Source: an uncultured Candidatus Saccharibacteria bacterium
Lineage (GTDB): Bacteria; Patescibacteriota; Minisyncoccia; Minisyncoccales; Staskawiczbacteraceae
NCBI GenBank assembly: GCA_964397155.1
Contig: CAYNHB010000003.1
Location: forward strand, 1 to 42,927
Direction of reading: 5' to 3'
Length of the DNA: 42,927 nucleotides
Made by a program: the position numbers and the translations under genes. Every line of letters begins with the position of its first letter. The first letter of the stretch is position 1. The notes under the pieces were generated by a model. That model searched no databases and had not been told where the DNA came from. It worked only from the letters and a program-made list of their open reading frames with translations. This document shows positions 1-42,927 of this stretch, piece after piece.

Positions 1-2
1 CA

Positions 3-530
3 TTGGGCATGGAGGATGAATGGGGCGTAGTGAAGAACCTGGTTGTCCCGGAGCATCCGGATTTGTGGGTGATGCCCGTCGTTAAGGGTGTTACCAGCAA
101 CAAGATTGTTGCTGGTAACCGTCGGCTCGGCGTGAATTTCTATCTCTATGCCGATGACCTGGACACGGCAGTGCCGACCCATGACCGCGATTCGAATCGC
201 GACGGCAGTTATGTCGTCGGATTCCGGCGAGTCGTTGAAGCCGATGAGGAGAACGCCAATAAGTCGGCCGACAATCTCGCCAAGGTAGGGCACAAGGGTG
301 TCACCTTGCCCGAACGGCTCTTGCTCGGCACTGGGTTCTATGTGGCGACAGGGCAACATCTGGACGTCGTGAACTGGACCTTGTGCGCGGGCTCGCGGGG
401 CTCCGATGGTGGGGTTCCGAGCGTGGGCTGGGATCCCGGTGATCGCAAGGTCTTTGTCTTCTGGTCGTGTCCCGGCGACTCCTTTGGCTACGTCCGTTCC
501 CGTTCCGTTCAGTTTCCTTTGCCTGCGTAA
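3..530 (+). CDS. DGR1 target protein, 5'-truncated by the window edge; C-terminal variable region, probably CLec-like fold
   Basis: Last ~45 codons contain the VR; clear paralog of 35593-36291 (GSY.VGF....EADEEN..KSA..L....H.G.TL.ERLLL, HLD....TLC.GSR, RSRSV). Confidence 0.9.
   Translation: MGMEDEWGVVKNLVVPEHPDLWVMPVVKGVTSNKIVAGNRRLGVNFYLYADDLDTAVPTHDRDSNRDGSYVVGFRRVVEADEENANKSADNLAKVGHKGVTLPERLLLGTGFYVATGQHLDVVNWTLCAGSRGSDGGVPSVGWDPGDRKVFVFWSCPGDSFGYVRSRSVQFPLPA
388..507 (+). repeat. DGR1 variable repeat (VR1)
   Basis: 120 bp, offset 375 from TR1; by hand 15 mismatches opposite TR adenines and 3 at non-A positions. Confidence 0.93.
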
Positions 531-558
531 GTCGCTCGCAAGCGACTGGAGCAGGCAA
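519..558. other. Post-VR nested hairpin, candidate DGR target-recognition cruciform
   Basis: TTGCCTGC-gtaa-GTCGCT-cgca-AGCGAC-tgga-GCAGGCAA; same architecture at 36328-36364. Confidence 0.7.
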
Positions 559-563
559 TCTAG

Positions 564-602
564 GCCCTCTTGCAAAACTCGTTTTGCAAGAGGGCTGTTT
601 TG
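564..602 (+). terminator. Intrinsic terminator after the DGR1 target gene
   Basis: GCCCTCTTGCAAAAC-tc-GTTTTGCAAGAGGGC followed by TGTTTTT. Confidence 0.75.
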
Positions 603-616
603 ATGTATGGTAAACT

Positions 617-757
617 TGTGGCAGGAGCTATCTTGCCACATAGGAAACTGCTTGCCTGATTTTCGCGAGCTTTAGCTCGGAGTACTACTGGCGACCGCCA
701 GCTAACACAGATAATTTTGTTTCAAAGATTATCGGTGATACAGATGAAGTCAGGCAA
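617..757 (+). ncRNA. Candidate structured DGR RNA leader 5' of TR1
   Basis: Extended -10 TGgTAAACT at 608-616; hairpin 617-640; closing helix 652-663/746-757 encloses stems 666-679, 688-701 and 710-733; conserved with covariation at 36417-36571. Confidence 0.75.
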
Positions 758-762
758 AAAAA

Positions 763-882
763 CGGGCTCGCGTTGCTCCGATGGTAGGGTTCCGAGCGTG
801 AGCTGGAATCCCGGTAATCGCAAGGTCTATGTCAACTGGTACAGTCCCGACAACTCCAATGGCAACATCCGTTCCCGTTCCG
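763..882 (+). repeat. DGR1 template repeat (TR1)
   Basis: AAC/AAT-rich intergenic copy of VR1 upstream of the RT; diverges from VR right after CGTTCCCGTTCCG (GAA vs GTT, IMH*/IMH-like boundary). Confidence 0.93.
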
Positions 883-930
883 AAGTATCCGCATAAAAAG
901 GAGCATAAGCTCCTTTTGTGTTTCAAATTT

Positions 931-1991
931 ATGTTTAAAAACAAAAATATCAAACTGTCTGGGGGGGGGCTTAAAAGTTATAATTTATTTGATAAAATTA
1001 TCTCGTCAAAAAATTTATTTGTGGCATGGGCTGATTTTAAGGAGGGCAAAAGATGGAAGCCGGATGTTCTACAATTTGAGAAAAGTTTAAGACACAACAT
1101 TTTTACGCTTTGCAACGATTTAAAATATAAAAAATATAAACATTCAGAATACTTTTCGTTTTATATTAAAGACCCAAAATTAAGGCATATTCATAAGGCA
1201 TGTGTGAGGGACAGAGTTTTGCATCACGCCGTATTTCGTATTTTATATTCTATTTTTGATAAGGCGTTTATATTTGATTCGTATTCATGTCGCCTAGGCA
1301 AAGGGACTCATCGGGCGGTAAATCGGCTGAATGAATTTGCGAAAAAGGTTGGCAAAAACAATACAAAAAACTGCCATATTCTAAAATGCGATGTTAGAAA
1401 ATTTTTTGATTCAATTAGCCATAATGTTTTAATAAATTTAATCAAGAAAAAAATCAGAGATGAGGACACGGTTTGGCTGATAAATGAAATAATAGAAAGC
1501 TACTTTGTCGCAGAAAATAAAGGGATTCCATTGGGTAATATTACAAGTCAGCTTTTTGCCAATATTTACCTTAACGAACTTGATAAATTTGTTAAGCATA
1601 AATTAAAAGTTAGATATTACATCAGATATTGCGATGATTTCGTCATTCTGAGCGACAATACGGAATATTTACAAAATCTAATTTCGCGAACGGGAAGTTT
1701 TATTGAAAATAATTTGAAACTGTCTTTGCATCCTCACAAATCCATAATAAGAAAATACGGGGAGGGGGTTGATTTTTTAGGATACATCAGTTTCCCGAAC
1801 TTTATAATTTTAAGATTGAGAACTCAAAAAGAATGTTCAGAAATATCAAAAGAAAAATAGATCTTCTTAGGCTCGGAAAAGTAACAAAAAAATCCTTTGA
1901 CCAAACTATAAAATCTTATTTCGGGGTTTTGAAGCATTGCAATTCATATAAACTGAAGAGAGCTGTTTTGAGATTATTGGATAGGTTATGA
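931..1991 (+). pseudogene. DGR reverse transcriptase RT1, frameshifted near the C-terminus (A5 run 1826-1830)
   Basis: Motifs KDPKLRHI, DRVLHHA, KCDVRKFFDSI, GIPLGNITSQLFANIYL, YCDDF, DFLGY. ORF stops at 1860, but the shifted frame continues RMFRNIKRK...SYFGVLKHCNSYKL to TGA 1989-1991, matching the RT2 C-terminus. Confidence 0.88.
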
Positions 1992-2035
1992 TTTTTTGTG
2001 TTGAATTTATGTATTTTTTCGTATAATCTTAATAT

Positions 2036-4486
2036 ATGGCATTTTTTTCTAAAATTTTTGGGGATCCTAATGAAAAGTTCATAAAAAATCTCCAGCCAAT
2101 AATAAATAAAATAAATTCTTTTGAGCCAGAATTTTCCGCCCTAGGCGGACCCGCCTCGGGCGGGGAAACGCTTAAAAGCAAGACTGCTGAATTAAAAGGA
2201 AGGTTAGACAAAGACGAGACTCTGGATAGTATTTTACCAGAGGCGTTTGCTTTGGTTAGAGAGGCCTCAAAAAGAACTTTGAACCAGCGCCATTTTGATG
2301 TTCAAATGATTGGAGGCATTGTTTTACATCAAGGTAAGATTGCTGAAATGAGAACTGGTGAAGGAAAAACTTTAGCAGCAACTTTGCCAGCTTATTTAAA
2401 TGCTTTAGAAGGCAAAGGGGTGCACATCATAACTGTTAATGATTATTTGGCAAAAAGGGACACTGCATGGATGGGTCAGATTTATGATGCTGTTGGGTTA
2501 AGCGTTGGCTGTATGACAAATAAAAGCGGTTACATTTATGATTCAGAATATAAAAACCAAGAAAAAGATAAAAAAAGAGACGTAGAAGGTGGCTTTAAGG
2601 TGGTTCAGGAATTTTTAAGGCCTTGCTCTAAAAAAGAGGCGTATTTAGCTGACATTACTTACGGCACTAACAATGAATTTGGTTTTGATTATCTGCGCGA
2701 CAACATGGTTTATGAATTGAGCCAACAAGTTCAGCGGGGGCACAATTTTGCCATTGTTGACGAGGTTGACTCTATTTTGATTGATGAAGCACGGGTTCCC
2801 TTAATTATTTCAGGTCAACAAGAAGAAGCAACAGAAAAGTATTATAGTTTTGCAAAGCTTGTATCTGTTTTAGAAAAAGGCAAAGATTACGAAATTGATG
2901 AAAAATTAAAAACAGCCACTTTTACAGAACAGGGTCAAAACAAAATTGTAAAAAGCTTGGGTTCTGATCCATGGCTAGAAAACGATATTGTAACAACCCA
3001 CCAATTAGAGTCCGCTTTAAGGGCAAAGGCATTATTTATAAGAGACAGGCATTACGCGGTAAAAAACAACGAGATTTTAATTATAGACGAATTTACAGGC
3101 AGGATTTTGCCGGGGCGCCGTTGGTCAGCCGGCCTTCATCAAGCAGTGGAAGCAAAAGAGGGCGTTAGGGTTATGCCAGAATCCATAACCGTTGCCACGA
3201 TAACTTTTCAGAACTATTTCAGAATGTATAAAAAATTATCCGGTATGACTGGAACCGCCTTAACTTCAGCAGAAGAGTTTGATAAAGTTTATAAGTTAGA
3301 GGTTGTTGCAATTCCTCCAAATAAGCCCATTGCAAGGCAGGATCATACTGATATGGTCTTTAGGACAGAAAACGGAAAATTTACAGCGGTTGTAAAAGAA
3401 ATAGAAAAAATTCATAAAAAGGGCCAGCCAATTTTGGTTGGCACAAGGTCAGTTGAAAGAAACGAGTATTTAGGCAAATTATTGGAGACAAAAGGCATTC
3501 CTCATGAAATTTTAAATGCAAAAAACCATGAAAGGGAAGGAGAAATAATAGCTCAAGCAGGTAGGCGAGGGGCAGTTACAATTGCAACTAATATGGCGGG
3601 AAGAGGAGTTGATATAGTGCTTGGAGGGAATCCACCAGATAAAAACCAAACACAAGAAGTAAAAAAATTAGGGGGCTTGCACGTAATGGGAACAGAACGT
3701 CACGATGCCAGAAGAATTGATAACCAGTTAAGGGGAAGGTCAGGCAGGCAGGGAGATCCAGGATCAACCCAATTTTTTGTTTCTTTAGAGGATGATTTAA
3801 TGCGTATTTTTGGCGGAGATAAAATTAAGGGCTTAATGTCTGCCTTAAAAGTTCCAGAAGACGAGCCCATTCAAGCAGGAATGATTTCAGGCGCCATTGA
3901 GTCAGCCCAGTCAAAAATAGAAGGTTTTAATTTTGATGCCAGAAAACATTTGCTAGAATATGATGATGTAATTAATAAACACAGAGAAATAATATATAAG
4001 AAAAGACAAGCTTTTCTTAATAATTTTCAATTTTCAATTTTCAATTTTCAATCAAATTCCAATGTTCAAAGCTCCAATTTTAAAAACGAACTAGAAAAGA
4101 AAAAACAAGAACTGGGGGAAGAAAATTTCAATCAAGTTTGTAAATTTGTAAGCTTAAAAGTTTTAGATACTCTTTGGCAGGAACATTTATCTTACATGGA
4201 CCACGTAAGAGATTCTGTACGGCTTCGCGCGTATGGAGGAAGAGATCCTTTGGTTGAGTATAAAAATGAAGGCCACAGGGCATTCCAGCAATTATTGGCA
4301 ACTATTGACCAAAACATTGCAGAGAATATTTTATCCGCCCGAGGCGGACCCGCCTTGGGCGGGAAAGCCATTGCTTCAACACGCCAGACGGGTGGCGTGT
4401 TGGGCTCAAAAGGCAAAGCCGGCCGTAACGACCCCTGTCCATGCGGAAGCGGAAAAAAATATAAAAAATGCCATGGGAAAAATTAG
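2036..4486 (+). CDS. secA: Preprotein translocase ATPase SecA
   Basis: MRTGEGKT, DEVDSILIDEAR, TNMAGRG, QLRGRSGRQGDPG, C-terminal SEC-C GRNDPCPCGSGKKYKKCH. Confidence 0.98.
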   Translation: MAFFSKIFGDPNEKFIKNLQPIINKINSFEPEFSALGGPASGGETLKSKTAELKGRLDKDETLDSILPEAFALVREASKRTLNQRHFDVQMIGGIVLHQGKIAEMRTGEGKTLAATLPAYLNALEGKGVHIITVNDYLAKRDTAWMGQIYDAVGLSVGCMTNKSGYIYDSEYKNQEKDKKRDVEGGFKVVQEFLRPCSKKEAYLADITYGTNNEFGFDYLRDNMVYELSQQVQRGHNFAIVDEVDSILIDEARVPLIISGQQEEATEKYYSFAKLVSVLEKGKDYEIDEKLKTATFTEQGQNKIVKSLGSDPWLENDIVTTHQLESALRAKALFIRDRHYAVKNNEILIIDEFTGRILPGRRWSAGLHQAVEAKEGVRVMPESITVATITFQNYFRMYKKLSGMTGTALTSAEEFDKVYKLEVVAIPPNKPIARQDHTDMVFRTENGKFTAVVKEIEKIHKKGQPILVGTRSVERNEYLGKLLETKGIPHEILNAKNHEREGEIIAQAGRRGAVTIATNMAGRGVDIVLGGNPPDKNQTQEVKKLGGLHVMGTERHDARRIDNQLRGRSGRQGDPGSTQFFVSLEDDLMRIFGGDKIKGLMSALKVPEDEPIQAGMISGAIESAQSKIEGFNFDARKHLLEYDDVINKHREIIYKKRQAFLNNFQFSIFNFQSNSNVQSSNFKNELEKKKQELGEENFNQVCKFVSLKVLDTLWQEHLSYMDHVRDSVRLRAYGGRDPLVEYKNEGHRAFQQLLATIDQNIAENILSARGGPALGGKAIASTRQTGGVLGSKGKAGRNDPCPCGSGKKYKKCHGKN
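2135..2164. repeat. 30-bp double-hairpin palindromic repeat in frame in secA (SALGGPASGG)
   Basis: TCCGCC-cta-GGCGGA CCCGCC-tcg-GGCGGG; identical to 22106-22135. Confidence 0.9.
4024..4051 (+). repeat. Tandem heptamer (TTTTCAA)x4 inside secA
   Basis: Four perfect copies, encoding FQFSIFNFQ. Confidence 0.85.
4334..4363. repeat. 30-bp double-hairpin repeat in frame in the secA C-terminal linker (SARGGPALGG)
   Basis: TCCGCC-cga-GGCGGA CCCGCC-ttg-GGCGGG. Confidence 0.88.
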
Positions 4487-5348
4487 GTTTTCAATAATTC
4501 TGCTTTTAATATTTACTGCTTTTACAGCAGGCATTTATTTAAAAGAAGGCGTTGTAGATATTTTTAACAATTTAGGCAGCCAGGTGAAAAATTTCCAGCA
4601 AAAGGATTTTACAGACATTGTTTTAGAATTCCAGAAAAAGGTTTTTACACCCTCGCCTTTGAATGTTGGGGGAGAAGAGAACCAGATTGTTTTATTAAAA
4701 AGTAAAATAATTGAAGAAACAAATTTACAACGTCAGCAAAACAGGTTGCCTCAGTTAAAAGAAAATGTTTTTCTCAACAATGCATCATCAGCCAAAGCAT
4801 ATGATATGTTTGAAAACCAGTATTTTGAACATGTTTCTCCTTTAAGAGTGGGACCCGGTGAGTTGGTAAGCAGTTATGGATACGAATATATTATTACCGG
4901 AGAAAATTTAATTTTAGGAAATTTTTCTTCAGAAAAACAAGTTCTTGAAAATTGGATGGCAAGCCCTGGTCACAGAGAAAATATTTTAAACAACAGATAT
5001 TTAGAAATAGGGGTTGCTGTAGTCAAGGGCACTTACAAGGGGCAAACAGTTTGGATTGGAGTGCAAGAATTCGGGCTTCCTCTTTCTGCCTGCCCCCAGC
5101 CGTCAGCAGAAATAAAGTCACAAATTGATATTAACAAAGAGCATTTAGATGATTTGCTTTTGCAAATTGATGAGAGAAAAGAGCAGATTGATCATACGCC
5201 ACCAGTATCTGCTGCATACAGGCATATGGTAGACGACTATAACCAGCTTGTGGCTCAGTACAATTCTTTAGCAGAGCAATTAAAATTAGAAATTGCAAAT
5301 TACAACAATCAAATAAGCATATTCAACGCTTGCGTCGAAGGCAAATAA
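4473..5348 (+). CDS. CAP/SCP domain membrane-anchored protein with C-terminal coiled coil
   Basis: Hydrophobic N-terminus from ATG 4473; AYDMFENQYFEH, GENL, WMASPGHRENIL, EIGVAV, VQEFG. Confidence 0.88.
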   Translation: MGKIRFSIILLLIFTAFTAGIYLKEGVVDIFNNLGSQVKNFQQKDFTDIVLEFQKKVFTPSPLNVGGEENQIVLLKSKIIEETNLQRQQNRLPQLKENVFLNNASSAKAYDMFENQYFEHVSPLRVGPGELVSSYGYEYIITGENLILGNFSSEKQVLENWMASPGHRENILNNRYLEIGVAVVKGTYKGQTVWIGVQEFGLPLSACPQPSAEIKSQIDINKEHLDDLLLQIDERKEQIDHTPPVSAAYRHMVDDYNQLVAQYNSLAEQLKLEIANYNNQISIFNACVEGK

Positions 5349-5349
5349 C

Positions 5350-5850
5350 ATGAAAATTGCGATAATTTCAGATACGCACGGTAATGTGGCAAATTTTAGA
5401 AAAGCTGTGCAGTGGATTAAAAAACAAAAAATTAAAACAATTTTGCATGCCGGAGATATTGGAAGCCCAGAAAGCTTAAAAGAATCACTAGAAGGTTTTA
5501 GCGAGGAGTTTTTTGGAGTTTTTGGCAACATGGACAAAAATGAAAAAATTTCAACTGATGATTATAATAAAATTAAGAACGTAAAAATAAAAGAAAATAC
5601 CTTAGAAATTGAATTGTTTGGAAAAAAGATTGCAATAAACCATTTTCCATCAGAAGCTAAAAAATTAGCTCAGTCAGGTAAATTTGATTTGGTTTTTTAT
5701 GGGCATACCCACAGAGCATGGGAGGAAAAATTGGCTGGATGCCATATAATAAACCCAGGCGAACTTGCAGGGCATTTTTACAAACCCACTTTTGCTGTTT
5801 ATGATACAGATACAGACAAATTAGAACTAAAAATTTTAGAAAAACTATAA
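5350..5850 (+). CDS. YfcE/MJ0936-family metallophosphoesterase
   Basis: SDTHGN, HAGD, GNMD, GHTH, NPG motifs. Confidence 0.9.
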   Translation: MKIAIISDTHGNVANFRKAVQWIKKQKIKTILHAGDIGSPESLKESLEGFSEEFFGVFGNMDKNEKISTDDYNKIKNVKIKENTLEIELFGKKIAINHFPSEAKKLAQSGKFDLVFYGHTHRAWEEKLAGCHIINPGELAGHFYKPTFAVYDTDTDKLELKILEKL

Positions 5851-5868
5851 AACACGGATAGCTAAATG

Positions 5869-5899
5869 AACGGCTCATCACTTTTGGTGCTGAGCCGTT
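5869..5899. repeat. GGCTCA...TGAGCC hairpin repeat / terminator, copy 1
   Basis: AACGGCTCAtCAC-ttttg-GTGcTGAGCCGTT; related to 7070-7100 and 12190-12224. Confidence 0.7.
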
Positions 5900-5976
5900 T
5901 GGGTTTGGGCGGTTGGACGAGCAACAAATAATTGATTTTTTAGATTTAAAAGAGTAAATTTAAGAAAAAGGAAAAA

Positions 5977-6426
5977 ATGACCATAAATCAAAAGTTTTTG
6001 GGGAGGGTGGAGCAGGTGCTGGGAGAGTTGAAAGAAAAGTTAAAATCGGATTTTGTGGTTTTTGGTTCAGCTCCCCTGTACTTACTAGGAGTTTTGGAAT
6101 TTAAAGAAGATTTTAATGACCTTGATATCGCTATAAGGGACTTATCTTTTGTGCCAAAAGATGCCAAACAGGTTTGTTTTAGGGGAGACCCAAACCAAAA
6201 ATTATATAAAATTAAAATAAAAGATATTTTTGTTGATATTGGTTCAGCTTGGCCCGGACAAGAGGAAATTTTTGAAAAAATTTTTACAAACCCAATTGTA
6301 GTTAAAGGTTTTAAGTTTGCTAATTTAGATGTTTGCGAAGAATGGAAGGAATCGATAGTCAAAAAATACGGCAGAGAAAAAGACAAAATACACTTACAAA
6401 AAATAAAAGAATATAAATTAAAATAA
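5977..6426 (+). CDS. Hypothetical protein, Pol-beta-like nucleotidyltransferase fold
   Basis: VVFGSAPL...DLDI and later VDI fit the GS...DxD...D motif. Confidence 0.6.
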   Translation: MTINQKFLGRVEQVLGELKEKLKSDFVVFGSAPLYLLGVLEFKEDFNDLDIAIRDLSFVPKDAKQVCFRGDPNQKLYKIKIKDIFVDIGSAWPGQEEIFEKIFTNPIVVKGFKFANLDVCEEWKESIVKKYGREKDKIHLQKIKEYKLK

Positions 6427-6433
6427 AAAAAAT

Positions 6434-6709
6434 ATGGAAAAAGAACATGAACCAATAATCGAAGAAAAACGCCCAGAAGTAGCCATAGAATTTTGGAATA
6501 AAGTTATGCAGTTGGTTGACGATGACGATGTAAGCGCTGTTGAGCATATGTTTTTGGAAAGGCCGGAAAATTTGATGGACACAAAGCTGCCAGGAAAGCT
6601 GCCAGGTGAAGATAAGCTGTGGGCATGGCTTCAGGGTAGGGCAGAAAATAAGCTCGGAAGAAAGCTTTTGGTTGAGCTTAACGAAAAGGGCATAATAGTC
6701 CCAAAATAA
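6434..6709 (+). CDS. Hypothetical protein (91 aa)
   Basis: ATG ORF packed between co-oriented neighbours. Confidence 0.65.
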   Translation: MEKEHEPIIEEKRPEVAIEFWNKVMQLVDDDDVSAVEHMFLERPENLMDTKLPGKLPGEDKLWAWLQGRAENKLGRKLLVELNEKGIIVPK

Positions 6710-6733
6710 AAGATTTAATTTTAAATAAATAAT

Positions 6734-7051
6734 ATGGAGCAATTGTTTATTTTTATTATTGGGGTGGTGATTGGGGTAGTTGTTGTTTGGGTTTTGGTAA
6801 AAAGGCCCCCCGGCGCTTCTGAAGATAAGGAAAATTTTAAAGAAAAACAGAAAAGAGAGAAAGAACAAGGAAAGCAAAAAGTTTTACAAAGCATTGAGAT
6901 GCAAAAATCTATAACCAATGATGCTGTGCAGAATCTTTTGGGGGTTTCTGATGCCACTGCCACCAGGTATTTAGACGAGCTGGAGAAAGAAGGTAAAATC
7001 AAGCAGGTTGGAGCTATGGGAGGGTATGTTTATTATGAAAAAATAGAGTAA
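6734..7051 (+). CDS. Membrane-anchored winged-helix (DeoR-like HTH) protein
   Basis: N-terminal TM helix; ITNDAVQNLLGVSDATATRYLDELEKEGKI; paralog at 37816-38160. Confidence 0.8.
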   Translation: MEQLFIFIIGVVIGVVVVWVLVKRPPGASEDKENFKEKQKREKEQGKQKVLQSIEMQKSITNDAVQNLLGVSDATATRYLDELEKEGKIKQVGAMGGYVYYEKIE

Positions 7052-7069
7052 TTATTTGATGGCTCAACC

Positions 7070-7100
7070 GATGGCTCAGCACTTTTAGTGCTGAGCCATC
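7070..7100. repeat. GGCTCA...TGAGCC hairpin repeat / terminator, copy 2
   Basis: GATGGCTCAGCAC-tttta-GTGCTGAGCCATC, with a duplicated left arm GATGGCTCA at 7058-7066. Confidence 0.75.
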
Positions 7101-7188
7101 AAAGAAAAAAAGATTTGTGGGGTCTCCGACACCCCACATTTAGCGCCTACCTGCGGCGTTTTTTAATTGTAGAAGACCCGTTAAACTG

Positions 7189-7217
7189 TTGACAGGATTA
7201 TAATAATATGATACAAT
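7189..7217 (+). promoter_or_regulatory. Sigma70-type promoter
   Basis: TTGACA-17 bp-TACAAT with extended TG. Confidence 0.7.
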
Positions 7218-7279
7218 ATAGGTTAGAACATTAATTTATAGACGCCACACTTCAGAGCCGTTTTATTCGGCATTGAGGT

Positions 7280-8617
7280 GTGGTGTCTAACAAACAGAAG
7301 CATTTTTTTAAGGAGCGAGCCATGGAAGCCATGGGCGACAACCTGACCACTGCTCAGATGCTCGAGGTTCTGAGGGATGAGTTCCTTCAGACATCGCTTG
7401 CAAAACATCGTTCTGGAGTGGGCGCGTTAGAAGCCCTTAAGGCTTCTGCCACGGCCGCCAATGCTGTTTCTGACAGGATTGAGCGTCTTTCTGGAGCAAT
7501 CCCTCAGATACTCGTGTTTCTTGACGAGGCGCGGGCCATTCAGGAGGATCTGGAGAATCTGTCCTCAGACGTGGAAGGCAAGACCTGGGCTGAGATCGTC
7601 GGGGTTCTGGAAGCTGGCATAAGCGCCAAGTTGTCCAGTAGCGACCTCAGAGTTAGGCGAGCAGTTTTTCTCGCCATGGTGTTTCACTGGTGCCGGCAAG
7701 CCAAAAGTGGTAAGGCTGGAACAGTGCTAGATCTGATGCTGAAGTGGAAGTTTCTGATTCCTGGCGACAAGGGGTCCGTTCGCTTTCAGAAAAACAGGAG
7801 ATTCAAGATTTCTGATGACTTCGGGCTCAAGCCCAAGGACAAGGAGAGCCTAGTTCTTCGGCTGAAGGGTCTTTACGAAGACACTCAGGTTGAGGAAGCT
7901 AAAGAGGCCAAGCCCAAAGAAGCGCCAGCGCCTCCAGCGCTCCGAGCTATCGTGAGCCGGGAGATCACTCCCGGCCAAGCTTGGCGGGGGGAAGTCGGAA
8001 ATTTCCGCCTTCACATCCCGTCGGTCAATGGCGATCCTCATGAGGATCTTGATCTGGAAAGCCAGGAAGGCAGCCAGCTCTTTGTTGCCAAAGCCAGTGG
8101 CCGACTTAGATACTTGGAGTCGACCTCGATTCCCCTGTCGGCTATCAAGGACGATAGTGGTGGTGTAAGGGATGGTCTGAAGCTCGTTCCTCCTCCGTTG
8201 GAGCCAAGGGCTCTGCAGAGGTGGAAGAATCAGAAAGAGGGACTCGGATTTGCGCTTCAGCGCGGGTTCAAAGCTGTTCTGGAAGGACAGAAGGACATGG
8301 ACCCCAGGGTTTTCCTGTCAACCAACGCTGTTGGCGATGCGGTCCTGACTTTTGAGGGTTTGTTCAGATGGGAGCCCGAACGTGACCCTGAAGATTGGGA
8401 GACCTTCGAGGATCTGACCTTGCGTTTTGCCCGCAGGGATGATGGAAAGTTGGCCCTGATTGAGGTTGTCTCAGAAGAGGCCAGAGAGCGCCTTGAGGGT
8501 GAAGTGGGGCAGTGGCGTACTCCTGGTGAGGCGTTCTTAAAGATGCAGCCTTTCTTTTTGAGGCTGTTCCTGCGCGCTGTTTACGGCCAGGTAGTTCAAA
8601 GCAGGGTTTATGGCTAG
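7280..8617 (+). CDS. GC-rich hypothetical protein (~430-445 aa); start may be ATG 7322
   Basis: Long ORF with its own promoter and terminator; visibly higher GC than the flanks; no family recognised. Confidence 0.75.
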   Translation: MVSNKQKHFFKERAMEAMGDNLTTAQMLEVLRDEFLQTSLAKHRSGVGALEALKASATAANAVSDRIERLSGAIPQILVFLDEARAIQEDLENLSSDVEGKTWAEIVGVLEAGISAKLSSSDLRVRRAVFLAMVFHWCRQAKSGKAGTVLDLMLKWKFLIPGDKGSVRFQKNRRFKISDDFGLKPKDKESLVLRLKGLYEDTQVEEAKEAKPKEAPAPPALRAIVSREITPGQAWRGEVGNFRLHIPSVNGDPHEDLDLESQEGSQLFVAKASGRLRYLESTSIPLSAIKDDSGGVRDGLKLVPPPLEPRALQRWKNQKEGLGFALQRGFKAVLEGQKDMDPRVFLSTNAVGDAVLTFEGLFRWEPERDPEDWETFEDLTLRFARRDDGKLALIEVVSEEARERLEGEVGQWRTPGEAFLKMQPFFLRLFLRAVYGQVVQSRVYG

Positions 8618-8639
8618 CCCCGCATTGAAAAACTCATTC

Positions 8640-8678
8640 AGCCGGCGATATTCGCAATAGCGTATCGTCGGCTTTTTT
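8640..8678 (+). terminator. Intrinsic terminator
   Basis: AGCCGGCGATA...TATCGTCGGCT followed by a T run. Confidence 0.7.
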
Positions 8679-8727
8679 GTTGATTATTGACTAATTTTAA
8701 AATAAAACATATAATGATTTTATTATA

Positions 8728-10149
8728 ATGCATAAAAAGTATTACATATTTATTGGTGTATTGGTCCTGGCTGTATTGGCTGGGATTTTTGCGTATCCAA
8801 ATTATTTCAACCAAGGGGTTGATTTTTTGAATGGAAAATTTTTATGGACTTTGCTAAAATTTCCTGAAAAGCCGTATGTTTTGGGGCTTGATTTGCAGGG
8901 CGGTGTAAGGTTAGTTTATCAGGCGGACTTATCAAGCGTTGAAGATGATTCTGGAGCTATGTCTGGATTAAGAGATGTAATTGAAAGAAGGGTGAATTTG
9001 TTTGGGGTTTCAGAGCCAGTAGTGCAGATACAGGGGCAAGACAGATTAATAGTGGAGTTGCCTGGAGTTACAGATGTAAAGCAGGCAATTGAAATGATAG
9101 GGGAAACTCCATACCTTGAATTTAATGAGCAAAGAACCGAAGAAGAGGCCCAGCAGATTTTAGACAAAATGCAGGAAATTCAAACTGCACAAGAAAATGG
9201 AAATGATTTTACAACAGTTGAAGGCTGGGAATTGGCTTTGCAAAACCCTTATTTTAAGCCAACAGAACTAACTGGGCAATATTTGAAAAAAGCCGCAGTT
9301 GTTTTTGACCAGACAACTTACAAACCGCAAATTCAGCTTGAATTTAATGATGAAGGTTCTGGAATTTTTGAACAGCTTACAGAAAGGAACATCGGAAAGC
9401 CCTTGGCAATCTTTTTAGACGGATATTCTATTATTGACACATCGGGAGACGGCAAGGTTGACGGCAGTGATTTATACGCTCCAATTGTGCAAGACAAAAT
9501 AAGCGGGGGAAGCGCAGTTATAACAGGAGATATCGGCACCCAGACAGCCAATACAATCGCAAGCCGGCTGAATTCTGGCGCTTTGCCTGTAAAAATTGGA
9601 GACCCAATTTCACAGGAAACGGTTGGTCCAACATTGGGTACAATTTCATTAGAAAAATCATTGATGGCAGGAATCTGGGGGTTGTTGGCGGTTGTTGTGT
9701 TTATGGTTTTAGTTTATAGATTGCCCGGTTTGTTGGCATCTATTGCTTTGGTGATTTATGTTGCTTTAGTGCTTTCTATATTTAAGTTAATTCCGGTTAC
9801 TTTAACCTTGGCTGGCATTGGAGGATTTGTGCTTTCTATAGGCATGGCCGTTGACGCAAACATTCTTATTTTTGCTAGAATGAAAGAAGAAATAAAAGCT
9901 GGCAGAGATATATCATCAGCAATTGACGAAGGATTTAAAAGAGCATGGCCTTCAATTAGAGACAGCAATTTTAATTCATTGATTGTTTGTGTTATTTTGT
10001 TTTTGGTAGCAACTTCTTTTATTAAGGGGTTTGCGTTTACATTGGCATTGGGTATTTTACTGAGCATGTTTTCTGCGATTTTTATAACGCGAATTTTTTT
10101 ACAAGTGTTTATAGGCAAATGGACAGACAAAATTAAATGGATTTTATAA
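8728..10149 (+). CDS. secD: Protein translocase subunit SecD
   Basis: LGLDLQGG, RRVNLFGVSEP, LNSGALP, IGMAVDANILIFAR; promoter TTGACT-17-TATAAT at 8687-8715. Confidence 0.97.
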   Translation: MHKKYYIFIGVLVLAVLAGIFAYPNYFNQGVDFLNGKFLWTLLKFPEKPYVLGLDLQGGVRLVYQADLSSVEDDSGAMSGLRDVIERRVNLFGVSEPVVQIQGQDRLIVELPGVTDVKQAIEMIGETPYLEFNEQRTEEEAQQILDKMQEIQTAQENGNDFTTVEGWELALQNPYFKPTELTGQYLKKAAVVFDQTTYKPQIQLEFNDEGSGIFEQLTERNIGKPLAIFLDGYSIIDTSGDGKVDGSDLYAPIVQDKISGGSAVITGDIGTQTANTIASRLNSGALPVKIGDPISQETVGPTLGTISLEKSLMAGIWGLLAVVVFMVLVYRLPGLLASIALVIYVALVLSIFKLIPVTLTLAGIGGFVLSIGMAVDANILIFARMKEEIKAGRDISSAIDEGFKRAWPSIRDSNFNSLIVCVILFLVATSFIKGFAFTLALGILLSMFSAIFITRIFLQVFIGKWTDKIKWIL

Positions 10150-10151
10150 AT

Positions 10152-11084
10152 ATGAATTTTCAGTTTACAAAGTATTCATTAGTTTATTACATAGTTTCTG
10201 GGGTTTTGGTGCTGGCTACCTTTGTGTCGTTGTTTGTTTTTGGGCTGAAGTTTGGCATTGAGTTTACAGGAGGGAGCAACATGGAAATTGAATTTTCCGC
10301 CGAAGGAGGAGGCAGGCCTTCAAATGAAGCAATTAGAGATGCTTTGAGCAGTTTTTCCGCCGAAGGCGGATCCGCCTCTGGCGGAGATTTGGGGGAAATT
10401 AATGTAAGGCCAATAGGAGAAAATAGCGCAGTTTTGCAATTTAAAGGGGTTGATGAAGATGTTCACCAGCAAATACTTTCAGAATTAAATAATTTGTCTG
10501 CTGTCCAAGAAAAGAGTTTTCAATATATTGGGCCTTCTGTGGGGCAGGAATTGAGGAATAAAACGCAGTTGGCGATTGTTTTAGCCTTAATAGCAATAAC
10601 CTTATATATTGCTTTTGCTTTTAGAAAAGTTTCAAGGCCTGTGGCGTCATGGAAATACGGGTTAGCCTCCCTGATTGCCCTGTTCCATGATATTTTGATT
10701 CCGCTTGGGGTGTTTTCTGTTTTAGGCCATTTGTATAATATTGAAGTTACAATTCCGATTATTGCAGCTTTATTAACTGTGCTTGGGTTTTCAGTGCATG
10801 ACACCATTGTTATTTTTGACCGCGTCAGAGAAAACATTTTAAGGCAGGGAATGGGCGAATTTGAACATACAGTAAACTGGAGTTTAAACCAAACATTAGG
10901 CAGGTCCTTGAGCACGGTGTTTAGCACCCTTGTTGTGCTTTTTGCCATATACTTTTTTGGCGGGGAAACCCTCAAATATTTTGCATTGGCCTTGATAATA
11001 GGCATTACTTCCGGGGCATATTCTTCTATATTTATAGCCAGCCCATTATTAGTAACTTGGTACAAATTTAGCGCCAAAAAATAG
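10152..11084 (+). CDS. secF: Protein translocase subunit SecF
   Basis: GIEFTGG, IGPSVG.EL, HD, GFSVHDTIVIFDRVRE, GAYSSIFIASP. Confidence 0.97.
   Translation: MNFQFTKYSLVYYIVSGVLVLATFVSLFVFGLKFGIEFTGGSNMEIEFSAEGGGRPSNEAIRDALSSFSAEGGSASGGDLGEINVRPIGENSAVLQFKGVDEDVHQQILSELNNLSAVQEKSFQYIGPSVGQELRNKTQLAIVLALIAITLYIAFAFRKVSRPVASWKYGLASLIALFHDILIPLGVFSVLGHLYNIEVTIPIIAALLTVLGFSVHDTIVIFDRVRENILRQGMGEFEHTVNWSLNQTLGRSLSTVFSTLVVLFAIYFFGGETLKYFALALIIGITSGAYSSIFIASPLLVTWYKFSAKK
10356..10385. repeat. 30-bp double-hairpin repeat in frame in secF (SAEGGSASGG); degenerate half copy at 10296-10310
   Basis: TCCGCC-gaa-GGCGGA TCCGCC-tct-GGCGGA. Confidence 0.88.
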
Positions 11085-11159
11085 ATGTAGATTAACCCCC
11101 CTTGACATAGTCTATTTTATATGATAAACTATGTTAATTAGGTATAATAGTCTAATAAT

Positions 11160-12176
11160 ATGGAAAATATTAATTATTCTCAAATTTATCAAAAATTCAC
11201 CAAAGGTCTTAGCCCAAAAACTAAGGATATTTTTAATCGCAGATTTGGGGTAAAATCTGGCAATCCTGAAACCCTGGAAGCAATTGGAAAAACCTTTGGC
11301 ATTACAAGAGAAAGAGTCCGCCAGATAGAGGAGGCCGGTTTTAACTTTATAAGAAAAAACAACAAAGAAGCGCTAAATGCTATTTTTGCTAAATTTGAGG
11401 ATTATTTTAAAGAACACGGAGGTTTTAAAAAAGAAGAAAATATTTTAGAAGAGTTGGGTGGCAAGAAAGCCAAGCCCTATATTTTATTTTTGCTTACTCT
11501 AGGAAACCAATTTTCAAGAGTTTGCGAAAAAAAGGATTACCATTATTTTTGGTCAAATTTACCTAACGCCCAGCCAAAAGTTAAAGAAAATTTGGGCTCT
11601 TTGGTTTCTGAAATGAAAAAAATAGGAAGGCCTATTGTTCAAAAAGGATTTTATCCGGAAATTGCTTCAAAACAGGGGATGTCAGAAAAAGAGGCACTGT
11701 CTTATCTTGAAGTTTCAAAAAGAATCCAGCCAAATTCAGACGGAGAGTTGGGTTTGATTGAGTGGCCGGAAATTAAGCCAAGAGGAGTAAAAGACAAAGC
11801 ATTTTTAGTTTTTAAAAAGCACGGAAAGCCCCTTCACTTTACAGAAGTAGCTTTGCACATTGATGGTTTAGAGTATAGCTCGCCAAATAAAAAAACTTAT
11901 CCTCAAACAGTGCACAACGAACTTATTAAAGACAGCAGGTTTGTTTTAGTTGGAAGGGGAACTTATGCGCTTTCAGAATGGGGGTATGTTCCAGGAACCA
12001 TAAAAGATGTGATTACAAAAGTTTTAGAAAATAGCAACGAGCCTCTTCACAAAGATGAAATTGTAAAACAGGTTTTGGCTCAAAGATTGGTTGCAAAAAA
12101 TACTGTGCTAATGAACTTAAACAATAAAAACCACTTTGAAAAGCACGAAGGAGAAAAATATTTTTTAAAGTCATAA
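11160..12176 (+). CDS. Sigma-70 region 4 HTH protein with C-terminal winged-helix (RpoE/HARE-HTH-like) domains
   Basis: ETLEAIGKTFGITRERVRQIE; TVHNELIKDSRFVLVGRGTYAL; promoter TTGACA-17-TAAACT at 11102-11130. Confidence 0.78.
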   Translation: MENINYSQIYQKFTKGLSPKTKDIFNRRFGVKSGNPETLEAIGKTFGITRERVRQIEEAGFNFIRKNNKEALNAIFAKFEDYFKEHGGFKKEENILEELGGKKAKPYILFLLTLGNQFSRVCEKKDYHYFWSNLPNAQPKVKENLGSLVSEMKKIGRPIVQKGFYPEIASKQGMSEKEALSYLEVSKRIQPNSDGELGLIEWPEIKPRGVKDKAFLVFKKHGKPLHFTEVALHIDGLEYSSPNKKTYPQTVHNELIKDSRFVLVGRGTYALSEWGYVPGTIKDVITKVLENSNEPLHKDEIVKQVLAQRLVAKNTVLMNLNNKNHFEKHEGEKYFLKS

Positions 12177-12189
12177 AAATAGAGAACAG

Positions 12190-12224
12190 AAAACGGCTCA
12201 TGCTAGGCTAGCATGAGCCGTTTT
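12190..12224. terminator. Bidirectional terminator, GGCTCA...TGAGCC hairpin family copy 3
   Basis: AAAACGGCTCATGCTAG-g-CTAGCATGAGCCGTTTT between convergent genes. Confidence 0.8.
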
Positions 12225-12273
12225 TGTTGCATAAAAAAGCGGCCTTGTTTCGGGGCCGCATGTGGAGTTGCTT

Positions 12274-13326
12274 TTACACAACCTGCCAGTGCAAAGTTTG
12301 CCTTGCCAAGAAAGGCACAAGGCCATGGTATTCAGGCGGAACCACCCAGTCCTTTCTCGCTAGGGTTATTGTTTTTTGGGGCATGGTTTTGCCGTAGAAT
12401 TTTAGACCAAATCTGGAAGTGAAGTTCGCCAGGTCGTTTGCAGTTTTCCCGTGCGCGAAGAATATTTCTGCAAGCTTTGGTATGGCTACAGGAGCAGAAA
12501 ATATTCCAGCTGGCGGAGGGGTCTTTTCTTTCGCGCTTTTTAGATGAGGCGCGCTGTCTGACCCAAAAAAGAAGCGAGGATCTCCACTCAACATTGCCTC
12601 AAGAACAGCTCGCTTGTCTTCTTCTCTCTTGGCAACTGGCTTGCAGAAGAGGTGCGGGTTTACGATAGTTTTTCCGTCTCCCCCAAATACATGCCAGTAT
12701 TCGATTAAGGCGTGGTGAAGAGTAAGCGTGCAACGCACATTTAAGGGGCAAGTTTTGACATAGTCAATCATTGCTTTTGTGCTTGCATGCTCAACCACAA
12801 TCTTTAAGCTAGGGAAAAGCTTCACCACATTGTCTAAATGGTATATCGCCTCTTGCTCTCTAAAGAGCTCATGCACTTCTTCTCCATCTCGGTCACGCAT
12901 TGCTTCCCAGTGGCCGGAAAATACCATATCAGCTCCTACGGCAGCATCCATCACTGAGAAGTATTGCGGGAGTTGTTCTAAAGAAATGCTTTCTTCAGAA
13001 TTGGTAGATACTCCCTTCGGGATATATTTTAAGACCGCAATTCCTCGTTTGCCTGCCTCTCTAATAGTTTTGGCAGTGGTTTTTCTTGTTAGCATCATGG
13101 CCACAGTGGGCGTGAAATTACGGCCACGGGGCACATGGTCAAGAATTTCTGCCTCGTATCTTGCCACGTCATCAGCTGTTGCAATTGCTGGAACAGTATT
13201 GCCCATTGCAACTGCACAACTGAAGTACTTTGCCGCAAACCAGACCGTTGTTGGAAGCATGTCGCCTTGCCTTAAATGGCAATGGGCATCAAAAGGTTCT
13301 GGTAGTACCGTGATGGTTTGGGTCAT
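12274..13326 (-). CDS. pyrC: Dihydroorotase (E. coli-type)
   Basis: DAHCHLRQG, KYIPKGVSTNS, VVEHAST, PHLFCKPVAK, FFGSDSAPH. Confidence 0.92.
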   Translation of the reverse strand: MTQTITVLPEPFDAHCHLRQGDMLPTTVWFAAKYFSCAVAMGNTVPAIATADDVARYEAEILDHVPRGRNFTPTVAMMLTRKTTAKTIREAGKRGIAVLKYIPKGVSTNSEESISLEQLPQYFSVMDAAVGADMVFSGHWEAMRDRDGEEVHELFREQEAIYHLDNVVKLFPSLKIVVEHASTKAMIDYVKTCPLNVRCTLTLHHALIEYWHVFGGDGKTIVNPHLFCKPVAKREEDKRAVLEAMLSGDPRFFFGSDSAPHLKSAKEKTPPPAGIFSAPVAIPKLAEIFFAHGKTANDLANFTSRFGLKFYGKTMPQKTITLARKDWVVPPEYHGLVPFLARQTLHWQVV

Positions 13327-14213
13327 CTCGCTTCTCCTTGCTGGGTTCGGATTTGTTTTCTATATCGGCGAACATACAGTGTTGGCCGCCAGGGGTGGCA
13401 AAGAAACACAGAGCCAAAGCTAAAGGCTCTTATCCCTTCAGCCCGCAGTTTTTCTATATCTGAAAAATTCCAGATGCTCGGTGCAATAACCGGAATATGG
13501 GTTAGTTCTTGCAGTTCTAAGGCAAAAGACCAAGTAAATGGCTGCGCAATTCTTCCTGAAACTCCGCCTCCGTCGTATTTTGTAAGCGGACTTGTATGGT
13601 TTGGAAAAACTTTTTCCCAAGGCACACTGTTTATACTCAAAGCTTCGGCTATGCCTTTAAGATTTGGCACAATTTTTTTAGCATCGTGCACCACCGATAG
13701 TTTTACCCAAACCGGATGGCGTGACACCTTCTTGATTTCCTCGGCAGATCTTATGATTTGAGTTGCGTTAGAAGCAGAAAGCAGGTTGCCCTTTGTGTTG
13801 GGGCAAGAAGCATTGAATTCAAGAGCAACAAGTTCGGCTTTGTTCATAACAAAAGCCATTGCTCTGAGTTCTTCAATTTCCTCTGAATAAATTGAACCGA
13901 TTAGCGGAACTTTTTTAGGATCAACTTTCGGCCCTATTTTTTCCGCCCACCAGTTAATGCCTGGATTTGTCAGCCCAACTGCGTTGACTGCGCCGCCTAT
14001 CATGGGCCTGATGCAACTCCAAGGTTTGTGCCACCTTAAGTTTCCTTTTCTGGGCTGTAGTGTTACGGTTTTCATTACGTTGGCAAAAAGCCGCGGATCA
14101 ATGATGCCAAGCCATCTTAGGGGCCACTCCTATGGCCAGCCTTTGCCATCGTAAGCCAAAGCTCCGCTGGCTGTAACAAATTCAAATTCATAGCCGTTTG
14201 ACAGGGTTATCAT
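13323..14213 (-). pseudogene. pyrD: Dihydroorotate dehydrogenase (class 1-like) with in-frame TAG at codon 28
   Basis: ATG 14213 with RBS AGAAAGG reads MITLSNGYEFEFVTASGALAYDGKGWP*EWPL... in frame with KTVT...GN, NAVGLTNPG, EFNASCPN, VKLS, GGVSG. Confidence 0.8.
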
Positions 14214-14422
14214 GGTTTGTCCTTTCTTTTGGTGTATTCAAAATTCAAGGTGCAACTTATTAACACAAATTATCATGAAAGGCATTACTTGTAAACTATT
14301 TCACTTTTTTCTTGTTTGTAATATATAAACTTCATAGATATATTACTGCACTCGTCAAAAGTGGAAAAGCAAGCTATTCCACTTTCTCCTCGTTTGTAAT
14401 ATAATAAACAAAGAAAAGAAAA

Positions 14423-14647
14423 ATGGCTATATTTTCTGTTGGTTTAATAGTTTTATTTGCAATGTCGGCGATTTTTTATATCGTTTTCTTTTCGTTTATA
14501 TATTACTGGCATTTAAGAAAAGTTACTTTTGTGGTGGTGCCTGTAATATTTGCCTTTGAATATTTTGCTATTGGATTTTTGGTCGTTTCAATAGTATCTA
14601 TTACTCTTGAATATTTGCCCTGGTTGCTCGGGGCAGTAGGAGCATGA
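14423..14647 (+). CDS. Small two-helix membrane protein
   Basis: Hydrophobic 74-aa ORF; ATGA overlap with the next gene. Confidence 0.75.
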   Translation: MAIFSVGLIVLFAMSAIFYIVFFSFIYYWHLRKVTFVVVPVIFAFEYFAIGFLVVSIVSITLEYLPWLLGAVGA

Positions 14648-16035
14648 AATTACCCCTGTGGTTATTTTGGACGGAATGGTTAAGGAAAGTTATTTGGGAT
14701 CCTTTTTGGTGGCTGATTTTATTTTTAATTATTTTATGGGTTCCATTTTTAAGAGTATGGTGGTGGTTGTTTTTGCCTTTAATGCTTCAGGCCCAGCTAA
14801 AAACTATTTATTTATGGTGGGTTGGATGGGATTTTTTTATTGCTAAAAGAAAGTGGGTGTTATTGGAATTAATTCCGCCCAAAGAAGTTTTGCTGCCCTT
14901 TAAGGCCATGGAAGATATATTTACTTCCATTTGGCCAATTTGGGATGGAGCAAATTTTCGTGAAATATGGTGCGAAGGAGAGTTAGATAATGGGCCTGAA
15001 TGGTGCTCTTGGGAAATAACCAGCATAGAAGGCAAGATACATTTTTATTTAAGAGTTGGCCAGCATCACAGGCACAGCATTGAGTCAGCTCTTTACGGTC
15101 ATTATCCTGATATAGAAATTCATGAAGTGCCAGATTATACAAAATTAGTTCCACAAAGCGTTCCTAATGAGGAATGGGATGCGTATGGCGAGGACTGGGA
15201 GCTTAGAAGAACATCTGCTTTGCCGATAAAAACTTATGAGAAATTTTTTGAACCGCAGGGTGAAAGAATTTCAGCCGAAGAAAAACGACTTGACCCAATG
15301 ATCTCTTTATTGGAAGCAATGTCAAAGCTTGGTCCAGGTGAGCATTATTGGGTTCAATTTACTTCGGTTCCTATTGCAGATAAAGATGAGCCAGAATACA
15401 GGGAAGACGGAAAAAAAATAATTAGCCAATTGGCAAACAGAATAGAACCTAAAGAAACAACGCTTTTTGATGATTTAATGTATATTGGCAGGCAAATATT
15501 TTTAGGTCCTGAAAAAGAGGGTTCTGGAGAATCGGCAAAATATTCATGGTTGCCTCAACAAAAAGAAGAAAAAGGAGAAAGGGAAATGGTTATAACTCCT
15601 GGAGAAAGAGAAATTATTACTGAAATAGAAAACAAAATAAAAAAACCAGCTTGGAGGACAAACATAAGAGGGTTTTATGTTGCTAAAAGAGATGCGTGGA
15701 ATTCTTCTCACAGAGTAATAACAAGGTCTTATATGGGGCATTTTCTTACAGACAATATGAATGGCCTTACGCTTATTGTTAAATCTCGTCCAAAGATCCA
15801 TTTTTTCTGGAGGCAAAGAAGAACTTTTTTAAGGTCAAGAAAAATGTTTAGGAATGCTGTTTTAAGGTATCCGCCATTGTATCCTGACAGGCGTCAGGCC
15901 TGCGCAATATTAAGCACAGAAGAATTAGCCACTTTATATCATTTCCCTATAAGGACAACCGGAATGATAGCTCCAACTATGGCAAAAATTGAATCAAAAA
16001 AATCTGGTCCTCCGGCTAATTTGCCAATAGAATAA
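14644..16035 (+). CDS. Membrane-anchored hypothetical protein, partner of the downstream TraD/VirD4-like ATPase
   Basis: Trp-rich N-terminal TM; SWEITS.EGKIHFY, YPDIEI.EV.DY, LPIKTY, LSTEELATLYHFP, PPANLP. Confidence 0.75.
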   Translation: MKLPLWLFWTEWLRKVIWDPFWWLILFLIILWVPFLRVWWWLFLPLMLQAQLKTIYLWWVGWDFFIAKRKWVLLELIPPKEVLLPFKAMEDIFTSIWPIWDGANFREIWCEGELDNGPEWCSWEITSIEGKIHFYLRVGQHHRHSIESALYGHYPDIEIHEVPDYTKLVPQSVPNEEWDAYGEDWELRRTSALPIKTYEKFFEPQGERISAEEKRLDPMISLLEAMSKLGPGEHYWVQFTSVPIADKDEPEYREDGKKIISQLANRIEPKETTLFDDLMYIGRQIFLGPEKEGSGESAKYSWLPQQKEEKGEREMVITPGEREIITEIENKIKKPAWRTNIRGFYVAKRDAWNSSHRVITRSYMGHFLTDNMNGLTLIVKSRPKIHFFWRQRRTFLRSRKMFRNAVLRYPPLYPDRRQACAILSTEELATLYHFPIRTTGMIAPTMAKIESKKSGPPANLPIE

Positions 16036-16036
16036 T

Positions 16037-17884
16037 ATGGAAAACAGTAAAACAAATTTTTTTGGATTGACTAATTTCAGGAATGAGAAAAGAAAATTTG
16101 GCATAAAAACCGATGACAGGCGGAGGCATTTTTATTGCATAGGGAAAACCGGCATGGGAAAGTCCAATTTAATGGAGAATATGGCAATTCAGGATATACA
16201 AGAGGGAAGAGGCGTGGCCTATGTTGATCCGCATGGGGAAGGAGCTGAAAAATTGATTGATTTCGTTCCAGCAAAAAGGGTCAATGATGTGGTGTATTTT
16301 AATCCAGCTGACCTTGATTACCCAATAGCTTTTAATGTTATGGAAAAAGTGGATTTTAGATTTAGGCATTTGGTTGCGGGAGGACTGATGGGGGTTTTTA
16401 AAAAAGTTTGGCCGGATGTTTGGTCAGCAAGAATGGAATACATTTTAAACAATGCTATATTAGCGCTTTTGGAGTATCCTGACACAACTCTTTTGGGAGT
16501 AAACAGAATGTTGGCTGATCCTGAATATAGGGAAAAAGTGGTTGCAAAAATTACAGATCCGATTGTAAAATCGTTCTGGGTTACAGAGTATGCCAGATAT
16601 ACCCAAAGGTACGAGATAGAAGCTACGGCTGCGATACAAAACAAAGTGGGGCAGTTTATTTCGAATCCTCTTATAAGAGATATTATAGGCCAGACAAAAT
16701 CCACAATAAACATGAGGGATATCATGGATAAAGAAAGAATATTTATAATGGATTTGTCTAAAGGTAGAATTGGCGAAGACAATTCAAGATTATTGGGCGC
16801 TCTTTTAATTACAAAGTTACAGTTGGCTGCAATGTCCAGAGTTGATATTCCAGAAGAAGACAGAAAAGATTTTTACTTATATGTTGATGAATTCCAAAAC
16901 TTTGCCACAGAATCATTTGCCAATATTTTGTCTGAGGCGAGAAAATACCGTTTAAACATTACGCTTGGCCACCAATATATTACTCAAATGGAAGAGGAAG
17001 TCAGGGACGCGGTTTTTGGCAACGTTGGAACGCTGGCTGTTTTTAGAATAGGCGCAGAGGACGCAGAATTTTTGGAAAGAGAATTTACTCCTGAATTTAC
17101 CGCAGAAGATTTGGTTAATTTGCCAAAGTACAATATTTATTTAAAATTGATGATAGACGGAATCTCAGGCCATCCTTTTTCAGCTGAAACCCTTCCTCCG
17201 CCTACCCCTTTAAAAGATTCTAACAGGCAGAAGATCATAAAGGCCTCAAGAGAAAGATACGGGGTAAGGCGCGAAATAGTGGACGAAAAAATTTCTAGGT
17301 GGTCGGGGTTTGTCGATGGAGAGGATGTAAGGAAAAAGGCATCCGGCAATAAGCAGAACCAGGTTAAGCCAAATGGTTTTTATGCGCCAGAGGGAAGGAT
17401 TCAGCCGGACGGGCAAACAGTCCTTTACGACACAGTTTGTTCCAGTTGTGGCAAATCCACAAAAGTTATTTTTCCTCCCACAGAAGGAAGGGCTGTTTAT
17501 TGCAAGTCGTGCCTTAAAAAATTGAAAGAAAATAAAATAAAAGAGGAAGAGCAAGGAAAGTCACCCGGCAAAAGCGCCAGGCAAGAGTTTAAGATAGAAA
17601 ATGTTTTTTTTCATAAATCCAAAAAATCCAAAGAAGATTTTTCTGATTCTAAACAAAAATCAAGAAAAGAAATAAACTTGTCTGAATTGCGTAAAGCTCT
17701 AGAGGAATCGTTGGTGGATGAAGTAGAGAAAAAATCTCCGGAATTAGTTAAAGAAAAATTAAAACAGAGAATACAAGAAGAAAAACAAGAAGATGAAGTT
17801 CAGAAGGTTTTAGGAGAAAAAAGAGAAAAACAAGATGGCGATAAAAAAGGAGAAATAAAACCCGGGCAAACCGTAAAACTTTAA
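16037..17884 (+). CDS. TraD/VirD4/HerA-like ATPase with C-terminal CxxC-x17-CxxC zinc domain
   Basis: GKTGMGKS, DPHG, LYVDEFQNF, LSEARKY; CSSC...PTEGRAVYCKSC. Confidence 0.87.
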   Translation: MENSKTNFFGLTNFRNEKRKFGIKTDDRRRHFYCIGKTGMGKSNLMENMAIQDIQEGRGVAYVDPHGEGAEKLIDFVPAKRVNDVVYFNPADLDYPIAFNVMEKVDFRFRHLVAGGLMGVFKKVWPDVWSARMEYILNNAILALLEYPDTTLLGVNRMLADPEYREKVVAKITDPIVKSFWVTEYARYTQRYEIEATAAIQNKVGQFISNPLIRDIIGQTKSTINMRDIMDKERIFIMDLSKGRIGEDNSRLLGALLITKLQLAAMSRVDIPEEDRKDFYLYVDEFQNFATESFANILSEARKYRLNITLGHQYITQMEEEVRDAVFGNVGTLAVFRIGAEDAEFLEREFTPEFTAEDLVNLPKYNIYLKLMIDGISGHPFSAETLPPPTPLKDSNRQKIIKASRERYGVRREIVDEKISRWSGFVDGEDVRKKASGNKQNQVKPNGFYAPEGRIQPDGQTVLYDTVCSSCGKSTKVIFPPTEGRAVYCKSCLKKLKENKIKEEEQGKSPGKSARQEFKIENVFFHKSKKSKEDFSDSKQKSRKEINLSELRKALEESLVDEVEKKSPELVKEKLKQRIQEEKQEDEVQKVLGEKREKQDGDKKGEIKPGQTVKL

Positions 17885-17894
17885 ATCACGCTAA

Positions 17895-18932
17895 ATGTTT
17901 AAAACAATAAAAGATATTAATTTAACAGACAAACGCGTTTTGGTAAGGTGTGATTTTAATGTGCCCCTTGATGAAAAAGGCAACATTACAGATGATTTTC
18001 GCATTAAAAAAACCCTACCAACTATAAAATGCCTTATTGAGAACAAGGCAAAAATAATTTTAATGAGCCATTTGGGAGACCCTCAGGGCCCAGACCCAAA
18101 ATTTAAAATGGATAAGGTTGCTGAAAAGCTGTCTGAATATGTTGGTTTTCCTGTGGCAAAAGAAACAGATTGTGTGGGGCCGGAAGCCGAGGCATCTGCT
18201 AATAATTTGGAGCCAGGTCAGATTTTATTGCTTGAAAACTTAAGGTTTTATAAACAAGAAAAAGAAAATGATCCTGATTTTGCAGAAAAACTTTCTTATT
18301 TAGGAGATGTTTACGTAAATGATGCCTTTTCAGCAAGCCACAGGGCACATGCTTCTATTGCCGGAGTGCCAAAGTTTTTATCAAGTTGCGCAGGGCTTTT
18401 GCTGGAAAGCGAAATTTATGCTTTAGATAAAATTGCGAACAATCCCGAAAAGCCAATGATTGTCATTATCGGTGGCAAAAAAGTGGAAACAAAATCAAAA
18501 TTCATTAATAAAATTTCACAGGTTGCAGGCGCTGTTATTGTGAGCGGCTTGATTAAAAAAGAAGTTTTAGAAAAAAATATACAATTTGAACATCCAGAAA
18601 AAATAATCGGGCCTTCAGGAGACCTCAGCGCTTTAGATATTAACGAAGAGTCAATAAAATTATTTGAAGAAAAAATATTAGGAGCCAAAACTATTTTATG
18701 GAATGGCCCGTTTGGAAAATTTGAAAACAAAAAATACGAAAAAGGCACCTTGGCTATTGCTAATGCTATTATTAAAAGCGGTGCGTTCTCGCTTGTTGGA
18801 GGCGGAGAGACTATTGAGTTTTTAGCCAAGCGCGGTATAATAGATAAGTTCAACCATGTATCAACCGGCGGGGGAGCAATGATGGCTTATTTGTCAGGAG
18901 AAAAAATTCCTGGCTTAGAAGCATTAAAATAA
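17895..18932 (+). CDS. pgk: Phosphoglycerate kinase (short form)
   Basis: RCDFNVP, SHLG, LLENLRF, NDAF, WNGPFG.FE, GGGET, HVSTGGGA. Confidence 0.95.
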   Translation: MFKTIKDINLTDKRVLVRCDFNVPLDEKGNITDDFRIKKTLPTIKCLIENKAKIILMSHLGDPQGPDPKFKMDKVAEKLSEYVGFPVAKETDCVGPEAEASANNLEPGQILLLENLRFYKQEKENDPDFAEKLSYLGDVYVNDAFSASHRAHASIAGVPKFLSSCAGLLLESEIYALDKIANNPEKPMIVIIGGKKVETKSKFINKISQVAGAVIVSGLIKKEVLEKNIQFEHPEKIIGPSGDLSALDINEESIKLFEEKILGAKTILWNGPFGKFENKKYEKGTLAIANAIIKSGAFSLVGGGETIEFLAKRGIIDKFNHVSTGGGAMMAYLSGEKIPGLEALK

Positions 18933-18933
18933 T

Positions 18934-20088
18934 ATGAGTAAAATTAAAAACATAGAAAAAGCTGCAGATAGGATAAAAAAAGCGGTCCAGGGCAAGGAGC
19001 GTATTATTTTGTACGGTGACTCTGATTTAGATGGCATATCTTCTGTTGTGATGTTAGAAGAGGCAATAAAGAGTTTGGGGGGCAAAATTTCTTGCGCCTT
19101 TTTTCCTGACAGAGAAAAGAACGGATATGGCATAAACGTTCGTGCTTTAGAATTGTTAAAAGAAAAAGCTCCCGCGCTATTTATTACTTTAGATCTTGGC
19201 ATTGGGAATGTAAAAGAAGTTGCTCTGGCAAATGAAATGGGCTTTGAAGTATTGATTGTCGACCACCACGAAACTCTTGACGGAATTCCTAATGCCTCAA
19301 TTATAGTTGACCCCAAACAGCCAGATGATAAATATCCGTTCAAAGGCCTTGCCAATGCTGGGGTTACTTATAACCTTTGCCTTGAATTATTGGGTAGCAA
19401 CATTTCAGAGGGTCTAAAAAACAATTTTGCGGAAATGGCAGCTTTAGGCACCATTGCTGATATGGTTCCGCAAACTGAACAAAACGCTGAGATTATTGAA
19501 CTTGGGTTAAACTCTTTAGAAAAAACTTTCCGCCCTGGCTTAAGGGCCTTTTTTGATATTTTTGAACAAGAAAAAGTTCCTATGATTCGGGAAATGTATG
19601 TACAAAAAATAATATCTGCCTTAAATGCGGCAGAATCCGTAAATTTTGAAAATGAGTCGTATGTTTTTTTAACTTCTTTTGACCCTAAAAAATGTAAAGA
19701 AATGGCGCAGATGCTTTTAGGAAAAAATTTTTACAAACAGCAGCAAATTAAAAATATTGTTTCAGAAATTGAAAGGAGGATTTTGAAAAGCCCCGATGGC
19801 CCGATTATTTTTGAAGGAGATCCTGCGTGGAGATTGGTGCTGGCTGGATCTGTTGCTTCAATAATTTCTTCAAAATACCAAAAACCAACTTTTATTTTTA
19901 GAAAAATGGATAAAGAATCCTGCGGTTCTGTGAGAAATCCAAAAGGTACCAACTCTGTTAACGCAATGAAAACTTGCGACAAATTTTTAATAACTTATGG
20001 GGGACATGCTGAGGCATCGGGATTCCGCATTAAAAACCAAGACCTTGAAGAATTTAAAAAATGCCTAGAAAAATACTTCACCAAATAA
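18934..20088 (+). CDS. recJ: RecJ-like DHH/DHHA1 phosphoesterase lacking the C-terminal OB region
   Basis: YGDSDLDG, PDREKNGYG, VDHH, GTIADMV, GSVR, YGGHAEASG. Confidence 0.8.
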   Translation: MSKIKNIEKAADRIKKAVQGKERIILYGDSDLDGISSVVMLEEAIKSLGGKISCAFFPDREKNGYGINVRALELLKEKAPALFITLDLGIGNVKEVALANEMGFEVLIVDHHETLDGIPNASIIVDPKQPDDKYPFKGLANAGVTYNLCLELLGSNISEGLKNNFAEMAALGTIADMVPQTEQNAEIIELGLNSLEKTFRPGLRAFFDIFEQEKVPMIREMYVQKIISALNAAESVNFENESYVFLTSFDPKKCKEMAQMLLGKNFYKQQQIKNIVSEIERRILKSPDGPIIFEGDPAWRLVLAGSVASIISSKYQKPTFIFRKMDKESCGSVRNPKGTNSVNAMKTCDKFLITYGGHAEASGFRIKNQDLEEFKKCLEKYFTK

Positions 20089-20149
20089 ACCACCCCGGGT
20101 CAAAACCCGGTTTTTTGTTTGTTTTTGGAAAATAGTGTAAAATATATGA

Positions 20150-20527
20150 ATGACATTGGATATAAACAATCTTACTAAGTTTAAAGTAGACAAGAAAAGT
20201 TTTACACAGGTTGCAAAAAAAGTGTTATCAGGCGAAAATAGAGAAACGGAGTCGTTGTCTCTGGCTTTTATTAGTAAAGAAGAGATACAAGAGTTAAATG
20301 GAAAACACCGTAAGAAAGACAAGCCCACAGACGTGCTTTCTTTTAATTTAAAAGAAAAGGGATATTTGGGTGAAATAGTTATTTGTCCGGAAGTTGTAAA
20401 AGAAGGGGAGATGTTAAGGGTTTTTATACACGGCATTTTACATTTGCTGGGGTATGACCATGAGAAAAATAAAAAAGAGTCCGAGAAAATGGAAAAAAAA
20501 GAAAAATTTTATCTAAACAAAATCTAA
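20150..20527 (+). CDS. ybeY: rRNA maturation endonuclease YbeY
   Basis: DKPTDVLSF, LGEIVIC, HGILHLLGYDH. Confidence 0.95.
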   Translation: MTLDINNLTKFKVDKKSFTQVAKKVLSGENRETESLSLAFISKEEIQELNGKHRKKDKPTDVLSFNLKEKGYLGEIVICPEVVKEGEMLRVFIHGILHLLGYDHEKNKKESEKMEKKEKFYLNKI

Positions 20528-20531
20528 AATT

Positions 20532-21830
20532 ATGTCGAGAGGTAACATTGTCGCTGGTTTGGATATAGGGACGCACAGCTTAAAGGCATTGGTTGTGCAG
20601 AAAAAGCAGAAAAAATGGGAGGCCTTGTCTTACGCAGAGATTCCTTGTTTTGGTTTGCGCAAAGGGGCTGTTGAAAATTCCGGTGTTGAGGAAGTTTCAA
20701 AAAATATCCAGATGATAATGTCTGGAGTTGAAAAGGACTGCGGGAAAAAGATAAATTCTGTTTTTGTTAATATAGGCGGAAGCCATCTTCATGTTTTGCC
20801 TTCAGACGGCATTATTTCTGTTTCAAGGGCTGACCAAAGAATTTCAAAAGAAGACGTTGATAGGGTTTTGCAGGCAACTAAAGCCATAAATATGTCCAGG
20901 AATGACGAAGTTTTAGATGTGATTCCAAAAGAATTTATTATTGACGACCAAAAAGGCATAAAACAGCCGGTTAATTTAATAGGAATACGCCTTGAGGCAA
21001 AAGTTTTGCTTTTGTGTTATTTTCAGCAATATTTTACAAACCTTACGCAAGCAGTTTTAGCAGCAAAATTGCAGATTGACGATGTGGTGCCTTCTCCTCT
21101 AGCTGCTGCAAACGCTGTTTTAACCCCCCGACAAAAAGAACTGGGAATCGCTTTGATTGACATGGGTGCTGCCACAACATCTCTGGCAGTTTTTGAGGAA
21201 GGGGATTTAATACATTTGGCTGTTTTTCCAATTGGATCTGCTAACATTACAAATGACATAGCCATAGGGCTTAAAACAGATGTGTCTATTGCTGAAAGTA
21301 TAAAAAAACAACACGGCACCTGTATGCTTTCAAAAAAGGATAGCTTAATATCTGCTTCGAATAAAAAAATCCGTCAGGCAACAGATAAAAAAAAGATAGA
21401 AATTTTTTCCGCCAAAGGCGGACCAGCTTCGGGCTGGGATCCGTCGTTAAATTTTACAAAAAAGTCGTTAGTAAATATTATAGAACCAAGAATTTCTGAA
21501 ATTTTAGATTTGGTTCAAAAGGAATTGAAAAAAATAGGCAGGCAAGGTTCGCTTCCTGGAGGAGTTGTGCTTACTGGCGGAGGTGTAAAGATTTCAAAGA
21601 TGAAAGAATTTACAAGAGAAACATTAAAATTATCCTGTGAAATAGGGATTCCCTGCCTAGCCGGCAGGCAGGCTAATCAAATTGCAGGCGTGCAAGAAGA
21701 CCCTGCTTTAGCCACTGTAACAGGCCTTGTTTTAGAGGGGCTTGATTTTGACGACGAAGAGGGTATACTGGGAGTTGCTAAGGGATGGGGCTCTAAATTC
21801 AAAAAAATGTTTAGGGCTTTTATCCCATAA
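20532..21830 (+). CDS. ftsA: Cell division protein FtsA
   Basis: GLDIGT, GLRKG, GIRLEA, IDMGAATT, ITNDIA, GVVLTGGG. Confidence 0.95.
   Translation: MSRGNIVAGLDIGTHSLKALVVQKKQKKWEALSYAEIPCFGLRKGAVENSGVEEVSKNIQMIMSGVEKDCGKKINSVFVNIGGSHLHVLPSDGIISVSRADQRISKEDVDRVLQATKAINMSRNDEVLDVIPKEFIIDDQKGIKQPVNLIGIRLEAKVLLLCYFQQYFTNLTQAVLAAKLQIDDVVPSPLAAANAVLTPRQKELGIALIDMGAATTSLAVFEEGDLIHLAVFPIGSANITNDIAIGLKTDVSIAESIKKQHGTCMLSKKDSLISASNKKIRQATDKKKIEIFSAKGGPASGWDPSLNFTKKSLVNIIEPRISEILDLVQKELKKIGRQGSLPGGVVLTGGGVKISKMKEFTRETLKLSCEIGIPCLAGRQANQIAGVQEDPALATVTGLVLEGLDFDDEEGILGVAKGWGSKFKKMFRAFIP
21408..21437. repeat. 30-bp double-hairpin repeat in frame in ftsA (SAKGGPASGW)
   Basis: TCCGCC-aaa-GGCGGA CCAGCT-tcg-GGCTGG. 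Confidence 0.82.
21652..21672. repeat. Second palindromic insert type in ftsA (CLAGRQA)
   Basis: CCTGCCT-agccggc-AGGCAGG, a GC-rich palindrome in an AT-rich gene. Confidence 0.65.
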
Positions 21831-21850
21831 ATTTTTTAGATTTTAAAGCA

Positions 21851-22822
21851 ATGTTTCCAGTAATAAAAGTTATTGGAGTTGGCGGCTCTGGATCTAATAC
21901 TGTTTCTCGCATGGTCAAACGTGGGATTTCTGGCGTGGAATTATTGGCTGTAAACACAGATGCCCAGGCGCTCCATTTTTCAAAAGGACCAAAGAGCCAA
22001 CCCAAAAAGATTTTAATAGGCAAAAATATTACTCATGGTTTAGGCACCGGCATGGATGCTGATTTAGGTAAAAAGGCAGCAGAAGAATCAAAACAGGAGA
22101 TTATATCCGCCCTAGGCGGACCCGCCTCGGGCGGGGAAAAACCGCAAAAATTGACTGATTTAGTTTTTATTACTTGTGGGTTTGGAGGAGGCACGGGGTC
22201 CGGGGCTTCTCCTGTTGTTGCTGAGATTGCAAAAGATCTCGGCATTTTGAGTGTTGCAGTTATAACAACCCCGTTTTCTTTTGAAGGAGAGCAGAGAAAG
22301 AAAATTGCAGAAACAGCTTTGGAGAATTTAAAAGACAAAGTAGATTCTTTGTTGATAATTTCAAATGACAGGCTGTTAAAAGTTATTGATGAAAAAACAA
22401 CTGTTTCAGACGCGTTTTTAATTTGCGACGATGTTTTAAGCCAGGCAGTTCAGGGTATTACGGATTTAATTACAGTTCCCGGGATTATAAATATTGATTT
22501 TGCATCTGTTGCCTCTATTATAAAAAAATCAGGAAGAGCCGTGTTTGGCACTGGAAAAGCATCTGGAGAAGGCAGGGCTGTGAGGGCAGCGGAACAAGCC
22601 ATTAGGTCTCCTTTATTGGATTTTTCAACTCAAGGTTCAAAAGGGGTTTTATTTAATGTTTCAGGGTATGATATTACTTTAAACGAAGTGCAGGAAGCAG
22701 CAAAAGTTATAACAAGCAATGTTGACCCACGGGCGCAAGTTATTTTTGGAGCGGTAGCTGGCAAAAATAATGGGCTTAAAAAAGGAGAGCTTAAAATTTC
22801 GGTAATAGCTACAAAAATCTAA
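21851..22822 (+). CDS. ftsZ: FtsZ (atypical: no C-terminal tail, altered T7 loop)
   Basis: IKVIGVGG, NTDAQAL, GFGGGTGSG, PFSFEG, AIRSPLL; follows ftsA. Confidence 0.92.
   Translation: MFPVIKVIGVGGSGSNTVSRMVKRGISGVELLAVNTDAQALHFSKGPKSQPKKILIGKNITHGLGTGMDADLGKKAAEESKQEIISALGGPASGGEKPQKLTDLVFITCGFGGGTGSGASPVVAEIAKDLGILSVAVITTPFSFEGEQRKKIAETALENLKDKVDSLLIISNDRLLKVIDEKTTVSDAFLICDDVLSQAVQGITDLITVPGIINIDFASVASIIKKSGRAVFGTGKASGEGRAVRAAEQAIRSPLLDFSTQGSKGVLFNVSGYDITLNEVQEAAKVITSNVDPRAQVIFGAVAGKNNGLKKGELKISVIATKI
22106..22135. repeat. 30-bp double-hairpin repeat in frame in ftsZ (SALGGPASGG)
   Basis: Identical to 2135-2164, and both are followed by GAAA. Confidence 0.9.
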
Positions 22823-22957
22823 TATTTTTTGACAAATAATGTTAAAAGTGGGGCGCTATGTGAGTTTTCCACAGAAATGAGTTTGAAACAGGGCTTGACC
22901 TGTTTTTTTAATGCGGTAAAATACAATAATCGTCGTTGAAAATTAGTAAGAAGAATG

Positions 22958-23039
22958 GGCATTTAAACAAACTTACTGTTCAGGAATGGTCCCAGAATTT
23001 TTGAACAGCGAGCTTGATTAAAAGCAAATGCCTTTTTTT
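22958..23039 (+). promoter_or_regulatory. Structured 5' leader of nrdD
   Basis: GGCATTT 22958-22964 pairs with AAATGCC 23026-23032, then T7; inner stem 22968-22986/22998-23016; promoter TTGACC-16-TAAAAT at 22895-22922. Confidence 0.5.
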
Positions 23040-23055
23040 GTCCCGTCAAAATAAT

Positions 23056-25224
23056 ATGACACAAGAAGAAAAACAATTAAAAAACCATATAGAAAAAATC
23101 CAAAAAAGAGATGGAAGGGTTGTTGATTTTGAGCAGGAAAAAATTACAAAAGCAATCCACAAGGCAATCGTTGCTTCAAACCAAGGCGATGGGGAGGAGT
23201 CAAGAAGAGTTTCAAACACTGTAGTAAAGCTTTTAAACAGAAGATTCAAAAAAGAAGAAGTGCCGGCAATTGAACAGATACAGGACATCGTTGAAGAGGC
23301 CTTAATTTTAGAAGATTTTGTTGAGACGGCAAAATCATACATTTTATATAGAGACCAAAGAAGGGCGATTCGTGAGGCCTCAAAAGTTACAGATGAATCT
23401 TCTGAAAAGGTGGATAGTTATTTAAAAGAAATTGACTGGCAGGTAAAAGAAAACGCCAACATGACTTATTCCTTGCAGGGCTTAAACCAATATGTGGGTT
23501 CATATATTTCAAAAAAATATTGGTTAAATAAAATTTATCCAAAAGAAATAAGGGAGGCAGCTGCAAACGAGGATTTTCATATTCATAACTTAGAATTGCT
23601 TGCTCCTTATTGCGCCGGTTGGGATTTATATGATTTTTTAGTAAAAGGTTTTGGGGGGGTTTCAGGAAAAATAGAATGCCGGCCTCCTAAGCATTTTAGA
23701 GTCGCATTAGGGCAATTGGTGAATGTTTTGTTTACTTTGCAAGGAGAAACAGCCGGAGCTAATGCTATTTCTAATTTTGACACTCTTTTAGCCCCGTTTA
23801 TCAGGTATGACAAACTTGATTACAAACAAGTAAAGCAGGCAATGCAGGAGTTTTTGTATAATTGTATGGTGCCAACCCGCGTTGGATTCCAAACCCCGTT
23901 TTTAAATGTTTCTTTAGATATTAATCCTCCTAGTTTTTTAATTAACCAGCCGGTAATTATTGGAGGAGAGCCCCAGAACGAAACTTATGGGGAGTTTCAG
24001 CCGGAGATAGACATGTTTATAAAGGCATTTTACGAAGGGCTAATGGAGGGAGACGCTTCTGGCAGGCCGTTTACTTTTCCAATACCAACAGTTTCAATAA
24101 CAAAGGATTTTAACTGGGATAATCCCAATTTGTCTGGCATGTGGGAAGCAACAGCAAAATACGGCATAAATTATTTTTCAAATTTTATACATTCTGACAT
24201 GAGCCCGGACGATGCAAGGTCTATGTGCTGCCGTTTGCGCCTTGATAACAGGGAGTTATATAAAAGAGGCGGGGGGTTGTTTGGCTCTTCCCCAAAAACA
24301 GGATCCATTGGCGTGGTTACTATTAACTTGCCTAGAATTGGCTACAATTCAAAAACAAAAACAGAATTTTTTGAAAAATTATCCCATTTAATGGAATTGG
24401 CAAAAGAAAGCTTGGAAATCAAAAGAAAGGCACTAGATGACTTTATGGACAAAGGCCTTTATCCATACGCAAGGTATTATTTGGCAGATGTTAAAAAAAT
24501 GAGAAACACTTATTTTGGGAATCATTTTTCTACTATTGGCATTATAGGAATGAACGAATCTTTGCGCAATTTTTTAGGAGAAGATATAACAACAGAAAAA
24601 GGGAAAAAGTTTGCTGTTGAGATTTTAGATTTTATGAGAGATAAAATGATAAAATTTCAGGAGGAGACCGGAAATTTATTTAATTTGGAAGCCACTCCCG
24701 GAGAAGGCACCAGTTATAGGCAGGCAAAAAGCGATAAAGAAAGATATCCTGACATTATTACAGCTGGCACTTCGGAAGTTCCTTACTACACAAACTCAAG
24801 CCAGTTGCCAGTTGGTTTTACAGACGACGTATTTCAAGCTCTTGACCTGCAGAACGATATTCAAACAAAATATACGGGCGGGACAGTATTGCATGTGTTT
24901 TTGGGAGAGAAAGTTTCAGATCCAAATATGGCGAAGGTTTTGGTTAAAAAGATTTTTGAGAAATATAGTTTGCCTTATATAACACTGACTCCTACATTTT
25001 CAATTTGTCCCACTCACGGATATTTGTCAGGAGAGCATTTTGAGTGCCCGCAGTGTACAATAAAACAGCCGTGCGAGGTTTATACAAGGGTTGTGGGGTA
25101 TATTAGACCTGTGCAGCAGTGGCACAAAGGGAAGCAAGAGGAATATAAAGAAAGAAAAGAATTTTTAGAGCCCGTGCAGGCAAACGGAGTTTTACAGAAG
25201 GCAGAGCAAAAAGCAACTGTATAA
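23056..25224 (+). CDS. nrdD: Anaerobic (class III) ribonucleoside-triphosphate reductase with ATP cone
   Basis: KRDGRVVDF ATP cone, YCAGW, FTFPIPT, SMCCRL, YTGGTVLH, glycyl-radical loop YTRVVGYIRPV. Confidence 0.95.
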   Translation: MTQEEKQLKNHIEKIQKRDGRVVDFEQEKITKAIHKAIVASNQGDGEESRRVSNTVVKLLNRRFKKEEVPAIEQIQDIVEEALILEDFVETAKSYILYRDQRRAIREASKVTDESSEKVDSYLKEIDWQVKENANMTYSLQGLNQYVGSYISKKYWLNKIYPKEIREAAANEDFHIHNLELLAPYCAGWDLYDFLVKGFGGVSGKIECRPPKHFRVALGQLVNVLFTLQGETAGANAISNFDTLLAPFIRYDKLDYKQVKQAMQEFLYNCMVPTRVGFQTPFLNVSLDINPPSFLINQPVIIGGEPQNETYGEFQPEIDMFIKAFYEGLMEGDASGRPFTFPIPTVSITKDFNWDNPNLSGMWEATAKYGINYFSNFIHSDMSPDDARSMCCRLRLDNRELYKRGGGLFGSSPKTGSIGVVTINLPRIGYNSKTKTEFFEKLSHLMELAKESLEIKRKALDDFMDKGLYPYARYYLADVKKMRNTYFGNHFSTIGIIGMNESLRNFLGEDITTEKGKKFAVEILDFMRDKMIKFQEETGNLFNLEATPGEGTSYRQAKSDKERYPDIITAGTSEVPYYTNSSQLPVGFTDDVFQALDLQNDIQTKYTGGTVLHVFLGEKVSDPNMAKVLVKKIFEKYSLPYITLTPTFSICPTHGYLSGEHFECPQCTIKQPCEVYTRVVGYIRPVQQWHKGKQEEYKERKEFLEPVQANGVLQKAEQKATV

Positions 25225-25230
25225 TCACTC

Positions 25231-25260
25231 GGCCCCGCTCAGCGGGGCCTCGTTTTTTTT
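25231..25260 (+). terminator. Terminator-like hairpin between nrdD and nrdG
   Basis: GGCCCCGC-tca-GCGGGGCC followed by tcgTTTTTTTT. Confidence 0.6.
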
Positions 25261-25265
25261 CTTAC

Positions 25266-25970
25266 ATGCTCATCGCTGGTATTCAAAAAACAACTTTAAT
25301 TGATTTTCCCGGCAAATTAGCTTGCACTGTTTTTTTAGCTGTATGCAATTTCAGGTGCCCTTGGTGTTATAGTAGGGAGCTTGTTTTGCCTTTGGAAATT
25401 GCAAAACAGCCCAGAATATCAGAAAAAGAATTTTTTGATTTTTTAAGGCAAAGGCAGGGTCAGCTTGAAGGTGTGGTTGTTTGCGGGGGAGAACCCACAG
25501 TAAACAAGGGTTTACTCCAATTTATTCAAAAGATAAAAGATTTAAGTTATGCAGTTAAGCTTGATACAAATGGCTCAAACCCTAAAATGCTAAAAAGTTT
25601 AGCCGAACATAATTTGATTGATTATGTTGCTATGGACATAAAATCTTCGCCTGATAGTGAAAATTATAAAAAAATTATGAGAGAGGGAGTAACTATGGAT
25701 AATATAAAAGATAGTGTGAAATTTTTGAAAAAGGGCCTGGTTGATTTTGAATTTAGAACAACAGTTGTTCCTGACGTGCACAAAAAACAAGATTTTATTG
25801 AAATAGCAAAATGGATAGGCGGTGAAAATGTTAAATATTATTTACAGAATTTTGTGCCCCAAAAAACAATTGACCCTATTTTTGAAAAAGTAAAACCATA
25901 TCCTGATGTATGGTTGAAAGAAGTTGCAGAAAGAATATCTCCGTATTTCAAAGAATGCAAAGTAAGGTAA
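25266..25970 (+). CDS. nrdG: Anaerobic RNR activating radical SAM enzyme
   Basis: CNFRCPWC, GGEPT, KLDTNGS, YVAMDIK, EFRTT. Confidence 0.93.
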   Translation: MLIAGIQKTTLIDFPGKLACTVFLAVCNFRCPWCYSRELVLPLEIAKQPRISEKEFFDFLRQRQGQLEGVVVCGGEPTVNKGLLQFIQKIKDLSYAVKLDTNGSNPKMLKSLAEHNLIDYVAMDIKSSPDSENYKKIMREGVTMDNIKDSVKFLKKGLVDFEFRTTVVPDVHKKQDFIEIAKWIGGENVKYYLQNFVPQKTIDPIFEKVKPYPDVWLKEVAERISPYFKECKVR

Positions 25971-25972
25971 TT

Positions 25973-27454
25973 ATGACAAGTTCAAAAATACTTTTTTATA
26001 TTTGTGTTTCGTTTGTCGCTGGAGTAGGTATGGGATCATTTTTTAGAATTCCGCAATTTATTTTGTGGATTTTTTTAATTATTGCGGTCTTGATGGTAGT
26101 GTTTTTTGCTATCGCAAAAAACACTACCATTTTACCCGTGGCGGCATTTTGCTTATTCTTTTTAATTTTGGGGATTCTGCGATTTCAGATAGCAGAATTT
26201 AATATAAAAAATGACAAGTTAAGTAGATTAAATGACAGCGGAGAAGTTGTAACTTTAACAGGAACAATTGTGGAAGAACCAGATGTCAGGGAGTCGTCCC
26301 AAAAAATAAAAGTGAAAACATATGAATTTGACAGTGTGATTTTACTAACAACCAGCAGATACCCAGAATATAAATATTTAGACAAAGTGAGAATTATAGG
26401 AAATCTACAAACCCCAATGGAAACAGAGGAATTTAGCTATAAAAACTATTTATTAAAAGACCATATTTATTCTGTAATGTATTTTTCCAAACTAGAGCTT
26501 GTAGGTAAAGATAGCGGAGGCCCGTTTTCCGATATTTATTCTGGTATTTTATGGCTTAAAAATAAAATGAGAAAAAGCATACAAGCTAATCTTTTGCCAC
26601 CCCATAGTTCAATTTTGCAAGGGGTCATTTTAGGGGATAAAAGTGCAATTTCCCAAAGCATAAAAGATAAATTTAAGATAACAGGACTAAGCCACATTAT
26701 TGCCATATCCGGCATGCACGTTGTTATTTTGAGCACTATTATAATGTATTTTTTATTATCTTTTGGATTGTGGCGCAATCAAGCTTTTTACGGAGCTGTA
26801 GCTTTTATTTTTGTTTATGTTTTGCTTGTTGGCATGCCGTCTTCTGCTGTGAGGGCTGGCATTATGGCTGTGATTTATTTACTGGGCCAAAAACTAGGCA
26901 GGCAAACAATGAGCACAAGAATAATTGTTTTAGCAGGGGCTCTAATGCTTTTGTTTAACCCATTGCTTTTATTTTATGATGTTGGCTTTCAGCTTTCTTT
27001 TTTGGCTGTTTTGGGAATTATTTTGTTAGAGCCGATTATCAAAAGCTTCATAAAAGTTAAAGAAGAATATAGAAATGTTTTATCTTTATTCACAGTTACA
27101 ATTTCAGCCCAGATTTTTACTTTGCCCATTATAATTTACAATTTTGGCAATGTTTCATTTGTTTCTCTTTTTACAAACGTTTTAATTTTACCGGCTATTC
27201 AGGGAGTTATGCTTTTTGGATTTTTGTCTGCATTTTTGGGAACGTTTTTGGGCGCTATCGGCTGGCTGATGTCTTTGCCGTGCTATTTTTTGTTAAGTTA
27301 TGTCTTTTGGGTTGTTGATGTGTTTTCAAAGCCGTGGGCATATAAAGTTGTTTCAAACATTCATTGGATATGGCCTGTGCTGCCGTATATATTTTTAGGG
27401 GTTTTGATAAAATATTTTAATAAAAGATTAAGAGCAAATTTTTTGGATTATTGA
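25973..27454 (+). CDS. comEC: ComEC/Rec2 competence protein (no metallo-beta-lactamase domain)
   Basis: TGLSHIIAISGMHV, SAVRAGIM, DVGFQLSFLA, multiple TM helices. Confidence 0.93.
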   Translation: MTSSKILFYICVSFVAGVGMGSFFRIPQFILWIFLIIAVLMVVFFAIAKNTTILPVAAFCLFFLILGILRFQIAEFNIKNDKLSRLNDSGEVVTLTGTIVEEPDVRESSQKIKVKTYEFDSVILLTTSRYPEYKYLDKVRIIGNLQTPMETEEFSYKNYLLKDHIYSVMYFSKLELVGKDSGGPFSDIYSGILWLKNKMRKSIQANLLPPHSSILQGVILGDKSAISQSIKDKFKITGLSHIIAISGMHVVILSTIIMYFLLSFGLWRNQAFYGAVAFIFVYVLLVGMPSSAVRAGIMAVIYLLGQKLGRQTMSTRIIVLAGALMLLFNPLLLFYDVGFQLSFLAVLGIILLEPIIKSFIKVKEEYRNVLSLFTVTISAQIFTLPIIIYNFGNVSFVSLFTNVLILPAIQGVMLFGFLSAFLGTFLGAIGWLMSLPCYFLLSYVFWVVDVFSKPWAYKVVSNIHWIWPVLPYIFLGVLIKYFNKRLRANFLDY

Positions 27455-27503
27455 GATAATCAGTATTTTAAAAATTTTAAAATTCAGGTTATAATAATAA
27501 AAT

Positions 27504-28787
27504 ATGAAAAACAGCGATAATAATAAAAAGGTTTGGGTTGTTGCGGTTGATATGGGCTACGGACATCAAAGAACAGCATATCCTTTAAGAGATATTGCTT
27601 TTTCAGGCAGGGTGATCAGCTCAAACAGCTATGTTGGCATTCCAAAGAAAGACCAAAAGACCTGGAAACGAGATAGGTATTGGTATGAGTTTATATCCAG
27701 ATTTAAAAAAATCCCGCTTTTGGGCGATTTTGCCTTTTCTATTATGGATAGATTCCAAAAAATTTTAACCTATTATCCTAAAAGGGATTTATCAAAACCG
27801 ACCTTGATGCTAAAAAATAATTATAAATCCATTGCCAAGGGTTGGGGCAGTGATTTAATAGGCCGCCTTAAAAGAAATTCTTTACCCATAGTATCCACTT
27901 TTTTTACCCCGGCTTTTGTGGCTGATGAAAACCAATATCCCAATGAAATTTATTGTATTATATGTGATGCTGATATAAGCAGAGCATGGGCTCCTTTGAG
28001 GCCCGAAAAGAGCAAAATAAAATATTTTGTGCCTAATACGTGGACCAGGGACCGCTTGAAACTTTACGGAGTAAACCCTAAAAATATTTTTTTGACTGGT
28101 TATCCCTTACCAAAAGAAAATATTGGAGAAAACGCAGAAATTGCGAAAGAAGATTTAAGATATCGGATTTTGAATTTAGATCCTCAAAAAAGATACAGAA
28201 AAATATACGCGCCCTTGATAAAAGGGGTTTTGGGCGATTTACCTGAAAAACCAAACCATCCTTTGACGGTAATGTTTTCTATAGGCGGAGCTGGCGCACA
28301 AAAAGGACTTTGTTCTAAGGCAATAAGAAGTTTAGAAAAAAGCATAAAGCAAAAAAAACTCAGGTTTTTAATTGGCATTGGAGTTAGAAAGGAATTAAAA
28401 GAATATTTTGCTAAAAGTATAAGAGATTTGGATTTGGATGGGTGGGTTCATATTATTTCAGCCCAAACTACAACAGAATACTTTAAGATTTTTAACCAAG
28501 CCCTAAGGGAGACAGATGTCTTGTGGACAAAACCCTCAGAGCTTTCTTTTTATGCTGGTATCGGTTTGCCAATAATTATAGCTCCTACAATCGGCTCTCA
28601 GGAGGATTTTAACAAAAGATGGCTTTTGCATATTGGAGCTGGGAGAGCTCAGGAAAACCCTTTTTATACAGACCAGTGGCTACATGATTTATTGGACTCA
28701 GGCACTTTAGCTGAAATGGCAATGCAGGGATTTATGGAGATAGAAAAAATGGGCACATATAACATCGAAAAAATCATTAATGAATAA
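27504..28787 (+). CDS. GT-B fold glycosyltransferase-like protein
   Basis: DMGYGHQR, TGYPL, GGAGAQ, LWTKPSELSFY, GSQEDFN resemble MGDG-synthase/GT28-like motifs. Confidence 0.65.
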   Translation: MKNSDNNKKVWVVAVDMGYGHQRTAYPLRDIAFSGRVISSNSYVGIPKKDQKTWKRDRYWYEFISRFKKIPLLGDFAFSIMDRFQKILTYYPKRDLSKPTLMLKNNYKSIAKGWGSDLIGRLKRNSLPIVSTFFTPAFVADENQYPNEIYCIICDADISRAWAPLRPEKSKIKYFVPNTWTRDRLKLYGVNPKNIFLTGYPLPKENIGENAEIAKEDLRYRILNLDPQKRYRKIYAPLIKGVLGDLPEKPNHPLTVMFSIGGAGAQKGLCSKAIRSLEKSIKQKKLRFLIGIGVRKELKEYFAKSIRDLDLDGWVHIISAQTTTEYFKIFNQALRETDVLWTKPSELSFYAGIGLPIIIAPTIGSQEDFNKRWLLHIGAGRAQENPFYTDQWLHDLLDSGTLAEMAMQGFMEIEKMGTYNIEKIINE

Positions 28788-29802
28788 ATTTTTAAAAACA
28801 GCCATTATTTTCATAGTAGCAGTTGTTATTTTAGGTTTGTCTGTTTTTTCTTACTATTTTGTTGGCTCGGTTCCTGTCCAAGAAGATATAATTTGGGGTG
28901 TTGATTTTTCCCAAATGCAAGCAGAGTCGCTTGGTCTTAATTGGGAAGAAGTTTATTGGGATATTATAAATGATTTGGGGGCAAAAAATATAAAATTGCA
29001 CACTCAGTGGGATTGGGTTGAAGGCAGGAGGGATGACTATTATTTTTCAGACATTGATTGGCAGATAAGCCAAGCGGAAAAATATGGAGTTAATATAATA
29101 TATGTAGTGGGTATGAAAAGCGGAAGGTGGCCTGAATGCCACGTTCCTGTTTGGGCAGATGGTTTAACAAAACAAGAACAGCAAGAAGAGATTTTAGAGT
29201 ATATTAAAGAGGTTGTTTTAAGATATAAAGATAGTAAAGCTATTACTTATTGGCAGGTTGAAAACGAACCGTTTTTTAGGTTTGGCGAATGTCCTCCGTG
29301 GTATTATGAAAGTGCTGACTTTTTAGAACAAGAAGTTGCTTTAGTAAAATCACTTGATCCGTCAAGGCAAATTATTATTTCTGATTCTGGGGAAGGTTCT
29401 ATGTGGTTTGGCGCCGCTAAGATCGGAGACATCGTGGGAACAACAATGTATAGAGAAGCATGGGCTCGTGTATCAGATAGATTTGGGTTTTACATCCGTT
29501 ATCTTTTATCCCCTGTGTTTTATTCAAGAAAGGCCTTGCTTATAAAAGAAATATTCGGAAAAGAAGTGATGGTAATAGAACTTCAGGCAGAGCCTTGGGC
29601 CTCAAAACCTTTTTATGATGTACCGATAGATGAGCAGGAGAAAACAATGAACTTGCAAAAATTTAAAGATAACGTGGAGTATGCAAAACAAACCGGATTT
29701 GACAAGTTTTATTTTTGGGGGGTAGAATGGTGGCACTGGATGAAAACACAGAAAGGAAAGCCAGAAATTTGGCAGGAGGCAAAAACGCTCTTTGGCAGTT
29801 AA
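28780..29802 (+). CDS. Membrane-anchored clan GH-A glycoside hydrolase
   Basis: WDWVE, WQVENEP acid/base, IELQAEPW nucleophile. Confidence 0.75.
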   Translation: MNKFLKTAIIFIVAVVILGLSVFSYYFVGSVPVQEDIIWGVDFSQMQAESLGLNWEEVYWDIINDLGAKNIKLHTQWDWVEGRRDDYYFSDIDWQISQAEKYGVNIIYVVGMKSGRWPECHVPVWADGLTKQEQQEEILEYIKEVVLRYKDSKAITYWQVENEPFFRFGECPPWYYESADFLEQEVALVKSLDPSRQIIISDSGEGSMWFGAAKIGDIVGTTMYREAWARVSDRFGFYIRYLLSPVFYSRKALLIKEIFGKEVMVIELQAEPWASKPFYDVPIDEQEKTMNLQKFKDNVEYAKQTGFDKFYFWGVEWWHWMKTQKGKPEIWQEAKTLFGS

Positions 29803-29819
29803 TCTTTAAAATTTAAAAT

Positions 29820-30074
29820 ATGATTAAAAAATTAATAAAAAATAAATATATAAATGCAGTTTTGTTGCTGATGCTGTTTTCTGCGATAGCGCATATGGTG
29901 ATTTTGTTTTTTATAGCGATATGGCAGGGCGATTTATATTTTTTGAATTATTTTAACATATTAAGCATAAGCTACTTTATCCCTAATTTTTTAAATTCTT
30001 TTTGGGGGAATATCGCCTCTTTTGTTTTTGTTTCATTTTTGTATTTCGTAATCTTAAAATTTTTAGAAGAATAA
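29820..30074 (+). CDS. Small membrane protein
   Basis: Hydrophobic 84-aa ORF within the operon. Confidence 0.7.
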   Translation: MIKKLIKNKYINAVLLLMLFSAIAHMVILFFIAIWQGDLYFLNYFNILSISYFIPNFLNSFWGNIASFVFVSFLYFVILKFLEE

Positions 30075-30078
30075 AAAT

Positions 30079-30795
30079 ATGCTTTCAATTATTATTCCAA
30101 CCTTAAATGAAGAAAAATATCTCCCTCTTCTTTTAGAGTCCATTAAAAAACAGGATTTTTTAGATTATGAAATCATTGTGGCAGATGCCGGTTCGAAAGA
30201 TAAAACTCTTGAAATAGCAAAGCAATACGGATGCTTAATTGTTAGGGGCGGATTGCTACCAGCTGGAAGAAATAGGGGTGCTGAGGCAGCAAAAGGCAAT
30301 ATTTTTTTGTTTTTGGACGCAGACGTTATTTTGTCAGAGCATTTTCTAAAAAAATCGGTAGAGGGGTTCAAAAACCGAGGCCTGGGCATTGCGGGATTTC
30401 CGCTTATTCCGTTAAGTAAAAAAAAGATGGATAATTTTTTTCATAATGTTTTTAATATATGGACAGAATTGACTCAAAAAATATCGCCTCATGCAGCATC
30501 TACAATTATGTCTGCAAAAAAAGTGCACAACGCTATCGGAGGATTTGACGAGGAAATTGTATTTATAGAAGATTATCCTTACTCTAGAGCAGCTGCTAAA
30601 GTTTCAAAATACGGAATTATAAAAGAACCAGTTTTTGTTTCTATAAGAAGATATGAAAAAGACGGAAGACTTAAAACATATATCAAATATGCTTTGGGCG
30701 AACTGCACACAGTTTTTTTAGGGCCTGTAAAATCAGATATTTTCAAATATAAATTTGGACATTATAATAGTGATAATGACAAAGAAAGCAAGTGA
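30079..30795 (+). CDS. Family 2 glycosyltransferase
   Basis: SIIIPTLNEE, VADAGSKD, RNRGA, FLDAD, GGFDE, ED. Confidence 0.92.
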   Translation: MLSIIIPTLNEEKYLPLLLESIKKQDFLDYEIIVADAGSKDKTLEIAKQYGCLIVRGGLLPAGRNRGAEAAKGNIFLFLDADVILSEHFLKKSVEGFKNRGLGIAGFPLIPLSKKKMDNFFHNVFNIWTELTQKISPHAASTIMSAKKVHNAIGGFDEEIVFIEDYPYSRAAAKVSKYGIIKEPVFVSIRRYEKDGRLKTYIKYALGELHTVFLGPVKSDIFKYKFGHYNSDNDKESK

Positions 30796-30829
30796 AATAA
30801 ATTAATTTTAAGAGCGTAATAATATTATT

Positions 30830-32134
30830 ATGTACGAATTACCAAAATTTGATTTTAAGAAAATAAAATTTTCCAAAAATTCAGTTGTGTTAAGAATTAT
30901 AATTTTGATTATTGCCGGATCCGCCATTGGGTTTTCTGTATTTTTTGTTTCTGTTATTTATTTTCCAGTTCAGATGCAGGGATTGGTTGAATATTTTAAG
31001 ATTCCCGATTTAGTTTTACCTGAATTCGGAGCATTAAAAACACGAGATATCGCCGAGGATAAAAAACAAGAATATGCTTCTGTTATTTCTTATGAGCAGG
31101 CGATAATTGGTGCGGTAAAATCATCCTCTCCGTCTGTGGTGAGCATAGTTATTTCAAAAAATGTGCCGATTTATGAGGAAGAATGGGTAAATCCTTTTGG
31201 CGATTTAGGACCTGGTTTTAACATTCAAATTCCTCAATATGTGCAAAAAGGAACAGAGCTTCAAGAGGTGGGAGCGGGGTCTGGCTTTATTGTTTCGGCA
31301 GACGGACTTGTTTTAACCAATAAGCACGTTGTTTTAGACAGTGATGCAGAATATACTATTTTTACAAACGACGGGCAAAAATATTCTGCTAAAGTTTTAG
31401 CAAAAGATCCAGCTCAAGATTTAGCGGTTTTAAAAATTCAATTTGATGGAGGAAATTTTCAGCCAGCAACCTTGGGAGATTCTGACAGTATACAAATCGG
31501 CCAAACAGCAATTGCGATAGGAAACGCTTTGGGAGAATTTAGCAATACTGTTTCTGTTGGGGTGGTTTCTGGGCTCCAAAGAACAGTTTCAGCCTCCGAT
31601 AAATCAGGAGGATTTTCAGAAACCCTTCAAGGCATTATTCAAACAGATGCTGCTATTAACTCAGGAAATTCCGGAGGACCGCTATTAAACCTAAAGGGCG
31701 AAGTCATAGGCATTAATACAGCAATGGCAGAGGGGGCCCAGAATATTGGATTTGCGATACCTATTAATATGGCAAAAAGGGATATTAGCCAAGTTATGCA
31801 AACTGGTAAAATAATTTATCCTTTTTTAGGCATACGTTATATTTCTGTTGATAACCAAGTAAAAGAAAAGTATAGTTTGCTTGTTGATTATGGAGCATTG
31901 ATTTTTAAAGGACCTAACGGGGAGTCGGCTGTGATGGCTGATTCAGTGGCAAAAGAAGCCGGCATCAAAGAGGGTGATATTATTTTAGAACTCAATGGAG
32001 AAAAGATAACATCAGGCAATTCGCTTTCAAATATAATTTTAAAGTATAATCCTGGGAATCATGTGACCCTAAAAATTTTGAGAGACGGCAATGAGCAAAA
32101 CATTAATGTTGTTTTAGGCGAGAGAAGCGAATAA
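30830..32134 (+). CDS. htrA: HtrA/DegP-family serine protease with PDZ domain
   Basis: GSGFIV, TNKHV, DLAVLK, QTDAAINSGNSGGPL, C-terminal PDZ. Confidence 0.93.
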   Translation: MYELPKFDFKKIKFSKNSVVLRIIILIIAGSAIGFSVFFVSVIYFPVQMQGLVEYFKIPDLVLPEFGALKTRDIAEDKKQEYASVISYEQAIIGAVKSSSPSVVSIVISKNVPIYEEEWVNPFGDLGPGFNIQIPQYVQKGTELQEVGAGSGFIVSADGLVLTNKHVVLDSDAEYTIFTNDGQKYSAKVLAKDPAQDLAVLKIQFDGGNFQPATLGDSDSIQIGQTAIAIGNALGEFSNTVSVGVVSGLQRTVSASDKSGGFSETLQGIIQTDAAINSGNSGGPLLNLKGEVIGINTAMAEGAQNIGFAIPINMAKRDISQVMQTGKIIYPFLGIRYISVDNQVKEKYSLLVDYGALIFKGPNGESAVMADSVAKEAGIKEGDIILELNGEKITSGNSLSNIILKYNPGNHVTLKILRDGNEQNINVVLGERSE

Positions 32135-32137
32135 GTG

Positions 32138-32165
32138 TTGACACAAAGTTTTGTTTTGCTATACT
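32138..32165 (+). promoter_or_regulatory. Sigma70-type promoter of the attenuated unit
   Basis: TTGACA-16 bp-TATACT with extended TG. Confidence 0.7.
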
Positions 32166-32173
32166 AAAATCGT

Positions 32174-32263
32174 ATGAATCAAACCAATTTAAACAACTCA
32201 TATTTCTTTTTCTTCTTTTTTAGCTTTTTTGAGAAAGGAGTTGGTTTGAGTGTTCTAAAGTAG
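32174..32263 (+). CDS. Phe-rich attenuator leader peptide (PheL-like, 29 aa)
   Basis: MNQTNLNNSYFFFFFFSFFEKGVGLSVLK*, with 8 Phe and 1 Tyr in 10 codons; not in the ORF track. Confidence 0.82.
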   Translation: MNQTNLNNSYFFFFFFSFFEKGVGLSVLK

Positions 32264-32327
32264 GGAAATAAAAAAAAGAAAATTCAAACGAGCTCCTTTC
32301 TACGGAAGAAAGGAGCTCTTGTTTTTT
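32232..32327 (+). promoter_or_regulatory. Attenuator antiterminator/terminator
   Basis: Terminator GAGCTCCTTTCT 32290-32301 / AGAAAGGAGCTC 32307-32318 plus T run; alternative pairing 32232-32250 with 32283-32301. Confidence 0.85.
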
Positions 32328-32351
32328 ACCTCACATCAAGGGAGCGGTACG

Positions 32352-32579
32352 ATGATCATTAGGATGAAACCTGATGCGACTGGCGACTGTTGGGAAGCGG
32401 TGTTTGCAAGGATTGGGGCTTTAGGTCGCGCGTACAGAGTGGTAGGAATGAGGAGCATTGCGGTTGAGGAAAGCAAAAGAGGCGAGATAGAAGAGGGTCA
32501 TTTCCGAGGCCAGCCAGGAGTACAATCGGCTTGCTCTATGAAGACGGAGCTCCCGAGAGACCAAAGCTCTGCTGCCTGA
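32352..32579 (+). CDS. Small protein resembling the N-terminal ferredoxin-like/ACT regulatory domain of type I-beta DAHP synthase
   Basis: RBS AAGGGAG; MIIRMKPDAT...V...I..LG.........IAV........F...PGV pattern, recognised by eye. Confidence 0.6.
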   Translation: MIIRMKPDATGDCWEAVFARIGALGRAYRVVGMRSIAVEESKRGEIEEGHFRGQPGVQSACSMKTELPRDQSSAA

Positions 32580-32612
32580 AGTTCGGGCGAAAGGGCGGGG
32601 CGTTGCCTTGCC

Positions 32613-32645
32613 AGCGGGTTGGAGACCTTCCAATCCGCTTTTTTG
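32613..32645 (+). terminator. Intrinsic terminator
   Basis: AGCGGGTTGGA-gacct-TCCAATCCGCT followed by a T run. Confidence 0.75.
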
Positions 32646-32708
32646 TGTTTGTTGATTTTTTATGGATTTTGAGTTATAATAAAAATATATAAATAAAAAA
32701 ATATTATC

Positions 32709-35414
32709 ATGATGGCAGGAGGAAATTTCACAAATAAAGCGCAGGATGCCTTAATGCAGGCTCAGCAATTAGCCCAGGAAAAAGGTCAGCAGCAAATAGA
32801 TGCCCTGCACCTGCTTTTTGCTTTGCTTTCTCAAGAAGGCAGCATTATAGTTACTATTTTACAAAAATTAGGCATTGAAAAAGAAGACCTTTTAAAGAAA
32901 GTTGAATCTCAGATTACAAAAATTCCTACAATTTTAACCCCGCAGTCATTTGGGCAATTTTATCTTACCCAAGACATGGCAAAGGTTTTAGACAGGGCAA
33001 GGCAGGAAGCGGGTAAAATGAATGATGAATTCATTTCTGTTGAACATTTATTTTTAGCTTTGCTTGAAGTAAAATCAGGGGCTAAAACTGTATTAGAAAA
33101 ATTAAGCTTTTTATCTCCCGGAAATTCAAACACTTTAAAGTCATTAAAACTTGACTATGAAGCAGTAGTAAAAGTTTTGTCGCAAATAAGGGGCGGACAA
33201 AGAATTACAGACCCGGAGCCAGAGTCAAAATATCAAGTAATAGAAAAATACACAAGAAATCTTACCGACTTGGCAATGGCAGGAAAAATTGACCCGATTG
33301 TAGGCAGGGACAATGAAATAAGAAGGTTAATGCAGATAATTTCTAGGAGGACAAAAAATAATCCTGTGTTGATTGGCGAGGCGGGCGTAGGAAAAACTGC
33401 TATTGTTGAAGGGTTTGCCCAAAGGATTGCCAGGGGTAATGTTCCCGAATTTTTGAAAGACAAAGAAATAATTTCATTGGATCTTGGCGCTATAATAGCT
33501 GGAACAAAATACAGGGGAGAATTTGAGACAAGAATCAAAGCTCTTTTAAAAGAGTTGGCGAGATCAACAGGAAAATATATTTTGTTTATTGACGAACTTC
33601 ATACATTAGTTGGAGCCGGAGCAGCTGAAGGCGCTATTGACGCTTCAAATCTATTAAAGCCAGCATTAGCCCGCGGGGAGCTAAGGGCTATTGGAGCTAC
33701 AACCTTAAAAGAATACCAAAAATACATTGAAAGAGATCCTGCTTTAGAAAGAAGATTTCAGCCCATTTATGTTCAAGAGCCATCCGTTGAAGATACCATA
33801 GCCATTTTAAGAGGCATCAAAGAAAAATACGAGGTTCATCATGGTGTAAAAATAAAGGACTCTGCCATAAAAGCTGCCACCGAATTGGCAAGCCGTTATA
33901 TTTCAGACAGGTTTTTGCCTGACAAAGCGGTTGATTTGATGGACGAGGCGGCATCTGCCTTGCGTTTGGAGATTGAATCAGACCCGCAGGAGCTGGAAAA
34001 ATATCAGGAGGAAATTACAAAGTTGGAAATTGAAAAACAGGCGTTAAAAAAGGAAAATGGTTCAGATAAAAGAGTAAAAGCTATTTTAAGAGCATTGGCT
34101 GATTTAAACGAAAAAGCAAGAGCGTTGAGATTAAAGTTGGGTGCAGAAAAAGAACTTATCGGGAAAATAAAGAGCATCAGGGAAAAGTTAGATGGTCTTT
34201 CTTACCAAACAGAACTTGCCCAGCGGGAAGCGGATTTGGAAAAGGTGGCTGAAATAAAATACGGGAAAATACCAGAACTTCTAAAAGAGTTGTCAGCAAT
34301 AGAACAAAAATTGGTGAAAGTGCAAAAAAGCCATCGACTTTTGAAAGAAGAAGTCACGGAAGAAGAGGTTGCTAAAGTTGTTTCAAAGTGGACTGGCATT
34401 CCGGTAACCCGTTTGATCACAGAAGAAGCAAAAAAATTGGAAACAATGGAATATACTCTTAATAAAAGAGTAATCGGTCAGCAGGAGGCCATTTCAGCCA
34501 TTTCCAGAGCAATAAGAAGGGCAAGGGCAGGAATTTCAGAGGAAAATAAGCCATTGGGTTCATTCTTATTTTTAGGTCCAACGGGGGTGGGAAAAACAGA
34601 AACAGCCAGAGCTCTTGCAGAGTTTTTATTTGATGATGAAAGGGCGCTGGTTCGGCTTGATATGTCAGAATATATGGAACGCCATACAGTTTCAAAGATT
34701 ATCGGTTCTCCGCCGGGATACGTCGGATACGAGGAGGCGGGTCAGCTTACAGAAAAGGTAAGGCGCAGGCCTTATTCTGTGATTTTATTGGATGAAGTTG
34801 AAAAAGCCCATCCCGAAGTGTTTAATATACTTTTACAGATTTTTGAAGACGGCCGATTAACCGATTCAAAAGGAAGGATGGTTTCTTTTAAGAATTCAAT
34901 TATAATAATGACTTCAAACCTTGGGTCTGACTATATAAATAAAATGTCTTCAATAGGATTCGCCAGCATAGAGGATTTAGAACAAAGAGAATCAATGAGA
35001 GAAAAGGTTTTTAATTCTCTTAAAGAATCTTTTAGGCCCGAGTTTCTTAACAGAATTGATGAAATTGTCATATTTAATTATCTCAAAAAAGACCAGATTA
35101 GAAAAATTGTTGATTTAGAACTTCAAAAAGTTGAAAAACGCCTGGCTTCAAGAGAAATTAAAATTGAAATTTCAGAAAAAGCCAGAAACTTTTTAGTAAA
35201 AGAGGGTTTTGATCCAAACTTGGGGGCAAGGCCACTAAAGAGAGTGATTCAACGCCTTATACTTGATCCGCTTTCAATTAAAATAGTTACCAATGAAATT
35301 GCCGAAGGAAGCAGGGTTTTGATTGACGAGCAATCAGGAAAAATAGTGTTTGAAACACCAAAAATTTTGCCAAGAATGAAAAATACAAGAAAACTAGCAA
35401 AAGCCAGAAAATAA
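32709..35414 (+). CDS. clpB: ATP-dependent chaperone ClpB
   Basis: Two AAA+ modules ([16 protein letters not shown]), long coiled-coil middle domain, [16 protein letters not shown]. Confidence 0.93.
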
Positions 35415-35461
35415 CACCAAAACAGTATGTTTTTAAAACACCCACACAAATGGGTGTTTTG

Positions 35462-35490
35462 TTTTAACGTCTCACCGCGGTGAGTTGTTG
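35462..35490. repeat. Left palindromic direct repeat flanking the DGR2 cassette
   Basis: TTTTAACGTCTCACCGCGGTGAGttGTTG; 26/29 match to 38163-38191. Confidence 0.8.
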
Positions 35491-35516
35491 ACAGAAATAA
35501 ATTATAATAGTATAAT
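35488..35516 (+). promoter_or_regulatory. Consensus sigma70 promoter of the DGR2 target gene
   Basis: TTGACA-17 bp-TATAAT. Confidence 0.8.
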
Positions 35517-35592
35517 TATGGTATCAATAGCAACTGTGCTGTTGGTCTACTCACTAGCAATGGGTAGAAAGTACTTTTTTGGGAGGATTGCC

Positions 35593-36291
35593 ATGAGTAT
35601 TGGCGAAACAGAAGGCTTGACGCGGTTGTTGAAATTGCTAACAAGAGCTCTGACTTACGTTCTTGAAGGCAAGAGAGATTTGGGTCCTCTTCTTCAGTTT
35701 CTGCAGGGGTTCGTGTTCGGAAGTGATCTCGACTCTGAAGTCTGGGCCGGGGTCTACAGACAGTTTGGCATGGAAGCTGAGTATAGGGAGTTCATGGAGG
35801 AGCACGAAGTTGAGGAAGCGGAGGACCGCTGGACCATGCCCGTGCTCACTGGCGTAACTTGTAACAAGGTAGTTGCAGTGTTACGCGGGCTAGGCGTGGA
35901 AGTCTTCACATATGTTGACGACTTGGATGCGGAAGTCGCTGATAACGACCGCGACCCGGCCAATGGCAGCTATTTCGTTGGTTTTACCAAGAACGCAGAA
36001 GCCGACGAAGAAAACAAGAGAAAGTCTGCCAATCAGCTCAAGGATGAGAGCCACCAAGGCATCACCCTGCTGGAGCGTTTGCTTCTCGAGTTGGGATATT
36101 CTCTGGCAACGGCAAAACATCTCGACATCAAGAATGTGACGCTCTGCTCGGGTTCGCGCTATCGGGGCGGTGATGTCCCGTACGTCTACTGGAGTCCTGT
36201 CGACCGCAAGGTCTATGTCTACTGGTACAACCTCGATAACTCCAGCGGCAGTCTGCGTTCCCGCTCCGTTCGGTTTCTTTCGCTCGTGTAG
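35593..36291 (+). CDS. DGR2 target protein (232 aa), C-terminal variable region, probably CLec-like fold
   Basis: RBS GGGAGG before ATG 35593; contains VR2; paralog of 3-530; no obvious signal peptide. Confidence 0.9.
   Translation: MSIGETEGLTRLLKLLTRALTYVLEGKRDLGPLLQFLQGFVFGSDLDSEVWAGVYRQFGMEAEYREFMEEHEVEEAEDRWTMPVLTGVTCNKVVAVLRGLGVEVFTYVDDLDAEVADNDRDPANGSYFVGFTKNAEADEENKRKSANQLKDESHQGITLLERLLLELGYSLATAKHLDIKNVTLCSGSRYRGGDVPYVYWSPVDRKVYVYWYNLDNSSGSLRSRSVRFLSLV
36149..36268 (+). repeat. DGR2 variable repeat (VR2)
   Basis: 120 bp; by hand 12 mismatches to TR2, all opposite TR adenines. Confidence 0.95.
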
Positions 36292-36400
36292 TCCCGCCAA
36301 AGCGGGACGTAGCGAGCGATTATATTCTGCCTGCGCAGGTCGCCAACGGCGACTGAAGCAGGCATCGGGCCTCCCGCACGAGCTTGCAGGAGGCCATTTT
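36280..36400. other. Two post-VR nested hairpins plus terminator
   Basis: TCGCTCG-tgta-GTCCCGC-caaa-GCGGGAC-gtag-CGAGCGA 36280-36319; TGCCTGC-gcag-GTCGCC-aac-GGCGAC-tgaa-GCAGGCA 36328-36364; GGCCTCC...GGAGGCC-ATTTTT 36368-36401. Confidence 0.72.
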
Positions 36401-36416
36401 TATTATATAATATAGT

Positions 36417-36571
36417 TGTGGCAAAGGGATTTGCCACACAAGAAACTGCTTGCATGGTTTTTACGAGCGAGAGTTTTAAAATTCAGGGCTCGGAAGACAC
36501 CCCCGTTTAGCGGGGCTAACCCAGATAATTTTGCTTTAAAGATTATCGGTGATATGGATAAAATCAGGCAA
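36417..36571 (+). ncRNA. Candidate structured DGR RNA leader 5' of TR2
   Basis: TATAAT 36406-36411; TGTGGCAAA-GGGA-TTTGCCACA; closing helix 36450-36461/36560-36571 around stems 36464-36492, 36501-36515 and 36524-36547. Confidence 0.75.
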
Positions 36572-36576
36572 TAAAA

Positions 36577-36696
36577 CGGGTTCGCGCTATCAGGACGGTA
36601 ATGTCCCGAACGTCAACTGGAATCCTGACAACCGCAAGGTCTATGTCAACTGGTACAACCTCGATAACTCCAACGACAATCTGCGTTCCCGCTCCG
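36577..36696 (+). repeat. DGR2 template repeat (TR2)
   Basis: AAC-rich intergenic copy of VR2 upstream of the RT. Confidence 0.95.
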
Positions 36697-36748
36697 AAGT
36701 CTCTGCATAACGAGAGCCAACGGCTCTCTTTGTGTTTATAAATAAAAT

Positions 36749-37808
36749 ATGAAAATTAAAAATGCAAAACTGAACGGGGGGGGGTATTAAAAGAAACAAT
36801 TTATTTGAAAAGATAACATCTTTAGAGAATTTATATTTATCATGGAAAGAATTTAAAAAAGGAAAAACTAAAAAGAAAGATGTTCGAAAGTTCAAGAAAA
36901 ATCTAAAAAACAACATTTTAAAATTACATCAAGAATTAAAGATAAAGAGGTATCAACATTCAGAATACTTTTCATTTTATATCAAAGACCCAAAGTTACG
37001 ACATATCCATAAAGCAACAGTTAAAGACAGGGTTTTGCATCACGCAGTTTTTAGGATTTTATACCCAATATTTGATAAAACATTTATTTTTGATTCTTAT
37101 TCTTGTAGAATTAACAAAGGAATTCATAGAGCGATAAACAGATTAAACAAATTTTTTAGAAAAGCCAGTCAGAATAACACAAAAATATGTTATGTTTTAA
37201 AATGCGATATTAAGAAATTTTTTGATTCAATAGATCACGCTATTTTAATGGATTTGGTTAAACAGAAAATAAAAGATAAAAACGCAATCTGGCTGATAAA
37301 CAAAATAATCGAAAGCTACTCAATCAAGACCGGAAAGGGTATTCCTTTGGGTAATATAACCAGCCAGCTATTTGCAAATATTTATTTAAACGAGCTCGAC
37401 CAATTTATTAAGCATAAATTAAAAGTTAAGTATTATATAAGGTATTGTGATGATTTTGTAATATTGGATAAAGACAAATTTTATTTGCAGAAATTAATTT
37501 CACTTATAAATAATTTTTTAGCAAACGAATTAAAATTAGTTCTGCATCCAAATAAAGTAATGATCAGAAAATATCGACAGGGAATTGATTTTTTAGGATA
37601 TGTTTGTTTTCCTTACGATAGGATTTTGAGACTCAAGACAAAAAAGAGGATGTTTAGAAAAATAAAAAGAAAATTAGTAATTTTGAATGTCGGCGAAATA
37701 GCAAAAGAACATTTTAATCACATGATGCAGTCGTACTATGGAGTTTTAAGGCATTGTAATTCGCATAAACTGAATAAAATTTTGAATAAATTTATTTTAG
37801 TAATATAA
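36749..37808 (+). pseudogene. DGR reverse transcriptase RT2, frameshifted in G9 tract 36776-36784 (candidate phase-OFF state)
   Basis: ATG 36749 reads MKIKNAKLNGGGY*; removing one G gives KLNGGGIKRNNLFEKI..., colinear with RT1, through GNITSQLFAN and YCDDF to the stop at 37808. Confidence 0.9.
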
Positions 37809-37815
37809 TAGAAGC

Positions 37816-38160
37816 ATGAGCCATGTTTTGGTTTTTATCTTAGGCATATTAATAGGTGCTGGGGGCGTGCGGTTTTATATGCAGGAAAGGCTGGACAGAG
37901 ATAAAAGTTCGTATAAAAATGAAAATTACAAAAAAGTTTTAGAAGTGCTTGATAAGCAGGCTGCAGGTAAAGAAAAAAACAATAAAAAAGTTTTGGAATT
38001 TTTAGAGAACAAAGATAAAGTTACAAATAATGATATAGAAAAATTGTTAGGGATTTCAAATGCCACAGCAGAAAGATATTTAGACGAACTGGAGAAGAAG
38101 GGTGTTTTAAGACAAATTGGAAAAACTGGCCATTACACATATTACGTCAAAAATTTTTAA
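37816..38160 (+). CDS. Membrane-anchored winged-helix (DeoR-like HTH) protein
   Basis: N-terminal TM; VTNNDIEKLLGISNATAERYLDELEKKG; paralog of 6734-7051. Confidence 0.8.
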   Translation: MSHVLVFILGILIGAGGVRFYMQERLDRDKSSYKNENYKKVLEVLDKQAAGKEKNNKKVLEFLENKDKVTNNDIEKLLGISNATAERYLDELEKKGVLRQIGKTGHYTYYVKNF

Positions 38161-38162
38161 TA

Positions 38163-38191
38163 TTTTAACGTCTCATCGCGGTGAGGCGTTG
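38163..38191. repeat. Right palindromic direct repeat flanking the DGR2 cassette
   Basis: TTTTAACGTCTCATCGCGGTGAGgcGTTG. Confidence 0.8.
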
Positions 38192-38205
38192 GAATTTTAA
38201 TTAAA

Positions 38206-38979
38206 ATGAAGAATTGTAACCCGATTTTTATAGACAATAAATCAAAAGTGGGTGTTTTAATGCTTCATGGTTTTAGCGGGAGCCCAAAACAGTTTACAGA
38301 GCTCGCAGATTATCTTTCTGCAAGAGGCCTTACGGTTTATGTTCCGCTTATTGCCGGGCATGGCACAACTCCTGAGGATTTTATGAACAGCAATCCTGAT
38401 GATTGGAAGGATTCGGTTAAAAAAGCTTATTTAAAAATAAAAGAAACTTCCGAAAAAATCATAATAATAGGGAATTCCTTTGGGTCAAATTTGGGTTTTT
38501 GGCTGGCAGAAAAGTTTAATAACGAACCGGCAGCTATAATTTCTTTGGGAGCCCCAATTTTTTTAAGGTGGCAAAAGTTTTTAAAATTCCGGCTGGCCAC
38601 TTATGGCAGGTTTGTAAAATATTATAAAAAACCATCAAGAATGTATAAAATTGATTATACTGATATGAAAGATAAAGTTTCTTATCCGGTGATTCCTATA
38701 AAAAGTTTTAAAGAATTTCTTGATTTTATAGAAGAGGAAACTATGCCGAATTTGCATAAAGTAAATGCCCCGATTTTAATAGCCAATGCCAACCACGACA
38801 CAGTAATTCATCCAAGAAGCGCAGCATATATATTTTCTAATATAGGATCTCAAATAAAAGAAGTTTTCTGGTTCAACTCAGACCAGCACGGAGTGGCTGA
38901 AGCGGGATGCGAGGGTTTGTTTTCGAAAATACACAGCTTCATAAGAGAGATAATGCAACCTAAAATCAATAATGTATAA
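38206..38979 (+). CDS. Alpha/beta-hydrolase carboxylesterase
   Basis: LHGFSG, AGHG, nucleophile GNSFG, catalytic D (HDTVI) and H (DQHG). Confidence 0.88.
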   Translation: MKNCNPIFIDNKSKVGVLMLHGFSGSPKQFTELADYLSARGLTVYVPLIAGHGTTPEDFMNSNPDDWKDSVKKAYLKIKETSEKIIIIGNSFGSNLGFWLAEKFNNEPAAIISLGAPIFLRWQKFLKFRLATYGRFVKYYKKPSRMYKIDYTDMKDKVSYPVIPIKSFKEFLDFIEEETMPNLHKVNAPILIANANHDTVIHPRSAAYIFSNIGSQIKEVFWFNSDQHGVAEAGCEGLFSKIHSFIREIMQPKINNV

Positions 38980-40711
38980 ATCAATACCAGAGGTTTTTTT
39001 TGAAACAGCAAAAAAATACGGCAAAAAGCCGGCCTTGCTTTATAAAAAAGAAGGTGTTTATTTTCCTATTACTTATACAGAACTTGAAAAGAAAGTAAAA
39101 ATATTTGCATCGGGCCTTCAAAAACTTGGAATAGAAAAAGGAGATAACATTGCAATTCTATCTGAAAACAGACCCGAATGGGTGATATCTGATTTAGCAA
39201 TAATGGCTTCGGGCGGAGTGGTTGTGCCCTTACACACCACATTCAGCGCAAAAGCAATAGCAAATGTTTTGACTCATTCAAAATCAAAAATTTTAATCGT
39301 TTCAAACAGCGACCTTCTAAACAAAGTTTTAATCGGGCAAAAGCACTTAAAATACCTTAAAAAAGTTATTTTTTTAGATAAGCTCACTTCTTCCCAAAAA
39401 GAAATTTTAACAAATAAGGTAATCGGTTGGAATGCAATATTAAAACAAAAAAATGAATCTGAATACGAAGATATATTTTTAGATCCAGACGATCCCTGCA
39501 GTATAATTTATACTTCCGGCACAACAGGTAAGCCAAAAGGAGTTGTGCTTTCTCATATGAATTTTTTAAGTAACACAGAGGCCATAAACGAAGTTATTCC
39601 AGTAAAAGAAAGTGATGTATTTTTATCATTTTTACCCTTATCTCATGTTTTAGAAAGGCAGGCAGGATATTATATGCCGCTTTGTTACGGAGCCACTATT
39701 GCTTATGCAGAAGGCATAAAACAGCTTCCGCAAAACTTAAAAGAAGTAAAGCCCACAATACTGATTTCTGTTCCTAGGATTTTTGAAAAATTCCACGATG
39801 CTATATGGGACAAGGTCAATTCTTCTTCAAAATTACAAAAAAAGCTTTTTTTATGGGCGTTGAGACAAAAAAAAGGTTGTGCCCTTTATCGCCTTGCTGA
39901 CATTTTAGTGTTTAAAAAGGTAAGGCAGCAGCTGGGGGGAAAACTGCGTATTTCTGTTTCAGGGGGCGCTTCCTTAAATGAAAAAGTTGCCAGGTTTTTT
40001 TCAAAAATGGGAATTTTAATACTGGATGGCTACGGCTTAACCGAAACCTCTCCTGTGGTTTCTGTTAACAGAGAAAACGATTTAAAATTCGGCACAGTGG
40101 GCAAGCTTATTCCAGGAGTAAAAATTAAGATAAAAGAAGACACAAAAGAAGTTTTGGTAAGAGGCCCGAATGTTTTTAAAGAATATTTTAAAAACAAAAA
40201 AGAAACAAAGCAAAGCTTTGATAAAGAAGGGTGGTTTCAAACAGGCGACATGGGTTTTTACGACAAGCAAGGTTTTCTGACTATTATTGGCAGGGGCAAG
40301 GAAATGATTGTAACATCTGGAGGCAAAAACGTATGGCCAGAAAAAATAGAAAATCTGCTTAATGATGACAAGTTTGTTTCACAGTCAATGGCATTGGGAA
40401 ACAAAAGAAAATTTATTTCAGCTTTGATAGTTCCTGATTGGCAGGAAGTTGAAATTTATATGAAGGAAAACAATCTGCCTTTACAAGAACACCAAAATCT
40501 TATCAAAAAACCGCATATTTTAGAAATTTTTCAAAAACGCTTAGATGAAAAGATAAATCCGAATTTAGACGACTTTGAAAAAATCAAAAAATTTAAACTG
40601 TTGCCTCAAGAATTCTCTCAGGAGCAAGATGAGCTTACTCCAACCCTTAAGTTACGAAGGCACATTGTTGAAAAACACTACAAAAAAGCCATAGAATCAA
40701 TGTACAAATAA
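38972..40711 (+). CDS. Long-chain fatty-acid--CoA ligase (AMP-dependent synthetase)
   Basis: YTSGTTGKPKG, LPLSHVLE, GYGLTETSP, TGD, ELTPTLKLRR. Confidence 0.92.
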   Translation: MYKSIPEVFFETAKKYGKKPALLYKKEGVYFPITYTELEKKVKIFASGLQKLGIEKGDNIAILSENRPEWVISDLAIMASGGVVVPLHTTFSAKAIANVLTHSKSKILIVSNSDLLNKVLIGQKHLKYLKKVIFLDKLTSSQKEILTNKVIGWNAILKQKNESEYEDIFLDPDDPCSIIYTSGTTGKPKGVVLSHMNFLSNTEAINEVIPVKESDVFLSFLPLSHVLERQAGYYMPLCYGATIAYAEGIKQLPQNLKEVKPTILISVPRIFEKFHDAIWDKVNSSSKLQKKLFLWALRQKKGCALYRLADILVFKKVRQQLGGKLRISVSGGASLNEKVARFFSKMGILILDGYGLTETSPVVSVNRENDLKFGTVGKLIPGVKIKIKEDTKEVLVRGPNVFKEYFKNKKETKQSFDKEGWFQTGDMGFYDKQGFLTIIGRGKEMIVTSGGKNVWPEKIENLLNDDKFVSQSMALGNKRKFISALIVPDWQEVEIYMKENNLPLQEHQNLIKKPHILEIFQKRLDEKINPNLDDFEKIKKFKLLPQEFSQEQDELTPTLKLRRHIVEKHYKKAIESMYK

Positions 40712-40712
40712 T

Positions 40713-40952
40713 ATGGATGGGAGGAGGAGGGAAAACATTAAAATAGGGGCGGAGGTGGATATAGTTTTGAAAAAAGACCAGCCAACAGGGAAATTGACTC
40801 ATGGCAGGGTCGCTCAAATTTTGACTGGTAAAAAAATCCACCCGCGCGGCATTAAGGTGCGTTTGGAAAACGGCCAGGTTGGCAGAGTGCAAAAAGTTTA
40901 CCCTAAATTTCCAAAAATAAACGGCATTGAATACCAAGAGGGCCTAACATGA
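40713..40952 (+). CDS. YwbE-family protein
   Basis: VLKKDQPTGKLT.G.V..ILT....HPRGIKVRL..GQVGRV. Confidence 0.88.
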   Translation: MDGRRRENIKIGAEVDIVLKKDQPTGKLTHGRVAQILTGKKIHPRGIKVRLENGQVGRVQKVYPKFPKINGIEYQEGLT

Positions 40953-40993
40953 AATTTGACATTTTTATAGATAATTTGATATAATAATTTATT

Positions 40994-41212
40994 ATGAAAA
41001 AAATAAACTTTAAAAATGTGGTCTGGAAAGAAGGCAAGTATTATGTTGCTCAGTGTTTAAATGTTGATGTTTCTAGCTTTGGTAGAACTAAAAAAGAGGC
41101 CTTAAAAAATTTAGATGAAGCATTAGAATTATACCTTGAGGATAAAAAAGCGTTTAAGTTACCCGAGGTCAACAAACCAGAGTTGATTGATTTGTCGTTA
41201 AAGCATGCTTAA
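40994..41212 (+). CDS. hicB: HicB-family antitoxin (short, no DNA-binding domain)
   Basis: YVAQC...DVSSFGRTKKEALKNLDEALELYLE; promoter TTGACA-18-TATAAT at 40956-40985. Confidence 0.85.
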   Translation: MKKINFKNVVWKEGKYYVAQCLNVDVSSFGRTKKEALKNLDEALELYLEDKKAFKLPEVNKPELIDLSLKHA

Positions 41213-41215
41213 CCT

Positions 41216-41437
41216 ATGCCAAAACTTTATTCGTCAAGTCATATTGCAAAAGTCCTTCAAAGAAAGGGCTTTGTTTATGTGTCGCAAAAAGGAAGTCATG
41301 TGAAATTTCGCAAGCACCTTAAAAATTCTGTATTGACGGTTATAGTCCCAGCAAACAGAAAAGAAATTCCTTATGGGACTTTTAGGTCTATTTTAAGGCA
41401 GTCAAAATTAGAAGAAAAAGATTTTAAAATTAAATAA
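41216..41437 (+). CDS. hicA: HicA-family toxin
   Basis: GF..VSQKGSHVKF, VIVP, EIPYGTFRSILRQ. Confidence 0.88.
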   Translation: MPKLYSSSHIAKVLQRKGFVYVSQKGSHVKFRKHLKNSVLTVIVPANRKEIPYGTFRSILRQSKLEEKDFKIK

Positions 41438-41444
41438 AATATAT

Positions 41445-41624
41445 ATGAACGAAAATAAGCAATACACGCCAAAAGGAAAATGTCCTTTTTGCAAAGGAGA
41501 AGTTACTTTAGAAATGGTAAAAAGAGAGAAAAAGGGCATTGGCATATTTAAACAAGAGATAATGTACATGTGCCCCCACTGCCAAGCTGTTTTAGGCTTT
41601 AGCAGAGGCAAATTTACAACATAA
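41445..41624 (+). CDS. 59-aa zinc-ribbon protein (not in the ORF track)
   Basis: MNENKQYTPKGKCPFCKGEVTLEMVKREKKGIGIFKQEIMYMCPHCQAVLGFSRGKFTT*, with two CxxC pairs. Confidence 0.75.
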   Translation: MNENKQYTPKGKCPFCKGEVTLEMVKREKKGIGIFKQEIMYMCPHCQAVLGFSRGKFTT

Positions 41625-41679
41625 GGATTGACACGGGGCTATAATGTGCTAATATGTAATATACATTAAAAATTATAAA

Positions 41680-41921
41680 ATCTTTGATTCAGGTCCCTGG
41701 CAAAAGCTGGGGGTTGGGCCCGATGAGATGGCTTGTGCGTCAGTGCAGGCTCGGCTTCCTCCGTAACCATAGGATAATCGCTGAATCCCGCCTAGGCGGG
41801 AGGAGTCGATGAAAGAGCCCTATGCCGAATTATTCGGCCGGGAATCGGGGTGGTACCGCGAGAATACTTCTCGTCCCTGTTGCGTAGCTTTGTCTGCGCC
41901 ATAGAGACGAGAAGTTTTTTA
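41680..41921 (+). promoter_or_regulatory. T-box riboswitch leader (5' boundary approximate)
   Basis: T-box AATCGGGGTGGTACCGCG 41843-41860; antiterminator partner CGTCCCT; terminator ACTTCTCGTC 41866-41875 / GACGAGAAGT 41906-41915 plus T run; promoter TTGACA at 41628. Confidence 0.85.
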
Positions 41922-41965
41922 TTGCTTTTTGAACAAACACGCACATTAACAAAGGGGTTGCTGGC

Positions 41966-42166
41966 ATGGAGTATGAACAGACATGTCCGAAATGCGGGGT
42001 CAAACTTCCGCCGTCCAGCGAGGAAGGAAAACACAATTTTTGCCCCTCAAGCGAATTTATACGAGGCAAGATCGTGGAGATTTGTATGGAGTGCAAAATA
42101 CAGGAAGTGGTGGCAATATGGAGCGGACGTAGGCCTGGCAAGACAAGTGGGGGATTCTTAGGATAA
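41966..42166 (+). CDS. 66-aa Cys-rich hypothetical protein downstream of the T-box
   Basis: RBS-like AAGGGG; CPKC, HNFC, CMEC; followed by a terminator. Confidence 0.6.
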   Translation: MEYEQTCPKCGVKLPPSSEEGKHNFCPSSEFIRGKIVEICMECKIQEVVAIWSGRRPGKTSGGFLG

Positions 42167-42192
42167 GGGGCTTTTGCAAAAGCCCCTTTTTA
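42165..42192 (+). terminator. Intrinsic terminator
   Basis: AAGGGGCTTTT-gc-AAAAGCCCCTT followed by a T run. Confidence 0.75.
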
Positions 42193-42416
42193 TAATTCTG
42201 GTTTTTTTGGGGGCTCAATACGCACGGCGGGTGGCGTATTGGGGCAGGAGGCGTTTTCTGCCGTGGCGGTGGTTTTTGTTTCTCGTTTTGTGATATAATG
42301 AGTAAAAAAGCAAAGCGGGAAAAATGAAAAAATTAGACGAAAAATTTTGGGAAAAATAATATAAATTTAAAAATCAAATATCAAAAATTAAAATTACAGT
42401 TTAAATTTGAAAAACC

Positions 42417-42725
42417 ATGGATATAAAAAAAATGCAAAAAATTGTAGATGATTGGATAAAAACCAATACAAAGGGCTACTGGAAGCCAAACAATATAATG
42501 TTAAGATTGATGGAAGAGGTTGGCGAATTAGCAAGAGCAATAAATCATAGATTTGGAGAGAAGCGAAAAAAACAAAAAGAAGCAGATAAAGAAATCAGCT
42601 CTGAATTAGCGGACGTTCTTTATGATATAATCTGCATAGCCAATTCTCTAAATATAGATTTAGAAGATGCATTCAAGCACACTATAGAAAAATATGAAAA
42701 ACGAGATAAATATAGACATCGGTAA
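42417..42725 (+). CDS. MazG-like nucleotide pyrophosphohydrolase (YpjD-like)
   Basis: RLMEEVGELAR, ELADVL, IANSLNIDL, KYEKRD. Confidence 0.9.
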   Translation: MDIKKMQKIVDDWIKTNTKGYWKPNNIMLRLMEEVGELARAINHRFGEKRKKQKEADKEISSELADVLYDIICIANSLNIDLEDAFKHTIEKYEKRDKYRHR

Positions 42726-42844
42726 CAATTACAAAAATTTAAAAAATTTTGGGAGAAATATTTTAAGGGCAAGGAATAATGAAAGTAACCGTCGTACAAG
42801 ATAAAAATTTAGAGAAATATTAAAAAATTGACTACGCTTTGTCG

Positions 42845-42875
42845 CAAGCCCCGCCCTAAAGGGCGGGGTGGTGGC
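42845..42875. repeat. GC-rich palindrome resembling an IS200/IS605-family end
   Basis: CAAG-CCCCGCCC-taaa-GGGCGGGG-TGGTGGC. Confidence 0.45.
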
Positions 42876-42927
42876 GCTGTTCGGAAACTCTCAAATATGG
42901 TAGAATAAGGTAACATGAGAAGAACAG

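Follow-up and report, generated by a model that had tools for sequence, protein, structure and literature searches.

How can an RT be made from a gene whose sole usable start codon is separated from its body by nine guanines that put the two out of register? This question is raised by the second of two DGR loci (DGR2, with the gene RT2) on a contig of 42,927 nucleotides from an uncultured Candidatus Saccharibacteria bacterium (CAYNHB010000003.1), the whole of which was analysed and is called the window below. No stronger natural diversifier of proteins is known than the DGR, and the restraint that cells place on it is little understood. The explanation offered here, the chances of which are put at about even, is that the G9 run of RT2 represents a poly-G element conserved in a lineage of DGRs, where it marks the RT gene at its 5′ edge, and that slippage on this run yields in-frame RT2 templates. 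If this is true, a conserved slippage-prone run would act on a DGR as a brake of a simple kind, both heritable and reversible, that is to say, variation of the rate of variation in unculturable organisms. In a limited collection of papers, none was found that connects homopolymers or phase variation with a DGR RT or with Patescibacteria, and neither "frameshift" nor "homopolymer" occurs in the main texts of two DGR surveys.

Anatomy and reading frames of the two loci

Both loci (Table 1) have the composition of a DGR: an RT matching Pfam RVT_1 (E 2.9e-24 for RT1), a TR and a VR that differ at TR adenines, and a VR at the 3′ end of the target gene. In the alignments, the mismatches fall on TR adenines in 17 of 20 cases for TR1 and VR1, and in 12 of 12 for TR2 and VR2, for which A-only differences had been claimed in the initial annotation. 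The target ORF of DGR1 (3-530) matches no Pfam family at E ≤ 0.001. Both RT translations contain GIPLGNITSQLFANIYLNELD, which is presumably the DGR-type (I/L)GxxxSQ motif. The order of elements in DGR2 is VR-TR-RT, and an Avd gene beside TR and RT, which is common in DGRs though not universal, was not found in the window: no avd lies beside RT2, and bAvd (PF22296) has no match in the window, leaving RT2 without a bAvd gene of its own. Four matches of PF05635 are present in the assembly, none of them on this contig.

Table 1. Coordinates of the features at the two window loci and at the third DGR of the same genome.
Feature	Position	Strand	Remarks
DGR1 target gene, 3′ part	3-530	+	cut by contig start; VR1 388-517
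TR1, DGR1 template repeat	763-890	+	A where VR1 has other bases
Stem-loop just after TR1	900-913	+	5-bp stem, 4-nt loop, then T-rich stretch
RT1	931-1991	+	ATG 931; in frame through G9; 1-nt frameshift at A5 1826-1830
RT1 G9 run	961-969	+	read in frame as Gly-Gly-Gly
DGR2 target gene	35485-36291	+	VR2 36149-36268 at 3′ end; VR2 ends 23 nt before stop
Hairpin upstream of TR2	36524-36550	+	conserved structure, then invariant GGTGA; 9 pairs with compensatory changes, 18 loci
TR2, DGR2 template repeat	36577-36696	+	pyrimidine-rich 3′ end 36688-36696, predicted pairing with G run
Stem-loop directly after TR2	36712-36728	+	7 bp, 3-nt loop
RT2 leader frame	36749-36790	+	ATG, nine codons, G9, two more codons, stop (MKIKNAKLNGGGY, then stop)
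RT2 G9 run	36776-36784	+	leader ATG thereby one base out of register with RT body
RT2 body	36786-37808	+	340 codons, open; stop 37806-37808; RVT_1 E 1.1e-22
Third DGR, contig C32	bAvd 3322-3621; TR 3924-4112; RT 4135-5309		carries same G9 motif, at 5244-5252

The run of RT2 begins nine codons past the sole usable ATG, which places a slippage-prone repeat inside the gated reading frame, and the leader frame opened by this ATG (36749) ends at TAA 36788-36790, i.e., it stops after 13 codons. With one base fewer at the run, leader and body fuse on translation into an RT of 352 aa, in agreement with the ~350 aa that had been predicted for G8; the surplus base may be either a G of the run or T 36785, the sequence being compatible with both. 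No ATG, GTG or TTG precedes TTG 37035 in the body frame according to the ORF scan, which bears out the earlier claim that no in-frame ATG rescues the gene, and the ORF is called from this TTG with 257 aa. The coordinates and frames of both runs shortly past their ATGs were likewise reproduced, as was the description of the DNA as very AT-rich (31% GC in RT1, 26% in RT2). That RT1 is in frame is valid at the G run only, because a second, real frameshift lies at A5 1826-1830: frame 0 ends with a stop at 1860, whereas the conserved C-terminus goes on in another frame to 1991, and a second match covers 1698-1967 (E 9.6e-15).

In the window, G9 occurs twice against 0.39 expected, and this count taken alone is weak evidence, because two or more are reached in 8 of 100 shuffles. 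The whole 761-kb genome contains three G9 runs only and no C9, and all three runs are situated at DGR RT genes, the third being that of contig C32.

It has to be considered whether the run of RT2 is in truth G8 (or G11), the G9 having arisen as a homopolymer error in sequencing or assembly. Homopolymers are error-prone, the separate frameshift of RT1 also lies in one, and the contig of one relative (L023) starts with about 45 C exactly at the run. Positions 22928-42927 of the window were compared with Logan contigs (contigs, not reads) of four sequencing runs, X1-X4. The G9 of RT2 is found ungapped in the window and in separately assembled lake-water contigs from X1 (record 7, spanning 35561-39989) and X2 (record 13, spanning 36712-37677), although the best-matching sequencing run may be the source sample of the window, so that the independence of these assemblies is incomplete. 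One indel alone is listed in the 20 kb across the four sequencing runs, and none at the RT2 run, where contigs hide minor variants and none of the listed X3 and X4 pieces extends across. Moreover, many assemblies contribute to the 48 homologs, and 37 of these are out of frame too. An assembly error, which the initial annotation had named as a possible refutation, is thus highly improbable.

The same comparison bears on the activity of the element. The X1 and X3 contigs depart from the window at 17 positions, all of them in VR2 and 17 of 17 on TR2 adenines, and A accounts for 30 of the 120 positions of TR2; X2 and X4 have no coverage of VR2. The X1 contig is otherwise identical to the window over 4429 nt, G9 included. 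Judging from these differences, DGR2 diversified very recently, and its earlier description as a recently active element is upheld.

RT2 itself is proposed as the worker in this diversification. Alternatively, RT2 may be permanently off or irrelevant, with VR2 diversified in trans by the intact DGR on contig C32, whose TR/VR pair was detected by BLAST. The only PF22296 match of the 93%-complete assembly lies there (3322-3621), its RT is in frame through its own G9, and RT1 and the C32 copy have 20 identical nt around the run; to this may be added that RT1 is broken and RT2 out of frame. It is nevertheless improbable that C32 serves DGR2, given that its RT has only 34-38% identity to RT2 and that, in the Bordetella phage DGR, the RNA is reported to wrap its own RT-Avd closely. 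An RT2 out of use would also be expected to decay, but an open frame of 340 codons is kept in DNA of 26% GC, and the out-of-frame homologs described below are intact in 36 of 37 cases.

Conservation, length and frame of the run in homologous loci

The survey of homologs that had been proposed covered 142 assessable homologous loci, 94 of which carry a run of at least G6 in a flank of the type TCT-Gn-(A/C/T)TTA(A/G)A(A/G)G. The length ranges from 6 to 12: G6 in 1 locus, G7 in 5, G8 in 6, G9 in 37, G10 in 28, G11 in 15 and G12 in 2. The records in which the run stands beside an RT bear titles of Parcubacteria/Patescibacteria lineages. As judged by this distribution, the run is an older element of the DGR lineage and not a device peculiar to RT1 and RT2.

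In 41 of the 94 loci the run is non-coding and upstream of a canonical RT start, mostly between the divergent starts of reversed bAvd and RT genes, which are about 50 nt apart. The layout of these relatives is VR-TR-reversed avd-run-RT, and the reversed ORFs beside the run match PF22296 in 8 of 8 tested cases, of which 6 reach the cut-off. In the C32-like RT clade the run is at the 3′ end of the gene and in frame in 4 of 4 loci. Since the run is non-coding in so many loci and lies at the 3′ end in the C32-like clade, it should have a conserved role other than that of a frame switch.

The clade of RT2 itself is represented by 48 distinct loci without a start codon after the run, and 48 of 48 have, 18-60 nt upstream, a leader ATG from which the frame stays open as far as the run; in the other class such an ATG is present in 16 of 41 loci, and at random positions its frequency is 0.32. 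In the clade of RT1 and RT2 the ATG about 27 nt upstream of the run would accordingly be the one used, with no start after the run. As no start follows the run and the ATG lies upstream, translation would render the run as Gly3-4, and RT synthesis would depend on the run length modulo 3. A near-cognate start after the run was tried and rejected: the first codon varies (CTT, ATT, TTA, ACT), and no candidate is conserved.

Relative to the RT body, the leader ATG of the 48 loci is in frame 0 in 11, +1 in 26 and +2 in 11, that is, 11 loci are in frame and 37 out of frame, with run lengths of 7-12. In 36 of the 37 out-of-frame loci the RT body is complete (at least 320 aa), and dN/dS between two out-of-frame loci is 0.13. 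The split is uneven (chi-square p 0.009, for loci that are not independent), an outcome not expected of a purely random switch. Frame state and run length are unclustered on the RT tree (22 changes vs 20.1 with shuffled labels), and locus class is strongly clustered. Because 37 of 48 RT genes of the clade look frameshifted, gene callers will truncate them, and DGR surveys starting from predicted RT proteins may miss such RTs or mislabel them as dead.

Near-identical pairs of loci (at least 99.75%), some of which are possibly the same data filed twice, have equal run length in 5 of 6 cases, and the remaining pair differs by G9 vs GGT+G8; pairs of loci that are 88-92% identical differ in length (G10 vs G9, G7 vs G12). 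The lengths are similar in coding and non-coding loci, so that the frame in the DNA looks unselected. Among the relatives without the run, its position is taken by other repeats prone to slippage, (GT)7 in 3 loci and (GA)9 in 1 locus. The repeat number is exactly 7 in each of the three (GT) loci, and the three runs of this genome are exactly G9; such fixed lengths are compatible with a length constraint and equally with a mutational equilibrium.

The idea that poly-G marks RT genes alone was rejected for the wider family, in which many runs lie away from RTs. Among the matches listed, 30 of 69 runs of at least G9 adjoin an RT match (hand tally), and 20 of the 39 non-RT runs of this length were examined and had neither an RT/Avd match nor the flanking motif. 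In the species collection, the strict run pattern occurs at 77 places, 21 of them within 200 nt of a same-strand RT.

Slippage as the proposed source of an in-frame RT2

The sequence arrangement suggests that the run gates RT translation in RT2-type loci, and among the ways in which the gate may be opened, heritable phase variation is the most likely. In-frame RT2 templates would arise by slippage on the run, with replication slippage as the main route, leading to heritable and reversible ON/OFF states; a minority of cells would then make RT2 and diversify VR2, and slippage of RNA polymerase or of the ribosome may contribute a leak. As in a phase-variable locus, a change of repeat length would, by sequence, switch the frame. 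The original proposal of a phase-variable switch is therefore retained in part: the run does lie between the sole start and the body, both frames occur among close relatives, and MutS_V and MutL domains were not found in this genome (93% complete). On the other side, the contigs revealed no variation in length within the population (G9 in the window, X1 and X2), the equal length of most near-identical pairs gives it no help, and the 41 non-coding runs are unable to act through frame. Slippage during transcription or translation, or diversification by the third DGR, would produce an identical picture in the sequence.

The nearest parallel is found in the poly-G/C contingency loci of Campylobacter jejuni, which lacks mismatch repair and whose poly-G lengths are reported to be mostly G9/G10 (PMC8355987). 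The two systems have in common a G run of 8-12 nt in a small AT-rich genome with no detectable mismatch repair, and a position early in the frame where length modulo 3 decides translation, G9 and G10 predominating. They differ in that the gated gene is here an RT of mutagenesis and there a gene of surface structure, and in that the run is here also conserved at non-coding sites and, in another RT clade, at the 3′ end. The C. jejuni loci switch by replication slippage, and the loci described here are candidates for such switching.

Slippage need not be heritable. The DNA may stay at G9, with stutter of RNA polymerase on the G run of 9-12 nt or a slip of the ribosome on GGG codons giving a small in-frame share in every cell; the run would then set a low RT level, and there would be no ON/OFF switch. 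Realignment can proceed without mismatch when a run equals the RNA:DNA hybrid in length. This reading agrees with the constancy of G9 in three assemblies while VR2 changed, with the intact state of nearly all out-of-frame RT bodies (36 of 37), and with the likeness of coding and non-coding run lengths. It is judged rather unlikely all the same: at known programmed slippage sites the frame relation and the run length are fixed, but here the frames are distributed 11:26:11 and the lengths vary from 7 to 12. In addition, efficient slippage of bacterial RNA polymerase is documented mainly on A or T runs.

Programmed frameshift and slippage sites include the +1 site of prfB and the A runs of dnaX and of IS elements. 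Like these, the RT2-type loci have a slippery, G-rich, Shine-Dalgarno-like homopolymer between the start and a body in another frame, and the RT2 leader stops two codons past the run, as in the layout of a programmed frameshift. Unlike these, they have neither a conserved frame relation nor a fixed length, and frame and length carry no phylogenetic signal; nor can the codons past the run re-pair after a +1 shift. A prfB-like +1 shift before the leader stop was rejected on this last ground.

Predicted pairing of the run with the TR and other possible roles

In all layouts the run is downstream of the TR and on the TR strand. The distance is about 80 nt in the window layout, rises to about 400 nt when a reversed avd intervenes, and reaches about 1.1 kb in loci of the C32 type. 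The minimum free energy (MFE) folds of both window loci predict a helix of the G run with the TR 3′ end. RNAalifold on 18 loci kept 7 run-TR pairs, 5 of them in 18/18 loci and 2 in 17/18, with C-to-U tolerated. The RT1 fold is no better than those of shuffles (z -1.5), and the run-TR helix is missing from the centroid. Another duplex of the RT2 fold, 36534-36543 with 36818-36827, was rejected because its 5′ strand belongs to a local hairpin that has 9 covarying pairs in 18 loci and is also present in the RT1 fold. An Rfam scan of 36250-36950 returned no family at E ≤ 1.

The comparison for such pairing is the Bordetella phage DGR, where a duplex of Sp 47-56 with TR 117-129 is reported to start cDNA synthesis (bioRxiv 10.1101/2023.10.23.563531). 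The window loci are like the DGR of phage BPP-1 in their adenine-only TR/VR differences, the VR at the target 3′ end, RVT_1, the stem-loop right after the TR and the predicted pairing of the TR 3′ end with a strand lying downstream. By analogy of position, the stem-loop 36712-36728 may correspond to the Avd-binding stem-loop that follows the TR of the phage; other TR-adjacent loci have a stem-loop of different sequence at the position matching that after TR1. The order, in contrast, is target-avd-TR-brt in the phage and VR-TR-RT without an adjacent avd here, and the RT start is here upstream of a homopolymer; no poly-G is described for the phage in the sections of the source that were compared.

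From this pairing it could be argued that the run is chiefly an RNA element of the template transcript, i.e., a primer strand on the TR 3′ end, its overlap with the RT frame being a side effect and the RT being made by a non-canonical route. The constant place of the run downstream of the TR and the predicted folds favour such a role, as does the order of a stem-loop after the TR followed by the primer strand, which is that reported for the phage RNA (bioRxiv 10.1101/2023.10.23.563531). That this is the chief role of the run is nonetheless distinctly unlikely, for a G run finds a partner in any pyrimidine stretch and cannot undergo compensatory change, the RT1 fold does not stand out and its helix is not in the centroid, and the (GT)7 and (GA)9 loci contain no (AC)n or (TC)n with which their repeats could pair. 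Translation of the out-of-frame RT is also left without account, there being no conserved near-cognate start.

A further reading, judged rather unlikely, is that throughout a lineage of Parcubacteria DGRs a single run of 9-12 nt doubles as the RNA strand priming cDNA at the TR 3′ end and as a hypermutable DNA tract. A priming role in RNA would account for the retention of the run at three gene positions, and the RT (elsewhere Avd or the avd-RT control region) would come under stochastic ON/OFF control, by which hypermutation would be subject to bet-hedging. The conserved run downstream of the TR is a candidate priming strand in a DGR lineage distant from the phage model.

For the non-coding runs, a promoter function may be thought of. 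In Bordetella fim and Neisseria porA, homopolymer tracts are located in promoter spacers or between divergent genes. The poly-A tract of nspA is a further reported example (PMC6389960). The 41 non-coding runs, mostly between divergent bAvd and RT starts, resemble these tracts in position and differ from them in that no convincing -35/-10 boxes surround the RT-linked run, for which reason the promoter-spacer reading was rejected. Elsewhere in the same genome, on contig C8 (12730), a G8 does lie inside a consensus-like promoter spacer.

DGR cassettes of the genome and rewriting of VR2

The assembly (760,925 bp in 42 contigs, 37% GC, rated 93% complete), of which the window is one entire contig (C3, 42,927 bp), carries two DGR cassettes in the window with an identical layout: a target gene with the variable repeat (VR), a structured spacer of ~300 nt, the template repeat (TR), a stem-loop and the reverse transcriptase (RT) gene. 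Both RT1 and RT2 match Pfam RVT_1. Between TR2 and VR2 there are 12 mismatches, all of them at TR adenines, and 17 of the 20 mismatches between TR1 and VR1 are so placed, leaving three non-adenine ones. In 18 loci, a hairpin with 9 covarying pairs, then an invariant GGTGA, is found 25-60 nt upstream of TR (alignment A1, columns 82-115); the DGR template RNA probably includes it. Several GC-rich hairpins are also located 3′ of VR2 (36292-36400, e.g., 36292-36309), with like kinds 3′ of VR1, and an apparent terminator lies near 36369-36405, downstream of VR2.

Positions of the DGR features and of a repeated element (window coordinates unless C32 is named)
Feature	Position	Remark
Cassette 1	VR1 388-517; TR1 763-890; RT1 from ATG 931	
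G9 run of RT1	961-969	read in frame
Cassette 2	VR2 36149-36268 in ORF 35485-36291; TR2 36577-36696; RT2 from ATG 36749	
G9 run of RT2	36776-36784	out of frame
Conserved hairpin upstream of TR	36524-36560 and 710-745	covariation, 18 loci
Third DGR, complete, outside the window	C32:1961-5309 (VR 1961-2149; bAvd 3322-3621; TR 3924-4112; RT 4135-5309; G9 5244-5252)	G9 in frame
Double-hairpin element	2124-2167, 4323-4366, 10345-10388, 21397-21440, 22095-22138	

The third DGR is located on C32, another contig of the same assembly. The G9 run of its RT precedes a conserved 19-aa tail, and this layout recurs in 3/6 relatives. The sole gene of the assembly for the accessory protein bAvd belongs to it; therefore, DGR2 is either Avd-free, or uses the C32 bAvd, or is wholly served by the C32 machinery.

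This DNA occurs in six lake-water sequencing runs, four of which (X1-X4) were compared over 22928-42927 through run-wise Logan contigs. Over 4429 nt, 17 positions separate the X1 contig from the window, and the identical 17 changes are present in the X3 contig. Each of them falls within VR2 (36167-36248) on a TR2 adenine, adenine making up 30 of the 120 TR positions; thus, adenine mutagenesis has rewritten VR2 between populations which, apart from VR2, are identical here. This comparison supports the recently active element which the initial annotation had read from the A-only VR2/TR2 differences. The G9 state of RT2 is found on both sides of this comparison (window and X1).

The G9 runs and the reading frames of RT1 and RT2

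Both G9 runs lie where the initial annotation had placed them. In RT2, the frame of the leader ATG (the start codon upstream of the run) stops at TAA 36788-36790, and the RT body, i.e., the reading frame downstream of the run, comprises 340 codons (36786-37808) one base out of register with it. ATG, GTG and TTG are all absent from the body frame before 37035, and the removal of one base yields a 352-aa protein, as had been predicted for G8. For RT1, the proposed in-frame reading is correct at the G9 run but is lost farther on, at a one-base frameshift in an A5 run (1826-1830) that had been missed: frame 0 ends at 1860, RT1 is cut at 309 aa, and the conserved C-terminal ~45 residues go on in a different frame as far as 1991. 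Breaks of this kind occur in almost no homolog. Together with the three non-adenine TR1/VR1 mismatches, the frameshift suggests that cassette 1 is decaying.

The RT2 run is crossed gap-free by X1 record 7 (4429 nt, 35561-39989) and X2 record 13 (966 nt, 36712-37677), and only one indel, at 41887 in X2, is listed in the 20 kb across the four runs. Therefore, at least two further assemblies, of which one may come from the window's own source sample, have G9 as their majority state, and an assembly error in a uniform G8 is very unlikely. Taken alone, the presence of two G9 runs in the window departs only mildly from chance (0.39 expected; at least two in 8 of 100 shuffles). Genome-wide, there are three G9 runs and no C9; the third G9 is that at the 3′ end of the C32 RT, and the RT1 and C32 runs share 20 identical nucleotides around G9.

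Distribution and layouts of the run in relatives

RT2 homologs are found in 54/79 genomes of the same family, frequently in several copies. A total of 151 loci were examined: the window's 2, 69 from family genomes and 80 from metagenome contigs, the latter being the best 80 of 574 relatives. The upstream sequence was too short in 9, and among the 142 assessable loci a G run of at least 6 directly 5′ of RT was present in 94 and absent in 48. Its length varies from 6 to 12 (6:1, 7:5, 8:6, 9:37, 10:28, 11:15, 12:2), and it stands between conserved flanks of the type TCT-Gn-(A/C/T)TTA(A/G)A(A/G)G. The run is thus an inherited element of the lineage rather than a device confined to these two genes. 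A strict pattern gave 77 places in species-representative genomes, 21 of them within 200 nt of a same-strand RT, with record titles of Candidatus Staskawiczbacteria, Portnoybacteria, Giovannonibacteria, Parcubacteria, Patescibacteria group, 'uncultured Candidatus Saccharibacteria' and 'bacterium'. One relative's contig (L023) starts with ~45 C precisely at the run position; this is probably an artefact of assembly that began from the run, and it calls for caution on run lengths close to contig ends.

Three layouts can be distinguished. In layout (a), 41/94 loci, a canonical start follows ~15-35 nt after the run, which is non-coding. An opposite-strand open frame of at least 85 codons begins right behind the run in 69/93 assessable loci; two of these frames (L007, L025) are antisense of TR and lack an Avd motif, and all eight frames tested against Pfam matched bAvd (PF22296), six at or above the cut-off. 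Three larger loci have the order VR, TR, reversed avd, run, RT, with 21/21, 7/7 and 11/14 mismatches at TR adenines.

Layout (b), 53 loci (48 distinct) including RT1 and RT2, has no start after the run and approximates one clade of the RT tree (43 of the clade's 50 rows; SH-like support 87). An ATG 18-60 nt upstream, open to the run, is present in 48/48 class (b) loci and 16/41 class (a) loci, compared with 0.32 at random positions. In 19 of these class (b) loci, TR rather than avd lies upstream, as in the window, and the leader ATG is present too; there, it would not be explicable by an opposite-strand gene. In layout (c), the C32-like clade, the run stands at the RT 3′ end in 4/7 loci, always in frame and followed by the conserved tail. 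In addition, 33 loci form a fourth group, in which avd and RT stand head to head and the run is absent, and in four run-less loci (L030, L135, L148, L157) the avd-RT gap holds (GT)7 (three) or (GA)9 (one) at its place, the three (GT) loci having exactly seven units despite differing flanks.

Frame states, proposed slippage and a possible role of the run

Relative to the RT body, the leader ATG of the 48 distinct class (b) loci stands in frame in 11 cases, at +1 in 26 and at +2 in 11. The body is complete (at least 320 aa) in 36/37 out-of-frame loci and in 10/11 in-frame loci, the exception being the window's RT1. dN/dS is 0.13 for an out-of-frame pair, 0.16 for an out-of-frame versus an in-frame locus, and 0.56, at very small distances, for a third pair. 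Judged by their sequences, the RT genes that stand out of frame in this clade are clearly not dead, and they would have to be brought back into frame at the run.

On the RT tree, frame state changes 22 times (20.1 with shuffled labels) and run length 21 times (23.5); therefore, both turn over faster than the tree resolves. Run length is mostly stable between near-identical loci: five locus pairs identical over 400 nt have equal run lengths, one pair at 99.75% identity differs (G9 versus GGT+G8), and pairs at 88-92% identity differ in run length.

Replication slippage would be the simplest source of frame correction, because the runs are as long as known contingency tracts, MutS_V and MutL domains were not found in the assembly (93% complete), and the mode at G9/G10 is shared with Campylobacter jejuni tracts, where it is ascribed to an insertion bias at G8 and a deletion bias at G11 or longer (PMC8355987). 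This supports the phase-variable switch first proposed, with the restriction that the window, X1 and X2 contigs all carry G9 and that no switching within the population was seen in them. Moreover, the conserved role of the run cannot be that of a frame switch, since 41 loci have it outside any coding frame and the C32 type has it in frame without exception.

Common to the three layouts is a position of the run 3′ of TR and on the same strand as TR. For both window loci, plain folding predicts that it pairs with the 3′ end of TR, which is pyrimidine-rich, and a predicted consensus fold of 18 TR-adjacent loci has seven such pairs (18/18 in five, 17/18 in two). In the Bordetella phage DGR, as described in 10.1101/2023.10.23.563531, a stem-loop directly after TR binds Avd, and cDNA synthesis is primed by a downstream strand that is paired with the 3′ end of TR. 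The order here is similar, with the G run as the predicted pairing strand; a priming role would be an attractive analogy and might explain why the run has been kept. However, a G run can pair with any pyrimidine stretch, and no complementary partner was found in the (GT)7 and (GA)9 loci. Slippage is to be expected at poly-G, (GT)n and (GA)n alike, and all three are prone to non-B DNA forms, so that the run may have a DNA-level role between divergent genes.

Homopolymer contingency tracts are a well-known class of mechanism. In the main texts searched, no homopolymer was described either at a DGR RT or within the avd-RT gap; as far as could be seen, what is new is the placement of such a tract at the gene that drives targeted hypermutation, together with its conservation throughout a lineage. 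Unrelated to DGRs, G8 at C8:12730-12737 (another contig of the assembly, outside the window) makes up the spacer between the TTGACA and TATAAT boxes of a consensus-like promoter, ~45 nt upstream of an ATG, and a relative (L160:1256-1264) has the same with G9, the classic layout for promoter phase variation. The double-hairpin element, GC-rich and ~33 nt long, lies in frame within five ORFs, with two copies in the 816-aa ORF 2036-4486, and encodes ..SA(L/R/E/K)GG(P/S)A(S/L)G(G/W)(E/K/D)... A loose pattern gives ~37 copies genome-wide, and the element is similar to palindromic elements inserted within genes.
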